This document shows, piece by piece, positions 1 to 57,859 of a DNA stretch of 57,859 nt. How positions within the stretch are numbered: the stretch's first letter is position 1; the number at the start of each line of letters is the position of its first letter. Position numbers and translations under genes: made by a program. Source of the stretch: Flavobacteriaceae bacterium (GTDB lineage: Bacteria > Bacteroidota > Bacteroidia > Flavobacteriales > Flavobacteriaceae); contig JANQHL010000230.1 in assembly GCA_028277085.1 (NCBI GenBank), positions 1 through 57,859 of the forward strand, given 5' to 3'. Under the pieces are notes generated by a model. It had not been told where the DNA came from and made no database searches. It saw only the letters and a program-made list of their open reading frames with translations.

Positions 1-124
1 TGGAAAAAGAACTCAGTAGCTAATCATTCAACTTCAATACTGCCATAAATGCTTGCTGAGGGATCTCAACAAGCATTTATGGCAGTATTGAAGTTGAATG
101 ATTAGCTACTGAGTTCTTTTTCCA
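1..124. repeat. 60-bp near-perfect inverted repeat (fold-back) at the window start
   Basis: 1-60 is the reverse complement of 65-124, with one mismatch (56/69) and a 4-nt loop GGAT. It mirrors the last codons and stop of the antiporter gene. Confidence 0.95.
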
Positions 125-1943
125 AATCCAGCACCTTACCTAGATACACGAGTTTACTTCCTTCATTTATGTCATTAAATGCTGTGTTGAGAGCTGGAAT
201 TATTTCTAAGGTCCCATTCGGTTTCTTTAAGAAAATTGGGATGATGTCTTTATCAGAAGCCGTAATTTCCATTAGCGTATCATAGTGTTCTTTGCCCCTA
301 AGATCTATTTCATTAACCGCGGGATAACTCCGTACGGTTTCCGTCAAATGGATAAAATCATCTGTATTTGAGAAAAGGCCTTCTTTAGGGTTATTTTCCG
401 GATTGGTCATTTCGTCACTGTCTACCAACCTGAATGCCCCATTTTCCCCAAATTGTCCGCTGAATCGCTTTAGGACATATTTGTTAATATCCGAGTTTCC
501 CGTAAGTGCCATGAGATAACCCATATCATTCAATTCGATATTGTCAGTTAGGGTATCCGAATAAATATCAGCAACAAAGGCTTCAAGGCCAAGTCTTTTG
601 GATTTTTCTACGTTGGTCTGGTTATTATCAATAAGCACCACATGTCGGTTATTCCTTTTCAAATAACTGGCGATCAATCTTGAAATTTTGGATGCCCCCA
701 CAATTAGTATTCCTTCGGATTTGGTCAGGAAAACCCCAACCAATTTGGCAAACAATCGTGCGGTAGTAGCATTGAATAATACCGTTCCTAGTACGATCAT
801 AAATACCAATGGCGTAATATATTCCGCACCGGGCTCTCCTTTTGCCAACAACTTGGATCCGAAAAGGGAGGCAATTCCTGCAGCAACAATTCCCCTGGGG
901 CCTACCCATCCGATAAAGAGTTTTTCCTTCAGCTTTAAATTGGATCCTTGAGTGCTAAGAAATACACCTAAAGGACGAATCAAGAAAACCACAGCCAGAA
1001 ACAGCCAAGCGGTATTCCAGGTACGTAGTAATTCAAGATCACTAATGTTGATGTTGGCCGCCAGCAGAATAAAGAGAATAGAAATAAGTAACACACTAAG
1101 TGATTCTTTAAAATACAAAAGCTCCTTAAGATTGGGCAAATTCATATTGCCAAGCACCATTCCCATAACCACAACTGCCAATAAGCCTGACTCATGGGCA
1201 AAAATGTCCGACTCTACAAATACAAGTAGTACTACCGACAACGACACCACATTCATCAGATAATGTGGGATCAGATTTTTTTTAATTGCAAAGGCCAAAG
1301 CATGCGCAAAAGTGAAACCAAAGGTCGTTCCAAATAACAGAATTTTTCCAAATTCTATCATCGCCGTTTGGGTGTATTGACTTCCCTGGCCTACACTAAT
1401 AAACTCAAATACAAGGACCGCAACTAATGCCCCAATAGGATCTATTAAAATTCCTTCCCATTTCAGAACTGTAGAAACATCTTTCTTTAAAGGAATATTC
1501 CGCAAGATTGGGGTTATCACCGTTGGCCCTGTCACAATGATCAAGGCGGAAAACAAAAAGGAGAGTTGCCAGGAAAGTTCGAAAATGTAATGTGCAGCCA
1601 CTCCCGCTCCAAAAAAGGTCACAAGGGAACCTACGGTTATCAATTTTGTAATCACCGGGCCAACATTAGCAATTTCGGAGCGCTTTAAAGTGAGCCCCCC
1701 TTCAAACAGGATAATACTAATGGCGAGTGAGACAAAATAGTAGAGCCCTTCCCCCGGAAACAATCCGTTTTTTCCATTCCAAATCGGTTCAATCAGCTTA
1801 GACCCATCCTCAGTGTATAAGGTAGCGATCGGTCCAACCAACAAACCTATCAGAATCAAGGGAAGTATCGCAGGAAGTTTCAATCGCCAGGCCACCCATT
1901 GTGCGATTATCCCTAATATGATTATTCCTGCCAGTTCAAGCAT
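102..1943 (-). CDS. Cation:proton antiporter (CPA1/NhaP-like) with C-terminal Rossmann-like TrkA-N/RCK domain
   Basis: Many TM helices; motifs ILFEGGL, VTGPTV, EGILIDP and GPRGIVAA; C-terminal 'ILIVGAS..SRLIA' nucleotide-binding fold. Confidence 0.9.
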   Translation of the reverse strand: MLELAGIIILGIIAQWVAWRLKLPAILPLILIGLLVGPIATLYTEDGSKLIEPIWNGKNGLFPGEGLYYFVSLAISIILFEGGLTLKRSEIANVGPVITKLITVGSLVTFFGAGVAAHYIFELSWQLSFLFSALIIVTGPTVITPILRNIPLKKDVSTVLKWEGILIDPIGALVAVLVFEFISVGQGSQYTQTAMIEFGKILLFGTTFGFTFAHALAFAIKKNLIPHYLMNVVSLSVVLLVFVESDIFAHESGLLAVVVMGMVLGNMNLPNLKELLYFKESLSVLLISILFILLAANINISDLELLRTWNTAWLFLAVVFLIRPLGVFLSTQGSNLKLKEKLFIGWVGPRGIVAAGIASLFGSKLLAKGEPGAEYITPLVFMIVLGTVLFNATTARLFAKLVGVFLTKSEGILIVGASKISRLIASYLKRNNRHVVLIDNNQTNVEKSKRLGLEAFVADIYSDTLTDNIELNDMGYLMALTGNSDINKYVLKRFSGQFGENGAFRLVDSDEMTNPENNPKEGLFSNTDDFIHLTETVRSYPAVNEIDLRGKEHYDTLMEITASDKDIIPIFLKKPNGTLEIIPALNTAFNDINEGSKLVYLGKVLDLEKELSS

Positions 1944-2124
1944 CTACTTTTTTGTGGTAAAATAGGGTTTTTATTTCAATTGATACGATTGTTTTTTCAA
2001 TTCCTAATGCGGGTACTATTCGCCATCTTTTGATCGATGTTTTGTTAAAAATCGGCCAATAATACCATGTTTTTAAGGTTGTTACCCTACGGTTTCTTAT
2101 TTTGCCCGTCATTTTGCTTTTTCC

Positions 2125-2985
2125 ATGACCTTATATCCCGTTGAGACCGGAAATTTTAAACTGGATGGAGGCGCCATGTTTGGAGTGGTCCCTAAGTCAC
2201 TTTGGTCCAAGACCAATCCTGCAGACGCTAATAACATGATAGATCTGGCGGCAAGAAGTCTTCTGGTAGAAGATGGTAATCGCTTAATTTTAATAGATAC
2301 AGGCTTGGGGAATAAGCAGTCAGATAAGTTTTTTAGCTACTATTATTTATGGGGCGGCCATAATTTGGATAGCTCCCTCAGGAAATTGGGATTTCACAGG
2401 GATGATATTACCGATGTTTTTTTGACCCATCTACATTTCGATCACTGTGGTGGAAGTATTCAGTGGAACAATGACCGTACAGGTTATGAACCCGCATTTA
2501 AAAACGCCACTTTCTGGACCAATAAAGCGCACTGGGAATGGGCAACGTTTCCCAACGCCCGGGAAAAAGCTTCATTCTTAAAGGAAAATCTTTTGCCTAT
2601 GGAAGAAAGCGGGCAGTTGCGTTTTGTGGAACATAATCAGACAGATTACCTTTCCAATTCCGAACTGGGCTTTGGCATTCTATTTGTGAATGGTCATACG
2701 GACAAACAAATGCTTCCTCATATTGTATACAAAGAGAAAACCATCGTCTTTGCGGCAGATTTGATCCCAACCGTTGGTCATATCCCCCTACCCTATGTAA
2801 TGGGATACGATACGAGACCTTTATTGACATTAAAGGAGAAGGCTACCTTTTTGGAGGAGGCAGTGGAAAAAGAATATATTTTATTTTTTGAACATGATCC
2901 TCACCATCAGCTTTGTACGTTAAAGGCTACGGAGAGAGGTGTCCGGCTTGATGAAGAGTTTACGTTTAATGAAATTTTCGATTAA
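2125..2985 (+). CDS. MBL-fold metallo-hydrolase (YtnP-like)
   Basis: THLHFDHCGG (HxHxDH) motif, LDGGAMFGVVPK N-terminus, IDTG, GHT and FEHD. Confidence 0.9.
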   Translation: MTLYPVETGNFKLDGGAMFGVVPKSLWSKTNPADANNMIDLAARSLLVEDGNRLILIDTGLGNKQSDKFFSYYYLWGGHNLDSSLRKLGFHRDDITDVFLTHLHFDHCGGSIQWNNDRTGYEPAFKNATFWTNKAHWEWATFPNAREKASFLKENLLPMEESGQLRFVEHNQTDYLSNSELGFGILFVNGHTDKQMLPHIVYKEKTIVFAADLIPTVGHIPLPYVMGYDTRPLLTLKEKATFLEEAVEKEYILFFEHDPHHQLCTLKATERGVRLDEEFTFNEIFD

Positions 2986-3013
2986 TAACATTCAGAGATA
3001 AATTAATAGAAAC

Positions 3014-4657
3014 ATGAATTTATATTTAAAATCAGTTGTTGCGCTAGTTTCAGGAACAATGCTTGTCGGTTGTGGCGCAACCAACTTGGTTTCAACCCCT
3101 GTTGAAAACATTGATACCCTACCCTTAAAAGTTACTGATCTTACAGAAAAGCAAAAGAAAAACTGGGGTCATGCCGATCTGTTAACCGATACCATTCCTG
3201 GGATGAGTATTGATCGGGCTTATCAGGAAATTATAGGGAACAAAAAAGGTAAAACCGTGGTTGTCGCGGTATTGGACTCCGGAATGGACCTGGATCATGA
3301 GGATTTGGTGGATGTACTTTGGACAAACAAAGGAGAACGGCCAGGTAATGGAAAAGATGATGATGGCAACGGATACATTGACGATATCCATGGTTATAAT
3401 TTCCTTGGGGAATCGTATAATGAGCAATTGGAATACGCCCGTATGCTTCGGCTAAACATTGGAGAGGCTTCCATGCGCGCTAAGGCGCAACTTGAATTAG
3501 ATGAAGAATACCCTAAAGCAGTGCAAAACAAACAACAATACGAGCAGATTTTACAAGTAGTACAAAATGCAGATGCTGCGGTTAAAAAGGCAACAGGGAA
3601 AGATTTGTACACCAAGGAGGAGGTTATGGCCCTTCAACCGGAGAACGAAGAACTTCAACAGCATATCGCAGTAATAAAGCAAATGTACCAGTACGAAGAC
3701 AGTATTGAGGACGTTAAAAAAGAGCTAACAGAAGGAATAACCTATTTTACCGAACGTGTTAATTACAATTTGAATAAGGAGTTTGATGGGCGTAAACCTG
3801 TGGGAGACGATCCTTACGATCTAAACAACAGGGGATATGGGAATGGGAATCCTAAAAACCGTGTTAAAGATGAAAGTCATGGGACACATGTAGCGGTTAT
3901 AATAGCCGCTACGCGAAACAATGGGAAAGTCATTAATGGTGTTGCCAATAACGTAGAATTAATGAGTATCCGAGCTGTGCCCAATGGAGATGAATACGAT
4001 AAAGACATTGCCCTGGGAATTCGCTATGCTGTGGACAACGGGGCCAAAATCATCAATTGCAGTTTTGGAAAGTCCTTTTCACCCAATGCCGAATGGGTCT
4101 TTGAGGCTATCCAATATGCTGCATCCAAAGATGTTCTAATTGTTCATGCTGCGGGAAATGACGGAAATAACATCGATGATCCCAACAATCCAAACTTCCC
4201 AAACGACCACAAATTTTCCACTTCTGAGATCTCCGACAACTTCATAAGTGTAGGGGCGCTTACCTCTTCCTATGGGTCGGATATGGTGGCCACATTCTCT
4301 AATTACGGAAAAAGTAATGTAGATGTGTTTGCCCCGGGTGATAATATCTACTCCACCATGCCGAACAACAAATATGATTTTCAAGGGGGAACATCTATGG
4401 CAGCCCCTGCAGTTGCAGGAATAGCTGCTTTAATACGCTCACAATATCCCAACCTGACCGCTTCTCAGGTTAAAAAAGTGCTTATGCAGTCCGGGCTCAC
4501 TGCTAAGGCTACAGTTGTGCTAGGTGGGGACCCTTCAAACTCCAAAGCCTTTTCAGAGATTTCCAGATCCGGAAAAATGGTCAATGCTTATAACGCACTT
4601 ATTTTAGCAAAAAGCCTTTCCAAAGGGAAATCAACTCTAGAGTATAACGTAGAATAA
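3014..4657 (+). CDS. S8 (subtilisin-family) serine peptidase, lipoprotein
   Basis: Lipobox LVGC; catalytic triad motifs VLDSG, HGTHVA and GTSMAAP; AAGN oxyanion motif. Confidence 0.93.
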   Translation: MNLYLKSVVALVSGTMLVGCGATNLVSTPVENIDTLPLKVTDLTEKQKKNWGHADLLTDTIPGMSIDRAYQEIIGNKKGKTVVVAVLDSGMDLDHEDLVDVLWTNKGERPGNGKDDDGNGYIDDIHGYNFLGESYNEQLEYARMLRLNIGEASMRAKAQLELDEEYPKAVQNKQQYEQILQVVQNADAAVKKATGKDLYTKEEVMALQPENEELQQHIAVIKQMYQYEDSIEDVKKELTEGITYFTERVNYNLNKEFDGRKPVGDDPYDLNNRGYGNGNPKNRVKDESHGTHVAVIIAATRNNGKVINGVANNVELMSIRAVPNGDEYDKDIALGIRYAVDNGAKIINCSFGKSFSPNAEWVFEAIQYAASKDVLIVHAAGNDGNNIDDPNNPNFPNDHKFSTSEISDNFISVGALTSSYGSDMVATFSNYGKSNVDVFAPGDNIYSTMPNNKYDFQGGTSMAAPAVAGIAALIRSQYPNLTASQVKKVLMQSGLTAKATVVLGGDPSNSKAFSEISRSGKMVNAYNALILAKSLSKGKSTLEYNVE

Positions 4658-4662
4658 TAACT

Positions 4663-6516
4663 ATGTTCAAGATCGTTAAAACATTCCTATTCGCCCTAAT
4701 GGGTGGCTCAGTTACATTAATTGCCCAACCCCATCCCGGATATTGGCAACAACATGTAGACTATGCCATGGATATCGCTATGGATGTGGAGACCTTTCAA
4801 TACAGTGGCACACAAAAGCTGATATACACCAACAATTCACCGGATACCCTAAACCGGGTATTTTACCATCTTTACTTTAATGCATTTCAACCGGGAAGTG
4901 AAATGGATATTCGCTTGCAAACCATACAGGATGGAGACAGCAGAATGCTTGCTGATGGAAAAAGCAGAATTGCTTCTTTACAGCCTAATGAAATAGGTTA
5001 TCTCCATGCCAAGTCGCTTACTCAGGATGGTATAGTTGTGGAGCATAATGAAGAAGGAACCATACTGGTGGTTGACCTTGCACAACCTATTCTGCCAGGT
5101 AAAAGCAGCACCTTTAACATGACATTTGAAGGACAGGTGCCAGTACAAATTAGGAGGTCCGGTAGAAATAGCAAAGAAGGAATTGCATTATCAATGAGCC
5201 AATGGTATCCCAAAATGGTAGAGTATGATGTTGAAGGCTGGCATCCCAATCCCTACATTGCCAGAGAGTTTCATGGGGTTTGGGGGGATTTTGATGTGAA
5301 GATTACTATTGACAAGGAATACACGATTGGTGGCACCGGCTATTTACAAAATCCACAGGAAATTGGACATGGTTACGAGTCTCCAGACACAAAAGTTAAA
5401 ACCAAGGGCAAAACGTTGACATGGCATTTTAAAGCACCGAAAGTTCACGACTTTATGTGGGGGGCAGACCCTGAGTATGTACATGATATCGTGGAGATGG
5501 AGAACGGGCCTAAGTTGCATTTCTTTTACAAGGATAAGCCCGAGATTCTTGAAAATTGGAAGAATCTCCAGCAAAAAACGGCACAGGCCATGGAGTTTTT
5601 TACTAAGAATGTCGGACCCTATCCCTATGATCAGTTCTCTGTGGTGCAAGGTGGTGATGGCGGAATGGAATACCCTATGAGTACCTTGATCACTGGTGAA
5701 CGACAATTTGGTAGCCTGGTCGGGGTTATGGTACACGAAATGGGGCATTCCTGGTTTCAACAGGTGGTCGCCACCAATGAAGCCAAGTATGAATGGATGG
5801 ATGAAGGATTTACGGTGTTCATAAGCAGTTTATGCATGAACCAGATCATGGAGCAAGGATTGGACAACCCTTTTGAACGGTCATATACAGGCTATTACGC
5901 ATTGGTTAAATCAGGTAAAGAGCATCCTCAAACAACACATGCTGATCGCTATGATTTAAATTTTGCGTACGGAATTTCTGCCTATAGTAAAGGTGCCATT
6001 TTTCTTTCCCAGTTAGGGTATATTATTGGACAAGACAAACTGATGGAAAGCCTACAAAAGTTCTATTCTGATTTTAAATTTACACACCCTCTTCCTAACG
6101 ACTTTAAACGTACAGCTGAAAAGGTTTCAGGTGTGCAGTTGGATTGGTATTTGACTGATTGGACGCAAACTACCAATACTATTGATTATGCAATTAAAGC
6201 CGTTGAAGCAGAAGGTAACTCTACGAAAATTGTCTTGGAAAGAATTGGGCTAATGCCTATGCCCCTAGATATTCTTCTGGTATCGAATGATGGTACACAG
6301 GAAACCCTCTACATTCCACTACGTATGATGCGAGGTGAAAAAGATAACCCTTTTCCTGATCTGAAAAGAACAGTACTAAAAGATTGGCCCTGGGCGTACC
6401 CTACCTATGAGTTCGTTATAGATAAGCCTTTGGAAACTATTCAGGGAATATCCGTTGATCCTTCACAGCTAATGGCAGATGTAGATCGCAGCAACAATCT
6501 TTGGCAAAGCAACTAA
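4663..6516 (+). CDS. M1-family zinc aminopeptidase
   Basis: GGMEY and HEMGH-x18-E (HEXXH...E) motifs, AYSKG, signal peptide. Confidence 0.92.
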   Translation: MFKIVKTFLFALMGGSVTLIAQPHPGYWQQHVDYAMDIAMDVETFQYSGTQKLIYTNNSPDTLNRVFYHLYFNAFQPGSEMDIRLQTIQDGDSRMLADGKSRIASLQPNEIGYLHAKSLTQDGIVVEHNEEGTILVVDLAQPILPGKSSTFNMTFEGQVPVQIRRSGRNSKEGIALSMSQWYPKMVEYDVEGWHPNPYIAREFHGVWGDFDVKITIDKEYTIGGTGYLQNPQEIGHGYESPDTKVKTKGKTLTWHFKAPKVHDFMWGADPEYVHDIVEMENGPKLHFFYKDKPEILENWKNLQQKTAQAMEFFTKNVGPYPYDQFSVVQGGDGGMEYPMSTLITGERQFGSLVGVMVHEMGHSWFQQVVATNEAKYEWMDEGFTVFISSLCMNQIMEQGLDNPFERSYTGYYALVKSGKEHPQTTHADRYDLNFAYGISAYSKGAIFLSQLGYIIGQDKLMESLQKFYSDFKFTHPLPNDFKRTAEKVSGVQLDWYLTDWTQTTNTIDYAIKAVEAEGNSTKIVLERIGLMPMPLDILLVSNDGTQETLYIPLRMMRGEKDNPFPDLKRTVLKDWPWAYPTYEFVIDKPLETIQGISVDPSQLMADVDRSNNLWQSN

Positions 6517-6540
6517 AAAAGCTTCAAACAATGCTACTGA

Positions 6541-6580
6541 AATCCGTTTGCCAAGCTTGACAAACGGATTGTTTATTTTT
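6541..6580 (+). terminator. Probable intrinsic terminator after the M1 peptidase
   Basis: Stem AATCCGTTTG/CAAACGGATT (6541-6550/6561-6570) followed by GTTTATTTTT. Confidence 0.6.
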
Positions 6581-6584
6581 AACC

Positions 6585-6971
6585 ATGGATTTTTCTTTCC
6601 CAAAAAAAGAAAGGCTTACGAGCAAAAAAAGATTTCAACAGCTTTTTGAGGAAGGAAAACACCTAACGGCTTTTCCACTGCGGATGTATTATCTTCCTTT
6701 TCAAAATAACGAAGAGCCAAAATTCAAAATAGCGGTTGTAGCACCGAAGAAACACTTTAAAAGTGCCGTAAAACGCAATAGGATAAAACGGCTGCTAAGG
6801 GAGTGTTACCGCCTCAATAAACATCGCATTTTTAACAATACCAAGGGACAATATGCGTTGGTGATTTTATATCTTGGAAAGGAGATGCCGTCATTTAACC
6901 TGGTTGAGGGTAAAATGAACGCACTATTTAAAAAATTCCTTAAAACGATTTCTGATGAACATCCTATTTAA
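6585..6971 (+). CDS. rnpA: Ribonuclease P protein component
   Basis: FPKKERL N-terminus and AVKRNRIKRLLRE (RNR motif); basic, 128 aa. Confidence 0.95.
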   Translation: MDFSFPKKERLTSKKRFQQLFEEGKHLTAFPLRMYYLPFQNNEEPKFKIAVVAPKKHFKSAVKRNRIKRLLRECYRLNKHRIFNNTKGQYALVILYLGKEMPSFNLVEGKMNALFKKFLKTISDEHPI

Positions 6972-8580
6972 GAAACGTCTCTTGATCCCTGTTGTTGCCG
7001 CAATCATTCTGGTCACTGCAAGTAGCTTTAAACGTGATTTTTTCGAGATTGCGAAGCAAATTGAAATATTTACAACCCTTTTCAAGGAGCTTAATATGAA
7101 CTACGTGGATGAGACCAACCCTGCTGAACTTATGGATTCCGCAATAAAAAACATGCTGGATGAACTGGATCCTTATACACGGTTTCTGAATGAGCAAGAT
7201 GTTGAAGAGTATAAAATAAACAACTCAGGAGAATATTCCGGGATTGGGGCTTTGGTACGTTCCTATGACGATAGACTACTAATCATAGAGCCGTATAAGG
7301 GATATCCAGCAGATAATGCTGGGCTCAAAGCCGGGGATGAGATCGTTAAAATCGGAGAAATTCTGGTTACAGACTTTGATGACAATGCCAGTGAGCTATT
7401 AAAGGGCGCCAATGGAACCCGTGTGGAAGTGGCCTATAAACGTCAGGATGAGATGCACACCGCAACTATTATCAGGGAAGGGGTTGAAGTAGATGCTGTT
7501 CCGTATACCGCAATGATCGACGAAAAAACCGGATATATTGTGCTTTCTAAGTTCAACCGGAAAGCCTCCAGTCAAACTAAAGCAGCCATAATCGATTTAA
7601 AAGGAAAAGGTGCTGAACAATTGATTTTGGATTTGCGCGGTAATCCCGGTGGCTTGCTGTCGGAAGCTATTAATGTGACCAATCTTTTTGTGCCAAAAGG
7701 AGAATTGATTGTGACTACCAAATCCAAGGTAAAGAAATTCAACCAGGAATACCGAACAAAAAGCCAACCCGTGGATTTAGAAATTCCTCTGGTGGTTTTG
7801 ATCAACGGTAGCAGTGCCTCTGCCAGTGAAATTGTTTCCGGAGGATTACAAGATCTTGATCGTGCTGTAGTAATAGGGGCAAGAAGTTTTGGAAAAGGTC
7901 TTGTTCAACGGCCTTTAAAATTAACCTATGGCACACAGTTAAAGGTTACTATTTCCCGCTACTATACCCCTTCGGGCAGATGTATACAGTCCCTTGATTA
8001 CTGGAATAGGGATAATCAAGGGAGAGCAGTAAGAAATACGCAATTTAATACATTCAAAACCCGGAACGGAAGAACCGTAAAAGACGGGGGTGGTGTAGCT
8101 CCGGATATTGAAATTGGCGCTTTAAAAACCAATGCCCTTATTCAGGCATTGGAAAAAAACAATATCATTTTCGACTTTGCAACGGATTTTTATTATCAAA
8201 ACACCTTTGATTCTGTCAGCACTTTCGAATTCCTGGATGGTGATTACAGCAGCTTTATTGACTATGCTAAGGCGTCAGATTTCAATTTTCAAACCAAGAC
8301 CGAAAAAACGTTGGAAAAGCAGTTAAATTCGGACGAAAGCCTGCTAGGACAGGAGGTTCAAAACAAATATAGAGCGCTGTTGCTGGCGGTAAATCAAGGA
8401 AAAATTGATGCCCTAAACACCTACAAACCGATTATAGGAAAGAAAATAGAGGATGAATTGATAAAGCGTTATTTCTACAGAAAAGGGTTATATGACTATA
8501 GCCTGACCCACGACGACGCAATCTTAACGGCTACGGAACTTTTAAATGATAAAGGAAGATATAACGGTATTCTCCAATAG
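6955..8580 (+). CDS. S41 C-terminal processing peptidase (CtpA/Prc family) with PDZ domain
   Basis: LDPYT, GIGA (PDZ), LDLRGNPGG, SASASEIV and SFGKGLVQ; overlaps rnpA by 17 nt. Confidence 0.93.
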   Translation: MNILFKKRLLIPVVAAIILVTASSFKRDFFEIAKQIEIFTTLFKELNMNYVDETNPAELMDSAIKNMLDELDPYTRFLNEQDVEEYKINNSGEYSGIGALVRSYDDRLLIIEPYKGYPADNAGLKAGDEIVKIGEILVTDFDDNASELLKGANGTRVEVAYKRQDEMHTATIIREGVEVDAVPYTAMIDEKTGYIVLSKFNRKASSQTKAAIIDLKGKGAEQLILDLRGNPGGLLSEAINVTNLFVPKGELIVTTKSKVKKFNQEYRTKSQPVDLEIPLVVLINGSSASASEIVSGGLQDLDRAVVIGARSFGKGLVQRPLKLTYGTQLKVTISRYYTPSGRCIQSLDYWNRDNQGRAVRNTQFNTFKTRNGRTVKDGGGVAPDIEIGALKTNALIQALEKNNIIFDFATDFYYQNTFDSVSTFEFLDGDYSSFIDYAKASDFNFQTKTEKTLEKQLNSDESLLGQEVQNKYRALLLAVNQGKIDALNTYKPIIGKKIEDELIKRYFYRKGLYDYSLTHDDAILTATELLNDKGRYNGILQ

Positions 8581-9786
8581 TTGACACGTTTCAGATTCTT
8601 ACTACCTTTTTTCTTTGGGATTGTTTCAATTCTTGAGGCACAAAAACCTCTGGAAAAAGGTAAAATACTCGATTCTATTCCGGTAAATACATCAGACCAT
8701 GAGACTTTTGCCCTATACCTCCCCTCCAGTTTTAATGAAAATACATTAAATCCGGTTGTTTTTGTATTTGAGCCGGCAGCACGAGGAAAAATAGGCGTTC
8801 AGCCCTTTATTAGCTCAGCCGAAAAGTATGGGCTTATTGTTATCTGTTCCAATTCCTCGAGAAATGGTCCGTTTGACCGGAATTTTGATGTCGCTAATAA
8901 TCTATTTAACACTGTTTTTAACCAATTTCCTATAAAAGAGGATGAGATGTTCATCGCAGGATTCTCGGGAGGTTCCAGGCTGGCCACTGCAATAGCCTGC
9001 GTAACGGATAAGTTTTTTGGGGTAATTGCCTGTGGTGCAGGCTTTTCCTCTGTGCCTGCCTATATCCCCTCCCTTCAAAAGTTTTTGTATGCCGGACTAG
9101 TCGGTACCGCAGACATGAATTATTCCGAAATGCTGAGAAACAAAAAACTATTAGGAGAATTAAATTTTACCAATACCCTTTTCACTTTTGAGGCCGGGCA
9201 CAGTTGGCCCGCAACGGTGGAAATAAGTCGTGCTTTTGATTGGTTATATCTTCAACATCCCGACAAGCAAAAAGATCCTTCGTTTAGCAATACATTATCG
9301 AAACAATTTGAGCATACATATCATCTTGCCGTAGCATTTGAGGATACAGGAAAACTGCTATTCGCCGCCGAAAATTATGAAAGAATCATTGCCTCATACA
9401 CCACTTTCTTTGATATAGATAGCATCATTAATAGGTACAATCGCTTATCTAAATCCAAACCTTTTAAAAAAGCCAACAAACAATTATATAAGGCACTAAC
9501 ATTTGAAAATAAGCTCCGAAATAAATTGCTTACTAAACTCAATTCCGATTTACAACAACCTAGTAATATCGATCTTCCTTGGTGGAAGAAAGAAGTAGCC
9601 GATTTGAACGCATTGGGAGATGAAAGTAGTAATAGCGCTATGAAAAATATGGTTAAGCGCCTGAAATTTGTGATAGTAGCAAGCGTATATGAGCGAAATG
9701 GGTCAGATACTGATAACTGGAACGACGTACAACGGAAGATGTTTAGAGAGATTCGGGAAATTGTATTTCCCAGCGACACGCAATAA
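8581..9786 (+). CDS. Secreted alpha/beta-hydrolase-like hypothetical protein with helical C-terminal region
   Basis: TTG start directly after the S41 stop; signal peptide; GFSGG nucleophile elbow; GTAD and AGHSWP as candidate Asp and His. Confidence 0.65.
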   Translation: MTRFRFLLPFFFGIVSILEAQKPLEKGKILDSIPVNTSDHETFALYLPSSFNENTLNPVVFVFEPAARGKIGVQPFISSAEKYGLIVICSNSSRNGPFDRNFDVANNLFNTVFNQFPIKEDEMFIAGFSGGSRLATAIACVTDKFFGVIACGAGFSSVPAYIPSLQKFLYAGLVGTADMNYSEMLRNKKLLGELNFTNTLFTFEAGHSWPATVEISRAFDWLYLQHPDKQKDPSFSNTLSKQFEHTYHLAVAFEDTGKLLFAAENYERIIASYTTFFDIDSIINRYNRLSKSKPFKKANKQLYKALTFENKLRNKLLTKLNSDLQQPSNIDLPWWKKEVADLNALGDESSNSAMKNMVKRLKFVIVASVYERNGSDTDNWNDVQRKMFREIREIVFPSDTQ

Positions 9787-9814
9787 CTCCTTGTTAACCT
9801 GAAACCCTATACGT

Positions 9815-10267
9815 TTAAGAAGATATCCGTTTCATTTTGATATGTGGAATACCATCTTCCATATACTCTCCGCCCACAGCTTTAAATCCCAAGTCTTTAT
9901 AAAATCGCTTCAAATACGTCTGGGCAGCAAGTTCTAGGATCGGCGCTTTTAAGACTTCATCTGCATACTTTATACAATGTTCAACGATCACTTTTCCAAA
10001 ACCACTTTTTCTGAAGCCATTCCTTACCACTACCCTTCCTATTGCAGCGTTTTCAAAATAATCCCCTCCTGAAAACACCCGCGCATAAGCCACCAGTTCA
10101 TCCCTATAGATGCCTAAAGCATGATATGCCTTTTTATCCTTACCGTCAATATCCTGATAGATGCAGTTTTGCTCCACCACAAAAACTTCACTTCGTAACC
10201 GCAATAGTTCGTAAAGCTCTTCCAAAGAAAGTTCTTCAAAAGGTTTAATTCTTACTTCCAGCTCCAT
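9815..10267 (-). CDS. GNAT acetyltransferase, ElaA-like
   Basis: LRSEVFVVEQNC.YQD.D, IGRVVV, AQ.YL..FY and EDGIPH motifs. Confidence 0.9.
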   Translation of the reverse strand: MELEVRIKPFEELSLEELYELLRLRSEVFVVEQNCIYQDIDGKDKKAYHALGIYRDELVAYARVFSGGDYFENAAIGRVVVRNGFRKSGFGKVIVEHCIKYADEVLKAPILELAAQTYLKRFYKDLGFKAVGGEYMEDGIPHIKMKRISS

Positions 10268-11187
10268 TAATCCTGAACTATTATTTTTTTACTATCACAC
10301 TTGCCGTATTCCGGTTGAATATTCACGTGATTGATACCGTATTTCCGCGACATTTCTTCCTCTATTTTATTCAGAATGATGTCAAATTCGGATAATTTAA
10401 TATCATTTTCAAAGTCAATATGAGCTTCCAAATGCACTTCATCTTCATTTAACTGCCAGATATGTACATGATGCATGTTCTTCACCTGGTCCATTTGCGT
10501 AACAGTACTAACAATTTCATTCACCGTAACCGATTTAGGTGTAAACAACATTAGCATCTTGGTTGATTCCTTTAACAAGCTATACCCCACATAAATCAGG
10601 TATATCGCAATAATTAGCGTTAATAAAGGATCAATCCAATACAGCTGAAAGTATTTCATTAAGATCCCACCTAATAGGACTGCAATAGAAGCCATCATGT
10701 CCGTTAATAAATGTAAATAAGCCGACTTCATGTTCATGTTTACACCAGCATCTTTCCGTAGGAGCAACACACTAAAGCCATTGGCTAAAATCCCAACTAG
10801 TGAGAGCAAAATCACTAATTCCGACACGACCTGTTGTGGTTCTAAAAACCGCTTAATCGCCTCAATGATCAAAACCACGGATATGACCATTAAGGTAGCC
10901 GAATTCACGAAGGCTGCAATAATTTCTGCTCGCTTATATCCAAATGTTCTGGCGGTTGATGCTTTTTTCCGAGATAATAAATTCGCCAGATAACTAATTA
11001 TCAGTGAAAGAACATCGCTAAAATTATGAAGTGCATCAGAAAGTAAGGAGAGGCTTCCTGAAACAATACCCCCTATTAACTGAGCGACAGTAATTAACGT
11101 ATTTAAAACGATAGAAACACCCAGATTCCTACCACTTACCTGATGTTTGTGATGCTGATGCTCAGAATCCTGATACCTCATGAACAA
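10267..11187 (-). CDS. Cation diffusion facilitator (CzcD/ZitB-like Zn/Co/Cd exporter)
   Basis: SLSLLSDALHNFSD, TFGYKRAE, SAYLHLLTD, His-rich N-terminus and HHVHIW. Confidence 0.92.
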   Translation of the reverse strand: MFMRYQDSEHQHHKHQVSGRNLGVSIVLNTLITVAQLIGGIVSGSLSLLSDALHNFSDVLSLIISYLANLLSRKKASTARTFGYKRAEIIAAFVNSATLMVISVVLIIEAIKRFLEPQQVVSELVILLSLVGILANGFSVLLLRKDAGVNMNMKSAYLHLLTDMMASIAVLLGGILMKYFQLYWIDPLLTLIIAIYLIYVGYSLLKESTKMLMLFTPKSVTVNEIVSTVTQMDQVKNMHHVHIWQLNEDEVHLEAHIDFENDIKLSEFDIILNKIEEEMSRKYGINHVNIQPEYGKCDSKKIIVQD

Positions 11188-11193
11188 AGGACT

Positions 11194-11625
11194 TTACCGA
11201 CAAGGTATTTTTTCAATCCTTCTTTCATGACGTCCTCCTTCAAATGCTGTGCTTAAAAAAGTATCCACCATCTCCAAAGCCTGTGTTAGTGCGATAAACC
11301 TTGCAGGAAGGCTTAATATGTTTGCATCATTATGTTCCCTGGCTAAAGCTGTAATTTCTTTGTTCCAACATAATGCACCACGCACACCTTGGTGTTTATT
11401 TACGGTCATTGTTGCCCCATTACCACTCCCACAAATAACAATACCCAAATCTACTTTTCCCTGCTGCACATCCAATGCTACTGGATGAACAAAATCTGGA
11501 TAATCCACACTATCCGATCCATCCGTACCGTAGTTATTCACCTCAATGCCCTGTGATTTTAACATTCCAACAATAGCCAATTTGTATTCCGTACCTGCAT
11601 GGTCATTTCCAATAGCAATTTTCAT
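11194..11625 (-). CDS. rpiB: Ribose-5-phosphate isomerase B
   Basis: MKIAIGNDHAG, DYPD, ICGSGNG, AREHNDAN and FEGGRHERR. Start moved to the internal ATG at 11625. Confidence 0.95.
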   Translation of the reverse strand: MKIAIGNDHAGTEYKLAIVGMLKSQGIEVNNYGTDGSDSVDYPDFVHPVALDVQQGKVDLGIVICGSGNGATMTVNKHQGVRGALCWNKEITALAREHNDANILSLPARFIALTQALEMVDTFLSTAFEGGRHERRIEKIPCR

Positions 11626-11664
11626 AGTCAAAGGATTGATAATGGGTTCTTCATAAAGGTACAA

Positions 11665-12216
11665 TACTTTTTATTTGACAGCGTTCAAAAACCCTTATAA
11701 ATTATTGTAGATAATTAAATATCAACAGTTTAAGAATTACTACAATTGTTGATATTCTTACAAAAAAAATAGAGTAATAAAGTTGGATAAGTGCCTCAAA
11801 ATTTTCAATACCACTTTTTAGATAAACTTAAGTTGATATTTTATTAAAAATTAACCAACAATTTTTAAACGTTAAGCACCTGGAATTAACATTAATCTAA
11901 TACTAAGTTATCGATAAATTTATGTTGAAATGTAATTCCAAAAGACGTTCATAACAAAAGTAACCTCCTGATTAGTAATACACAGACAAATTCATAAACT
12001 GTCAACAAAGTTTATTTTCTGTTGAAGTCAAGATTTTTTAGAAAAATTTATATCACAAATTCACAGGCTATCATATACTCCTAAAGTGAAATTTTAAATA
12101 ACAAAAAAGCATATTATTTAATAGTATATGTTAACAATTTTTGATTCTAAAAAAAGATATAGCAGTGTAAAAATTGTGAGAACATATAATTTGTAATTTC
12201 ATTTAAATTTTGCTGA
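11665..12216. other. Candidate chromosomal replication origin (oriC)
   Basis: Very AT-rich spacer between divergent rpiB and rnr. Degenerate DnaA boxes include TGTAGATAA 11706, ATATCAACA 11719, TGTTGATAT 11747, GTTGGATAA 11782, AGTTGATAT 11831 and CTGTCAACA 11999. The module TATATCACA-AATTCACA-GGC-TAT-CAT at 12049-12074 is followed by an AT-rich tract. parS sites and mnmG lie ~35 kb away. Confidence 0.75.
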
Positions 12217-14406
12217 ATGTCTAAAAAGAAAAAACGTGCCAGAGGTCAACGTAAAAATGAAATTACCAAGGGTATATTTACTGTTCTGGAGGAAGAACCT
12301 GGCAAAAGTTTTAATTACAAGCAAATAGCAGCAAAGCTTAGTATTTCTGACACTCAGGGAAGGAATGAGTTGATTAAGAGGCTGGGGCAACTCAAGGAAA
12401 AAGGAAGAATTACCGAAACGGTCCGGGGAAAATATCAGAAATACCCTTCTGAAAAAATTGTGTTTGAAGGGAAAGTGGATGTAGCGCTTAATGGTAATGC
12501 TTACATTATCGTAGAGAATATTGAGGAAGACGTATTTGTACCGAATACAAGGCTTAATAAGGCTTTTCATGGGGACCAGGTTGAAATTACTTTAAAGCGA
12601 AATAAAAAAGGAAAAAGGCCTGAAGGAGAAGTGCAAAAAATCTTAAAGCGGGCCAAGACCAATTATGTAGGTATACTGGAATTACACAAAACTTTTGCTT
12701 TTGTCAGGCCAACGGATCCTAAAATGTATTCTGATATTTTTATACCTCAAGAGAAGATAAATAAGGCTGCAAATGGAGATAAGGTGGTCGTGGCTTTAGG
12801 AGAATGGCCGGAAGGTGCGGATTCTCCATATGGTAGTGTGGTAAAGGTTTTAGGAAAACCAGGAGAACATGGAGCCGAAATTCATGGTATTTTGGCGGAG
12901 TATGGGCTCCCCTATGAGTTTCCTTATGAGGTGCAGCAGTATGCAGATAGTATAGATACCGGTATCAAAGAAGAGGAAGTTGCTAAGCGCAGGGACATGA
13001 GAGGTGAACTTACGTTTACCATTGATCCTAAGGATGCTAAGGATTTTGATGATGCATTGTCCTTGAAAGTACTGGATAATGGTAATTACGAAATTGGAAT
13101 TCACATTGCAGATGTATCACATTATGTGATTCCTGAAACGCTACTTGATGATGAGGCCTATAACAGAGCAACATCGATTTATCTTGTTGACAGGGTAGTA
13201 CCAATGCTCCCAGAAATTCTTTCGAATAACGCCTGTTCCCTAAGGCCACATGAAGACAAATACACATTTTCAGCGGTTTTTGAAATGGATACTTCTGCTG
13301 TGGTTCGAAAAGAATGGTACGGAAGAACAGCAATTAATTCAGATGAGCGCTTTTCTTATGAAGAGGCGCAATATGTTATTGAAACAGAATCTGAGGTTAT
13401 TCCTGAAGAAGTTTCGATTCGGACAGGAGCTTATAGCATTTCAAGTGAAGTATCGGAGGCAATTCTTTCCTTAAACCAACTGGCTAAAATAATGAGGGAA
13501 AGAAGAATGGAAGCAGGTGCGATCTCTTTTGATAAAATTGAAGTTAAATTTAATTTGGATAACGAAAACAATCCGGAAAGTGTTTATTTTAAAGAGGCCA
13601 AGGAAGCGAATAAACTGATTGAGGAATTTATGCTCCTGGCTAATCGAAAAGTTGCAGAATTTATAGGAAAACAAAAACCAAAGAAAACTTTTGTTTACAG
13701 GGTCCATGACGAACCGGATGAAGAAAAATTAATCGCACTTAACGGAGTAATTTCCAAATTTGGCCATCATGTTGATATGAGAAGTCGTACAGCAATAAAT
13801 AACTCTCTAAACAAAATCCTGGAGGATGTAAGAGGAAAAAAAGAGCAGAATTTGGTGGATACTTTAGCAATAAGAAGCATGAGTAAAGCAACTTATACCA
13901 CTGATAATATCGGACATTATGGTTTGGCTTTCGAGTATTACACCCATTTTACCTCTCCTATAAGACGGTATCCGGATGTTTTAGTGCATAGATTATTGGC
14001 TAACTATTTGAATAACCAAAAGTCGCCTCCGGAAAAGATTTACGAAGAACTGTGCAAACATTCTTCTGATATGGAACTGCTTGCAGCGAGTGCAGAACGG
14101 GATTCCATAAAATACATGCAAATTAAGTATATGGAGGATCATGCAGATAAAGATTTTTTGGGAGTGATCTCTGGGGTAACCGAATGGGGGATTTATGTGG
14201 AGATTATGGAGAATAAATGTGAAGGAATGGTTCGCATTCGTGATATCAAGGATGATTATTACATTTTTGACGAAAGACAATATGCGATTGTTGGAGAACG
14301 TTTCGGGGAAATATATCAACTTGGAGATGAGGTAGTAGTCAGGGTGAAAAGTACGGATTTGATAAAGCGACACCTAGATTTTAGCCTTGTTGGAAGAAAT
14401 ATGTAA
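12217..14406 (+). CDS. rnr: Ribonuclease R
   Basis: FTIDPKDAKDFDDA (RNB catalytic), IEEFMLLAN, YTHFTSPIRRYPD, cold-shock domains and C-terminal S1. Confidence 0.96.
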   Translation: MSKKKKRARGQRKNEITKGIFTVLEEEPGKSFNYKQIAAKLSISDTQGRNELIKRLGQLKEKGRITETVRGKYQKYPSEKIVFEGKVDVALNGNAYIIVENIEEDVFVPNTRLNKAFHGDQVEITLKRNKKGKRPEGEVQKILKRAKTNYVGILELHKTFAFVRPTDPKMYSDIFIPQEKINKAANGDKVVVALGEWPEGADSPYGSVVKVLGKPGEHGAEIHGILAEYGLPYEFPYEVQQYADSIDTGIKEEEVAKRRDMRGELTFTIDPKDAKDFDDALSLKVLDNGNYEIGIHIADVSHYVIPETLLDDEAYNRATSIYLVDRVVPMLPEILSNNACSLRPHEDKYTFSAVFEMDTSAVVRKEWYGRTAINSDERFSYEEAQYVIETESEVIPEEVSIRTGAYSISSEVSEAILSLNQLAKIMRERRMEAGAISFDKIEVKFNLDNENNPESVYFKEAKEANKLIEEFMLLANRKVAEFIGKQKPKKTFVYRVHDEPDEEKLIALNGVISKFGHHVDMRSRTAINNSLNKILEDVRGKKEQNLVDTLAIRSMSKATYTTDNIGHYGLAFEYYTHFTSPIRRYPDVLVHRLLANYLNNQKSPPEKIYEELCKHSSDMELLAASAERDSIKYMQIKYMEDHADKDFLGVISGVTEWGIYVEIMENKCEGMVRIRDIKDDYYIFDERQYAIVGERFGEIYQLGDEVVVRVKSTDLIKRHLDFSLVGRNM

Positions 14407-14464
14407 TACTTTTTCTACAAGAAAGGAGTTTATGAGATACGAACTCATGTATTCATTTGAAGTT

Positions 14465-15148
14465 ATGAAAACACATTTACTTCCTTTATTATTTGTAGTA
14501 GTCACAGTAAGTGGTATTGGTCAGGAGGGAAAAATTATCAGAGAACTTGAAACTTTTCAGCAGCTCAAGGTGTTTGATGGGATATCGGTTAATCTGATCA
14601 GATCAGAAGAAAGTAAAGCGATCATTACAGGCGCCAATACCCATAAGGTAGCTATTGTAAATAGGAATGGTGTACTCAAAATCCGGATGGAAGTTGACAA
14701 GATTTTTAGCGGTTACCGTACATTTCTTGATCTTTATCATACGGAACCACTCACGATTATTGATGTAAATGAGGACGCCAGAATACATTCTAAAGAGACT
14801 ATTGCCCAGAAAGTTCTGGAATTAAAAGCTCAAGAAGGAGGAGAACTGGAACTTAATTGTCAAACGGAACAATTATTGGTGAAAGCAGTAACCGGAGGAG
14901 ATGTTATTGTTAAAGGATTTACGGATAATCAAGACATTATCATCAATACTGGAGGTACGTATCAAGGAAGTGGATTTAAAAGTAGATTTACAACGGTATC
15001 CGTGAATGCCGGTGGCAATGCAGAAGTTTATGCTACCAAATATGTAAAAGCTGATGTAAAAGCTGGTGGGGTGGTTAAAGTGTATGGAGATCCGGAAAAA
15101 ATGGATGAGAAAACTGTTTTTGGAGGAAGGGTGGAAAGGGTAGATTAA
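14465..15148 (+). CDS. DUF2807 / head GIN-domain beta-helix protein
   Basis: Signal peptide from the ATG at 14465; repeated (A/T/N)xGGx turns; ends VYGDP...FGG.V. Confidence 0.75.
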   Translation: MKTHLLPLLFVVVTVSGIGQEGKIIRELETFQQLKVFDGISVNLIRSEESKAIITGANTHKVAIVNRNGVLKIRMEVDKIFSGYRTFLDLYHTEPLTIIDVNEDARIHSKETIAQKVLELKAQEGGELELNCQTEQLLVKAVTGGDVIVKGFTDNQDIIINTGGTYQGSGFKSRFTTVSVNAGGNAEVYATKYVKADVKAGGVVKVYGDPEKMDEKTVFGGRVERVD

Positions 15149-15153
15149 GAGTT

Positions 15154-15813
15154 ATGATCGAAGATATACAAGCTGCAATTCCTTTAGGGCTTTTATTAAG
15201 CTTTATGATAGGCCCTGTTTTCTTCGTGTTGTTAGAAACGGGGGCAACAAAAGGATTTAGAGCTGCAGTTTGTGTTGATGTTGGGGTGATATTGGCAGAT
15301 ATCCTATTTATTCTCGTGGCCTACTTCAGCAGTTTTCAATTACTTGAAAACTTGAGCAACCAGCCCGGATTGTATGTTTTTGGAGGTATGATCCTTTTGG
15401 TGTACGGTATCGTTGTATTCGCTCAAAAACAAGCCAAAAATCAGAAACAAAAGAAGTTAAAGGGAACGTATTTTGGATTAATCGTTAAGGGTTTTTTGTT
15501 GAATTTTATCAATATCGGGGTGTTGGTATTTTGGTTGGGGGTACTCATCGTAGTAGGTCCAAGTTTAAACAATGATCCCAAACGTATTTTGACTTTTTTT
15601 ACTGCATTGATCGTTACGTACTTCGTGGTCGATATGATTAAGATAGTCCTCGCAAAGCAACTGAAACGAAAACTGACCCAATCCAGGATTCGGTGGGTTA
15701 AAAAGGGCCTGGGAATAGTTTTGATGCTTTGCGGAATGGTATTAATTACGAAAGGATTTTTACCTAAAGACAGGTTTAATGTCCAGGATGGAATAGAACG
15801 GATCAATAAGTAA
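15154..15813 (+). CDS. LysE-family translocator
   Basis: IGPVFFVLLETG..KGFRA and GFLLNFIN; about 6 TM helices. Confidence 0.85.
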   Translation: MIEDIQAAIPLGLLLSFMIGPVFFVLLETGATKGFRAAVCVDVGVILADILFILVAYFSSFQLLENLSNQPGLYVFGGMILLVYGIVVFAQKQAKNQKQKKLKGTYFGLIVKGFLLNFINIGVLVFWLGVLIVVGPSLNNDPKRILTFFTALIVTYFVVDMIKIVLAKQLKRKLTQSRIRWVKKGLGIVLMLCGMVLITKGFLPKDRFNVQDGIERINK

Positions 15814-15840
15814 AAAAGCTTCCGAAAAAGGAAGCTTTTT
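15813..15840. terminator. Bidirectional intrinsic terminator between LysE and tRNA-Cys
   Basis: AAAAAGCTTCC-GAAAAA-GGAAGCTTTTT between convergent genes. Confidence 0.8.
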
Positions 15841-15843
15841 AAG

Positions 15844-15914
15844 AGGCATCGAGCGGATTCGAACCGCTGTACAAGCTTTTGCAGAGCTGTGCCTAGCCAC
15901 TCGGCCACGATGCC
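15844..15914 (-). tRNA. tRNA-Cys (GCA)
   Basis: Acceptor stem GGCATCG/CGATGCC with U73 discriminator, anticodon loop CT-GCA-AA, T-loop GGTTCGAATCC; CCA not encoded. Confidence 0.96.
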
Positions 15915-15924
15915 ATTCAGACTA

Positions 15925-15932
15925 CAAAGGTA
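15925..15932 (-). promoter_or_regulatory. Bacteroidota -7 promoter element for tRNA-Cys
   Basis: TACCTTTG on the minus strand (TAnnTTTG), 10 nt upstream of the tRNA. Confidence 0.7.
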
Positions 15933-15963
15933 TCACTCTAATCGCTCCTTTCCAAAAGGGGAT

Positions 15964-16323
15964 CTACCGGTTTTCTTTGAAAAGAATCACAGTAACACTT
16001 TCTACGTCTCCGCCAATTGGAGGATTAATTTTGGAAACTGCTATTTCTGCGGTAGTTACCACAGGAGCTTCTGCAAATATTCGATCTAGAATTCGCTTTG
16101 CTACATGTTCTAATAGCTTAGACTTCATTCCCATTTCTTCTTTGACAATATTATTCAAGAGGACGTAATCAACAGTATCTTTTAAACGATCCGTTTCGGA
16201 AGGTTTAGAAAGATCGGTTGCTACTTCAATATCTACCCGATAATCACTACCAATCAGGCGCTCTTCAGGTAAACAACCGTGCCATGCATGAACCCGTATA
16301 TTATTAATTTTTATTTTGCCCAT
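15964..16323 (-). CDS. folB: Dihydroneopterin aldolase
   Basis: HGCLPEER..G, D.L.DTVDY, LLEHVA and KINPPI. Confidence 0.95.
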   Translation of the reverse strand: MGKIKINNIRVHAWHGCLPEERLIGSDYRVDIEVATDLSKPSETDRLKDTVDYVLLNNIVKEEMGMKSKLLEHVAKRILDRIFAEAPVVTTAEIAVSKINPPIGGDVESVTVILFKENR

Positions 16324-16339
16324 ATGTAAAAAATGTAGG

Positions 16340-16347
16340 CAAAATTA
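16340..16347 (-). promoter_or_regulatory. -7 promoter element for folB
   Basis: TAATTTTG on the minus strand, 16 nt upstream of the folB ATG. Confidence 0.6.
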
Positions 16348-16368
16348 AGGGAATACAATGGAACTAAC

Positions 16369-17343
16369 TCAATAGGTACACCTACAGTTGCTAATGCCTT
16401 GAAATAGATCCATACCAACGGTCAACACATGGGTTCCGGAACTATATCCTAAAATTTCATTGGCAATTACCTGATAAGAGTATCCAAAATAAAAATTGCT
16501 CTTTTTCAATCCTGCTATTGGGGCGATATAAAGCGGAGTCCCAATCTGATCATTCAAAAAACGGTATGTTAACCCTAGGTAGTAATAATCTTCAAAGTCA
16601 TGAAAACGGAATTTAGTGTTTAAATCCGTTACGGACCGACCATCACTTTCAAACCATTGAAAAAACACGGAGGGCTCTACCTCTATCTTACTGTTGTTGT
16701 TTTTAGAAAAACTATAGCCGGTATAGACATAATAGTTGCGCAGGGTGTTGGGCTCAAAAATTGGATTGAAAGTAGCTAAGTCTTTGTTAAGCAGATTGGA
16801 TGCGTTAAGGCTGAAATAAAACTTATCATACCGATACAATACCCCAACATCAAAATTGTGATTGGTCGTAGCGCGATCATCGGTTACCCCGGGATCATTG
16901 TTGTTCGTGAAATTTTCAATGTCAATTCTAAACTGATTGAAATTATAACTGATCCCAAAAGAAAGGAATTCATCATCGTAACGATCCAGGGTCAAGTGGT
17001 GGGCAAAGGAAACCCGTGACCCCCGTTGCTTCGTCTCTCCATTACTATCATTATACAACAACAACCCGATGCCGGATCGATTGCCTATTCTGGCATCGGC
17101 AGCCAGTGTTTGTGTATCCGGCGCATCTTCAATACCCACCCATTGGGTTAATCCGTTCAGCCTAACTTTAATGTGATCACCAATCCCTGCATAGGTGGGC
17201 GACATTAAAAAGGGGTTATCTGCAATATACTGCGACAGTTGCGGAATGGTCAGTTCCTGGCCTCTTGCCATTAAGCCAATGAGCAGCAACAGGGTTAAGA
17301 TTTGGGTCTTCTTCATGGGGCAATAGGTTAATTCTTTTGTCAT
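16369..17343 (-). CDS. sprF: PorP/SprF-family T9SS outer-membrane beta-barrel (SprF-like)
   Basis: P.YAG, QWVGIEDAP.TQ, D.NG, FGYSY and GTH motifs; immediately downstream of sprB with an ATGA overlap. An alternative start is at 17316. Confidence 0.85.
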   Translation of the reverse strand: MTKELTYCPMKKTQILTLLLLIGLMARGQELTIPQLSQYIADNPFLMSPTYAGIGDHIKVRLNGLTQWVGIEDAPDTQTLAADARIGNRSGIGLLLYNDSNGETKQRGSRVSFAHHLTLDRYDDEFLSFGISYNFNQFRIDIENFTNNNDPGVTDDRATTNHNFDVGVLYRYDKFYFSLNASNLLNKDLATFNPIFEPNTLRNYYVYTGYSFSKNNNSKIEVEPSVFFQWFESDGRSVTDLNTKFRFHDFEDYYYLGLTYRFLNDQIGTPLYIAPIAGLKKSNFYFGYSYQVIANEILGYSSGTHVLTVGMDLFQGISNCRCTY

Positions 17344-20300
17344 CTGTACAGGGTAAAATGTCCGACAAACTCTCTGTCATCATTTTCGCCTTGCAACTTT
17401 ATGATATACCAGTAATCTCCGGTTGGAAGATCTGCACTATTATATATTCCATTCCATCCGGTGTCCCCGTAACCCATTCGATAGAGCTCTCTACCATAAC
17501 GGTCAAAAATGATCATTAGTACATTGGGGAAGGCTTCCAGATTCTCAGGAATCCAGTAATCGTTCATTCCGTCTCCATCTGGAGTAAAGAAGTTAGGCAC
17601 TTCAATATCAATGAATTCCATCTCGATCTCGGCAGAGACCTCACATCCTAAACTATCGATTACGGTAACGAGGTACGTATCTGTTCTGTTGATAATATAG
17701 GTATTGTCAGTACCATTATCATTTCCATCAAAAATGATGGTATAGTCCGGTGATCCTCCATTAACTACTGCAGTGATTTCGTTAATGTTATTTTGCTCCA
17801 GCATCAAGGTTAATGGCTCAAAGCTTTCAATCACAAAATCGATAGTATTCATACAACCATTGGCGTGGACTAGGGTCAAATAATGGTCGCCAGGGGCTAT
17901 GTTGGTAAAATCGGGAGTTAGCTGAAGATCGGCGGGATCGGTTGAGTCTAATGCATATAGCACATCTCCACTTACTGAAGAATCTTCAAGCGTCACCTCC
18001 AAAGTGTTTTCCGGAATCACACCGTTGCACGTATATATCGGAATAACCGTTGCATTCAGATTTACCCCGGGGTTGATTTCTACAATAACGTTAGCTTCAC
18101 AGTCCTGTTCATCCCTAATAAAGACCACGTGGGTTCCTGCTGGCAGGTTGCTGAAGGTCAACTGATCCTGTACATAATCGGCGTCATTATTAGTGTTCAG
18201 ACTTGTACGATACGGTGCGGTTCCTCCCGTGATTTCCAGATCAAAAGACCCATCGGCATCACCTACACACACCTCATGCTGGATGTTGATTGCGCTAGCT
18301 GCAATCGGATCTGGTTCGATAATAGGGAATTGGAACGTGATAAAGCAGCCATTTCTGTCCTGCGCGATAACGTCGTATACCCCTGGAGCTAACCCGGTGA
18401 AGGTATTTACTGTATCAAACTGGTTCAGATTGGGAGTTATAGCGTAGAAGATCTCACCTGTTCCTCCGGAAACTTCTACGGTAATAGTACCATCATCCAA
18501 ACCGGAGCAAGTCACATCGGTGAATTCTTCCCGATCCACTTGTAGGGGTATCGGATCCATAATTGGGATAGGATTGGGAGTGGTCGTTTCACAATCCTGG
18601 CTGATCACTCGTATGTAGTAATTACCCGCCGCCAAACCGCTAAAGGTATTGTTAGCAATGGGTCCTACTATCGGAGCTGAAGTTGCAGGGTCCGCATCGT
18701 ATAACTCATAGAAGTAATCTCCCAAACCACCGCTGGCATTCGCGATAATAGTAGCCGATGCCTCACCGGTACAATTGATGAATGCAGCGCTATCGTCAAT
18801 ATCAAGCGCTAAAGGAGGTACAGGGTCTACAGTGATCTCATTGGAGATCATCGCTTCACAACTGTTGGCATCCCGGATGGTATATTGATACGTCGCTGCG
18901 GGCACACCCGTAAACGTATGCGTATTTCCTCCATTGAAATTGATCCAGGTAGCCGTTGCAATATCAAAATATTGATAGGTGCCGGTAGTATCACCACCTG
19001 TGGCGGTCAGTAACAAGCTGGCATCAGTGGTACACGTCCTTGGGGCGGTCTGTATCAAATTGGCCATTACCTCCGCAGGCTGATCGATTTCCACCTGACC
19101 TGTGGTGACATCACAATTCCAACCATCGGATACCGTAATACTATACACTCCTGCGCCAAGATTATTAAAGGTATTACTGGATTGGAATCCTGAAGTAGCT
19201 ATTGGAGTCATATCCCCAAAATTGGCGTACACATTGAGTTGGTACTGGTAGGTGCCACTTCCTCCAGTGGGCAAGTCTGCTGATACGGAAGCATTGGTGT
19301 CTCCATAACAGGTAAGCGTTACAGGTGGACTGATGTCGGTAACGATTGAAGGAGGAATAGATAATGTTAGGATATCGTGTCGACTTATTGTACAACCCCC
19401 ATCATCTGTGATTTGAACATCATAATCACCTGCCGAAAGCCCGGAGAACACAAATTCGACCACATCGTTTTCCGTATAACTCTGACCTGTAGTGGTATTG
19501 GTCAATACAATGTCGTAAGGAGCATAGCCACCTGAAGGAGTTACTCTAATCTCACCCTGATCGTTGGTACAGGTAACATTAGCAACCTCATCAACAGTAA
19601 CATCCAATTGCATATCCGGAGAAATAATGGTCACTGTATTTGAGGGGTCAACGCAACCGGTGGCTGGGTCCTCGGTAACCTCAACATAGTAATTTCCTCC
19701 AACTAATAATGATGTGGGATCAGGGATAGCGAAGGGATTGGTACTTGTATTTCCGTTTCCGGTTAGCACCGTTGTTCCATCCGTTCGATATACGATGTAA
19801 GAATATGGGCCGCTATATCCGGTTACGTCTATTTCTATAGTTCCCGCATCAGTAAAACAGATGGCAGGAGCGGTTGCTGTTGCCTCCACATGAATCAGAT
19901 CGTAAGGCGCAATGGTATAGGGAGCGGTATCCACATAACATCCGGTAACAGTATCGGTTATCCTAAACGTATAGGTGCCAACATCGGTCAATTCAAATAC
20001 CGCACTTGTAGACGACGGGTTGGATGTCAAACTTCCGGCAGGATTTCCAACAGGGAGTAATTCGAAATCATAGACATTTCCTGGGTGGCCATTGTCTGTT
20101 ATGGTAAGTAGCACCTCTTCAGGGTTCACACAGGTTATTGCCAGGTTTTGTGTGGCTGCAACGGTAAACGTATTGATTGGATCTATGGTCGGTACGATCG
20201 CTGTGGTTGTACAACCGTTGTCATCAACAACGTAGACCGTAATGTTCCGTACCATACCGTTATCAATGATCTCAAATGTATTTGAGGTCTGGAAATTCAC

Positions 20301-23300
20301 ATTGTCAATACTATAGCGATAGGGTGCTGTCCCGTCTGTAGCCGTAACCGTAATTGTCGATGTATTTACGGTATTATCCGGGTTACAGGCGAAAGGTGTA
20401 GCCGTTGCCGAAGCTAGTAAGGCGTTAGGTTGTGTTATTGTTTCGTTTTTGACGTCTTCACATCCTCGGGAAGAAACTACTCTTACCTGGTAATTCCCTT
20501 CAGGAAGACCGGTAAATAAGGGATCGCTCTGTAACGGTCTGCTAGGCGCCCCTGCCAGTCCGATCAATTCATATTGGTAAGGAGGATTATCGTCCGTAGT
20601 GCTATCCAAATTGGCCAGGATGCTGCCATCAGCACCACCAAAACAGCTAACATTTACTATTGTTGCGTCCAGCAGCACGGGTGCAACAAAGTCATCAAGG
20701 GTTGCCGTAATAGTTTTAACACAACTGTGACCTGTGGCCGTATCTGTAATGGTAAAGGTATAAGTGCCTGAATCCGTTAAGTCCGTAAACGTAGCGGTGT
20801 TCGTTACAAGAATATCCGGAAGTGGAGTAGAACTATCCGGGAAGGTTACCGAGTAGTCAAACGCACCGGAACCTCCGGTTTGAGTAATGGTAATATGCCC
20901 TCCGGGATCAGGAGTACAGTCGATAAGTTTGTCAATAGTCACTGCGGGCACAATTTCATCATAGAGCTGCACAGCGTTGGTGATCAGCGAGCACCCCCAT
21001 TGATCAAGGACTTCAACAGTGTAGCTACCCTCTCCTAGATTACCAAAGGTTCTTGTAGTCTGTGGAGAGCCGACGTTACCACCATTTCGGATCAACTGGA
21101 AGGTGTAATTGCTTCCTTGTCCGCCAGTGGGCGCACTAACTTCAATACTTCCCTCAATATTAGTACAATTCGGATTGGTTACCGCAAGGGAGGCTACTAT
21201 GGGGTTAGGCACATCCAGGGTCTCATCAGGCAGTTGCAGTGGACATCCACCAGCATCGATAACCCATATTTCGTAAGTATCCGCCGTAAGGTTTTCAAAC
21301 CTTGGATTAGCGATATAGTTCGCTGGATCAAATTCATCGGGTATTGGGGTTGCACTTACATAGTACAGGTAATTGCCCCATCCCCCTTGAACATCAGTAA
21401 TCTCCAACACTCCGTCCGCACCGGGCACACAGGTGATTTCCTCACGAATTACCAAAGCGGAAAGTCCCGCAGCAGGTCCTCCGATGGTAAACGCCTCTTG
21501 GTAGGTACAATCGGAACCCGGAGGATTGGTATCTACCACTTCTATGAAATAACTGCCGGCTGCCAATCCACTAATGGTAAAATTACCATCCGCATCCCCA
21601 CCGGCCGAAGTTACGTCATCAGCAAGGTTAGTGGGGGTGTTGTTAACATCCTGGTACAACGTATAGGTTATCGCACCAGTATACGTAGTGTTAGTAGCGT
21701 CTTGTAAATCTAGCGTGACCGCACCATCTGTATTACCAAAACAGGTAATATCTGTCGTGCTAACGACATCCAGGTGTAACACCTCAGGATCTGCTACGGT
21801 ATGGGTAGCCGTGATCACACATCCTGTAGTGAGGTTCATAACTTCAAAATTATGGGTGCCTACAGCCAAAGTAAAACTTCCCGAGGCCTGGAAGCTACCT
21901 GAAGGCAACTCACGGAACTCATAATTTGCGGGATTCGTGGTAGAATTGGTCAACAATCCGGTTGCCGTAATGGTAATGTCTTCACCAGAGGTGCAAGTAG
22001 CAGCATTATCAATTGCTATGCTGGCAGATTGTAACGTATCGAAAGGTTGGATAGTAGCTGTGGTACTGCCTACACAACCATTATCATCATAGACATTGAT
22101 AGTATATACTCCACCTTCAAGGGCCGTCTCAATATAGGTAGGGTTGCTGCCGGATTGTACGATTGCAGGCGCCTCAACCGGAACAGTATTAGGGTCATCC
22201 TCTTCAACAAACTCATATATTACATAAGTTCCTGATCCTCCCGTAATACCGGGTTGTACCTCAATAGACGCGTTTTCAGGATTATTACCGGAAGTAGGAG
22301 TACAACCAAATTGATCTACCACAACATTTACGTTGCTTATAACATCAGGCTCCGTAATAACCTGCGTAGTTTCGGCAAAACAACCATTCGAAGCAGTGAT
22401 TCGTATGGTATAGGTAATTCCACCAGCTGAACCTTCTAGGCCTGTAAACTCGGCAGTTGTACCCGTAGCCGGTGAAGTAATCGGAAAGGTAGCACTACTT
22501 CCCGGGCCGGAAATGATTTCATAGCTGTATGGACCAATACCAACATCGGTACTGCTTACGGTAATTATCCCATCATCTGCTCCGTTACAGCTAACATTTT
22601 GGAAAGCGTCAACCGCAATATTTGGAATAACGGCAGTGGGAACATCTACAATTATGCTTCTCATGCAGTTGGGTACTGCGGTGCCGGTATCATAAACGGT
22701 AACCGTATAACTGCCTGCACTACTTGCGTCTGCCCAGACAATAGAAGAGCCTACTATAGCTGTTCTTGCCTGGTTCACAGGGCCTGTGATCTCATAGTCA
22801 TAGTTGCCAGAACCGGAGGTCACATTTATGGTGATCTCAGGGTTATTGGCGGGTGCTGGCTCACAATCCAGTAAAGTAGTAAGGGTAGCATTAAACTGTA
22901 ATGGTGGTACAATACTAAAGGTATCGGTATCGGTACAACCGTTAACATCAGATAACGCCAGGCTTTGTCCGGCCCCGGAACTTAAACCGGTAACCGTATA
23001 TTGGTTAGAACCGTTAAAGGTGATACTTTGACTGGGCCCGCCATTCACACTTAGCGTAAAAGACGGAGAAGCAACCCCAGGATTGGTCAGGGTCATAAGT
23101 ACCTCAAATTGCCCTTCCACAACGCATTCATCTACGACCGCCAAGGTGAACTCAGGGCTTGGGTCTTCGTCAACAGTTATCGGGCGACTTTGAATACAAT
23201 CGTTGGCATCTTTTACGTAGACAATGTAATCTCCGAATTCTACATTAGCAGAGGTGTCCGTAATCCAACCTGCAGAAGTGGCGGTAGGTGGGGCAGCGGT

Positions 23301-26300
23301 ATCCAATAAATACTGGAACTCATAAGGAGGAGCACCAAATTGGGCCGTGGCAGTTATCACCCCAGCATTGAGGTTACAGTTGTCATTAACGGGAGAAGCG
23401 ACATTCAAATCAAGAAGTGTAGGTGCTTGAAGAATAACAAAAGTATCTGAAGCCATTACACAACCGGTATTCGGGCCATTGGTCTCGGTAAAGAGAATAT
23501 AATACTCTCCAGGGGCTATACCAGTAATGGCATCGCTTTCGGGGCCACCAACAGCTCCGGAAATACTTCCAGTAGTTCCAGTGGTGACATTAGTTGTTGC
23601 CACGAATAGCTCATAATCTACATCAGAACCGCCATACCCGGAAACCGTAAAATCCACCGTACCATCAGCAGCTCCGGTACAGGTGATAGCTGTGGTAGCA
23701 TCTATAGTTGAAGCAAGTGTAGATGTAGAAGCCACGGGTACGGTAGCTTCCTGAATATATTCACAATTGGTGTCGTCATCATGTACTACAAAAGTATAGG
23801 TAACCCCGGGCGTTAACCCCGTAAACAAATGGGAGTTGGCCGGTGCCGGAGGCGATGGATCTGCAGGAAACCATGCGGGATCGGCGACATTAAATGCTGG
23901 TGCTGGATATATAGCGAAGTAGAAGGTTCCAAAACCTAAAGTCCCATTATCGGCATCGGCTTCTACAAGCATTTCCCCGCTTCCCGGAGTACAACCTGCG
24001 GTTCCCACCGTGGTGATAAGAACATCCGGACCTGTAGTAATGGTGACCGTGGACAAACTCTCACAACCATTGGCGTCAGTAATACTTACCGTGTAGTCCC
24101 CAAAGTCTAAGCCTGTAAAAGTATGGTTATTGGTCCCGGTGGAAGTGTCATAAGTAAGAGAAACACTAAAATCACTGTTGTAAACATCATAGATGTAATC
24201 TGGAGTTCCTCCTGAAGCATCTACTGTAATGGTTCCCAATTCGTTTCCGGTTGCAGTACAAATTAAATTGGTATTGGAAATGTTAGGTGCAATTACTGCG
24301 GGTTCGGTAATGGAGACCGGGAATGGATCTGATACACAACCTTTATCATCGGTTATAGTGACTTCATAATTTCCGGCAGGCAGACCAGCCGTTTGTGTGC
24401 CATAATTTGTTGAGGTATTGGTCTCTATGACTTCAATTACATAAGGTGGAAGTCCTATTGCGGTGTCTATCGTAACATCGAGAGCGCCATTGGTGTCCCC
24501 ATTACATACCACATGCGTTGGAGTTACTGAGGTGATAACAGGTCTAAGGGCAGGTGTAACAACAACGGTATTCGTAGTTTCAACACATGCTAAAGGGTGG
24601 GTTGTATCGGTAACTCGGAAAATGTAGGTACCATCGGTGTCGGTCGTAAAGATATTTCCATTGGCTCCTGAAAAACCAGTGGTAAAGAAGGTTGCACCAC
24701 CATCATTGGACCATTCGTAACTAAATGTTCCCAGGGCGTCATCCGGCGTAATGGTTATGGAAGCATCCGCTAAACAGGTTAAATCTGCCGTTAAGAGGGC
24801 ACTCGGTTGAGGATGTACGGTAACAGGTATTGCGGTACCCACACAACCAAACTGGTCCCTGACATTTACCGTATATGTGTCTGAGGCTAGGTTCGTAAAG
24901 GAGTAAGTAGTTGCCGACGAAGGAGTCGGGGTCATCCAGGGCCCTCCGTCTATGTTGAACTGATAATTACCGTTTCCTCCCGTAACATCAATTTGTAGTA
25001 CACCATCATTGGTATTCGTAAAACAGGTAGTTGGCGTTACCGTAAAGGCAATATTTGCTGGAGGATCAACAGTTATAGCTACTGTATTTTCACAGTTGTT
25101 GGCGTCTTGAACCCGAACAATATAATCGGCAGGCGCTATTCCACTAAATACAGTATTCCCGCCGTTTGTAGCAAAATCATAGCCTGCAATTGGGGTACCC
25201 CCTGTGTCTTCTAATTGAAATAGATAACCCGGGGTGCCGTCCGTAGCGGATGCTGTGATAACCCCTCCATCAGTACAAGTGGCTGCAGTGGTAACAGAAG
25301 CCGTTGGCGAAACCGCCAAAGGTGCCGTCAAGGTTTGGTTTAGGACCACGGTACAACCCGCTATAGGATTGTCCACATCCCTTATGGTCAAGGTATGGTT
25401 AGTTGCACTTAAGGTATTTATCGTTATCGGGGAAGTGGTTGAGCTTCCCAAAGTGGTGGTAAAGCCATCAAGACTATATTCAAACCCACCGGCCCCAAAA
25501 TTTTCAACTTCAAAAGTGATACTACCGTCGGTAAAGGAAGCACAGCTAATGTTGGAAAAGGCAGTAATGGAAGCATTAAAAGCATAACCAGCATCAATAG
25601 TTACCGGGATATCAATAGTCCCGGCACATACCTCTGGTAGTTGTTCTGCACGAATATTATCGATAGCTACATCATTCCCATTGGTTCCTGTAGCAATTGT
25701 TCGAATTACAATATCAATTGTAGTATTAGCGCCGGGATTCAGTGGAATGGTCAAGTTTCTCCAATCTGTTGGTCCTAAATTCTCAGGTATAGGGCCGGTG
25801 GAGCCACTAGCAATGATTGCGCCAAATGGATCCACAAGTTCGACTAAGATGTTGGGCTCGATGATGTTTCTTCCGGCGCTAACCAAATTGATCACATCCA
25901 GGGAGACCTCGATATCCCGGTTCGGAACGATCTCCACATTTCTTTTACTGTATACAATAGTGTTAACGCCTGGATTTCCTACATTAATAGCGAGATATCT
26001 TCCTCCCGGAGTCCCAGAGGCATCAACCGGACTAACCCAAGCTCCAAAGGGCGCAACAATGGTGTTGGTTACAGAATACTCTAAATCGTTAATACGGGAA
26101 TTGGGACTATTATTCGTACGGCCATCTAAAGGAGCACAGGGAGTAGCTGTACCGTTCTGAGGATCGTAGCAGTAATAATCGCCGTCAATTTCTGAAATCG
26201 GAGTGTTGGGTCCAACCCCAAAATCTTCCAGCAATAAAACACTAGGAGTCGGAGGAATATTACTTGTGTAATTGACAGTAACGGTATAGTTACCTGGGCT

Positions 26301-29300
26301 CTCAGTAAATATATTGGAAGTAGGAGGGCTATTTGGAGTGCCATCTAACTCATAGGTGTAGTCAAAATCGGAACTGTCAGGGGTCAGTGTAATTACTCCG
26401 TCCCCTTCACAGTTGTAGTCTATGCTTACGGCAACATTAGGAGGTGTCGGTTCAGGATCAACGGTAACTGTCATGGGGAAGGTACAGTTGTTGGCGTCTC
26501 TAACGTAAACGGTATGCGTTCCTGGCAATAAGAGTTCTACCGCGCTGGTATCATAGCTTGTACCTCCATTGAAACTATAGTCATAGGGAGCGGTTCCTCC
26601 CAAAACATTGGTAATTCGTACTTCTGCCTCTCCGGAATTACATTCCGCCAATTGGGTCACCGCAGCAGAAGCAGATAGGGTTAGGGGTTCTGAAACCGTA
26701 TAGACCTCGGAGATAGCACAGTTATTAGCATCCCGTACACGAATCGTATAACTACCCGCAGGTTGATTCACAAAGCTATCGGAAGGCTGATAGGTAGCAC
26801 CGTTGTCGATACTGTATTCATAAGGGCCTTCTCCACCGGAGGCAACAATAGTAATAGTCGCCTGGGCTTCCCCACTACAAAGCACAGGGGTATTCGTTAT
26901 GTTTAAAGCAAGAGGGGCATCCTGGGCAATCGTAATATCGAATGTGGCTTCACAGTATCCCGAATTGCCATTGTTATCACGCACATAGACATCGTAGTCC
27001 CCGGCTCCAGTAACATTTATAGGGTTGGTTGTGCCAAAATCGCCCGGCGTAGGGGGTACACCGTCTCCCACGACAGCAAACACATAATTCCCATCTCCTC
27101 CTCCTGCTGTAATGTCGATATCGGTATCCGTGCCACAAGCCGTGATATTTGGGGCGGAGGCTACTACGGTCAACTCCGGATTGATGGTAATAGATGCAGT
27201 ACCGGCACAGTCATTTCCATCCCGGACATCTATGGTATAGGTGCCTGGCCCTAAGCCGGTAAAGACATTATTGGTATCATATACCCCACCATTTAAACGA
27301 TATTCAAAGTTACCGTCTCCTCCGGAAGTTACATTAGCCGTTAAGGTTAAGCCCACTGCAGCATCGTAACAAATGGCATTAGGAACAATAGCCAGGTTAG
27401 GAGCTACGGCCTCAATAATATCAAAGGTGTCTGTAAACGCACAATTGTTAACATCCGTAACCCTAAAGGTGTATTGCCCGCCTAAGGTTAAGTTGTTAAA
27501 GAGCCCGTTGTTCTGTGCTGCTGGAGGTGTAAATCCAATAGGGCCTGCGGTGATTTCATAGGTGTATCCGCCCCAACCGTCAGTGGCTGCAATAAGCACG
27601 GAGCCCGGCACTGGACAAGTGGGTTGTGTAACAGTGGCTGTTGCTAATAAGTCAGCTGCAGGGCCGTCCACAGTTACTGAAGTAATAGCGATACAATTGG
27701 TGGTATTATCGGTTACCTCAATAGTATAAGTTCCCACTCCTAAACTGGAGAATGGTTGCGTTGTAGCGGTTTCATTATTCCCATTGAATGTGGTCGGACC
27801 GGTAATTTCGTAATCGTAATCTGTGCTGAATCCTGAAACGGTAAATTCAATCGCCCCATCCGTGCCGCCAAAACAAGACACATTGCTCACTAGTGACCCT
27901 ACGACGTTAATAGGGGTAACCGGATCAATCGTAAAGGATTCGTCATATACGCACCCTTTATGATCCGTAACCCGGAAGATGTAGGTGTCGGGAGCCAAGC
28001 CATTAAAATCTGCCGAATTTCCTGTGATGGATGTAGCAGCAATTGCGGAAGGCGCAATAATTTCAAAAACATAGGGATCTTCCCCGTCCGTTACGGTTAC
28101 GGTTACATCCGAGGTGTTGGCAGGACAATTAGGAGCAGTTGCCGTGAAACTCAGATCACTGGGAGGGACCAAAGGATCAATAGTAATTGCGTTAGTGGTG
28201 AACGTACAATCGTTATCATCCCGGATAGTAATGGAATAGGTACCATCTGTTAGGTTGGGAAAGGTTTCTGCGCCAGCACCGCTAACAAAATTCACCCCAT
28301 CAATGCTATATTCATAGGGAGCGGTTCCGCCGGTAACATTTTGGACCTCAATACTTGCTTGCTGCAGGCAAGTGTAGTCCTGAAGTAAGACCGCATCTCC
28401 GGAAGGGAGATCGGCCGGACCACCAATTGTAAAGGTTTCAATGAAAGGACATGAAACCGCACCCTGCGTCTGGGTGATGGTTAAGGTGTAATCCCCTTGT
28501 GGTAAACCGGTAAATGCCCCTGAAGTGTTGTTTGCGGTTGAAGTATCAGGATAGGTAAGTTCATAGGTTAAGGTATACCCGTTGCTATTGGTTACGTTGA
28601 CTGTAAAGGTACCATCCTCGATACCAAAGCAGGTTTCATCCGTTTGTGAGGTGGTATATTCTGCAACCGGTGCTACTGCAATAGTTGCTGGATTGGAAAT
28701 ATGGGTACAGTTGTTCCCATCTACCACAATAAACTCATACACCCCGGCTTCTGTGTCGGTAAAAAGAAAATCGTTTCCTATCTGATAGGCACTACCCGGA
28801 ATACTGGCCACATCCGGATAGAGATCGGTACCGTTGTAGCTCCAAATGGCGTAAGCATAGTCCGGATTAGGAAAACCTCCGGTTCCGGTGACCGTAATGA
28901 TCCCCTCAGTACAGTCAATGGGTTTTGTCGTCACCGCGGACACATCTAAGTCAGTAACATCATTTATAGTAACCTGACCCGTATAATTACAGCCATCATC
29001 TGTAGTTACCAGGATATCATACACCCCGTCATTGAGGTTGGCAAAGGTGTAATTATTATCATCAGACGGCCCGAAAGTATCTACGGTAGTGCCGCCCTGT
29101 GAGATTTCATAGTAGTACTGCGGATTTACATCCAACACAGAAATAGAGATCTCCCCCAGCCCATTGCAATCGGTGTCTTTGGTGGCAACATCTACTTGAA
29201 AGTTCCGCTCCAGGATACCAATATTATCTAAGATAAAAACACAACCATCAACAACCCCTTGTTGCCGCATTTCTACACGATATGCCCCATTGGTGGTGAT

Positions 29301-31736
29301 ATCAAAACTAGGGTTTGAATTGTAGGCCGTAATAATATTGTCGTTGGTAGTATCAACGAGCTGAAATTCGTAATCCACGGGCATATTGGTGACGGTAATA
29401 TTTCCCGGAGTGTTACAGACAATATCACTACTGTTGAATTGAGGATTTAGCGGATTTTTAAAGACATTAAAATAAAAGCGGCTAAAACACCCGTTTTGAT
29501 AGTTGATCACCAAACGATATTGTCCTGCATCAGCGGCTATAAAGTCGTTTCCATTTGCCACGGTATTCCAGGTACAACCGTTATCCGTATTCGCGCAGTC
29601 CTGTGTTGCTGCCGGGCAACTGGTTTCGTCCAATTGTTCCCACACTATACTATCGGCATCGGGAATGTTTACCTGGATGAGCTCGGTATCATTCAATCCA
29701 CAAAGGAATACCTGTGGGAGTTCCTCTCCATCGTTCGGACAAACTACAATTTCCCCTTCTACAGTGTTTGTGGTATCATTAATTAAGGCGGTAATTGGAT
29801 TGGTTTGGGTGGCTCCAAAGAGTTCTACAATAATGATTTCCTGAAAGCCTTTACAAGGATCTGCTACTTCCTTATCCACAATGAAGGTGCCGGTTTCGTC
29901 TACCAAAAGGGTACTAGGGTCACCATCGGGATCTCCATCGTTAAGAACAGTATCTCCTGCATCTATCTCTCCGTCGCCGTTCTCATCCCTATACCAGGTG
30001 TAGGCATCAAAGTTGTCCCCTGCATCCAGCAATACATCTTCACCACATAGTTGTACGGTTCTTGTATAATTGCAGTTTTCCAGGTCATCGAGTAGAAAAT
30101 TGGTCGCTCCGGGAGTAGTAAAACCACAATCGTCAAAATCGGATACACTGGGGTCATCGGTAATAATATCGGTAAAAATCACTCCGCGATACGTTGAAAA
30201 TGCTTGATTTTCAATAAGATCCGTACAGGCATCCACAAAGTCAAAACAATTTTCGGCCACCTGTACCCGCATCCGTATTTCGGATATGGGGTCCCCAACC
30301 TCTACCAGATTGTCCGGAACAGCAAACGTGATTTCATTGTTCACGGAGTCATAGTTGTATACCACCCCAGTAGGTACAGTAATATTTGATAGATCCAGGG
30401 TGGTGTTGGTGGGTAGTACATCCCTAATGGTATAGTACCTTTCATAAGGATCGCTGCTCGTGGGATCTATTCCTGTTGCATCGTCGTTTCCGGTGTTTAC
30501 AAAGGACAACACATAATCGAGATATTGTCCCAGGTTTACTCCTGCCCCGGTAATATCGTTTCCTGCGATATCTTCCACCTTCTTTTCCAGCACAATATTG
30601 GGCTCAATAATTTCTATCCCAAAGGTGACCAGGAAAGCGCCAAAGGCATCTCCCTGTGTGAAGAGTCGTAGTGTAGCGTCGGTTTCCCCATTGGCAATGA
30701 TACTGTTGGCAGGGTTAGCAATTTCAAAGATGTCCGAGTCAAAACCAAGGGTATTCGTACTGGCAATGTTTCGGGTAGTTACATCTACACCATCAATGGT
30801 GATATTGGAATTAAAGAAATTGTTCGCCGGATTGGCCCCATTGGAAAGATTGGTAAAACCGGGATTCATTGGTGTTTCAATACGAAAAGCATCTCCGGAA
30901 ATACCCCTATCACCTTCCACAACACTTGCTCCAAGTCGTGCCCGTACCGGACCAACAGGTATACTGTTAAAACCGGAAACCGTAATGTCTGCACTGGTGC
31001 TCCCTCGTACCCCGGCATAACCGTCAAAAACAGAAATATATTTTCCGGATAAGGTTGGGTTTTCGTAAATGATCACCAAGGTCCAACCCCCGGCGCCACC
31101 AACACTTCGCCCTCGGGTAGCCCGAATGTTTCCTACAAAGTATTCCCCACTGGCGTCTGGTAGGGCTTGAAGCAAACTGGTTACGTTCTTGTAACAGGTA
31201 TAGGGAGAATCCTTAAAGTTTACGTCATCATGGATAATATCGTCTTCATCACCGACAGGATCGGGATCGTTATCTGCGGTTAGGTCTACATAGGTTCCCC
31301 CGGGAACGCGAAATTTTACTGTGGTAAAATCCAGTCGTTGGGTATCATTGGCCGGTAAAGTCGGTATTTGGGAGTTGTTTAGTACTTCTTGCTGATAGTT
31401 GGCTGACCAGTACAACCCGGCATAGTAGATCCTGGAACAGAACGGTAAGGTCAACGTGGAACTACTGGAACTGAAAGTCGACGGATCCCCATCAATGTCA
31501 ATATAATCCCGGTGGAATCCATTGTTATTAGAACTTCCATTATAAGGATCGTTTGCGGTACTACTGGAATTTACCCGATTTAATATACCATTGGACAAAA
31601 AGGTATAATCTCCCTTAATATTGATGTAAGAGTTATCTAGCCTTGGCGTAAAAGGAACTTCTACCTGGGCTTTGAGGGTTATTGCAAATAAGACAAATAG
31701 TACGGATAGAAAATAGGTGGTTTTCCGATGTTTCAT
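17340..31736 (-). CDS. sprB: Giant SprB-like gliding-motility adhesin (4798 aa) with T9SS type B C-terminal domain
   Basis: Signal peptide; dozens of Cys-containing 'GG..PY.Y ... G.Y...V.D.NGC' repeats; C-terminus VPNFFTPDGDGMND.W...IFDRYG...WNG...LPTGDYWY...GHFTLYR; lies between sprD-like and sprF-like genes. Confidence 0.88.
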   Translation of the reverse strand: MKHRKTTYFLSVLFVLFAITLKAQVEVPFTPRLDNSYINIKGDYTFLSNGILNRVNSSSTANDPYNGSSNNNGFHRDYIDIDGDPSTFSSSSSTLTLPFCSRIYYAGLYWSANYQQEVLNNSQIPTLPANDTQRLDFTTVKFRVPGGTYVDLTADNDPDPVGDEDDIIHDDVNFKDSPYTCYKNVTSLLQALPDASGEYFVGNIRATRGRSVGGAGGWTLVIIYENPTLSGKYISVFDGYAGVRGSTSADITVSGFNSIPVGPVRARLGASVVEGDRGISGDAFRIETPMNPGFTNLSNGANPANNFFNSNITIDGVDVTTRNIASTNTLGFDSDIFEIANPANSIIANGETDATLRLFTQGDAFGAFLVTFGIEIIEPNIVLEKKVEDIAGNDITGAGVNLGQYLDYVLSFVNTGNDDATGIDPTSSDPYERYYTIRDVLPTNTTLDLSNITVPTGVVYNYDSVNNEITFAVPDNLVEVGDPISEIRMRVQVAENCFDFVDACTDLIENQAFSTYRGVIFTDIITDDPSVSDFDDCGFTTPGATNFLLDDLENCNYTRTVQLCGEDVLLDAGDNFDAYTWYRDENGDGEIDAGDTVLNDGDPDGDPSTLLVDETGTFIVDKEVADPCKGFQEIIIVELFGATQTNPITALINDTTNTVEGEIVVCPNDGEELPQVFLCGLNDTELIQVNIPDADSIVWEQLDETSCPAATQDCANTDNGCTWNTVANGNDFIAADAGQYRLVINYQNGCFSRFYFNVFKNPLNPQFNSSDIVCNTPGNITVTNMPVDYEFQLVDTTNDNIITAYNSNPSFDITTNGAYRVEMRQQGVVDGCVFILDNIGILERNFQVDVATKDTDCNGLGEISISVLDVNPQYYYEISQGGTTVDTFGPSDDNNYTFANLNDGVYDILVTTDDGCNYTGQVTINDVTDLDVSAVTTKPIDCTEGIITVTGTGGFPNPDYAYAIWSYNGTDLYPDVASIPGSAYQIGNDFLFTDTEAGVYEFIVVDGNNCTHISNPATIAVAPVAEYTTSQTDETCFGIEDGTFTVNVTNSNGYTLTYELTYPDTSTANNTSGAFTGLPQGDYTLTITQTQGAVSCPFIETFTIGGPADLPSGDAVLLQDYTCLQQASIEVQNVTGGTAPYEYSIDGVNFVSGAGAETFPNLTDGTYSITIRDDNDCTFTTNAITIDPLVPPSDLSFTATAPNCPANTSDVTVTVTDGEDPYVFEIIAPSAIAATSITGNSADFNGLAPDTYIFRVTDHKGCVYDESFTIDPVTPINVVGSLVSNVSCFGGTDGAIEFTVSGFSTDYDYEITGPTTFNGNNETATTQPFSSLGVGTYTIEVTDNTTNCIAITSVTVDGPAADLLATATVTQPTCPVPGSVLIAATDGWGGYTYEITAGPIGFTPPAAQNNGLFNNLTLGGQYTFRVTDVNNCAFTDTFDIIEAVAPNLAIVPNAICYDAAVGLTLTANVTSGGDGNFEYRLNGGVYDTNNVFTGLGPGTYTIDVRDGNDCAGTASITINPELTVVASAPNITACGTDTDIDITAGGGDGNYVFAVVGDGVPPTPGDFGTTNPINVTGAGDYDVYVRDNNGNSGYCEATFDITIAQDAPLALNITNTPVLCSGEAQATITIVASGGEGPYEYSIDNGATYQPSDSFVNQPAGSYTIRVRDANNCAISEVYTVSEPLTLSASAAVTQLAECNSGEAEVRITNVLGGTAPYDYSFNGGTSYDTSAVELLLPGTHTVYVRDANNCTFPMTVTVDPEPTPPNVAVSIDYNCEGDGVITLTPDSSDFDYTYELDGTPNSPPTSNIFTESPGNYTVTVNYTSNIPPTPSVLLLEDFGVGPNTPISEIDGDYYCYDPQNGTATPCAPLDGRTNNSPNSRINDLEYSVTNTIVAPFGAWVSPVDASGTPGGRYLAINVGNPGVNTIVYSKRNVEIVPNRDIEVSLDVINLVSAGRNIIEPNILVELVDPFGAIIASGSTGPIPENLGPTDWRNLTIPLNPGANTTIDIVIRTIATGTNGNDVAIDNIRAEQLPEVCAGTIDIPVTIDAGYAFNASITAFSNISCASFTDGSITFEVENFGAGGFEYSLDGFTTTLGSSTTSPITINTLSATNHTLTIRDVDNPIAGCTVVLNQTLTAPLAVSPTASVTTAATCTDGGVITASATDGTPGYLFQLEDTGGTPIAGYDFATNGGNTVFSGIAPADYIVRVQDANNCENTVAITVDPPANIAFTVTPTTCFTNTNDGVLQIDVTGGNGNYQFNIDGGPWMTPTPSSATTYSFTNLASDTYTVNVRDQFGCVGTAIPVTVHPQPSALLTADLTCLADASITITPDDALGTFSYEWSNDGGATFFTTGFSGANGNIFTTDTDGTYIFRVTDTTHPLACVETTNTVVVTPALRPVITSVTPTHVVCNGDTNGALDVTIDTAIGLPPYVIEVIETNTSTNYGTQTAGLPAGNYEVTITDDKGCVSDPFPVSITEPAVIAPNISNTNLICTATGNELGTITVDASGGTPDYIYDVYNSDFSVSLTYDTSTGTNNHTFTGLDFGDYTVSITDANGCESLSTVTITTGPDVLITTVGTAGCTPGSGEMLVEADADNGTLGFGTFYFAIYPAPAFNVADPAWFPADPSPPAPANSHLFTGLTPGVTYTFVVHDDDTNCEYIQEATVPVASTSTLASTIDATTAITCTGAADGTVDFTVSGYGGSDVDYELFVATTNVTTGTTGSISGAVGGPESDAITGIAPGEYYILFTETNGPNTGCVMASDTFVILQAPTLLDLNVASPVNDNCNLNAGVITATAQFGAPPYEFQYLLDTAAPPTATSAGWITDTSANVEFGDYIVYVKDANDCIQSRPITVDEDPSPEFTLAVVDECVVEGQFEVLMTLTNPGVASPSFTLSVNGGPSQSITFNGSNQYTVTGLSSGAGQSLALSDVNGCTDTDTFSIVPPLQFNATLTTLLDCEPAPANNPEITINVTSGSGNYDYEITGPVNQARTAIVGSSIVWADASSAGSYTVTVYDTGTAVPNCMRSIIVDVPTAVIPNIAVDAFQNVSCNGADDGIITVSSTDVGIGPYSYEIISGPGSSATFPITSPATGTTAEFTGLEGSAGGITYTIRITASNGCFAETTQVITEPDVISNVNVVVDQFGCTPTSGNNPENASIEVQPGITGGSGTYVIYEFVEEDDPNTVPVEAPAIVQSGSNPTYIETALEGGVYTINVYDDNGCVGSTTATIQPFDTLQSASIAIDNAATCTSGEDITITATGLLTNSTTNPANYEFRELPSGSFQASGSFTLAVGTHNFEVMNLTTGCVITATHTVADPEVLHLDVVSTTDITCFGNTDGAVTLDLQDATNTTYTGAITYTLYQDVNNTPTNLADDVTSAGGDADGNFTISGLAAGSYFIEVVDTNPPGSDCTYQEAFTIGGPAAGLSALVIREEITCVPGADGVLEITDVQGGWGNYLYYVSATPIPDEFDPANYIANPRFENLTADTYEIWVIDAGGCPLQLPDETLDVPNPIVASLAVTNPNCTNIEGSIEVSAPTGGQGSNYTFQLIRNGGNVGSPQTTRTFGNLGEGSYTVEVLDQWGCSLITNAVQLYDEIVPAVTIDKLIDCTPDPGGHITITQTGGSGAFDYSVTFPDSSTPLPDILVTNTATFTDLTDSGTYTFTITDTATGHSCVKTITATLDDFVAPVLLDATIVNVSCFGGADGSILANLDSTTDDNPPYQYELIGLAGAPSRPLQSDPLFTGLPEGNYQVRVVSSRGCEDVKNETITQPNALLASATATPFACNPDNTVNTSTITVTATDGTAPYRYSIDNVNFQTSNTFEIIDNGMVRNITVYVVDDNGCTTTAIVPTIDPINTFTVAATQNLAITCVNPEEVLLTITDNGHPGNVYDFELLPVGNPAGSLTSNPSSTSAVFELTDVGTYTFRITDTVTGCYVDTAPYTIAPYDLIHVEATATAPAICFTDAGTIEIDVTGYSGPYSYIVYRTDGTTVLTGNGNTSTNPFAIPDPTSLLVGGNYYVEVTEDPATGCVDPSNTVTIISPDMQLDVTVDEVANVTCTNDQGEIRVTPSGGYAPYDIVLTNTTTGQSYTENDVVEFVFSGLSAGDYDVQITDDGGCTISRHDILTLSIPPSIVTDISPPVTLTCYGDTNASVSADLPTGGSGTYQYQLNVYANFGDMTPIATSGFQSSNTFNNLGAGVYSITVSDGWNCDVTTGQVEIDQPAEVMANLIQTAPRTCTTDASLLLTATGGDTTGTYQYFDIATATWINFNGGNTHTFTGVPAATYQYTIRDANSCEAMISNEITVDPVPPLALDIDDSAAFINCTGEASATIIANASGGLGDYFYELYDADPATSAPIVGPIANNTFSGLAAGNYYIRVISQDCETTTPNPIPIMDPIPLQVDREEFTDVTCSGLDDGTITVEVSGGTGEIFYAITPNLNQFDTVNTFTGLAPGVYDVIAQDRNGCFITFQFPIIEPDPIAASAINIQHEVCVGDADGSFDLEITGGTAPYRTSLNTNNDADYVQDQLTFSNLPAGTHVVFIRDEQDCEANVIVEINPGVNLNATVIPIYTCNGVIPENTLEVTLEDSSVSGDVLYALDSTDPADLQLTPDFTNIAPGDHYLTLVHANGCMNTIDFVIESFEPLTLMLEQNNINEITAVVNGGSPDYTIIFDGNDNGTDNTYIINRTDTYLVTVIDSLGCEVSAEIEMEFIDIEVPNFFTPDGDGMNDYWIPENLEAFPNVLMIIFDRYGRELYRMGYGDTGWNGIYNSADLPTGDYWYIIKLQGENDDREFVGHFTLYR

Positions 31737-33821
31737 CTAACTAGTTTGGTTTGGTTTCACCCGCATGATCCAAATAGGATCGTGGTAGGCGTCATTTAGT
31801 TTGGAGTAGTAAGAGGTTAAAGCGTTGGTCCAATCGTCATGCTTCTTTAGGTAGACATAACGATATTTATTTTCAGGATTAATAAAGTAGCTCGCACTTA
31901 ATCCTTTGGCGTTTAAGAATCGTACAAAGCGATTGGCATTGGCCGGATTTTCAAATACGTTAGCGATAATGTAAAAGCCAGATGCAATACCGTTGACATC
32001 CAGGGTTTTGTAACTGATAGCAACTTTTTCCTGAGGCGTCCGAACGTTTTGCTGTAATACGGAATCATCATAATTAACAGCATCTTCTGATCGGCTAGCC
32101 AAATCACTGTAGTCTCGTGTGCCATTTACCTTCATCACCCAGGTATCACCCTGGTAGGTACCATTAAGACCGGATCGGTAGGCCGCAACGGCATCTTCCT
32201 TTGCATCATAGTTTTTCAGATAAACATAGTTCAGACCATTTCGAGGATTGGTAAAGTAATCTGCCTCAATGCCTTGTGCTTTTAGCTCATCGATGAATTT
32301 GTTCATGTATTTTGTGCCGCGGTAAACGTTTGCAATTAAATAATGGCCGCTTTCAATATTGGCAATGCTGAACGACTTGAATTTACCGGACGATTTTTTA
32401 TACCGAACGGCATCTTTAGCTTTTGGTTGAGTTTGTGTTACGGCACGTTCTTTGGTATTTACCGGGTTAAGTGCCTGCTTTTGTGTGGTAAGCTGAATGA
32501 TTTCTTTAGCAGCGGAAGTGTTGCTAAGCCCATCGTTGGATATAGGTTTTTTGCTATTAACAGAAGCCAGCATATCCACACTATCCATATCCGCAAAGTA
32601 GATATCCCGGGCTTTTTGTTCAATTTCGGGATTTTGATCCTGCGTTGCTCTTCGCACCATTTTCATCACCGTTGCAAATCTTCTTTCCAAATCGCTTTCC
32701 CGATTGCGCTCAATAGAATCTTGTCGTAGCAATAGCTCATCCAGGATGGCATCGTTTTCTGCAAGCTTTTGTTCTAGCTCGGCGATTTTTAGATCCTTCT
32801 CGGATAAGGAAAGCTCCTCTATCGGAGTTTCTTCTTTTTCATTATTTACAAGGTCTTCATTGTCTTTCTCCAGCATTACGCGATCTTCGGTCAGATTAGG
32901 CGTAAAGGAATAGGCCAGTGAGATTTCATGGGTAACCCCAAAATCATCAAAATTGTTAGATACGCCTTGTTCTACAGTATATCCCAAAGAAATTCGGCGA
33001 TTCAGATTAAAACCGATCCCGGCCGCAGCACCATAGAAGTCATCATAACCTGCTTGTAACCAGCCCAGTTTGGGCAGGTCCAGGATTAAGCTTCCCCCAA
33101 GCACAACATCTTCTCCCGCTACGCTACTAACCCTGGCCAAAGGCATCAATCGTCCGCTTTCAAAGATTCCTGAGGAGTTTTTAAACTGATGGGTATATTG
33201 TAAATGACCGGTATAGGTTTTCTCGCTGAAATCCGTAATGGACTCGCTCGTTTTTAAGTTGTAGTCGAATAGATTTTCCGCAAAAGCACCAAAGTCGAAA
33301 GCACCGTAGGAAATGTTAAACCCAGGTTGGAAAGTAATTAATGCGCTGTTATCCAAACTATTGAGCAGCGGATCATCATCAATAGGGTTGGCGCGGTTCT
33401 GGTTGAAACCACTATTGTAGTATGAGAAATTAGCCCCAAAAGTGAAGTTGCTTTTCTCACTAAGCTTTATACCATAAGCATAGTTTGCCAACAAGCCAAA
33501 ATTATCGATAAGACCTTCCCTTTGTGTATAGAGGCTTAGCCCCAAACCACTTCGATCGCCGATCCTACCACTGTAACTCAGAAAGTAGGTTTGGTTGTTA
33601 TCATCAAAAGAAACCGATTGGTTTCTATGAAATAGATTGATGTATGACTTGTCTTCCCGAACCGTCGAAAAAGTGGGGTTCAATAAGAACCTATTAAACT
33701 TTAAGAGGTTTTGAGTAGGTACATCATAGGCAATAAAAGGAGCTTCTTCCTGCTGGGCCTGGAGATTAAGCAAGCCGAAGGCGAGAAAAAGAAATACTAC
33801 GAAATGGTTATACTTTTGCAT
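31737..33821 (-). CDS. sprD: SprD-like protein: PorP/SprF barrel, coiled coil and two SPOR-like repeats
   Basis: N-terminal PorP-type barrel (FLLNPTFS...THEISLAY), heptad region, duplicated 'G.Y.IANV...YF.NP.N...YVYLK...W.M.V'; operon position. Confidence 0.78.
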   Translation of the reverse strand: MQKYNHFVVFLFLAFGLLNLQAQQEEAPFIAYDVPTQNLLKFNRFLLNPTFSTVREDKSYINLFHRNQSVSFDDNNQTYFLSYSGRIGDRSGLGLSLYTQREGLIDNFGLLANYAYGIKLSEKSNFTFGANFSYYNSGFNQNRANPIDDDPLLNSLDNSALITFQPGFNISYGAFDFGAFAENLFDYNLKTSESITDFSEKTYTGHLQYTHQFKNSSGIFESGRLMPLARVSSVAGEDVVLGGSLILDLPKLGWLQAGYDDFYGAAAGIGFNLNRRISLGYTVEQGVSNNFDDFGVTHEISLAYSFTPNLTEDRVMLEKDNEDLVNNEKEETPIEELSLSEKDLKIAELEQKLAENDAILDELLLRQDSIERNRESDLERRFATVMKMVRRATQDQNPEIEQKARDIYFADMDSVDMLASVNSKKPISNDGLSNTSAAKEIIQLTTQKQALNPVNTKERAVTQTQPKAKDAVRYKKSSGKFKSFSIANIESGHYLIANVYRGTKYMNKFIDELKAQGIEADYFTNPRNGLNYVYLKNYDAKEDAVAAYRSGLNGTYQGDTWVMKVNGTRDYSDLASRSEDAVNYDDSVLQQNVRTPQEKVAISYKTLDVNGIASGFYIIANVFENPANANRFVRFLNAKGLSASYFINPENKYRYVYLKKHDDWTNALTSYYSKLNDAYHDPIWIMRVKPNQTS

Positions 33822-33828
33822 TGTGGTT

Positions 33829-36081
33829 CTAACGGATAACAGTTATAGTCCCTTGTTTCAGGGTCTCGTTGGTGTTCCTGATTTTATAGTAGAATATTTG
33901 ATTCTTTTTGTTAAATGCGACAGAGGACTGTGGCCAGTTGTTCTGATAGTTGGTCTGATTCAAAATCTCCTCTCCTTTTTCATTAAATATGATGACACGA
34001 ATGTCCTGATCGTTCGAAAAGGTATTTGGGAGTATCCACAGGTCATTTATTCCGTCACCATTAGCGGTTATTACGTTAGGAACGAGAAAGGTGTCTCTAA
34101 AAGCTACAGTAAGTGTTCTGGTGATCTGGCATGACCCTGCAGTGGCTAATAAAGTAAAGGTACCTTCCTGCGAGAACGTATAGGAACTGCCTATTGCCAG
34201 AGAATTGTTGTTGGTGTCGAACCATTCGTATTCTGAGGCTCCGCTGGCGGTCACCGTGATCGACTGCCCTTCAGGGATGATAATATCTTCTTCGGTATCC
34301 AGGACTAAAACCGAGGTATCAAAATCCGTAATTTGCACAGTATTAGAGGTTACTGGACATCCATTCAAAGTCACTTCCAGTTGATAGTCACCCGATTGAT
34401 TCGCTGTAAGCACTTCAGTGGCAGATCCCGTAGGTTGTCCATTACGCAGCCAACGGAAACTGGCTCCGGACAGATCGAAAGTGGTGGTTAATCGTGCATC
34501 ATTAGCACCTTCACATAATACAGGGTTATCACTGGTAATGGCAATTGCCGTATTGGTTCGCAGCTGTACAGGAAGTGTATTGGAAGATACGTTATAGTTC
34601 CCACCAATATCACCACGTAAGAGATAGTCTCCGTTATTTGTGCGATCTGAAATAAACAAAGAACTGCTGGTTTCGCCGGAAACATTGGAACCATCGCGCA
34701 CCCATTGATAGCTGAATACATTTCGCATATCCTGCGTTACGTCTGTACGTGTGCCATTATCCGCTACAGCAATGATTTCTGAAAGACCTAAGGTTACGTC
34801 TGAAGCGTTACAAGCGCTATAGGTGGTTGCGTATTCCACTACAAATTCGAAGGAATTAGGGGAAACAACTGTAGTGATTTCTGAATCCTTGGATGAGGAG
34901 GTACAAGCGCCACCTGTCTGTGTTATTCTTGCAAAATAATCACCTACATCTGTTACCGGTAAGGTAGGGTTAGTTGCTCCGGATATCGGATTCCCGTCTC
35001 TGTACCACTGGTAACCAGGACTGTTTGCATTGGTACTAACGCTTAGTGTTTCGGTTTGTGAAGGAAGCAGTACTACCGTAGCTTCGTTATCCCGGCTTAC
35101 CGTAAAATTGTCAGCATTTGTAATTGCTACTGCAGAGGAACGTTCGCTGCATATGCCGGATCCGGAAATTTCTACTTGATAATCGCCTTCAAAGCCTACG
35201 GTATTGGCATCAACCACGAACGAACTCCCTTCTAAGGTGGGTCCTGCAATGGGGTTACCATCCTTGTACCAGGTATAATCATACCCCTGGCCTACAATAT
35301 TGGCTACGAGTGTTTGCGTTTCCCCCGAACATAAGGCTGTCGAAGCTGGCGGGGTAATGGCAATACCTTGATTGGCCCCAATTTGTATCTCAATGGAGTT
35401 GGAAAGCGTGTTCGCTGACCCACTACAGTTGCCATAGTCTATTTCTACAAAATAGATACCGGCCTGATTAACAGTGATAGTATTGCTGTTCTCAGAAAGT
35501 GGGGTACCACTGCGATACCAGCTATAATTGTAATTTTGCGCACTGGGAACATTGTGCGTCGCTAAGGTGATGGAGGAACCATCACACGCCTGCAAAATTC
35601 CCCCGGAAGGGATATCTCCACTTCCATCTTGACTTATAAGAATCGGACTATCGTATCCAATGAAGTACATGGTGAAGGCGTCCGACTCCGGGCTGGTCAT
35701 AGCCGGGCTTGTACTTCTCACCCTGAATTTATGTCCATCCCCTTGAATGTCTGTCGGCAGGGCAAAGGAAAAATCAAAATCGAAAGTGGTGTTTTTATCT
35801 GTCGCCCTGTCCAATTCGCTTGGGTTGGAGAAAGATCCCTGGGCATCAGAAAGCTCCAGGATAAATTCGTTGTCGGAATTTACCAAGGGAGGGTTCCAGG
35901 TAAAATTGACATAATACTCGTTGAAATCATCGGAAGCACAGGCAGCGGTCCAGGCGGAGTTGCCAGGTAGGTTCGGGTTATCCGCAGGCTCAGGCTTATT
36001 TAAAACCTGGGCATTCAAAAACGGAATGCCAATAGCGCAGATCACAACATAAAGAATACTGTTTCGCAAATTAGGTCTCAT
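33829..36081 (-). CDS. sprC: SprC-like T9SS cargo with Ig-like repeats and type B CTD
   Basis: FILELSDA.GSF N-domain, repeated Y.WY.DG..I.G Ig units, C-terminal VPNVITANGDGINDLW...KQGTITVIR; first gene of the operon. Confidence 0.78.
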   Translation of the reverse strand: MRPNLRNSILYVVICAIGIPFLNAQVLNKPEPADNPNLPGNSAWTAACASDDFNEYYVNFTWNPPLVNSDNEFILELSDAQGSFSNPSELDRATDKNTTFDFDFSFALPTDIQGDGHKFRVRSTSPAMTSPESDAFTMYFIGYDSPILISQDGSGDIPSGGILQACDGSSITLATHNVPSAQNYNYSWYRSGTPLSENSNTITVNQAGIYFVEIDYGNCSGSANTLSNSIEIQIGANQGIAITPPASTALCSGETQTLVANIVGQGYDYTWYKDGNPIAGPTLEGSSFVVDANTVGFEGDYQVEISGSGICSERSSAVAITNADNFTVSRDNEATVVLLPSQTETLSVSTNANSPGYQWYRDGNPISGATNPTLPVTDVGDYFARITQTGGACTSSSKDSEITTVVSPNSFEFVVEYATTYSACNASDVTLGLSEIIAVADNGTRTDVTQDMRNVFSYQWVRDGSNVSGETSSSLFISDRTNNGDYLLRGDIGGNYNVSSNTLPVQLRTNTAIAITSDNPVLCEGANDARLTTTFDLSGASFRWLRNGQPTGSATEVLTANQSGDYQLEVTLNGCPVTSNTVQITDFDTSVLVLDTEEDIIIPEGQSITVTASGASEYEWFDTNNNSLAIGSSYTFSQEGTFTLLATAGSCQITRTLTVAFRDTFLVPNVITANGDGINDLWILPNTFSNDQDIRVIIFNEKGEEILNQTNYQNNWPQSSVAFNKKNQIFYYKIRNTNETLKQGTITVIR

Positions 36082-36310
36082 GGTATGTTAGCTTAAGTGG
36101 ATGACACTTTGGGGGATGTCATCACGCATTTTTCTAGTTAGTAGGTTTTCCTTTTTGCAAAGGCAATTTCATACAGTATTCCTTAAACAAATATTTTATT
36201 AATTCGGGAGAGCGTAAACATAATGTTGTGCTACAGGGATATTCTGTTGTGAAATGGGCATATTCGTATGATGATCAGGTGAAAAAGGGCAACAAACTTC
36301 CCAATTTTGC

Positions 36311-36318
36311 TACATTTG
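36311..36318 (+). promoter_or_regulatory. -7 promoter element for glnS
   Basis: TACATTTG, 17 nt upstream of the ATG at 36336. Confidence 0.65.
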
Positions 36319-36335
36319 TGGATTAATTTTTGGAT

Positions 36336-38015
36336 ATGGCCAAAGAGGAGAGATCCCTAAATTTTATAGAGCACATTATTGAGGAAGACTTGTCTAATTC
36401 GCATACAAAAACCGATTTGCGATTTCGTTTTCCACCAGAGCCTAATGGCTATTTGCATATCGGACACGCTAGTGCGATATGCCTGAATTTTGGTTTGGGC
36501 CTTCGCTATGGGGCTCCGGTAAACCTGCGCTTTGACGACACTAACCCTACAAAAGAAGAGCAGGAATATGTCGATGCCATAAAAAGGGATGTGAAATGGC
36601 TGGGGTTTGAGTGGGCCAACGAGTGTTATGCCTCTGATTATTTCCAACAATTGTACAACTGGGCCCTTGAGCTGATCAAATCGGGTAAAGCCTATGTAGA
36701 TAGCCAATCCTCAGAGGAAATGGCAAAACAAAAAGGCACCCCAACCGAACCGGGAACAAACAGTCCCTTCCGTGATCGCTCGGTTGAAGAAAACCTAAAA
36801 TTGTTCGAAGGCATGAAGAACGGAGAATTTGGTGAAGGAGAACATGTACTTCGGGCCAAAATCGATATGGCTTCACCGAATATGTTGATGCGAGATCCCA
36901 TTATGTACCGTGTGCTGCACAGGGCACACCACCGCACAAATACCGATTGGTGTATTTATCCGTTATACGATTGGACACACGGGGAGAGTGACTATATAGA
37001 ACAAGTTTCTCACTCGCTCTGCACCTTAGAGTTTCTGCCACATCGGGAGCTCTACGATTGGTTTTTAGACCAAGTGGTATCTTCTGATTTGCTACGTCCA
37101 AAACAACGGGAATTCGCGCGAAGAAACCTAAGCCATACTGTAGTCAGTAAACGTAAACTTCTCAAATTAGTGGAAGAAGGACATGTCTCCGGGTGGGATG
37201 ATCCGAGAATGCCTACGATATCCGGGATGCGAAGAAGAGGCTATACACCCGAGGCGATTCGGAATTTTGTGGACACTATTGGAATTGCCAAACGGGATAA
37301 TGTAGTGGATGTTTCCCTATTGGAGTTCCACGTGCGGGACCATTTGAACAAAGTTGCGCCTAGAATTATGGCAGTTTTGGATCCGTTAAAAGTGGTAATC
37401 ACCAATTATCGGGATGGGGAGGAAGAATGGCTGGAAGCGGAGAATAATCCTGAAGATCCTAATGCCGGATATAGAAAGGTACCCTTTGGAAAGGAGCTTT
37501 ATATTGAGCGGGAGGACTTTAGGGAAGAAGCGAATAGGAAGTTTTTCAGATTAAAACTTGGTGGGGAAGTCCGCCTAAAAAATGGCTACATCATAAAAGC
37601 GGAAAGTTGTACAAAGGATAATGAAGGGAACATTATAGAAGTGCAATGCACTTATGACCCAAAAAGTAAAAGTGGTAGCGGTACAGAAGAGAGTTTGCGA
37701 AAGGTAAAAGGAACGCTGCATTGGGTGGCTATTGCTCACGCCATTAAAGCGGAAGTTCGATTATACGACAGGCTTTTTACGGATCCGACACCGGACGGAC
37801 ACAAAGACAAGGATTTCATGGAGTTTGTAAATCCCGATTCTTTGCAAACGGTTACCGGATTTTTGGAACCTAGTGTAAGGGAAGCTAAAGCAGGAGACCG
37901 TTTTCAATTTCAGCGCCTTGGCTATTTTAATGTGGACACAGACACGAAACCAGGGGAGCTAGTATTCAATCGAACCGTTCCGTTACGGGATACCTGGGAG
38001 AAGATGAAAGAATAA
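36336..38015 (+). CDS. glnS: Glutamine--tRNA ligase
   Basis: RFPPEPNGYLHIGH, LRFDDTNP, VVSKRKL, GWDDPRMPT and FQFQRLGYF. Confidence 0.96.
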   Translation: MAKEERSLNFIEHIIEEDLSNSHTKTDLRFRFPPEPNGYLHIGHASAICLNFGLGLRYGAPVNLRFDDTNPTKEEQEYVDAIKRDVKWLGFEWANECYASDYFQQLYNWALELIKSGKAYVDSQSSEEMAKQKGTPTEPGTNSPFRDRSVEENLKLFEGMKNGEFGEGEHVLRAKIDMASPNMLMRDPIMYRVLHRAHHRTNTDWCIYPLYDWTHGESDYIEQVSHSLCTLEFLPHRELYDWFLDQVVSSDLLRPKQREFARRNLSHTVVSKRKLLKLVEEGHVSGWDDPRMPTISGMRRRGYTPEAIRNFVDTIGIAKRDNVVDVSLLEFHVRDHLNKVAPRIMAVLDPLKVVITNYRDGEEEWLEAENNPEDPNAGYRKVPFGKELYIEREDFREEANRKFFRLKLGGEVRLKNGYIIKAESCTKDNEGNIIEVQCTYDPKSKSGSGTEESLRKVKGTLHWVAIAHAIKAEVRLYDRLFTDPTPDGHKDKDFMEFVNPDSLQTVTGFLEPSVREAKAGDRFQFQRLGYFNVDTDTKPGELVFNRTVPLRDTWEKMKE

Positions 38016-38063
38016 AAGTTTATTTACCACGTTGGACTTACTAGAGTTACACAACCAATACTT

Positions 38064-39737
38064 ATGAAAAAACTTTCTTCTTTGCTATTTCTGCTATTCC
38101 TAGTGGCTTGTTCAAATACCGGCAACGAAAATAGTGAGCAAGACATGGAAGAGGCATCTTCTGATCCCATTCTTTCAGTTAACAATTTGGACGATCAATC
38201 TACTATTGAAACCTATACGGACATTGAGGTGTCAGTTTCTTCGCATTCCGAGGTTATTACAAGAATATATATTAATGATCAGGAGATTTTTGAAACGGAT
38301 GATCAGGAGTTTACATATCGTTTAAATCCTTATAATATTCCCGTCGGGACTACAACAATTCGTTTTGTTTCTTCTAGTGCTGACAATACTACGGTAGAGG
38401 AGGCCTTTACTATTGATGTAAAGCATTTATTATTTACTACGGAAATAGCAGATGATCAAATTGATAGTATTAATACTATTTGGGATATGGTACATACCCT
38501 AGAGGGAAAATTATTGGCTGTAGAAAAAATGGTTTCCGGACTTAACAAGTTGTATAGTGAGGATATTGTAGAAGGGGAGGAGATATATTATTCCAGAGTG
38601 TACTGCGAAAACAATGATGCGCAGTTCCGCAGAATTGGAACAGCGTACACCTACACTTTGGAATTGGGCGCACATAGAAATATTAGGGATAGGGAGCGCA
38701 CAGATTTACCCAACAGCAATAGATTTACCCTTACTGTTAATGGGTTGCCGGAATCTGAATTTATTGCCTACGTCGAAGCAAGCGGAACAACATATGCCAC
38801 CAATACTTTTGGTTCAGGTTCAAATGGAACTTCGTGGGAGGTAACTGCTGAAACGGGCTTTGAAAATAATACGAACAAGTTATTTTATACCAATCAATCG
38901 TATTTGGTTAGTGTGGAAAACGGGGGAACAGGAAGAAAAGAAGATTACAAATATTTGGTTATTGAAAACCCACAGGACCAGGCCAATATTGTTGTTCAAG
39001 ACCAAGATTTTAATAGTTCATTTTCTAGTTTTCGATTGGATCTACCCCCCGGAATGACCTTTTACAGTATTGGTAGATACGGATTCGAAACAGCTGATGA
39101 TTTACGCCTTGAAACCTATAATAACCATAGAGTTTTTAGCCATGCCAATGCTTACATAGAATATGTTGACTTGCCTATTTTGGACATGTTCGAACATTAT
39201 AGGAATTACGTTAATTATTTGGACCCGGCAACCAATTATATAAATACGTTTATCACATTTGGGAACGAGGTGGCGATGAATAGTATAGCTGGGGAAATTA
39301 CTTTTGCTTCTGAGGAGAAGTCAATAAGAATTTCAACTTCAGCCCTGGACACAGATGCGTTACGTATCGCTTATGGGGGAATAGTAGATGATAATGGAGA
39401 TGATTATTGGGATGGTTTTAATTGGTATTATAGATTGGACCCTAGAAAAGGGGAGCAAAATCAAGTTGTGCTAAGTCTTCCACAAATAATTAATGACGAA
39501 TTTGATAATGGTTTCCTTTTTGAACGGGAACTTGAATTAGAATATGTGGATGTTATTGACTATGAAAAAATCGAAGATTTTGATGATTTCATATTTACAT
39601 TCATTCTGGAAAAAAGAGCGGATCCATTGGAAAATGGGTATCGCATGAAATCATTGTCCAACAATGCTGACCTTAGTAATAAGCAATTGGAAAAGGGGAA
39701 CTCTGAAAAACGAGTTCATGGGTCAACTTTTGAATAA
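38064..39737 (+). CDS. Hypothetical acidic lipoprotein with N-terminal Ig-like domain
   Basis: Lipobox FLVAC followed by an acidic stretch; 'IYINDQEI...FTYRLNP..IPVG...I' Ig-like segment; remainder beta-rich and unrecognised. Confidence 0.7.
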   Translation: MKKLSSLLFLLFLVACSNTGNENSEQDMEEASSDPILSVNNLDDQSTIETYTDIEVSVSSHSEVITRIYINDQEIFETDDQEFTYRLNPYNIPVGTTTIRFVSSSADNTTVEEAFTIDVKHLLFTTEIADDQIDSINTIWDMVHTLEGKLLAVEKMVSGLNKLYSEDIVEGEEIYYSRVYCENNDAQFRRIGTAYTYTLELGAHRNIRDRERTDLPNSNRFTLTVNGLPESEFIAYVEASGTTYATNTFGSGSNGTSWEVTAETGFENNTNKLFYTNQSYLVSVENGGTGRKEDYKYLVIENPQDQANIVVQDQDFNSSFSSFRLDLPPGMTFYSIGRYGFETADDLRLETYNNHRVFSHANAYIEYVDLPILDMFEHYRNYVNYLDPATNYINTFITFGNEVAMNSIAGEITFASEEKSIRISTSALDTDALRIAYGGIVDDNGDDYWDGFNWYYRLDPRKGEQNQVVLSLPQIINDEFDNGFLFERELELEYVDVIDYEKIEDFDDFIFTFILEKRADPLENGYRMKSLSNNADLSNKQLEKGNSEKRVHGSTFE

Positions 39738-39987
39738 GGAAAGTCTAAAAAAGTTTTCATTCATCTGGGGCAAACTACGAGAATCAACTTTGGGAAGCCC
39801 ATTACGGTTTATTGTGCTAGCTCATCTGGGGTGTAATCTCACCTATAAGCAGTGGTTATTCCAAAGGATAAAAACAATCGGTATTTTCTATCAAAAGTGC
39901 AAGGTTTTTCTTGGGTTTGAGCGCCTTTCTTTTGTTGGGAGGTACTTAGCTATAGCCACTACTTCAAAATGGCGATACAGGGACTTA

Positions 39988-40018
39988 AATAAAAAATCCC
40001 CGGCGGAACCAGGGATGT
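39988..40018 (-). terminator. Probable intrinsic terminator of the SPFH gene
   Basis: Minus strand ATCCCTGG-TTCCG-CCGGGGAT (one G-U pair) followed by TTTTTATT. Confidence 0.65.
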
Positions 40019-40042
40019 ATCACTTCATTTTCGGGAAATGGC

Positions 40043-40981
40043 CTAAGTGGGATCTTCATTTCTCTTTTTTCGACTCTGTGTTTTCATAGCCTCGCCAATT
40101 TGATTGCTAGCTGTGAAGGAGGCCACCATATTGTTGAGCATATCACTTCCGGCTTGTGGCGAGTTGGGCAACAGTATTAAATTGGTATTGGTTTCTTCAC
40201 CTATGGCCTGTAGGGTATCGTAATGTTGCGTAACCACAATGAGCGCAGAGGCTTCCTGTGAGTTAATGCCTACCTTGTTAAGGACTTCAACAGATTCTTC
40301 GAGTCCACGGGCAATTTCACGTCGTTGGTCTGCGATACCCTGGCCTTGTAAACGCTTGCTCTCCGCCTCCGCCTTGGCTTTCTCTACAATTAGGATTCGG
40401 GCAGCGTCTCCTTCAAATTGTGCTGCAATCTTCTCACGTTCCGAAGCGTTGATTCGGTTCATGGCTGCTTTTACCTGGGCGTCGGGGTCAATATCCGTTA
40501 CGAGGGTTTTGATAATATCATAGCCATATTCTGACATGTATTCTTGAAGTTCCCGTTTTACTGCAATGGCGATATCGTCTTTTTTTACAAAGACATCATC
40601 CAATTTCATTTTGGGAACCTCTGCTCGTACCACATCGAAAACAAACGAGGTAATCTGGTCATGGGGATATTCCAATTTATAAAAAGCATCGTATACTTTG
40701 TCCCGTATTACAACGTATTGTACCGACACCTTTAATTTCACAAAAACATCATCTAGCGTTTTAGTTTCGACAATAACATCGAGCTGCTGAATCTTTAAGC
40801 TGAGTCTGCCCGAAATCCGGTCTACAAGAGGAATTTTCATTTGTAGGCCGGAATTTCTGATGCTGTTGAACCGACCAAAGCGTTCCACAACCACGGCGGT
40901 CTGTTGTTTTACGATAAAAAAGGAGGCAAATAATAAAATTAGTGCGAAAAAAATGATTGGTATTAAAAGGAAGGTACCCAT
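40043..40981 (-). CDS. SPFH/band-7 domain membrane protein
   Basis: N-terminal TM, VVERFGRF, TKTLDDVFV, LVTDIDPD and AEAESKRLQGQG. Start moved to the ATG at 40981. Confidence 0.92.
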   Translation of the reverse strand: MGTFLLIPIIFFALILLFASFFIVKQQTAVVVERFGRFNSIRNSGLQMKIPLVDRISGRLSLKIQQLDVIVETKTLDDVFVKLKVSVQYVVIRDKVYDAFYKLEYPHDQITSFVFDVVRAEVPKMKLDDVFVKKDDIAIAVKRELQEYMSEYGYDIIKTLVTDIDPDAQVKAAMNRINASEREKIAAQFEGDAARILIVEKAKAEAESKRLQGQGIADQRREIARGLEESVEVLNKVGINSQEASALIVVTQHYDTLQAIGEETNTNLILLPNSPQAGSDMLNNMVASFTASNQIGEAMKTQSRKKRNEDPT

Positions 40982-41246
40982 AGTGTGCGTGTTATAATGT
41001 TGAAAAAGGAAATTACAAAAGTCTAAGGAGAATATAGGTCGCAGACTTTTATATTTTGTTACACGTTGCGTTGCTTTCAACCTTCTGTATCACTAGGATG
41101 CTCTAGGAGTATAAGCTGCAATTATAAGCTGGATAGTAGCAATGAAAGTAGGTCCTTCTATTGGGCAGTGTCTAGGCAAATAGGGGAGTTCAAAAGGGAA
41201 TAGTATTAACATATACCTGGAGCCGAGCTGGAGGGAAATTGTAAAT

Positions 41247-42743
41247 TCAGGAAAGTAGGGCTAATGCGGTACGGATTCTGGAGATACACTCTTCCTTACC
41301 TAATAGGGTCATGATGTCAAACAAATGCGGGCCCTTCAGATCGCCAACAATTATGAGACGTAAAGGGGGCATTACCTTTCCGAAAGAAAGGCCTTGTTCC
41401 TCAATCCAGGATGTAATCGTCAGTTCCACATGAGTTGAGGAGAAATCGTCAATAGCTTCCAGGACGGTTATGATTTGCTTCATTATTTCAGGAGTATTCT
41501 CCTTCCATTGCTTTTTCACTGCTCTTTCCGGAAAATCCGAGGGTGGAACAAAAAAATAGGATCCAAGTGACCAAAGATCTTCAGGGAAATCTGCCCGTTC
41601 CTTTATTAAGGAAATTACTTTTTCCAAATAGCTGTCATTCGCAAGTGTGGCAGGAATTGCCTCCTTTTTCAAGAATTGAGCCAGCTCTAGATCTGGTTGT
41701 CGCTGTAGCCATTGGTGATTGTACCATTTAGTTTTTTCGGGATCAAAGCGTGCGCCAGATTTATTAACACGTTCAAGAGAAAAGGCGTCTATTAATTCTT
41801 CAATAGAAAAAAGTTCTTGTTCGGTGCCCGGGTTCCAGCCCAAAAAAGCCAAAAAATTGACCACGGCTTCAGGAAAATAGCCGGCTTCCTTGTAGCCCTG
41901 GGAGTTGTCCCAGTTTAGTGGGAATATGGGAAAGCCTCCTTTTTCTCCATCCCGTTTGCTTAATTTCCCTTTTCCCGTAGGTTTAAGAATGAGAGGTAGG
42001 TGCGCAAATATGGGTTTTTCCCATCCAAAAGCATTATATAAAAGGTTGTGGAGCGCTAAGGAGGGCAACCATTCTTCACCGCGAATAACATGAGAGATTT
42101 CCATAAGATGGTCATCTACAACGTTGGCCAAATGATAGGTTGGCATACCATCGCTTTTGAAAAGGATCTTATCGTCCAGAATATTGGTGTCAATGGTGAT
42201 TTCACCGCGAACCACATCGTACAAGGTGAGTATTTCGTTTTGAGGGGATTTAAATCGGATCACATAATCTTCTTCGATGCTGAGCTTTTGTTGCACTTCT
42301 TCTGTCGAAAGCGAAAGGGAATTTGTAAGCTTTAAGCGATTGTGCCAGTTGTAGATAAAGGTTTTGCCCTTGGCTTCATGATCTTTTCTGTGGAAATCCA
42401 GAGTTTCGGAAGTATCAAAAGCATAGTAGGCGTGTCCTTTTGCAATCAAATTTTCCGCATATTCTTTGTAGAGTGCCTTACGCTCGCTCTGCCGGTACGG
42501 GCCATAAGAAGAGGGTTTAGTAGGACTTTCGTCGTGAGTAATACCGCACCACTCTAGTGCTTCGATTATATATTCTTCGGCCCCGGCGACATAGCGATTT
42601 TGATCGGTATCCTCAATGCGTAAAACAAACTTGCCATTGTGTTTCCTTGCAAACAAATAATTGAAAAGTGCGGTGCGAACACCACCAATGTGTAGGGGTC
42701 CTGTGGGACTAGGCGCAAAGCGAACGCGTACTTTTTCTTTCAC
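41247..42743 (-). CDS. gltX: Glutamate--tRNA ligase
   Basis: RFAPSPTGPLHIGG, LRIEDTD, HVIRGEEW and KLSKR; GTG start. Confidence 0.96.
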   Translation of the reverse strand: MKEKVRVRFAPSPTGPLHIGGVRTALFNYLFARKHNGKFVLRIEDTDQNRYVAGAEEYIIEALEWCGITHDESPTKPSSYGPYRQSERKALYKEYAENLIAKGHAYYAFDTSETLDFHRKDHEAKGKTFIYNWHNRLKLTNSLSLSTEEVQQKLSIEEDYVIRFKSPQNEILTLYDVVRGEITIDTNILDDKILFKSDGMPTYHLANVVDDHLMEISHVIRGEEWLPSLALHNLLYNAFGWEKPIFAHLPLILKPTGKGKLSKRDGEKGGFPIFPLNWDNSQGYKEAGYFPEAVVNFLAFLGWNPGTEQELFSIEELIDAFSLERVNKSGARFDPEKTKWYNHQWLQRQPDLELAQFLKKEAIPATLANDSYLEKVISLIKERADFPEDLWSLGSYFFVPPSDFPERAVKKQWKENTPEIMKQIITVLEAIDDFSSTHVELTITSWIEEQGLSFGKVMPPLRLIIVGDLKGPHLFDIMTLLGKEECISRIRTALALLS

Positions 42744-42760
42744 TTTTGACGTTTGATTTA

Positions 42761-42768
42761 CAAATATA
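42761..42768 (-). promoter_or_regulatory. -7 promoter element for gltX
   Basis: TATATTTG on the minus strand, 17 nt upstream of the GTG start. Confidence 0.65.
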
Positions 42769-42883
42769 GCCGAAGCGCCGAAGTGAAAATCGTTGTTTTT
42801 AAATTATCCTTCCACGATTTAACATAAAATTGGAACCGGATATTTCAGGTTATGGCTATTTTGGAATAAATAATAACGGTCTA

Positions 42884-45800
42884 TTGGGTAGCTTTGAACA
42901 TATTGTAAGAAAGTTAGAGGAGTTTACCAGGAAATACTATACCAAGTTGCTGGTTAAGGGATTGCTACTGTTTATTACCTGGAGCACCTTACTTTTTCTT
43001 TTGATCACAGGAGTTGAATATTTTTTTTGGCTCGGATCTGTGGGTAGACTCATCCTGCTTTTGGTTCTCGTAGTATTAGGACTGCTTTTAGCATACTTCT
43101 ATTTACTGGTGCCAATACTGTATCTCCTAAAAATTAAAAAAGGCATTAGTGCGAAAGATGCCTCCAGGTTAATAGGGAAGCATTTTCCCGCAGTAGGCGA
43201 TAAATTGCAAAATCTGCTGGAGTTGAAGCAGATTCCTGGTGGGTCAGATCTTTTACTGGCGGCAATTGAACAACGTTCCCGGGAAATGCGACCGGTTTCC
43301 TTTAAAGAGGCGGTTAAATTTCGTGAATCATATACCTATTTCAAATATTTATTAGTGCCCTTGGTGGTACTGGGCCTGATATGGATTTCTGGAAGTGTAT
43401 CGGATTTTTTCAAGTCTTATGAAAGGGTGGTACACTATGATTTGGCATATACGCCACCAGCCCCTTTTGTTTTCGAATTAAGGAATGAAAGCCTGACTAT
43501 TCTTGAAGGGGAGCCATTGACGGTTACCGTTACAACAGAAGGGGATATTCGACCGCAAGGCATAGAAATCCTTGTAGGGGGTAAACGGTTAACCATGCAA
43601 CAGTCCGGAGGGGTATATGAATACACGATGCAGGCGATTACCGAGGGGTTTACCTTTTACTTCTTGGCCAATGAGGTACGATCAAGAGATTATGAAGTTC
43701 GGGTTATTCGAATCCCAGTAATCACCAACTTCGTAATGTACCTGGACTATCCGGGCTACTTGGATCGAAGCGATAAGGAGATCACCGGTACTGGGAATGC
43801 GAGGGTTCCGGAAGGTACTCGAATAAGTTGGAAGCTTAAGGGGATCAATACCAGTAAGGTGGACTTCGTTGAGGGGGATAGTGTTGTGGAATTTGAGAAA
43901 AGGGAAAGCGGATTTCTTTTAACAAAACCGGTATTCAATGATTTGACCTATACGTTGTCGACTTCTAACGAACGCGTTCAGGATTTCGAAAAGCTTACGT
44001 ATAACCTTAAGGTTATCAAGGACGAATCGCCGGCATTAAAGGTTACGCAGCAATTGGATTCACTGAACCCAAACCTATCGTTTTATGAGGGTTTGGGATC
44101 AGACGATTACGGTATAGCCGAGATTACCATGAGTTATTATCCCATTGGTGAACCGGAAGAGGTTAAGCAAATGAAGCTTATGATACCGGAATCCACGGTA
44201 CAACAGTTTTACTACACCTTTCCTACAGGCCTGGCTATTGAGCCAGGTAAGGAGTACGAATTGTATTTTGAGATTAGGGATAATGATCCTTTTAGGGGGG
44301 GCAAGGTAACGCGTAGCCAAGTGTTTAGGACCTCGGTTTTGGACGATAATCAATTGGAGGAGAGGAGGTTAGAAAACCAGGAGGATTTAATTAAGGGCCT
44401 AAGTGATACTTTGAAAGAGCAGCGGGAACAACAGGAGCAATTGGATAAACTCAATGACCAACAACGGCAAAACTCAAAATTGGACTTCAGTGGGCAACAA
44501 AAGATAAAGGAGTATCTGAAGCGGCAACAATTACGGGAGAGTATGATGGAAAAATTTACCCGGGAACTTAAGGAAAACATAGCAAAAAGGGAGGGGCAGT
44601 CTGAGATGGATGAATTGTTGCTGGAACGGTTGGCACGCCAGGAAATGGAGGCTAAGAAGAATCAGGAATTGTTGGAGAAGTTGAATGAGGTAGCCAGCAA
44701 AATTGAGCAAGAAAAATTGCAAAAGAAGTTGGAGGAACTTGCAAAGTCACAAAGCTCTAATGTACGTAATTTGGAGCAGTTGGTGGAGTTGACCAAGCGG
44801 TATTATGTTACGGAAAAGGCCGCTCAATTGGCGCAGCAGCTAAAGGAATTAGCTGAGGAACAGGAGAAGCTTTCGGATGAGGAAATAAATAAAGAGTATA
44901 CGGAGGAGCAGCAGAATGCTTTGAATGAACAGTACGAGGTATTGGAGAAGGCCCTGGAAGAGCTTAAGCGAGACAACGAAGACCTTAAGAAACCTTTGGA
45001 TCTTGGCATAGAAGAGGGTAAGGAAAAATCAATTGCTGAGGATCAAAAGGAAGCCCTTGAGGAGATCAGGAAGCATCAAAGCATAGAGGAAACGGGCATG
45101 GCGCAGGAGCGGAAAGAAGCGGCTAATAAGGCCTCGGATAGACAAAAATCAGCGGCGTCAAAGATGAAGGAGCTTTCCGAACAAATGCAGGAAGGCGCAA
45201 ACCCCGGGGCAGGAGGTTCTTCTATTACGGAAGATGCTGAAATGCTACGACAGATATTGGATAATCTTTTGGTGTTTTCCTTTGAACAGGAACAGCTGTT
45301 CAACACCGTAGAGGAAGATGGTATGGAGTTGCGGGAGTTTTCGGGAACTATAAAGAAGCAAAAGGAACTGCAAGGGCTGTTTGGACACATTGATGATAGT
45401 TTGTTTGCGCTGTCATTGCGGAGAGCTGAGCTTGCGGAATTTGTGAATGAACAGATCACAGAGGTATATTATAATATGGATAAATCCCTGGAGGGCATAG
45501 CGGAAAATCAGATCTACCAGGCTGCTTCGTATCAGCAATATACCTTCACTGCGGCTAACGCACTGGCGGAGTTTTTGGCTGATATTTTAGATAATATGCA
45601 GCAAAGTATGATGTCGGGAAAAGGTCAGGGACAGGGCGAGGGTTTCCAACTTCCGGATATTATAAAAAGCCAACAACAATTGCAGGAAAAGATGGAAGGA
45701 GGACAGGGTTCATCGAAAGGCGAGGAATCAGGACAAGGCAATGAAGGGGAAAAAGGACAGGAGCAATCAGGCACTAAAGGTAGAAATGGTTCCGATACTG

Positions 45801-46309
45801 AGGGAGATGGAGATCAGGGCAAAGAAAAGGGAAAAACACCACAAGGACAGGATGGAGGTCAAGGGGCTAGTGGTGATGGTTTTTCGGAAGAGCAGCTAAA
45901 AGAGATATATGAAATCTATAAGGAACAGCAAACCATACGGGAACAGCTTGAGGAACAGTTGAAAAACATTATTGATGAAGATAAACGCGGACTGGCTAAA
46001 AAACTGACATTGGAGATGGAGCGTTTTGAACAGGAGTTGCTTGAGAATGGTATTACAAGGAGGACTATTGATCGGATGAATCGGATACAACATCAGCTGC
46101 TGAAACTCGAAAATGCGGCGATGAAACAGGGGGAACGAAAGGAAAGAGAAAGTAATAGTGCAAACGGGGAGTTTGGAAATCCGGTATTGACGAAACCGGA
46201 GTTATTAAAGAATAGGAAATCAACTATTGAGATTTTAAATCGTCAAGCCTTACCTTTGCAGCCGCGTTATCAGGATAAAGTGAAGCGGTACTTCAAGAAT
46301 GGCTATTAA
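42884..46309 (+). CDS. DUF4175-like membrane protein (TM helices, Ig-like region, long coiled coil, G/Q-rich linker)
   Basis: Three N-terminal TMs, DDYG and IRDND motifs, E/Q/K-rich heptads, ends 'Y..KVKRYF'. The TTG start at 42884 is inferred; the ORF is open from 42830. Confidence 0.75.
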   Translation: MGSFEHIVRKLEEFTRKYYTKLLVKGLLLFITWSTLLFLLITGVEYFFWLGSVGRLILLLVLVVLGLLLAYFYLLVPILYLLKIKKGISAKDASRLIGKHFPAVGDKLQNLLELKQIPGGSDLLLAAIEQRSREMRPVSFKEAVKFRESYTYFKYLLVPLVVLGLIWISGSVSDFFKSYERVVHYDLAYTPPAPFVFELRNESLTILEGEPLTVTVTTEGDIRPQGIEILVGGKRLTMQQSGGVYEYTMQAITEGFTFYFLANEVRSRDYEVRVIRIPVITNFVMYLDYPGYLDRSDKEITGTGNARVPEGTRISWKLKGINTSKVDFVEGDSVVEFEKRESGFLLTKPVFNDLTYTLSTSNERVQDFEKLTYNLKVIKDESPALKVTQQLDSLNPNLSFYEGLGSDDYGIAEITMSYYPIGEPEEVKQMKLMIPESTVQQFYYTFPTGLAIEPGKEYELYFEIRDNDPFRGGKVTRSQVFRTSVLDDNQLEERRLENQEDLIKGLSDTLKEQREQQEQLDKLNDQQRQNSKLDFSGQQKIKEYLKRQQLRESMMEKFTRELKENIAKREGQSEMDELLLERLARQEMEAKKNQELLEKLNEVASKIEQEKLQKKLEELAKSQSSNVRNLEQLVELTKRYYVTEKAAQLAQQLKELAEEQEKLSDEEINKEYTEEQQNALNEQYEVLEKALEELKRDNEDLKKPLDLGIEEGKEKSIAEDQKEALEEIRKHQSIEETGMAQERKEAANKASDRQKSAASKMKELSEQMQEGANPGAGGSSITEDAEMLRQILDNLLVFSFEQEQLFNTVEEDGMELREFSGTIKKQKELQGLFGHIDDSLFALSLRRAELAEFVNEQITEVYYNMDKSLEGIAENQIYQAASYQQYTFTAANALAEFLADILDNMQQSMMSGKGQGQGEGFQLPDIIKSQQQLQEKMEGGQGSSKGEESGQGNEGEKGQEQSGTKGRNGSDTEGDGDQGKEKGKTPQGQDGGQGASGDGFSEEQLKEIYEIYKEQQTIREQLEEQLKNIIDEDKRGLAKKLTLEMERFEQELLENGITRRTIDRMNRIQHQLLKLENAAMKQGERKERESNSANGEFGNPVLTKPELLKNRKSTIEILNRQALPLQPRYQDKVKRYFKNGY

Positions 46310-46721
46310 TTTTCATTTTGAAGGAAATTTTAAACTCCACGGTAAAAAAGAGTATGCCGATTGGTTAGATAGAGTATTGTCCTCCGAAGGTAAAACTGCC
46401 TACGAGTTGGATTATGTTTTTTGTAATGATGAGTACCTGGCGGAAATCAATCTGAAGTACTTAGGGCACGACACCTATACGGATATAGTGACCTTTGACT
46501 ATTCTGATACGGGTACCCTGAAGGGAGATGTTTTTATCTCAACAGATAGGGTCAGGGAAAACGCAAAACTATTCGAAGTGCCTTTCGAGGAGGAATTGAT
46601 GCGGGTAATGGCACACGGAGTGTTGCATCTGGTGGGTTATAATGATAAGACAGATGAAGACCGCAAGGAAATGAGGGTCAGGGAAAATGAAAAGATACAA
46701 ATGTTCCACGTGGAACCTTAG
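46299..46721 (+). CDS. ybeY: rRNA maturation endoribonuclease YbeY
   Basis: N.KYL.HD..TDIVTF, GDVFIS and HGVLHLVGYND. Confidence 0.95.
   Translation: MAINFHFEGNFKLHGKKEYADWLDRVLSSEGKTAYELDYVFCNDEYLAEINLKYLGHDTYTDIVTFDYSDTGTLKGDVFISTDRVRENAKLFEVPFEEELMRVMAHGVLHLVGYNDKTDEDRKEMRVRENEKIQMFHVEP
46702..46717. promoter_or_regulatory. parS site within the ybeY 3' end
   Basis: TGTTCCACGTGGAACC; matches the TGTTNCACGTGNAACA parS consensus with one terminal mismatch. Confidence 0.85.
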
Positions 46722-46726
46722 ACAAG

Positions 46727-48595
46727 ATGTTTGAAAAGAAATACGACATAATTGTAGTGGGTGGGGGTCACGCTGGTGCGGAAGCCGCTGCTGCGGCTGC
46801 AAATATGGGCTCCAAAACGCTTTTGGTTACGATGAACCTTCAGACCATTGGTCAAATGTCTTGTAATCCGGCCATGGGAGGGATTGCTAAGGGGCAGATC
46901 GTTAGGGAAATTGATGCCCTTGGGGGCTACAGCGGAATTATTAGCGATAAGTCCGCTATACAGTTTAAAATGTTGAATAAGTCCAAGGGACCCGCAATGT
47001 GGAGCCCAAGGACACAGAATGATAGGATGCGTTTTGCAGAGGAGTGGCGTTTGGCATTGGAGCGTACACCTAATGTTGATTTTTATCAGGAGATGGTATC
47101 CGGCTTGTTGGTAGACAGCGGTAGAATTGTGGGCGTCAGAACATCACTGGGAATCGAAATATTCTCCGACGCCGTTGTGCTTACGAACGGAACCTTTCTT
47201 AATGGACTAATTCATATTGGGGAGAAACAATTTGGTGGGGGAAGGGCTGGAGAGCGTGCGGCCACAGGAATCACGGAACAATTGGTGGATTATGGTTTTG
47301 ACAGTGGAAGAATGAAGACAGGGACGCCTCCCCGGGTGGACGGACGTTCTCTTGACTACAGCAAAATGATACCGCAACCGGGAGACACACATCCGGAGAA
47401 GTTCTCTTATTTGGAAAGTTGCGTACTCAAAGAACAGCGCGACTGTCATATGACGCATACATCCCCCCTTGTTCATGACCTGTTACGAAAAGGGTTTGAT
47501 AGATCACCCATGTTCAATGGTAGGATTAAAAGTATCGGGCCAAGATATTGCCCTTCTATTGAGGATAAAATAGACCGGTTTGCCGAGAAGGATGCGCATC
47601 AGATCTTTGTAGAACCAGAGGGTTGGAACACCGTGGAAGTGTACGTCAACGGCTTTTCGACTTCCTTACCTGAGGATGTTCAATTTTCGGCTTTGCGTTC
47701 GGTGAAAGGTTTTGAAAATGTTAAGTTTTTCAGGCCTGGATACGCCATAGAATATGATTACTTCCCACCCACTCAATTAAAACACAGCTTGGAGACGAAG
47801 ATAGTGGAAAACCTCTTCTTTGCTGGTCAAATTAACGGCACAACCGGATATGAAGAAGCTGCTGCGCAAGGCCTAATGGCAGGCATCAATGCGCACTTAA
47901 AGATCAATGAAAAGGAGGCCATGATCCTGAATCGGGACGAGGCCTACATAGGAGTGCTAATAGATGATTTAATTACCAAAGGAACAGAAGAGCCGTATAG
48001 AATGTTTACGTCAAGGGCAGAATATAGAACCTTGCTTAGACAAGATAACGCAGATTTGCGGCTTACACCAAAAGGATATGCTATTGGATTGGCCAAGGAA
48101 GAACGATTAAGAAGGATGGAGGAAAAGCAAAACAAGGCGCAGCAATTTATTAGTTTCTTCAAAAAAACGAGTTTTATTCCGGAAGAAATTAACCCTATTC
48201 TGGAATCCTTAAACTCAGCAACGGTCAAGCAGTCCGACAAAATGTTCAAGGTCTTTTCCAGACCAAAGGTTACTATGGATCATATGCTCACGCTGCCGGC
48301 AGTTTCCAATTTTGTAGAGGAACATCAGATTGATAATGAGGCTATGGAACAGACAGAGATCCAGGTAAAATATTCGGGGTATATTGAAAAAGAGCGTAAC
48401 AATGCCAACAAGCTGCAACGACTGGAAAACATCAAGATTCCGGAAAACTTTGATTATTCAAGAGTAAAGTCGTTGTCCTATGAGGCTAGAGAAAAGCTAC
48501 AACAGATACAACCGGTTACCATCTCACAGGCTTCAAGGATAAGCGGGGTTTCTCCGGCAGATATAAGTGTGCTTTTAGTGTTTCTGGGCAGATAA
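46727..48595 (+). CDS. mnmG: tRNA uridine-5-carboxymethylaminomethyl(34) synthesis enzyme MnmG (GidA)
   Basis: VGGGHAG.EAA, MSCNPAMGG, KTGTPPR, GPRYCPSIEDK, GQINGTTGYEEA and EPYRMFTSRAE. Confidence 0.97.
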   Translation: MFEKKYDIIVVGGGHAGAEAAAAAANMGSKTLLVTMNLQTIGQMSCNPAMGGIAKGQIVREIDALGGYSGIISDKSAIQFKMLNKSKGPAMWSPRTQNDRMRFAEEWRLALERTPNVDFYQEMVSGLLVDSGRIVGVRTSLGIEIFSDAVVLTNGTFLNGLIHIGEKQFGGGRAGERAATGITEQLVDYGFDSGRMKTGTPPRVDGRSLDYSKMIPQPGDTHPEKFSYLESCVLKEQRDCHMTHTSPLVHDLLRKGFDRSPMFNGRIKSIGPRYCPSIEDKIDRFAEKDAHQIFVEPEGWNTVEVYVNGFSTSLPEDVQFSALRSVKGFENVKFFRPGYAIEYDYFPPTQLKHSLETKIVENLFFAGQINGTTGYEEAAAQGLMAGINAHLKINEKEAMILNRDEAYIGVLIDDLITKGTEEPYRMFTSRAEYRTLLRQDNADLRLTPKGYAIGLAKEERLRRMEEKQNKAQQFISFFKKTSFIPEEINPILESLNSATVKQSDKMFKVFSRPKVTMDHMLTLPAVSNFVEEHQIDNEAMEQTEIQVKYSGYIEKERNNANKLQRLENIKIPENFDYSRVKSLSYEAREKLQQIQPVTISQASRISGVSPADISVLLVFLGR

Positions 48596-48603
48596 GGCGG
48601 TCA

Positions 48604-48619
48604 TGTTCCACGTGGAACA
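48604..48619. promoter_or_regulatory. parS site downstream of mnmG
   Basis: Perfect 16-bp palindrome TGTTCCACGTGGAACA. Confidence 0.9.
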
Positions 48620-48673
48620 GAAGGATTACTGGCTCGATTTTTGTACTGCCTTTTTAGCTAAATCGAAACCAAT

Positions 48674-49234
48674 ATGAAGCGCGTGTTACCACTCCTGCTG
48701 TTAGCCGTCTTTTTTCAGTCTTGTGTGCCATTGCGAATTGCCCCAAAGGTGGAAGACTACAAGGTCACCAAGGGAAATCGTTTTAGGAAAGGGCTCCCGG
48801 AAAAAAGGATTTTTGTATTTGAAGATCCAAAAGAACAATACCACTTTTACGATTACATCAACACGAAATTTGACCTTAACGACTATTATGTGGATGTGGA
48901 GGTCCCGTTTCAGTTGGAGGGGAATGACTATTTCTTTTCTTTTTATGAGGTTCATATTTCTGATAAGGCAATTGACTTATTCCCGATGTTATTGGATGCG
49001 GCGGTGAATGTGATGTTGGGGAATGAAGATTTTGGGACCTATCTGACTACCGAGGAGAATAGCACCGTAAATAGTAGCAACTATTATATTGCCATAGAGG
49101 TATTTTCAAATACTGAAGCGGATTGTTTACAGGACAATTATCCAAATCAAACGGCTATTTTAGCGTATCTTCGAACATTAAAAGAAGAGTACCTCGCTAC
49201 CGACAACTATAATGAAGTTGTATTTAAAAACTAG
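48674..49234 (+). CDS. Hypothetical lipoprotein
   Basis: Lipobox FQSC; 186-aa ORF overlapping the next gene by 23 nt. Confidence 0.7.
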   Translation: MKRVLPLLLLAVFFQSCVPLRIAPKVEDYKVTKGNRFRKGLPEKRIFVFEDPKEQYHFYDYINTKFDLNDYYVDVEVPFQLEGNDYFFSFYEVHISDKAIDLFPMLLDAAVNVMLGNEDFGTYLTTEENSTVNSSNYYIAIEVFSNTEADCLQDNYPNQTAILAYLRTLKEEYLATDNYNEVVFKN

Positions 49235-50051
49235 AGATTTTTCGGTTTCGCAAGAAGAATTTGAACTCCTTCGGGATGGAAACAAGGAGTTGTTGTATAC
49301 CCATCCAGTCCCGAAGAATTTGGATAAGTATTACGATAGTGAAGACTATATTTCCCACACTGATGCGAACAATACCCTGTTCGATGGACTATACCAGTTG
49401 GCTAAACGATATAGCCTTAGTAAAAAGGAGCGCTACGCCAGGAAATATTGTAGGAAGAAAAAGTCATTGTTAGATATGGGTTCTGGCACGGGGGACTTTT
49501 TGCTATATGCTACAAAAAAGAATTGGCAGGTTGCCGGAATAGAACCCAATGAACGAGCGGCTAAGAGATCAGCCGCTAAAGGAATTCGTGTGTACCCCAC
49601 ACTTCAAGCGCTACAAGGGAGATCTTTTCAGATAATTACCCTCTGGCACGTGCTGGAACATCTTCCGGACCTTGAGGCAAGTATTAACGGGATAGAAAGA
49701 CTGCTGGAAGATGACGGAACCCTAATAGTTGCTGTTCCCAATTTTAAATCTTTTGATGCGAACTACTACGGACCGTATTGGGCTGCCTATGACGTGCCCA
49801 GACATGTCTGGCATTTTTCCAGGCGGGCGATTCAAAAACTTTTTCATAACCATGGGTTCCGCTTGATCAAAACCAAACCCATGTGGTTGGACGCATATTA
49901 TGTGGGGATACTTTCCGAACGTTACAGGGGATCCAGATGGCCTTTTTTAAGAGGTATCTGGATGGGTTGTAGGTCAAACGCAAACGCTCTGGTGTCAAAA
50001 GAATGCTCTTCGCATATTTATATACTCCAGAAGGCAAAAAATTCATTCTAA
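49212..50051 (+). CDS. Class I SAM-dependent methyltransferase
   Basis: LLDMGSGTG (motif I), GIEP, ITLWHVLEHLP and YDVPRH.WHF. Confidence 0.9.
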   Translation: MKLYLKTRDFSVSQEEFELLRDGNKELLYTHPVPKNLDKYYDSEDYISHTDANNTLFDGLYQLAKRYSLSKKERYARKYCRKKKSLLDMGSGTGDFLLYATKKNWQVAGIEPNERAAKRSAAKGIRVYPTLQALQGRSFQIITLWHVLEHLPDLEASINGIERLLEDDGTLIVAVPNFKSFDANYYGPYWAAYDVPRHVWHFSRRAIQKLFHNHGFRLIKTKPMWLDAYYVGILSERYRGSRWPFLRGIWMGCRSNANALVSKECSSHIYILQKAKNSF

Positions 50052-50239
50052 GCGCCTTCTCTCGCCGATCTGCAATGCTTGTATGGAATAGCCAGCGGAA
50101 ACGCCTAAACGCGCGTCAAAGGCCTCAGAAAGGAGATTTTTTAATAGAAAAAAACTATATTATAACCATTTTACCATAGCTTTTGACTATGAATATAAAT
50201 TTACATACTACGAGCTTTAATCGCATTAAAAGCTTTCCC

Positions 50240-50247
50240 TATTTTTG
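50240..50247 (+). promoter_or_regulatory. -7 promoter element for the Skp/OmpH gene
   Basis: TATTTTTG, 22 nt upstream of the ATG at 50270. Confidence 0.55.
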
Positions 50248-50269
50248 CCGAATCATAAAAAAGTATGTG

Positions 50270-50776
50270 ATGAAACAATTTTTGGTTTTAGGGGGTATTT
50301 TCCTGTTGGTGGCTTGTCAACAAGATAAAATTGGTTTTGTAGACAATGTTCAATTAATGGATGGTTATCAGGAAAAGATTGATGTCGAAAATAAATTCAA
50401 AACAAAAGCGGAAGCCCTAACAAAAAAAAGAGATAGTATTTCTCAGGCCTTCGATTTGGAGTTGAAGGCTTTTCAAACAAAGGCGCAAAGTCTATCACAG
50501 CAGAAAGCTCAGGAAGAATATGGGCTAATACAGCAACGTGCTCAATTTATGGGTCAGCAATTACAACAGGAAGAACAACAACTACAAGCCACCGGGCAAA
50601 CAGAAATGGATAGTGTGGTAAGCAAAGTGAAGAAAGAGATCACTGCCTTTGGTAAGCGTAATGGATATACCTATATCCTAGGGGGCGGCGAAGGCGGAAG
50701 CGTGTTGTATGGTACAGAAGCAAAAGACCTTACCAAAGATATTCTAGTCATTTTAAACGATAAGTATAACAACTAG
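50270..50776 (+). CDS. OmpH/Skp-family chaperone (lipoprotein)
   Basis: LVAC lipobox, KIGFVD, Q-rich coiled coil, GYTYIL...VLY...DLT..IL..LN. Start moved to 50270. Confidence 0.88.
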   Translation: MKQFLVLGGIFLLVACQQDKIGFVDNVQLMDGYQEKIDVENKFKTKAEALTKKRDSISQAFDLELKAFQTKAQSLSQQKAQEEYGLIQQRAQFMGQQLQQEEQQLQATGQTEMDSVVSKVKKEITAFGKRNGYTYILGGGEGGSVLYGTEAKDLTKDILVILNDKYNN

Positions 50777-50811
50777 AGTATCGTCGTAAGAATAAATTGG
50801 TTTTAATAAGG

Positions 50812-51210
50812 CTATTGCAACAAAAACAAAAGAAATACCGTCGGCATTAAATAAATGACAATGGTCTTTGCTCCCTCATAGTCTTTGGCCAATCGCTGCC
50901 CAAGAAGTAACATAAGCAATGCTATTCCTGAAAACAAGGCGCCATACCAGGCAAATAAGGTTTCATCGAAAAGAATTAGATGCGCCAGGCCAATTAACGA
51001 GAATACCCCTGATACCACTTCCATAACCAGGATAATGCCCAGTACGAGGGGTACGACATTCTTAAAAACTGACTTAGAAAAGTGACCTCTTAGCCAGGAG
51101 AGATTTCCGGACCAATCGACTATTTTATCGATTCCGCTTTGCAGAAAAACAATGACGAGAAAAGCAAGAAGAAGACATTCTGCGGTATTGTCGTAAAAAT
51201 GTAAGTGCAT
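50812..51210 (-). CDS. DoxX-like membrane protein
   Basis: FLQSGIDKI.DW.GN, GQRLAKDY; 4 TM helices. Confidence 0.8.
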   Translation of the reverse strand: MHLHFYDNTAECLLLAFLVIVFLQSGIDKIVDWSGNLSWLRGHFSKSVFKNVVPLVLGIILVMEVVSGVFSLIGLAHLILFDETLFAWYGALFSGIALLMLLLGQRLAKDYEGAKTIVIYLMPTVFLLFLLQ

Positions 51211-51221
51211 GCTATCTGAAT

Positions 51222-52373
51222 TTAGTGGGCTTTAACGTGTAACAATCGGGTAAGCTTGATAGATAAATCTGCGAATATGATCCGGGAATTACCATTGCGT
51301 TCTATATGCAAAGCAGCATTTTCCAACTCTTCAACTAATTCGAAGATATTGTTTTCATGCACAAATGGAGCAAATTTCTCTAAATGGAATCCCTCGACAT
51401 GAATTTTGGAATACACTAACTCCGGCATATTGTAATTGAATAGTAGGGCCTGTCTCATAATTCCAAGGCAATAATGAAGAAATTTCTTTTGAACTTCTCG
51501 CCCTGTTTTAGCCACTTCCTCGCTCCATTGCAAGAGCTCATGAATCACTGCTTTGTTACCTTTTGCTTTGAAAGCGCTCCGCACCCAGTGCACAAACCAT
51601 TTCTCAAATACCAGGTCTTCCGAATCCTGATGTAAAAGATCCAATGCCTTGTTGAAGTTTCCATGGGCTTCCTGAGCCAATGGAAGCGCTTTGGAAGGAT
51701 GGACTCCTTTTTTTTCCAATGCTCTAGCAATCACCGCTTCCGGCAAATGCGAAAAATGCAAAATTTGACAGCGGGAACGGATAGTAGGAATTATTTTTTC
51801 TTCCTCTTCCGCTATAAGCAGCAGGACCGTTTTTTCTGGGGGTTCTTCTATAAGTTTTAGGAGCTTATTTGCGGTAGAAGCATTCATTTTCTCAGCCATC
51901 CATACCAACAATATTTTGTACCCTCCTTCATAAGATTTGAGCGATAACCGCTTTACAATATCATGTGCTTCATCTACTCCAATTTGGCCTTGCTTCTTTT
52001 CAACTCCAATGAGGCGGTACCAGTCAAATAAATTGCCATAGGGCTGCTCTTTTAAAAATTCCCGCCATTCTTCTAAATACATGCTGCTTACAGGCCGGCT
52101 TTTTGCTTTGTCTGAAGTGGCTACCGGAAAGGCAAAATGCAGGTCCGGGTGGGTTAATGTTGTGCATTTAAGATTACAGGCACTATTCTCCCCCTCATTA
52201 TCCTCTCCGGAATTACCACAGAGTACATATTGCGCGTAAGCAAGAGCCATAGGTAGGGTACCACTACCCTCAGGGCCTATAAATAACTGGGCATGTGGGA
52301 TTCTTCCCGCCCTGGCCGTTGTGAGCAGGTGATTCTTAATATGCTGCTGTCCTAAAATTTCACGAAAATGCAT
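51222..52373 (-). CDS. holB: DNA polymerase III delta-prime subunit
   Basis: F.EILGQ, GRIPHAQLF.GPEG.G, HPDLHF, NKLLKLIEEPP and TIRSRCQ. Start moved to the ATG at 52373. Confidence 0.9.
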   Translation of the reverse strand: MHFREILGQQHIKNHLLTTARAGRIPHAQLFIGPEGSGTLPMALAYAQYVLCGNSGEDNEGENSACNLKCTTLTHPDLHFAFPVATSDKAKSRPVSSMYLEEWREFLKEQPYGNLFDWYRLIGVEKKQGQIGVDEAHDIVKRLSLKSYEGGYKILLVWMAEKMNASTANKLLKLIEEPPEKTVLLLIAEEEEKIIPTIRSRCQILHFSHLPEAVIARALEKKGVHPSKALPLAQEAHGNFNKALDLLHQDSEDLVFEKWFVHWVRSAFKAKGNKAVIHELLQWSEEVAKTGREVQKKFLHYCLGIMRQALLFNYNMPELVYSKIHVEGFHLEKFAPFVHENNIFELVEELENAALHIERNGNSRIIFADLSIKLTRLLHVKAH

Positions 52374-52378
52374 GTTAC

Positions 52379-52386
52379 CAAATATA
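52379..52386 (-). promoter_or_regulatory. -7 promoter element for holB
   Basis: TATATTTG on the minus strand, only 5 nt before the inferred ATG. Confidence 0.6.
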
Positions 52387-52466
52387 GGGGATTTGTACTT
52401 TTCAAAGTACAATACTAAATCCGGGTATCCTCACTGAAATCGGTTTTCTAGGGCTAGGGAATTAAC

Positions 52467-52474
52467 TACATTTG
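52467..52474 (+). promoter_or_regulatory. -7 promoter element for pgk
   Basis: TACATTTG, 20 nt upstream of the pgk ATG. Confidence 0.65.
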
Positions 52475-52494
52475 ATAAATTAAAACGAGACCAC

Positions 52495-53685
52495 ATGAAA
52501 ACAATTGAAGACTATAACTTTGAACATAAAAGAGCGCTTATTCGGGTAGATTTTAATGTCCCCCTGGACAAAGACTTTCAGGTTACGGATACCAGCCGTA
52601 TTGAAGCGGCGAAACCCACAATATTAAAGATACTGGAAGATGGAGGAAGTGCTGTTTTAATGAGTCATTTGGGAAGACCTAAAGGCACAAGAAATGCGGC
52701 AATGTCGTTAAGTCATATCAGCGAAAAGGTGTCTGAGATTGTTGGTGTTCAAGTAAAGTTCGTTGATGATTGTGTCGGTGAAAAAGTGGAAGCAGCATAC
52801 GGTGATTTGCAGGATGGGGAAGTGTTATTATTGGAGAACCTCAGGTTTTATCCTGAAGAGGAAAAAGGAGATCGGGATTTTGCCGAGCAATTGGCATCGT
52901 TTGGGGATGTCTATGTAAATGATGCTTTTGGTACAGCGCACAGAGCCCATGCGTCCACTACCATCGTAGCAGATTTTTTCCCGAATTCAAAGTGTTTTGG
53001 GTATTTGTTAGCTAAAGAAATAAAGGCAATTGAAAAAGTCATGCAAACGGGAGAAAAACCGGTTACCGCAATTTTAGGGGGAGCCAAAGTATCTTCCAAA
53101 ATAACGATTATCGAAAGCATTCTGGACAAAGTGAATCATCTTATCGTCGGTGGAGGAATGACCTATACTTTTGTTAAAGCCCAGGAGGGTCAAGTGGGTG
53201 ATTCCATTTGCGAAGATGATAAACTTGAATTGGCGTTGAACATCTTGAAACTGGCCAAAGATAAGGGAGTAGCAGTGCATTTACCTGTTGATGTCCTGGC
53301 GGCGGATGCCTTTGACGAAAGCGCGAATACACAAATTTTACCTGTAGATCAAATCCCGGACGGTTGGCAAGGATTGGATGTGGGACCACAGACTTTGGAA
53401 AAATTTAAGGAGGTGATCATCAATTCCAAAACCATTTTATGGAACGGTCCTGCAGGAGTTTTTGAAATGAAACCTTTTGCCAAAGGGACCATTGCAATTG
53501 GCAATTTTGTGGATGAAGCCACGCAAAAAGGGGCCTTTTCCCTGGTTGGAGGTGGAGATTCCGTAGCGGCTGTTAAACAATTTGGGTTTCAAGACAAAGT
53601 GAGCTATGTATCCACAGGAGGAGGGGCGATGTTGGAAAGCCTGGAAGGGAAGACACTCCCGGGGATTGCTGCAATATTAGGATAA
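52495..53685 (+). CDS. pgk: Phosphoglycerate kinase
   Basis: [39 protein letters not shown] and STGGGA. Confidence 0.97.
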
Positions 53686-53800
53686 TCAAGACGTTATCGA
53701 CTAACAGACCTATCCAAATTTTTGGCGTTTTCCTAAAAATGGTTTCATTTTTTGAAAAAAATGGCGCATTTTAGTACGTCCTGGACTAAACCAAACCCAA

Positions 53801-55399
53801 ATGAGAAGAAATAGCTACTGGTTACTACCCATTATTTGTTGCATGTTAAGCACGGTGCTTTTGGCTCAGGCTCCGGACGCTGCCATATCTATTCCGGATT
53901 CGCTTAGTACGTTACAAGCCCCTTTAGCTGGCGAAACTAAGGGTGTGGAAGCGCAAAAATTACCGATTGTTCTGGACACTGTACAGCAGCTGACCCTAGA
54001 AGATCTAGAGGTGGTATACGCCTATGACAGTCTTTGGCTGAGAGAACTGGAGCGAAATACTATATTGTCTCAGGAGATGTACGCAGAAGTCACGCAACCT
54101 TCCATCGATTCGCTTGAAGCTTTACGTCTCCCGACGGATACTTTGAAAGCAAGGTTAGCACAATTGAATGAAAAGACACCTTTTAACATCGCGTACAACC
54201 CTTCTTTGGAAAGAGTGATTCATACCTTCCTCACAAAAAAAAGAGACTTGATGGAGCGGATGCTTACTACAAGTCAGTTTTACTTTCCGCTGTTTGAGCA
54301 GGAACTCGATAATCACAACATTCCGTTAGAAGTGAAGTACCTGGCCATTGTAGAATCTGCGTTAAATCCCAGGGCGAAATCAAGGGTAGGTGCCACAGGA
54401 TTGTGGCAGTTTATGTTTTCAACCGGTAAAATGTACGGTTTGGACGTAAGCAGTTACGTGGATGAGCGTAGTGATCCCGTAGCTTCAACTAAATCGGCAT
54501 GTCGGTACCTCTCAAAATTATATGAAATTTTTAACGACTGGGACTTGGCACTTGCGGCCTACAACTCCGGCCCCGGAAATGTGAATAAAGCCATTCGCCG
54601 CTCAGGGGGATATCAGAATTATTGGAATTTACGGAGGTATCTTCCACGTGAAACAGCAGGCTATGTCCCCGCATTCCTGGCCACCATGTACATTTTCGAA
54701 TACGCCTCAGAACACGGACTTCGAAAAACCCTGGTAGAACGCCCTTATTTTGAAACGGATACGGTACTGGTCAAAAACCTGATCACCTTTGAACAGATCT
54801 CAGAACTGGTAAATATTTCAGTAGAAGAACTTAAGGTTCTGAATCCTCAGTATAAATTGAATATTATTCCCAAAGTAGCTGGAAAAGCATACACCCTGCG
54901 CTTACCTTTGAAGCATTTGGGCAAATTTGTAAATAATGAAACTGCTATTTACAATCATGTACAGCAATCATTGAATAAAAGGGAAAAACCGTTACCACAG
55001 CTTGTCAATAGCAATGATAGGATCCGGTATAAAGTAAGAAGTGGGGATTATTTGGGAAAAATAGCGGAAAGATACGGAGTGGGTGTTAGCCAGATAAAGC
55101 GCTGGAATGGCTTAAGAAGCAACAATTTACGCATCGGACAACGTCTTACTATTTATCCAAGAAAACCAGTTGTAACAGCCTCAAATACAGGAACCAAAAC
55201 TCCTGCCACAAAGCAAAAACCTGTACAACTACCAAAGGACCCTTCCAAAATACATGTGGTACAATCCGGGGATTCGTTGTGGACCATTTCAAGAAAATAT
55301 CCTGGTGTTACTATTGAAAATTTGAGAAAATGGAACGGTATTCGCGGTAATAATTTGAAACCCGGAACAAAATTGAGACTCTGCGAATGTTCGTCTTAA
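53801..55399 (+). CDS. mltD: MltD-like lytic transglycosylase with two LysM domains
   Basis: LAIVESALNP.A.S..GA.GLWQFM, LAAYNSGPG, LPRET..YVP; LysM repeats YKVRSGD.L..IA and HVVQSGDSLW.IS. Confidence 0.88.
   Translation: MRRNSYWLLPIICCMLSTVLLAQAPDAAISIPDSLSTLQAPLAGETKGVEAQKLPIVLDTVQQLTLEDLEVVYAYDSLWLRELERNTILSQEMYAEVTQPSIDSLEALRLPTDTLKARLAQLNEKTPFNIAYNPSLERVIHTFLTKKRDLMERMLTTSQFYFPLFEQELDNHNIPLEVKYLAIVESALNPRAKSRVGATGLWQFMFSTGKMYGLDVSSYVDERSDPVASTKSACRYLSKLYEIFNDWDLALAAYNSGPGNVNKAIRRSGGYQNYWNLRRYLPRETAGYVPAFLATMYIFEYASEHGLRKTLVERPYFETDTVLVKNLITFEQISELVNISVEELKVLNPQYKLNIIPKVAGKAYTLRLPLKHLGKFVNNETAIYNHVQQSLNKREKPLPQLVNSNDRIRYKVRSGDYLGKIAERYGVGVSQIKRWNGLRSNNLRIGQRLTIYPRKPVVTASNTGTKTPATKQKPVQLPKDPSKIHVVQSGDSLWTISRKYPGVTIENLRKWNGIRGNNLKPGTKLRLCECSS
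54640..54655. promoter_or_regulatory. parS-like site inside the mltD-like gene
   Basis: TCTTCCACGTGAAACA, one mismatch to TGTTCCACGTGAAACA; encodes the L-P-R-E-T motif. Confidence 0.5.
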
Positions 55400-55411
55400 C
55401 TTAGGAATATC

Positions 55412-56401
55412 ATGAGAAATTTGAGAACACTTTGGATACTGATAGTAGTAATAGTAGTTGCTTCCTGTAATGGAACCGGGAAGCGACAACAATTTTTACC
55501 TCCTTCCACAGGGAGCGTTAACTCCCTAATGGTGGTTATGGAAAATGACCTCTGGCAAGGTGCCGTTGGCGACAAAGTGCGGGAGCTGTTTGCCCAACCG
55601 GCTTTGGCACTTACCCCAGAGCAACCTATTTTAACCTTGACACAAATACCCCCTCAGGTTTTTAAAGGAGCTGTTACCCATTCCCGTTCTATTCTATATG
55701 TACAACAGGACTCGCTGGCGGTCAGTCATATTAAATCCAATGTGTATGCTTTACCCCAAAAGGTAGTCGTGGTTAAGGGTACGAATTACGGGGAGCTGGT
55801 AGGGGGCTTAGAAACTATCGCTGAAGAAGGAATTGCAGCCTACAGGGGTGTTGAAATACAAGAAGCACAAAAACGCTTTAAACGTTCTTTAAACAAAGAA
55901 AGCGCCTTATCGGAAACCTTGGGGATCTCTTTAACGATTCCCTCCGCTTATCGTGTTGGAAAGCAGGAAGAGAATTTTGTTTGGTTAGATAGGCAAATAC
56001 CTAAGGGCAACATGAATATTATTGCTTATGCGATGCCCGAAGATAGTTTTACGAATGATTCCACTTTCGTACGCGACATTGTTGCAATGCGTGACTCCAT
56101 AGGAAAAAAATATGTGCCAGGCCCGGAAGATAATACCTATATGATTACCGAAAAGGCTTTTGCACCCTATGTGTTTCCAGCCGAGATTGGCGGGAAGAAA
56201 GCTGCCCAGGCCAAAGGAATATGGGAAATAAACGGCTATCCCATGGCCGGCCCTTTTCTAACCTATATTATTAACGACAAGGAAAACAACCGAAAACTCG
56301 TATTAGAAGGTTTTACTTTTGCTCCTTCCACTCAGAAACGGGACTATATGTTCGAACTTGAAGCTATCCTTAGGACACTCAGGTTTGAAAAGGCACTTTA
56401 A
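55412..56401 (+). CDS. DUF4837-like lipoprotein
   Basis: VASC lipobox; RDSIGKKYVPG, G.WE...MAGPF and EGFTFAPS..KRDYMFELEAI. Confidence 0.75.
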   Translation: MRNLRTLWILIVVIVVASCNGTGKRQQFLPPSTGSVNSLMVVMENDLWQGAVGDKVRELFAQPALALTPEQPILTLTQIPPQVFKGAVTHSRSILYVQQDSLAVSHIKSNVYALPQKVVVVKGTNYGELVGGLETIAEEGIAAYRGVEIQEAQKRFKRSLNKESALSETLGISLTIPSAYRVGKQEENFVWLDRQIPKGNMNIIAYAMPEDSFTNDSTFVRDIVAMRDSIGKKYVPGPEDNTYMITEKAFAPYVFPAEIGGKKAAQAKGIWEINGYPMAGPFLTYIINDKENNRKLVLEGFTFAPSTQKRDYMFELEAILRTLRFEKAL

Positions 56402-56489
56402 ACCGTTAAAGGTTTTGGCAAGAAGCCCCTTCTTACCCTTTCAGGTTTGTATTGTTCCAGCTTTTTAAGTAAACAGGGTCCTGTTTGAC

Positions 56490-56660
56490 TTAGTCAAATG
56501 GGAATCCTGTAACTACCCTAAAAACAAAGGCGTAAAGCACCACAAAGAACATTATAAAACAAAACCATGAGAATATCTTAAAAGACCGTTGCAATAGGAT
56601 ATTTCCGAGGTTTCTGAAAGCTTCTAAATAAATCTCTTTAACAAGTAAAAATCTTTTCAT
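56490..56660 (-). CDS. Small 56-aa membrane protein (DUF6747-like), absent from the ORF track
   Basis: Hand translation: MKRFLLVKEIYLEAFRNLGNILLQRSFKIFSWFCFIMFFVVLYAFVFRVVTGFPFD*, with one TM helix. Resembles a small Flavobacteriaceae family recalled from memory. Confidence 0.8.
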   Translation of the reverse strand: MKRFLLVKEIYLEAFRNLGNILLQRSFKIFSWFCFIMFFVVLYAFVFRVVTGFPFD

Positions 56661-56923
56661 AAGTAAGCATTTTTAGATTTGTATTTGAGACAAATTTTGT
56701 GCTTTACCGGCCTACTTAAAAAAGAAAAGGACGAACAGTCACAAAAAGGAGATCAGCTACTGTTTTAGAATTTACAATCTTTAAGCGGTTGGTTTTTGTC
56801 GACGACTATCAAGGGAACCAATGGCGTTTATCGATGGCTCAATTCGATGAATGGTAGAAATGGGGTATCAATTCCTATTGTCCGGTAAACTCAAGCACGA
56901 CTTCCGTAAATAGTAGTACAGCA

Positions 56924-57859
56924 CTACATTTCCAATATTACGAATTCTGACCTACGGTTTTGTTTGTGTTGTGCTTTAGAACAGGGGGTTCCGTTGGCAC
57001 ATTTGTTTATGAGGTGCTCTTCTCCATATCCAATTGCGCTTGCAATCCGATCAGCAGGAATGCCTTTTGAAATAAGATAGTCTCTCGAGGCTTTCGCGCG
57101 CTTATCTGAAAGGAGTTGATTGTAAGCCCTTGGTCCCCGGGAATCGGTATGAGATTCGATCCTAATGACCATGTTTGGATATTTTTCCCATACCTGTACC
57201 AATTTATTTAATTCTTCTTGAGCAGCTTTGGTAATGGTATATTTATCAAAATCAAAGTAAATAGCATCCGTTTTCAACTTCCGTTCTCCTTCCTCTAAAA
57301 CAATAATGTCGTCTACAGGTTTCAATGGAACTTCTACTACTTCCGGGGCACCGCTTTTGGTCTGGACAGGGAGTTCGTTTTCCACATATTCATCGGCGTT
57401 GGCTAATAAGGTATATTCTGTATGTTCAGGGAGATCTTCAAAAACAAAACTACCATCAGCCCCTGAAACCACTTCCTGTAAGGCTTTGGTATTCTCATCC
57501 AAAAGGATAACGGCAGCATCTGGAAGAACCGTTCCTGAGATCAAATCTTTTACGATTCCTGAGATTGCAGTAGTATTCTCCTTCGGTTGTTCAATTAGTA
57601 ATTGTTTAAACGAATAGATATCGTCATCCCCCTTGCCTCCTTGTCGGTTAGAGGCAAAGTAACCCGAATGATTAGTTTCATTAATAGTTAAGGAGAAATC
57701 ATCCCGGTTGCTGTTTATAGGCATTCCCATGTTCGTAGCCACATTAAAAACATTGTCGGAATACCTAGCGTTGTAAACGTCCAGACCACCATAACCAAAG
57801 GGTCTGTCCGAAGAAAAGTAAATGGAATTTTCTGTCACGAAAGGAAACATCTCCTTTTC
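56924..57859 (-). CDS. OmpA-family peptidoglycan-binding protein with PD40 repeats and carboxypeptidase-regulatory-like domain (PorE-like), 5'-truncated
   Basis: YFSSDR..G.GGLDVY and YFASNR.GG.G.DDIY (PD40); IYFDFDK, IESHTDSRG...YN..LS..RA and NRRSEF (OmpA). The frame stays open to the window end. Confidence 0.88.
   Translation of the reverse strand, partial: EKEMFPFVTENSIYFSSDRPFGYGGLDVYNARYSDNVFNVATNMGMPINSNRDDFSLTINETNHSGYFASNRQGGKGDDDIYSFKQLLIEQPKENTTAISGIVKDLISGTVLPDAAVILLDENTKALQEVVSGADGSFVFEDLPEHTEYTLLANADEYVENELPVQTKSGAPEVVEVPLKPVDDIIVLEEGERKLKTDAIYFDFDKYTITKAAQEELNKLVQVWEKYPNMVIRIESHTDSRGPRAYNQLLSDKRAKASRDYLISKGIPADRIASAIGYGEEHLINKCANGTPCSKAQHKQNRRSEFVILEM

Follow-up and report, generated by a model that had tools for sequence, protein, structure and literature searches.

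A predicted DnaA-dependent chromosomal origin between rpiB and rnr in a flavobacterium, with lineage-shifted DnaA boxes

The rpiB-rnr spacer and its conserved elements

The window, i.e., the whole stretch of 57,859 nucleotides that was analyzed, is one contig (C181) of a 3.97-Mb draft assembly of a marine flavobacterium comprising 304 contigs (42.5% G+C). An AT-rich, gene-free spacer had been described in the initial annotation between rpiB and rnr at positions 11665–12216. These coordinates were right, both flanking genes were identified by profile matches, and the A+T content of the spacer (77%) ranked second among the 302 gaps of at least 300 bp. Since the rpiB start codon conserved in relatives is the ATG at 11625, the true gap extends from 11626 to 12216 (Table 1). 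The conserved motif next to rpiB is presumably a promoter element of the Bacteroidota −7 type. A search of the spacer against Rfam returned no match. The same contig carries rnpA, mnmG, and a holB-like gene, and the closest named RpiB sequences were from Flagellimonas/Muricauda-type Flavobacteriaceae (84–88% identity).

Among 30 close loci, rpiB and rnr were divergent neighbors in 29, and the last locus was interrupted by a contig end. The two genes lie within ~1.2 kb of each other in 21 of 30 complete genomes, the other complete genomes having genes inserted between them. Where genes are inserted before rnr, the origin module described below remains beside rpiB in most cases.

Elsewhere in the window, a minus-strand gene (17340–31736) encodes a SprB-like gliding adhesin of 4798 residues with a type IX secretion signal and is bordered on each side by a PorP/SprF gene. 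Its G+C content is higher than that of its neighbors and, unlike theirs, its strand bias is nearly absent. The long reading frames 42830–46309 (1159 aa), 38064–39737 (557 aa), and 8581–9786 (401 aa) had no Pfam match at 1e-5.

Table 1. Genes and predicted sequence elements located in the window.
Position	Strand	Feature	Basis
11194–11625	-	rpiB, ribose-5-phosphate isomerase B, left flank	Matches above the Pfam and NCBIfam cut-offs
11626–12216	.	Predicted chromosomal replication origin, 591 bp	Strand-bias switch, conserved plan
11653–11663	-	Conserved motif, likely rpiB promoter −7 element	Conserved alignment column block; presumed role
11719–11727	+	Box-like 9-mer ATATCAACA, weakly conserved, overlapping the IHF consensus at 11720–11732	Spacer alignment
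11747–11755	-	Predicted DnaA box ATATCAACA, family-conserved position	Spacer alignment
11883–11891	+	Predicted DnaA box GAATTAACA, conserved position	Spacer alignment
11908–11917	.	Palindromic predicted DnaA box TTATCGATAA at a conserved position	Spacer alignment
11923–11931	-	Predicted DnaA box ATTTCAACA, conserved position	Spacer alignment
11946–11954	-	Predicted DnaA box TTATGAACG, conserved position	Spacer alignment
11961–11973	-	IHF-consensus-like site, candidate DNA bend point	Exact in 12/29 and ≤1 mismatch in 23/29 spacers; one mismatch here
11999–12008	.	Predicted DnaA box, readable two ways (CTGTCAACA / TTGTTGACA), conserved position	Spacer alignment
12020–12028	-	Weak box-like site ACTTCAACA, position partly conserved	Spacer alignment
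12047–12065	+	Tandem predicted DnaA boxes at head of unwinding module; degenerate here	Module in 29/29 close spacers and 71/76 named loci (those with enough flank; some are near-duplicates of the training set)
12068–12084	+	Three-base-periodic DnaA-trio-like tract; family pattern C-(Y/A)-A-T-M-A-T-A-A-Y-C-A-Y-C-A-T	71 loci
12089–12161	.	AT tract, candidate unwinding element	50-bp stretches of lowest stability in the window by nearest-neighbor sum, a proxy for stability
12129–12137	-	Predicted DnaA box TTGTTAACA, inward-facing, right-hand end of origin	Conserved; canonical TTATCCACA in 9/9 Ser435 genomes
12217–14406	+	rnr, RNase R, right flank	TIGR02063 above cut-off
46702–46717	.	parS-like palindrome upstream of mnmG	Pattern match
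48604–48619	.	Perfect parS-like palindrome downstream of mnmG	Sole perfect match in the assembly
54640–54655	.	Third parS-like palindrome, within a gene	Pattern match

As initially observed, the spacer lacks a perfect copy of the canonical DnaA box TTATCCACA; the closest sequence, at 11706 on the minus strand, has one mismatch. TCAAC cores were indeed found at 11719, 11747, 11831, 11923, 11999, and 12020 (six observed versus 1.09 expected), a number reached by none of 1000 dinucleotide shuffles. The proposed lineage-specific shift of the box was supported, but its description as TCAACA-type was wrong: the shift is a replacement of C by A at position 6, and the family consensus is TTAT(T/C)AACA, T being commoner than C at position 5. 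The variant box TTATCAACA with up to two mismatches occurs 14 times in the spacer versus 6.1 times in shuffled sequences (P = 0.001). Among 550-bp windows taken genome-wide, those over the spacer were the densest in TTATCAACA with two mismatches. The enrichment holds for the variant box, the one-mismatch count of the canonical box not being enriched (P = 0.16). With a box matrix using the spacer background, the spacer did not come first genome-wide (15th window). The words enriched in the complete genomes were TATTAACA and TATCAACA, and many of the spacer boxes are readable in both directions. Two other elements pointed out earlier are present but do not exceed chance, namely the inverted pair 11718–11727/11747–11756 (4 inverted pairs of 10 bp versus 1.9, P = 0.18) and the IHF consensus at 11720–11732 (P = 0.16; 413 matches genome-wide), which is exact in only 4 of 29 spacers.

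An alignment of 29 spacers placed predicted boxes at conserved positions (11747, 11883, 11908, 11923, 11946, 11999, 12020, 12047–12065, and 12129). The spacer follows a plan shared across the family, in which about ten predicted boxes are combined with an IHF-like site and with tandem boxes that precede a three-base repeat and an AT tract. The most conserved element, which the initial annotation did not mention, is the module at 12047–12084 (tandem boxes, two bases, and the three-base repeat), followed by the AT tract. Every third base of the trio-like tract is an A, located on the box strand, in 85–100% of 71 loci; the copy of the present genome drifts past the second repeat. The module of this genome is degenerate and was placed by alignment, and a matrix built without this copy leaves it outside the genome top 10.

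The basal unwinding system (BUS) is defined in PMC8287927 by tandem boxes and at least three 3'-NAN-5' trios within 16 bp. The spacer contains tandem boxes (12047–12065) and three such trios at 12075–12083, 9 bp from the box. The trio consensus 3'-GAT-5' is matched by the first triplet alone, the family repeat being in a different register: it reads CAT/TAT/AAT on the box strand, so that the opposite strand reads 3'-TAG-5', versus 3'-GAT-5' in B. subtilis. The module is predicted to work like a BUS but is not classed as a canonical one. The site at 11961–11973 provides a conserved IHF consensus inside the predicted origin. No gene for IHF alpha or beta scored above the NCBIfam cut-off in the assembly (92.8% complete); it has two HU/IHF-family genes, both under all HU and IHF cut-offs.

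The strand-bias switch and the location of the origin

The spacer was initially interpreted as the replication origin, uncoupled from dnaA. To locate the origin, a codon model of leading- and lagging-strand bias was trained on all contigs other than that of the window, and the draft was judged contig by contig. When contigs with six or more genes were ranked, the best origin-type break of the genome fell in the gap 11664|12217 (score of 13.2 versus 9.3 for the next one). In a second fit, the break interval was −1.6 to −0.2 kb. The impression that plus-strand genes are more G-rich to the right was confirmed by computation, with GC skews of 0.03 to 0.31 (10 genes, 8 of them at 0.15 or more) versus −0.01 to 0.10 to the left (5 genes). 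The raw cumulative GC skew of the window, which is confounded by gene direction, has its global minimum at 2138 and a local minimum at 12080. Uncoupling from dnaA was also supported: dnaA is located on another contig (C99) than the spacer (C181), and in all 30 complete genomes it is separated from rnr by 0.8–2 Mb. A search of the draft assembly for dif-like patterns gave no convincing match.

The sampling of complete relatives covered the 200 kb surrounding the spacer together with ten distant windows (G023, G093, G119, and G005) or 80 kb (G176 and G086), the resolution of the skew being only ~10–15 kb. The sign of the bias around the chromosome was negative to the left of the spacer and positive to its right in G023, G093, and G005. 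The best break of G023 was at −14.7 kb from the spacer, within an interval that includes the spacer. In G093 (+14.3 kb) and G086 (−6.8 kb), the spacer scored 2.2 and 3.2 units lower than the best break, respectively, just beyond the 2-unit interval. G176 displayed no strand-bias signal. G119 counts against the spacer: its best break was at −50 kb (25–100 kb away), the spacer was 5.7 units lower, and the local switch was nearly absent. The sharpest test among the relatives was provided by G005, in which rpiB is 10.6 kb from rnr. The break was found ~10 kb to the left of rnr, at a box-bearing gap beside rpiB, before the location of this gap was known. Thus, the switch fits the spacer in the present genome, G005, and G023, and lies within 7–15 kb in G093 and G086; five of the six stretches from complete relatives had a best break or sign change within ~15 kb of the homologous spacer or, for one of them, were uninformative.

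Two further features of the relatives were observed. The interval between the origin module and rnr in G005 consists of ~10 kb of short, partly duplicated genes with a transposase-like frame. The deposited record of G034 starts inside the rpiB-rnr interval, suggesting that it was opened at a predicted origin.

Loci related to datA or DARS likewise carry DnaA boxes and an IHF site. The spacer might accordingly be a DnaA-titrating or DnaA-regulated divergent promoter region with a separate origin close by, at a distance that the resolution of the skew in the relatives would accommodate. Three observations make this highly improbable. Of the gaps of 250 bp or more within the neighboring 80–200 kb, the spacer was the richest in boxes in five of six relatives (that of G023 dropped off the list owing to a spurious ORF), it combines a trio-like tract with the most meltable DNA of the window, and its plan is kept where rnr is displaced.

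The window holds three of the four parS-like palindromes of the assembly. Two of them flank mnmG, ~1.9 kb apart, and this spacing recurs in relatives. Such palindromes are located 8–43 kb from the spacer in the present genome and in five of the six stretches from relatives, and the break fits clearly worse there in four genomes. An origin beside mnmG, at the palindromes 35–43 kb to the right of the spacer, would agree with Ori-Finder, which places oriC near mnmG for some Flavobacteriaceae (PMC12843772 and PMC11278836), and with at least seven Flavobacteriaceae rows of Table S1 of PMC8287927 that use a TGTT(C/T)CACG box. The fits for G119 and G176 do not separate the spacer from the mnmG site. 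However, this TGTT(C/T)CACG 'box' is half of a parS-type palindrome, and the gaps beside mnmG are shorter than 100 bp here. The break was also worse at the palindromes by 6.5–9.1 log units in the present genome, and worse than at the spacer by 6–36 units in G023, G093, and G005. We consider that an origin beside mnmG has very little chance of being correct.

The initial interpretation is supported, with independent computations behind each of its parts: the location of the origin, its uncoupling from dnaA, and the lineage-shifted box. We conclude that this flavobacterium very likely has its DnaA-dependent chromosomal origin in the rpiB-rnr spacer (probability of about 0.93), as a computational prediction.

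DnaA residue 435 and position 6 of the box

The DnaA motif DHATVLHA was found in the present genome and in 30 of 30 complete relatives (31/31), versus DHTTVLHA in E. coli (PDB 1j1v). The DnaA of the present genome thus has Ala at the position of E. coli Thr435, and also Ala twelve residues earlier, where E. coli has Pro (P423). T435 and P423 of E. coli make base-specific DNA contacts, according to PMC2533591 and PMC7561715. Among the best 30 of 401 family genomes by Pfam score, Ser435 was found in two, G195 and G626, and the genus of G195 has Ser435 in 8 of 24 members. In Ser435 genomes, the plan of the spacer is unchanged and canonical TTATCCACA occupies the homologous positions, whereas the Ala members of the same genus have A at position 6 (12 of the 16 Ala435 genomes of this genus had no usable spacer owing to the lack of a long gap beside rpiB, a cut contig, or the lack of an rpiB match).

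Box counts excluded the spacers of G032, G819, and G823, which were under the module threshold. Position 6 was C in 51 of 55 boxes from the nine Ser435 genomes, C outnumbering A in each of them (9/9). In Ala435 genomes, position 6 was A in 91 of 121 boxes, C in 19, and T in 10; A outnumbered C in 28 of 32 genomes, with four ties, and the right-hand box had C in 11 of 26 cases. The boxes of the family may well read TTAT(T/C)AACA because DnaA has alanine at the position of E. coli threonine 435 in the recognition helix. We give roughly even odds to the proposal that residue 435 causes the shift at position 6.

The covariation of residue and box rests on one or two evolutionary events. In the tree, the Ser clade falls within the Ala rows and G626 branches separately, implying two changes, but a single Ser clade was not rejected (AU p = 0.25, in a test on 31 of 89 rows). 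The two Ser lineages also have in common a Q-to-H substitution located seven residues upstream. Six genomes of a sister family (f2) have Ser435 yet mixed boxes (A in 12, C in 6), and also differ at 423 and 439. Within the class, Ala435 also occurs in families f5, f9, f10, and f12 and in most other families of the order, and Ser or Thr in families f2, f3, f4, f6, f8, f11, and f111.

The small number of events, the mixed boxes of f2 despite Ser, the C6 boxes kept in Ala genomes, the residues that change alongside 435, and the many boxes readable both ways would fit another mechanism at the same location. Position 6 would then be relaxed or set by other residues of domain IV, in combination with AT drift and near-palindromic boxes. 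We regard this as a serious contender, a little short of an even chance. It does not readily account for the homologous boxes that switch together within one genus, nor for the excess of A over T (91 versus 10) at position 6 in the AT-rich spacers of Ala genomes, which indicates that the shift is not simple drift. Returning to residue 435, we tentatively propose, with slightly more doubt than belief, a broader scheme in which this residue (Ala versus Ser/Thr) would set base 6 of the box; Flavobacteriaceae would have adopted Ala and A6, and two lineages would have reverted, rewriting every origin box. Opening of the origin would proceed through a trio tract whose polarity is reversed, and the 'flavobacterial DnaA box' TGTTCCACG of origin databases would be a parS half-site.

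Comparison with known origins and proposed mechanism

The locus and the box had already been predicted for some genera. The DoriC-derived Table S1 of PMC8287927 contains at least 73 Bacteroidetes entries among those listed. The entry for Muricauda ruestringensis DSM 13258 matches the rpiB-rnr spacer of Flagellimonas lutimaris (L185; 39/39 bases by eye), that for Zobellia galactanivorans matches the spacer of Z. russellii (L200) at 32 of 36 bases by eye, and the standard box listed for Maribacter sp. HTCC2170 is TTATCAACA (PMC8287927). The automated picks for Muricauda and Zobellia, which are predictions only, consist of the right-hand box and A tracts, unlike the conserved tandem-box module. 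Other family members in the table are assigned to parS-like palindromes, and the entries listed make no tie to the DnaA sequence. The accessible parts of PMC8994065, PMC2275245, PMC4009838, PMC10225481, and PMC4285127 contain no flavobacterial box, and the Ori-Finder 2022 supplements contained no matching terms. In the open-access literature and among the DoriC-derived entries listed, we found no experimentally mapped origin from Flavobacteriaceae, no residue-435 rule, and no printed report of the covariation between residue 435 and the box.

Similarities extend to three other systems. Like E. coli oriC, the predicted origin is apart from dnaA, near mnmG at the chromosome scale, and has, close to the melting region, an IHF-like site that lies between boxes. 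It differs from oriC by non-canonical boxes, the absence of IHF above the cut-off, and a dnaA gene located 20–48% of the chromosome away. The E. coli layout is partly described in PMC10325909. PMC8287927 depicts the B. subtilis basal unwinding system as a similar arrangement of tandem boxes, short spacer, three-base repeat, and AT tract; unlike that of B. subtilis, the predicted flavobacterial origin is not beside dnaA. Epsilonproteobacterial origins also have a lineage-specific box (core TTCAC), and residues 435 and 438–439 of helix 5 were proposed as the cause of its variation (PMC5043019, accessible portion). In contrast to flavobacteria, the shift described in that portion is at position 5 rather than 6, with no within-genus switch shown.

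Beyond the family, a class-wide scan for the module pattern gave matches in 50 of 301 genomes, with many control matches, and among 30 loci inspected, most of those outside the family fell within reading frames. Upstream of rnr, neither rpiB nor a box cluster was found in 14 genomes from eight other families of the order. The sister family f2 retains an origin-like gap upstream of rpiB. In this family, rnr is downstream of rpiB in the same direction, a parS-like site is ~2.5–3 kb away, and the repeat is CAA-rich rather than CAT. A long gap upstream of rpiB is lacking in many Ala435 members of the genus of G195, as well as in three genomes whose DnaA motif reads NHAT (g154/g508), suggesting that the origin moved away from rpiB.

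By analogy with the E. coli and B. subtilis models, DnaA-ATP would occupy the ~ten relaxed boxes, and a protein of the HU/IHF family would bend the DNA at 11961–11973. The tandem boxes (12047–12065) would seed a DnaA filament extending onto the three-base repeat. The AT tract (12089–12161) would then melt, two helicases would load, and forks would depart along the transcription directions of rpiB and rnr. ParB bound to the parS sites 35–43 kb away may segregate the region.

An origin remote from dnaA is ordinary, and this locus had already been predicted for a few relatives. The present analysis assigns a single, consistent origin location and layout to a large family with conflicting database calls, and the spacer suggests itself as a ready-made replicon for building oriC plasmids for environmental flavobacteria. 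The within-genus switch offers a natural experiment on the setting of the box sequence by the DnaA sequence, a link that published work has only proposed. If true, the link between residue 435 and base 6 would be a simple, testable rule of DnaA recognition.
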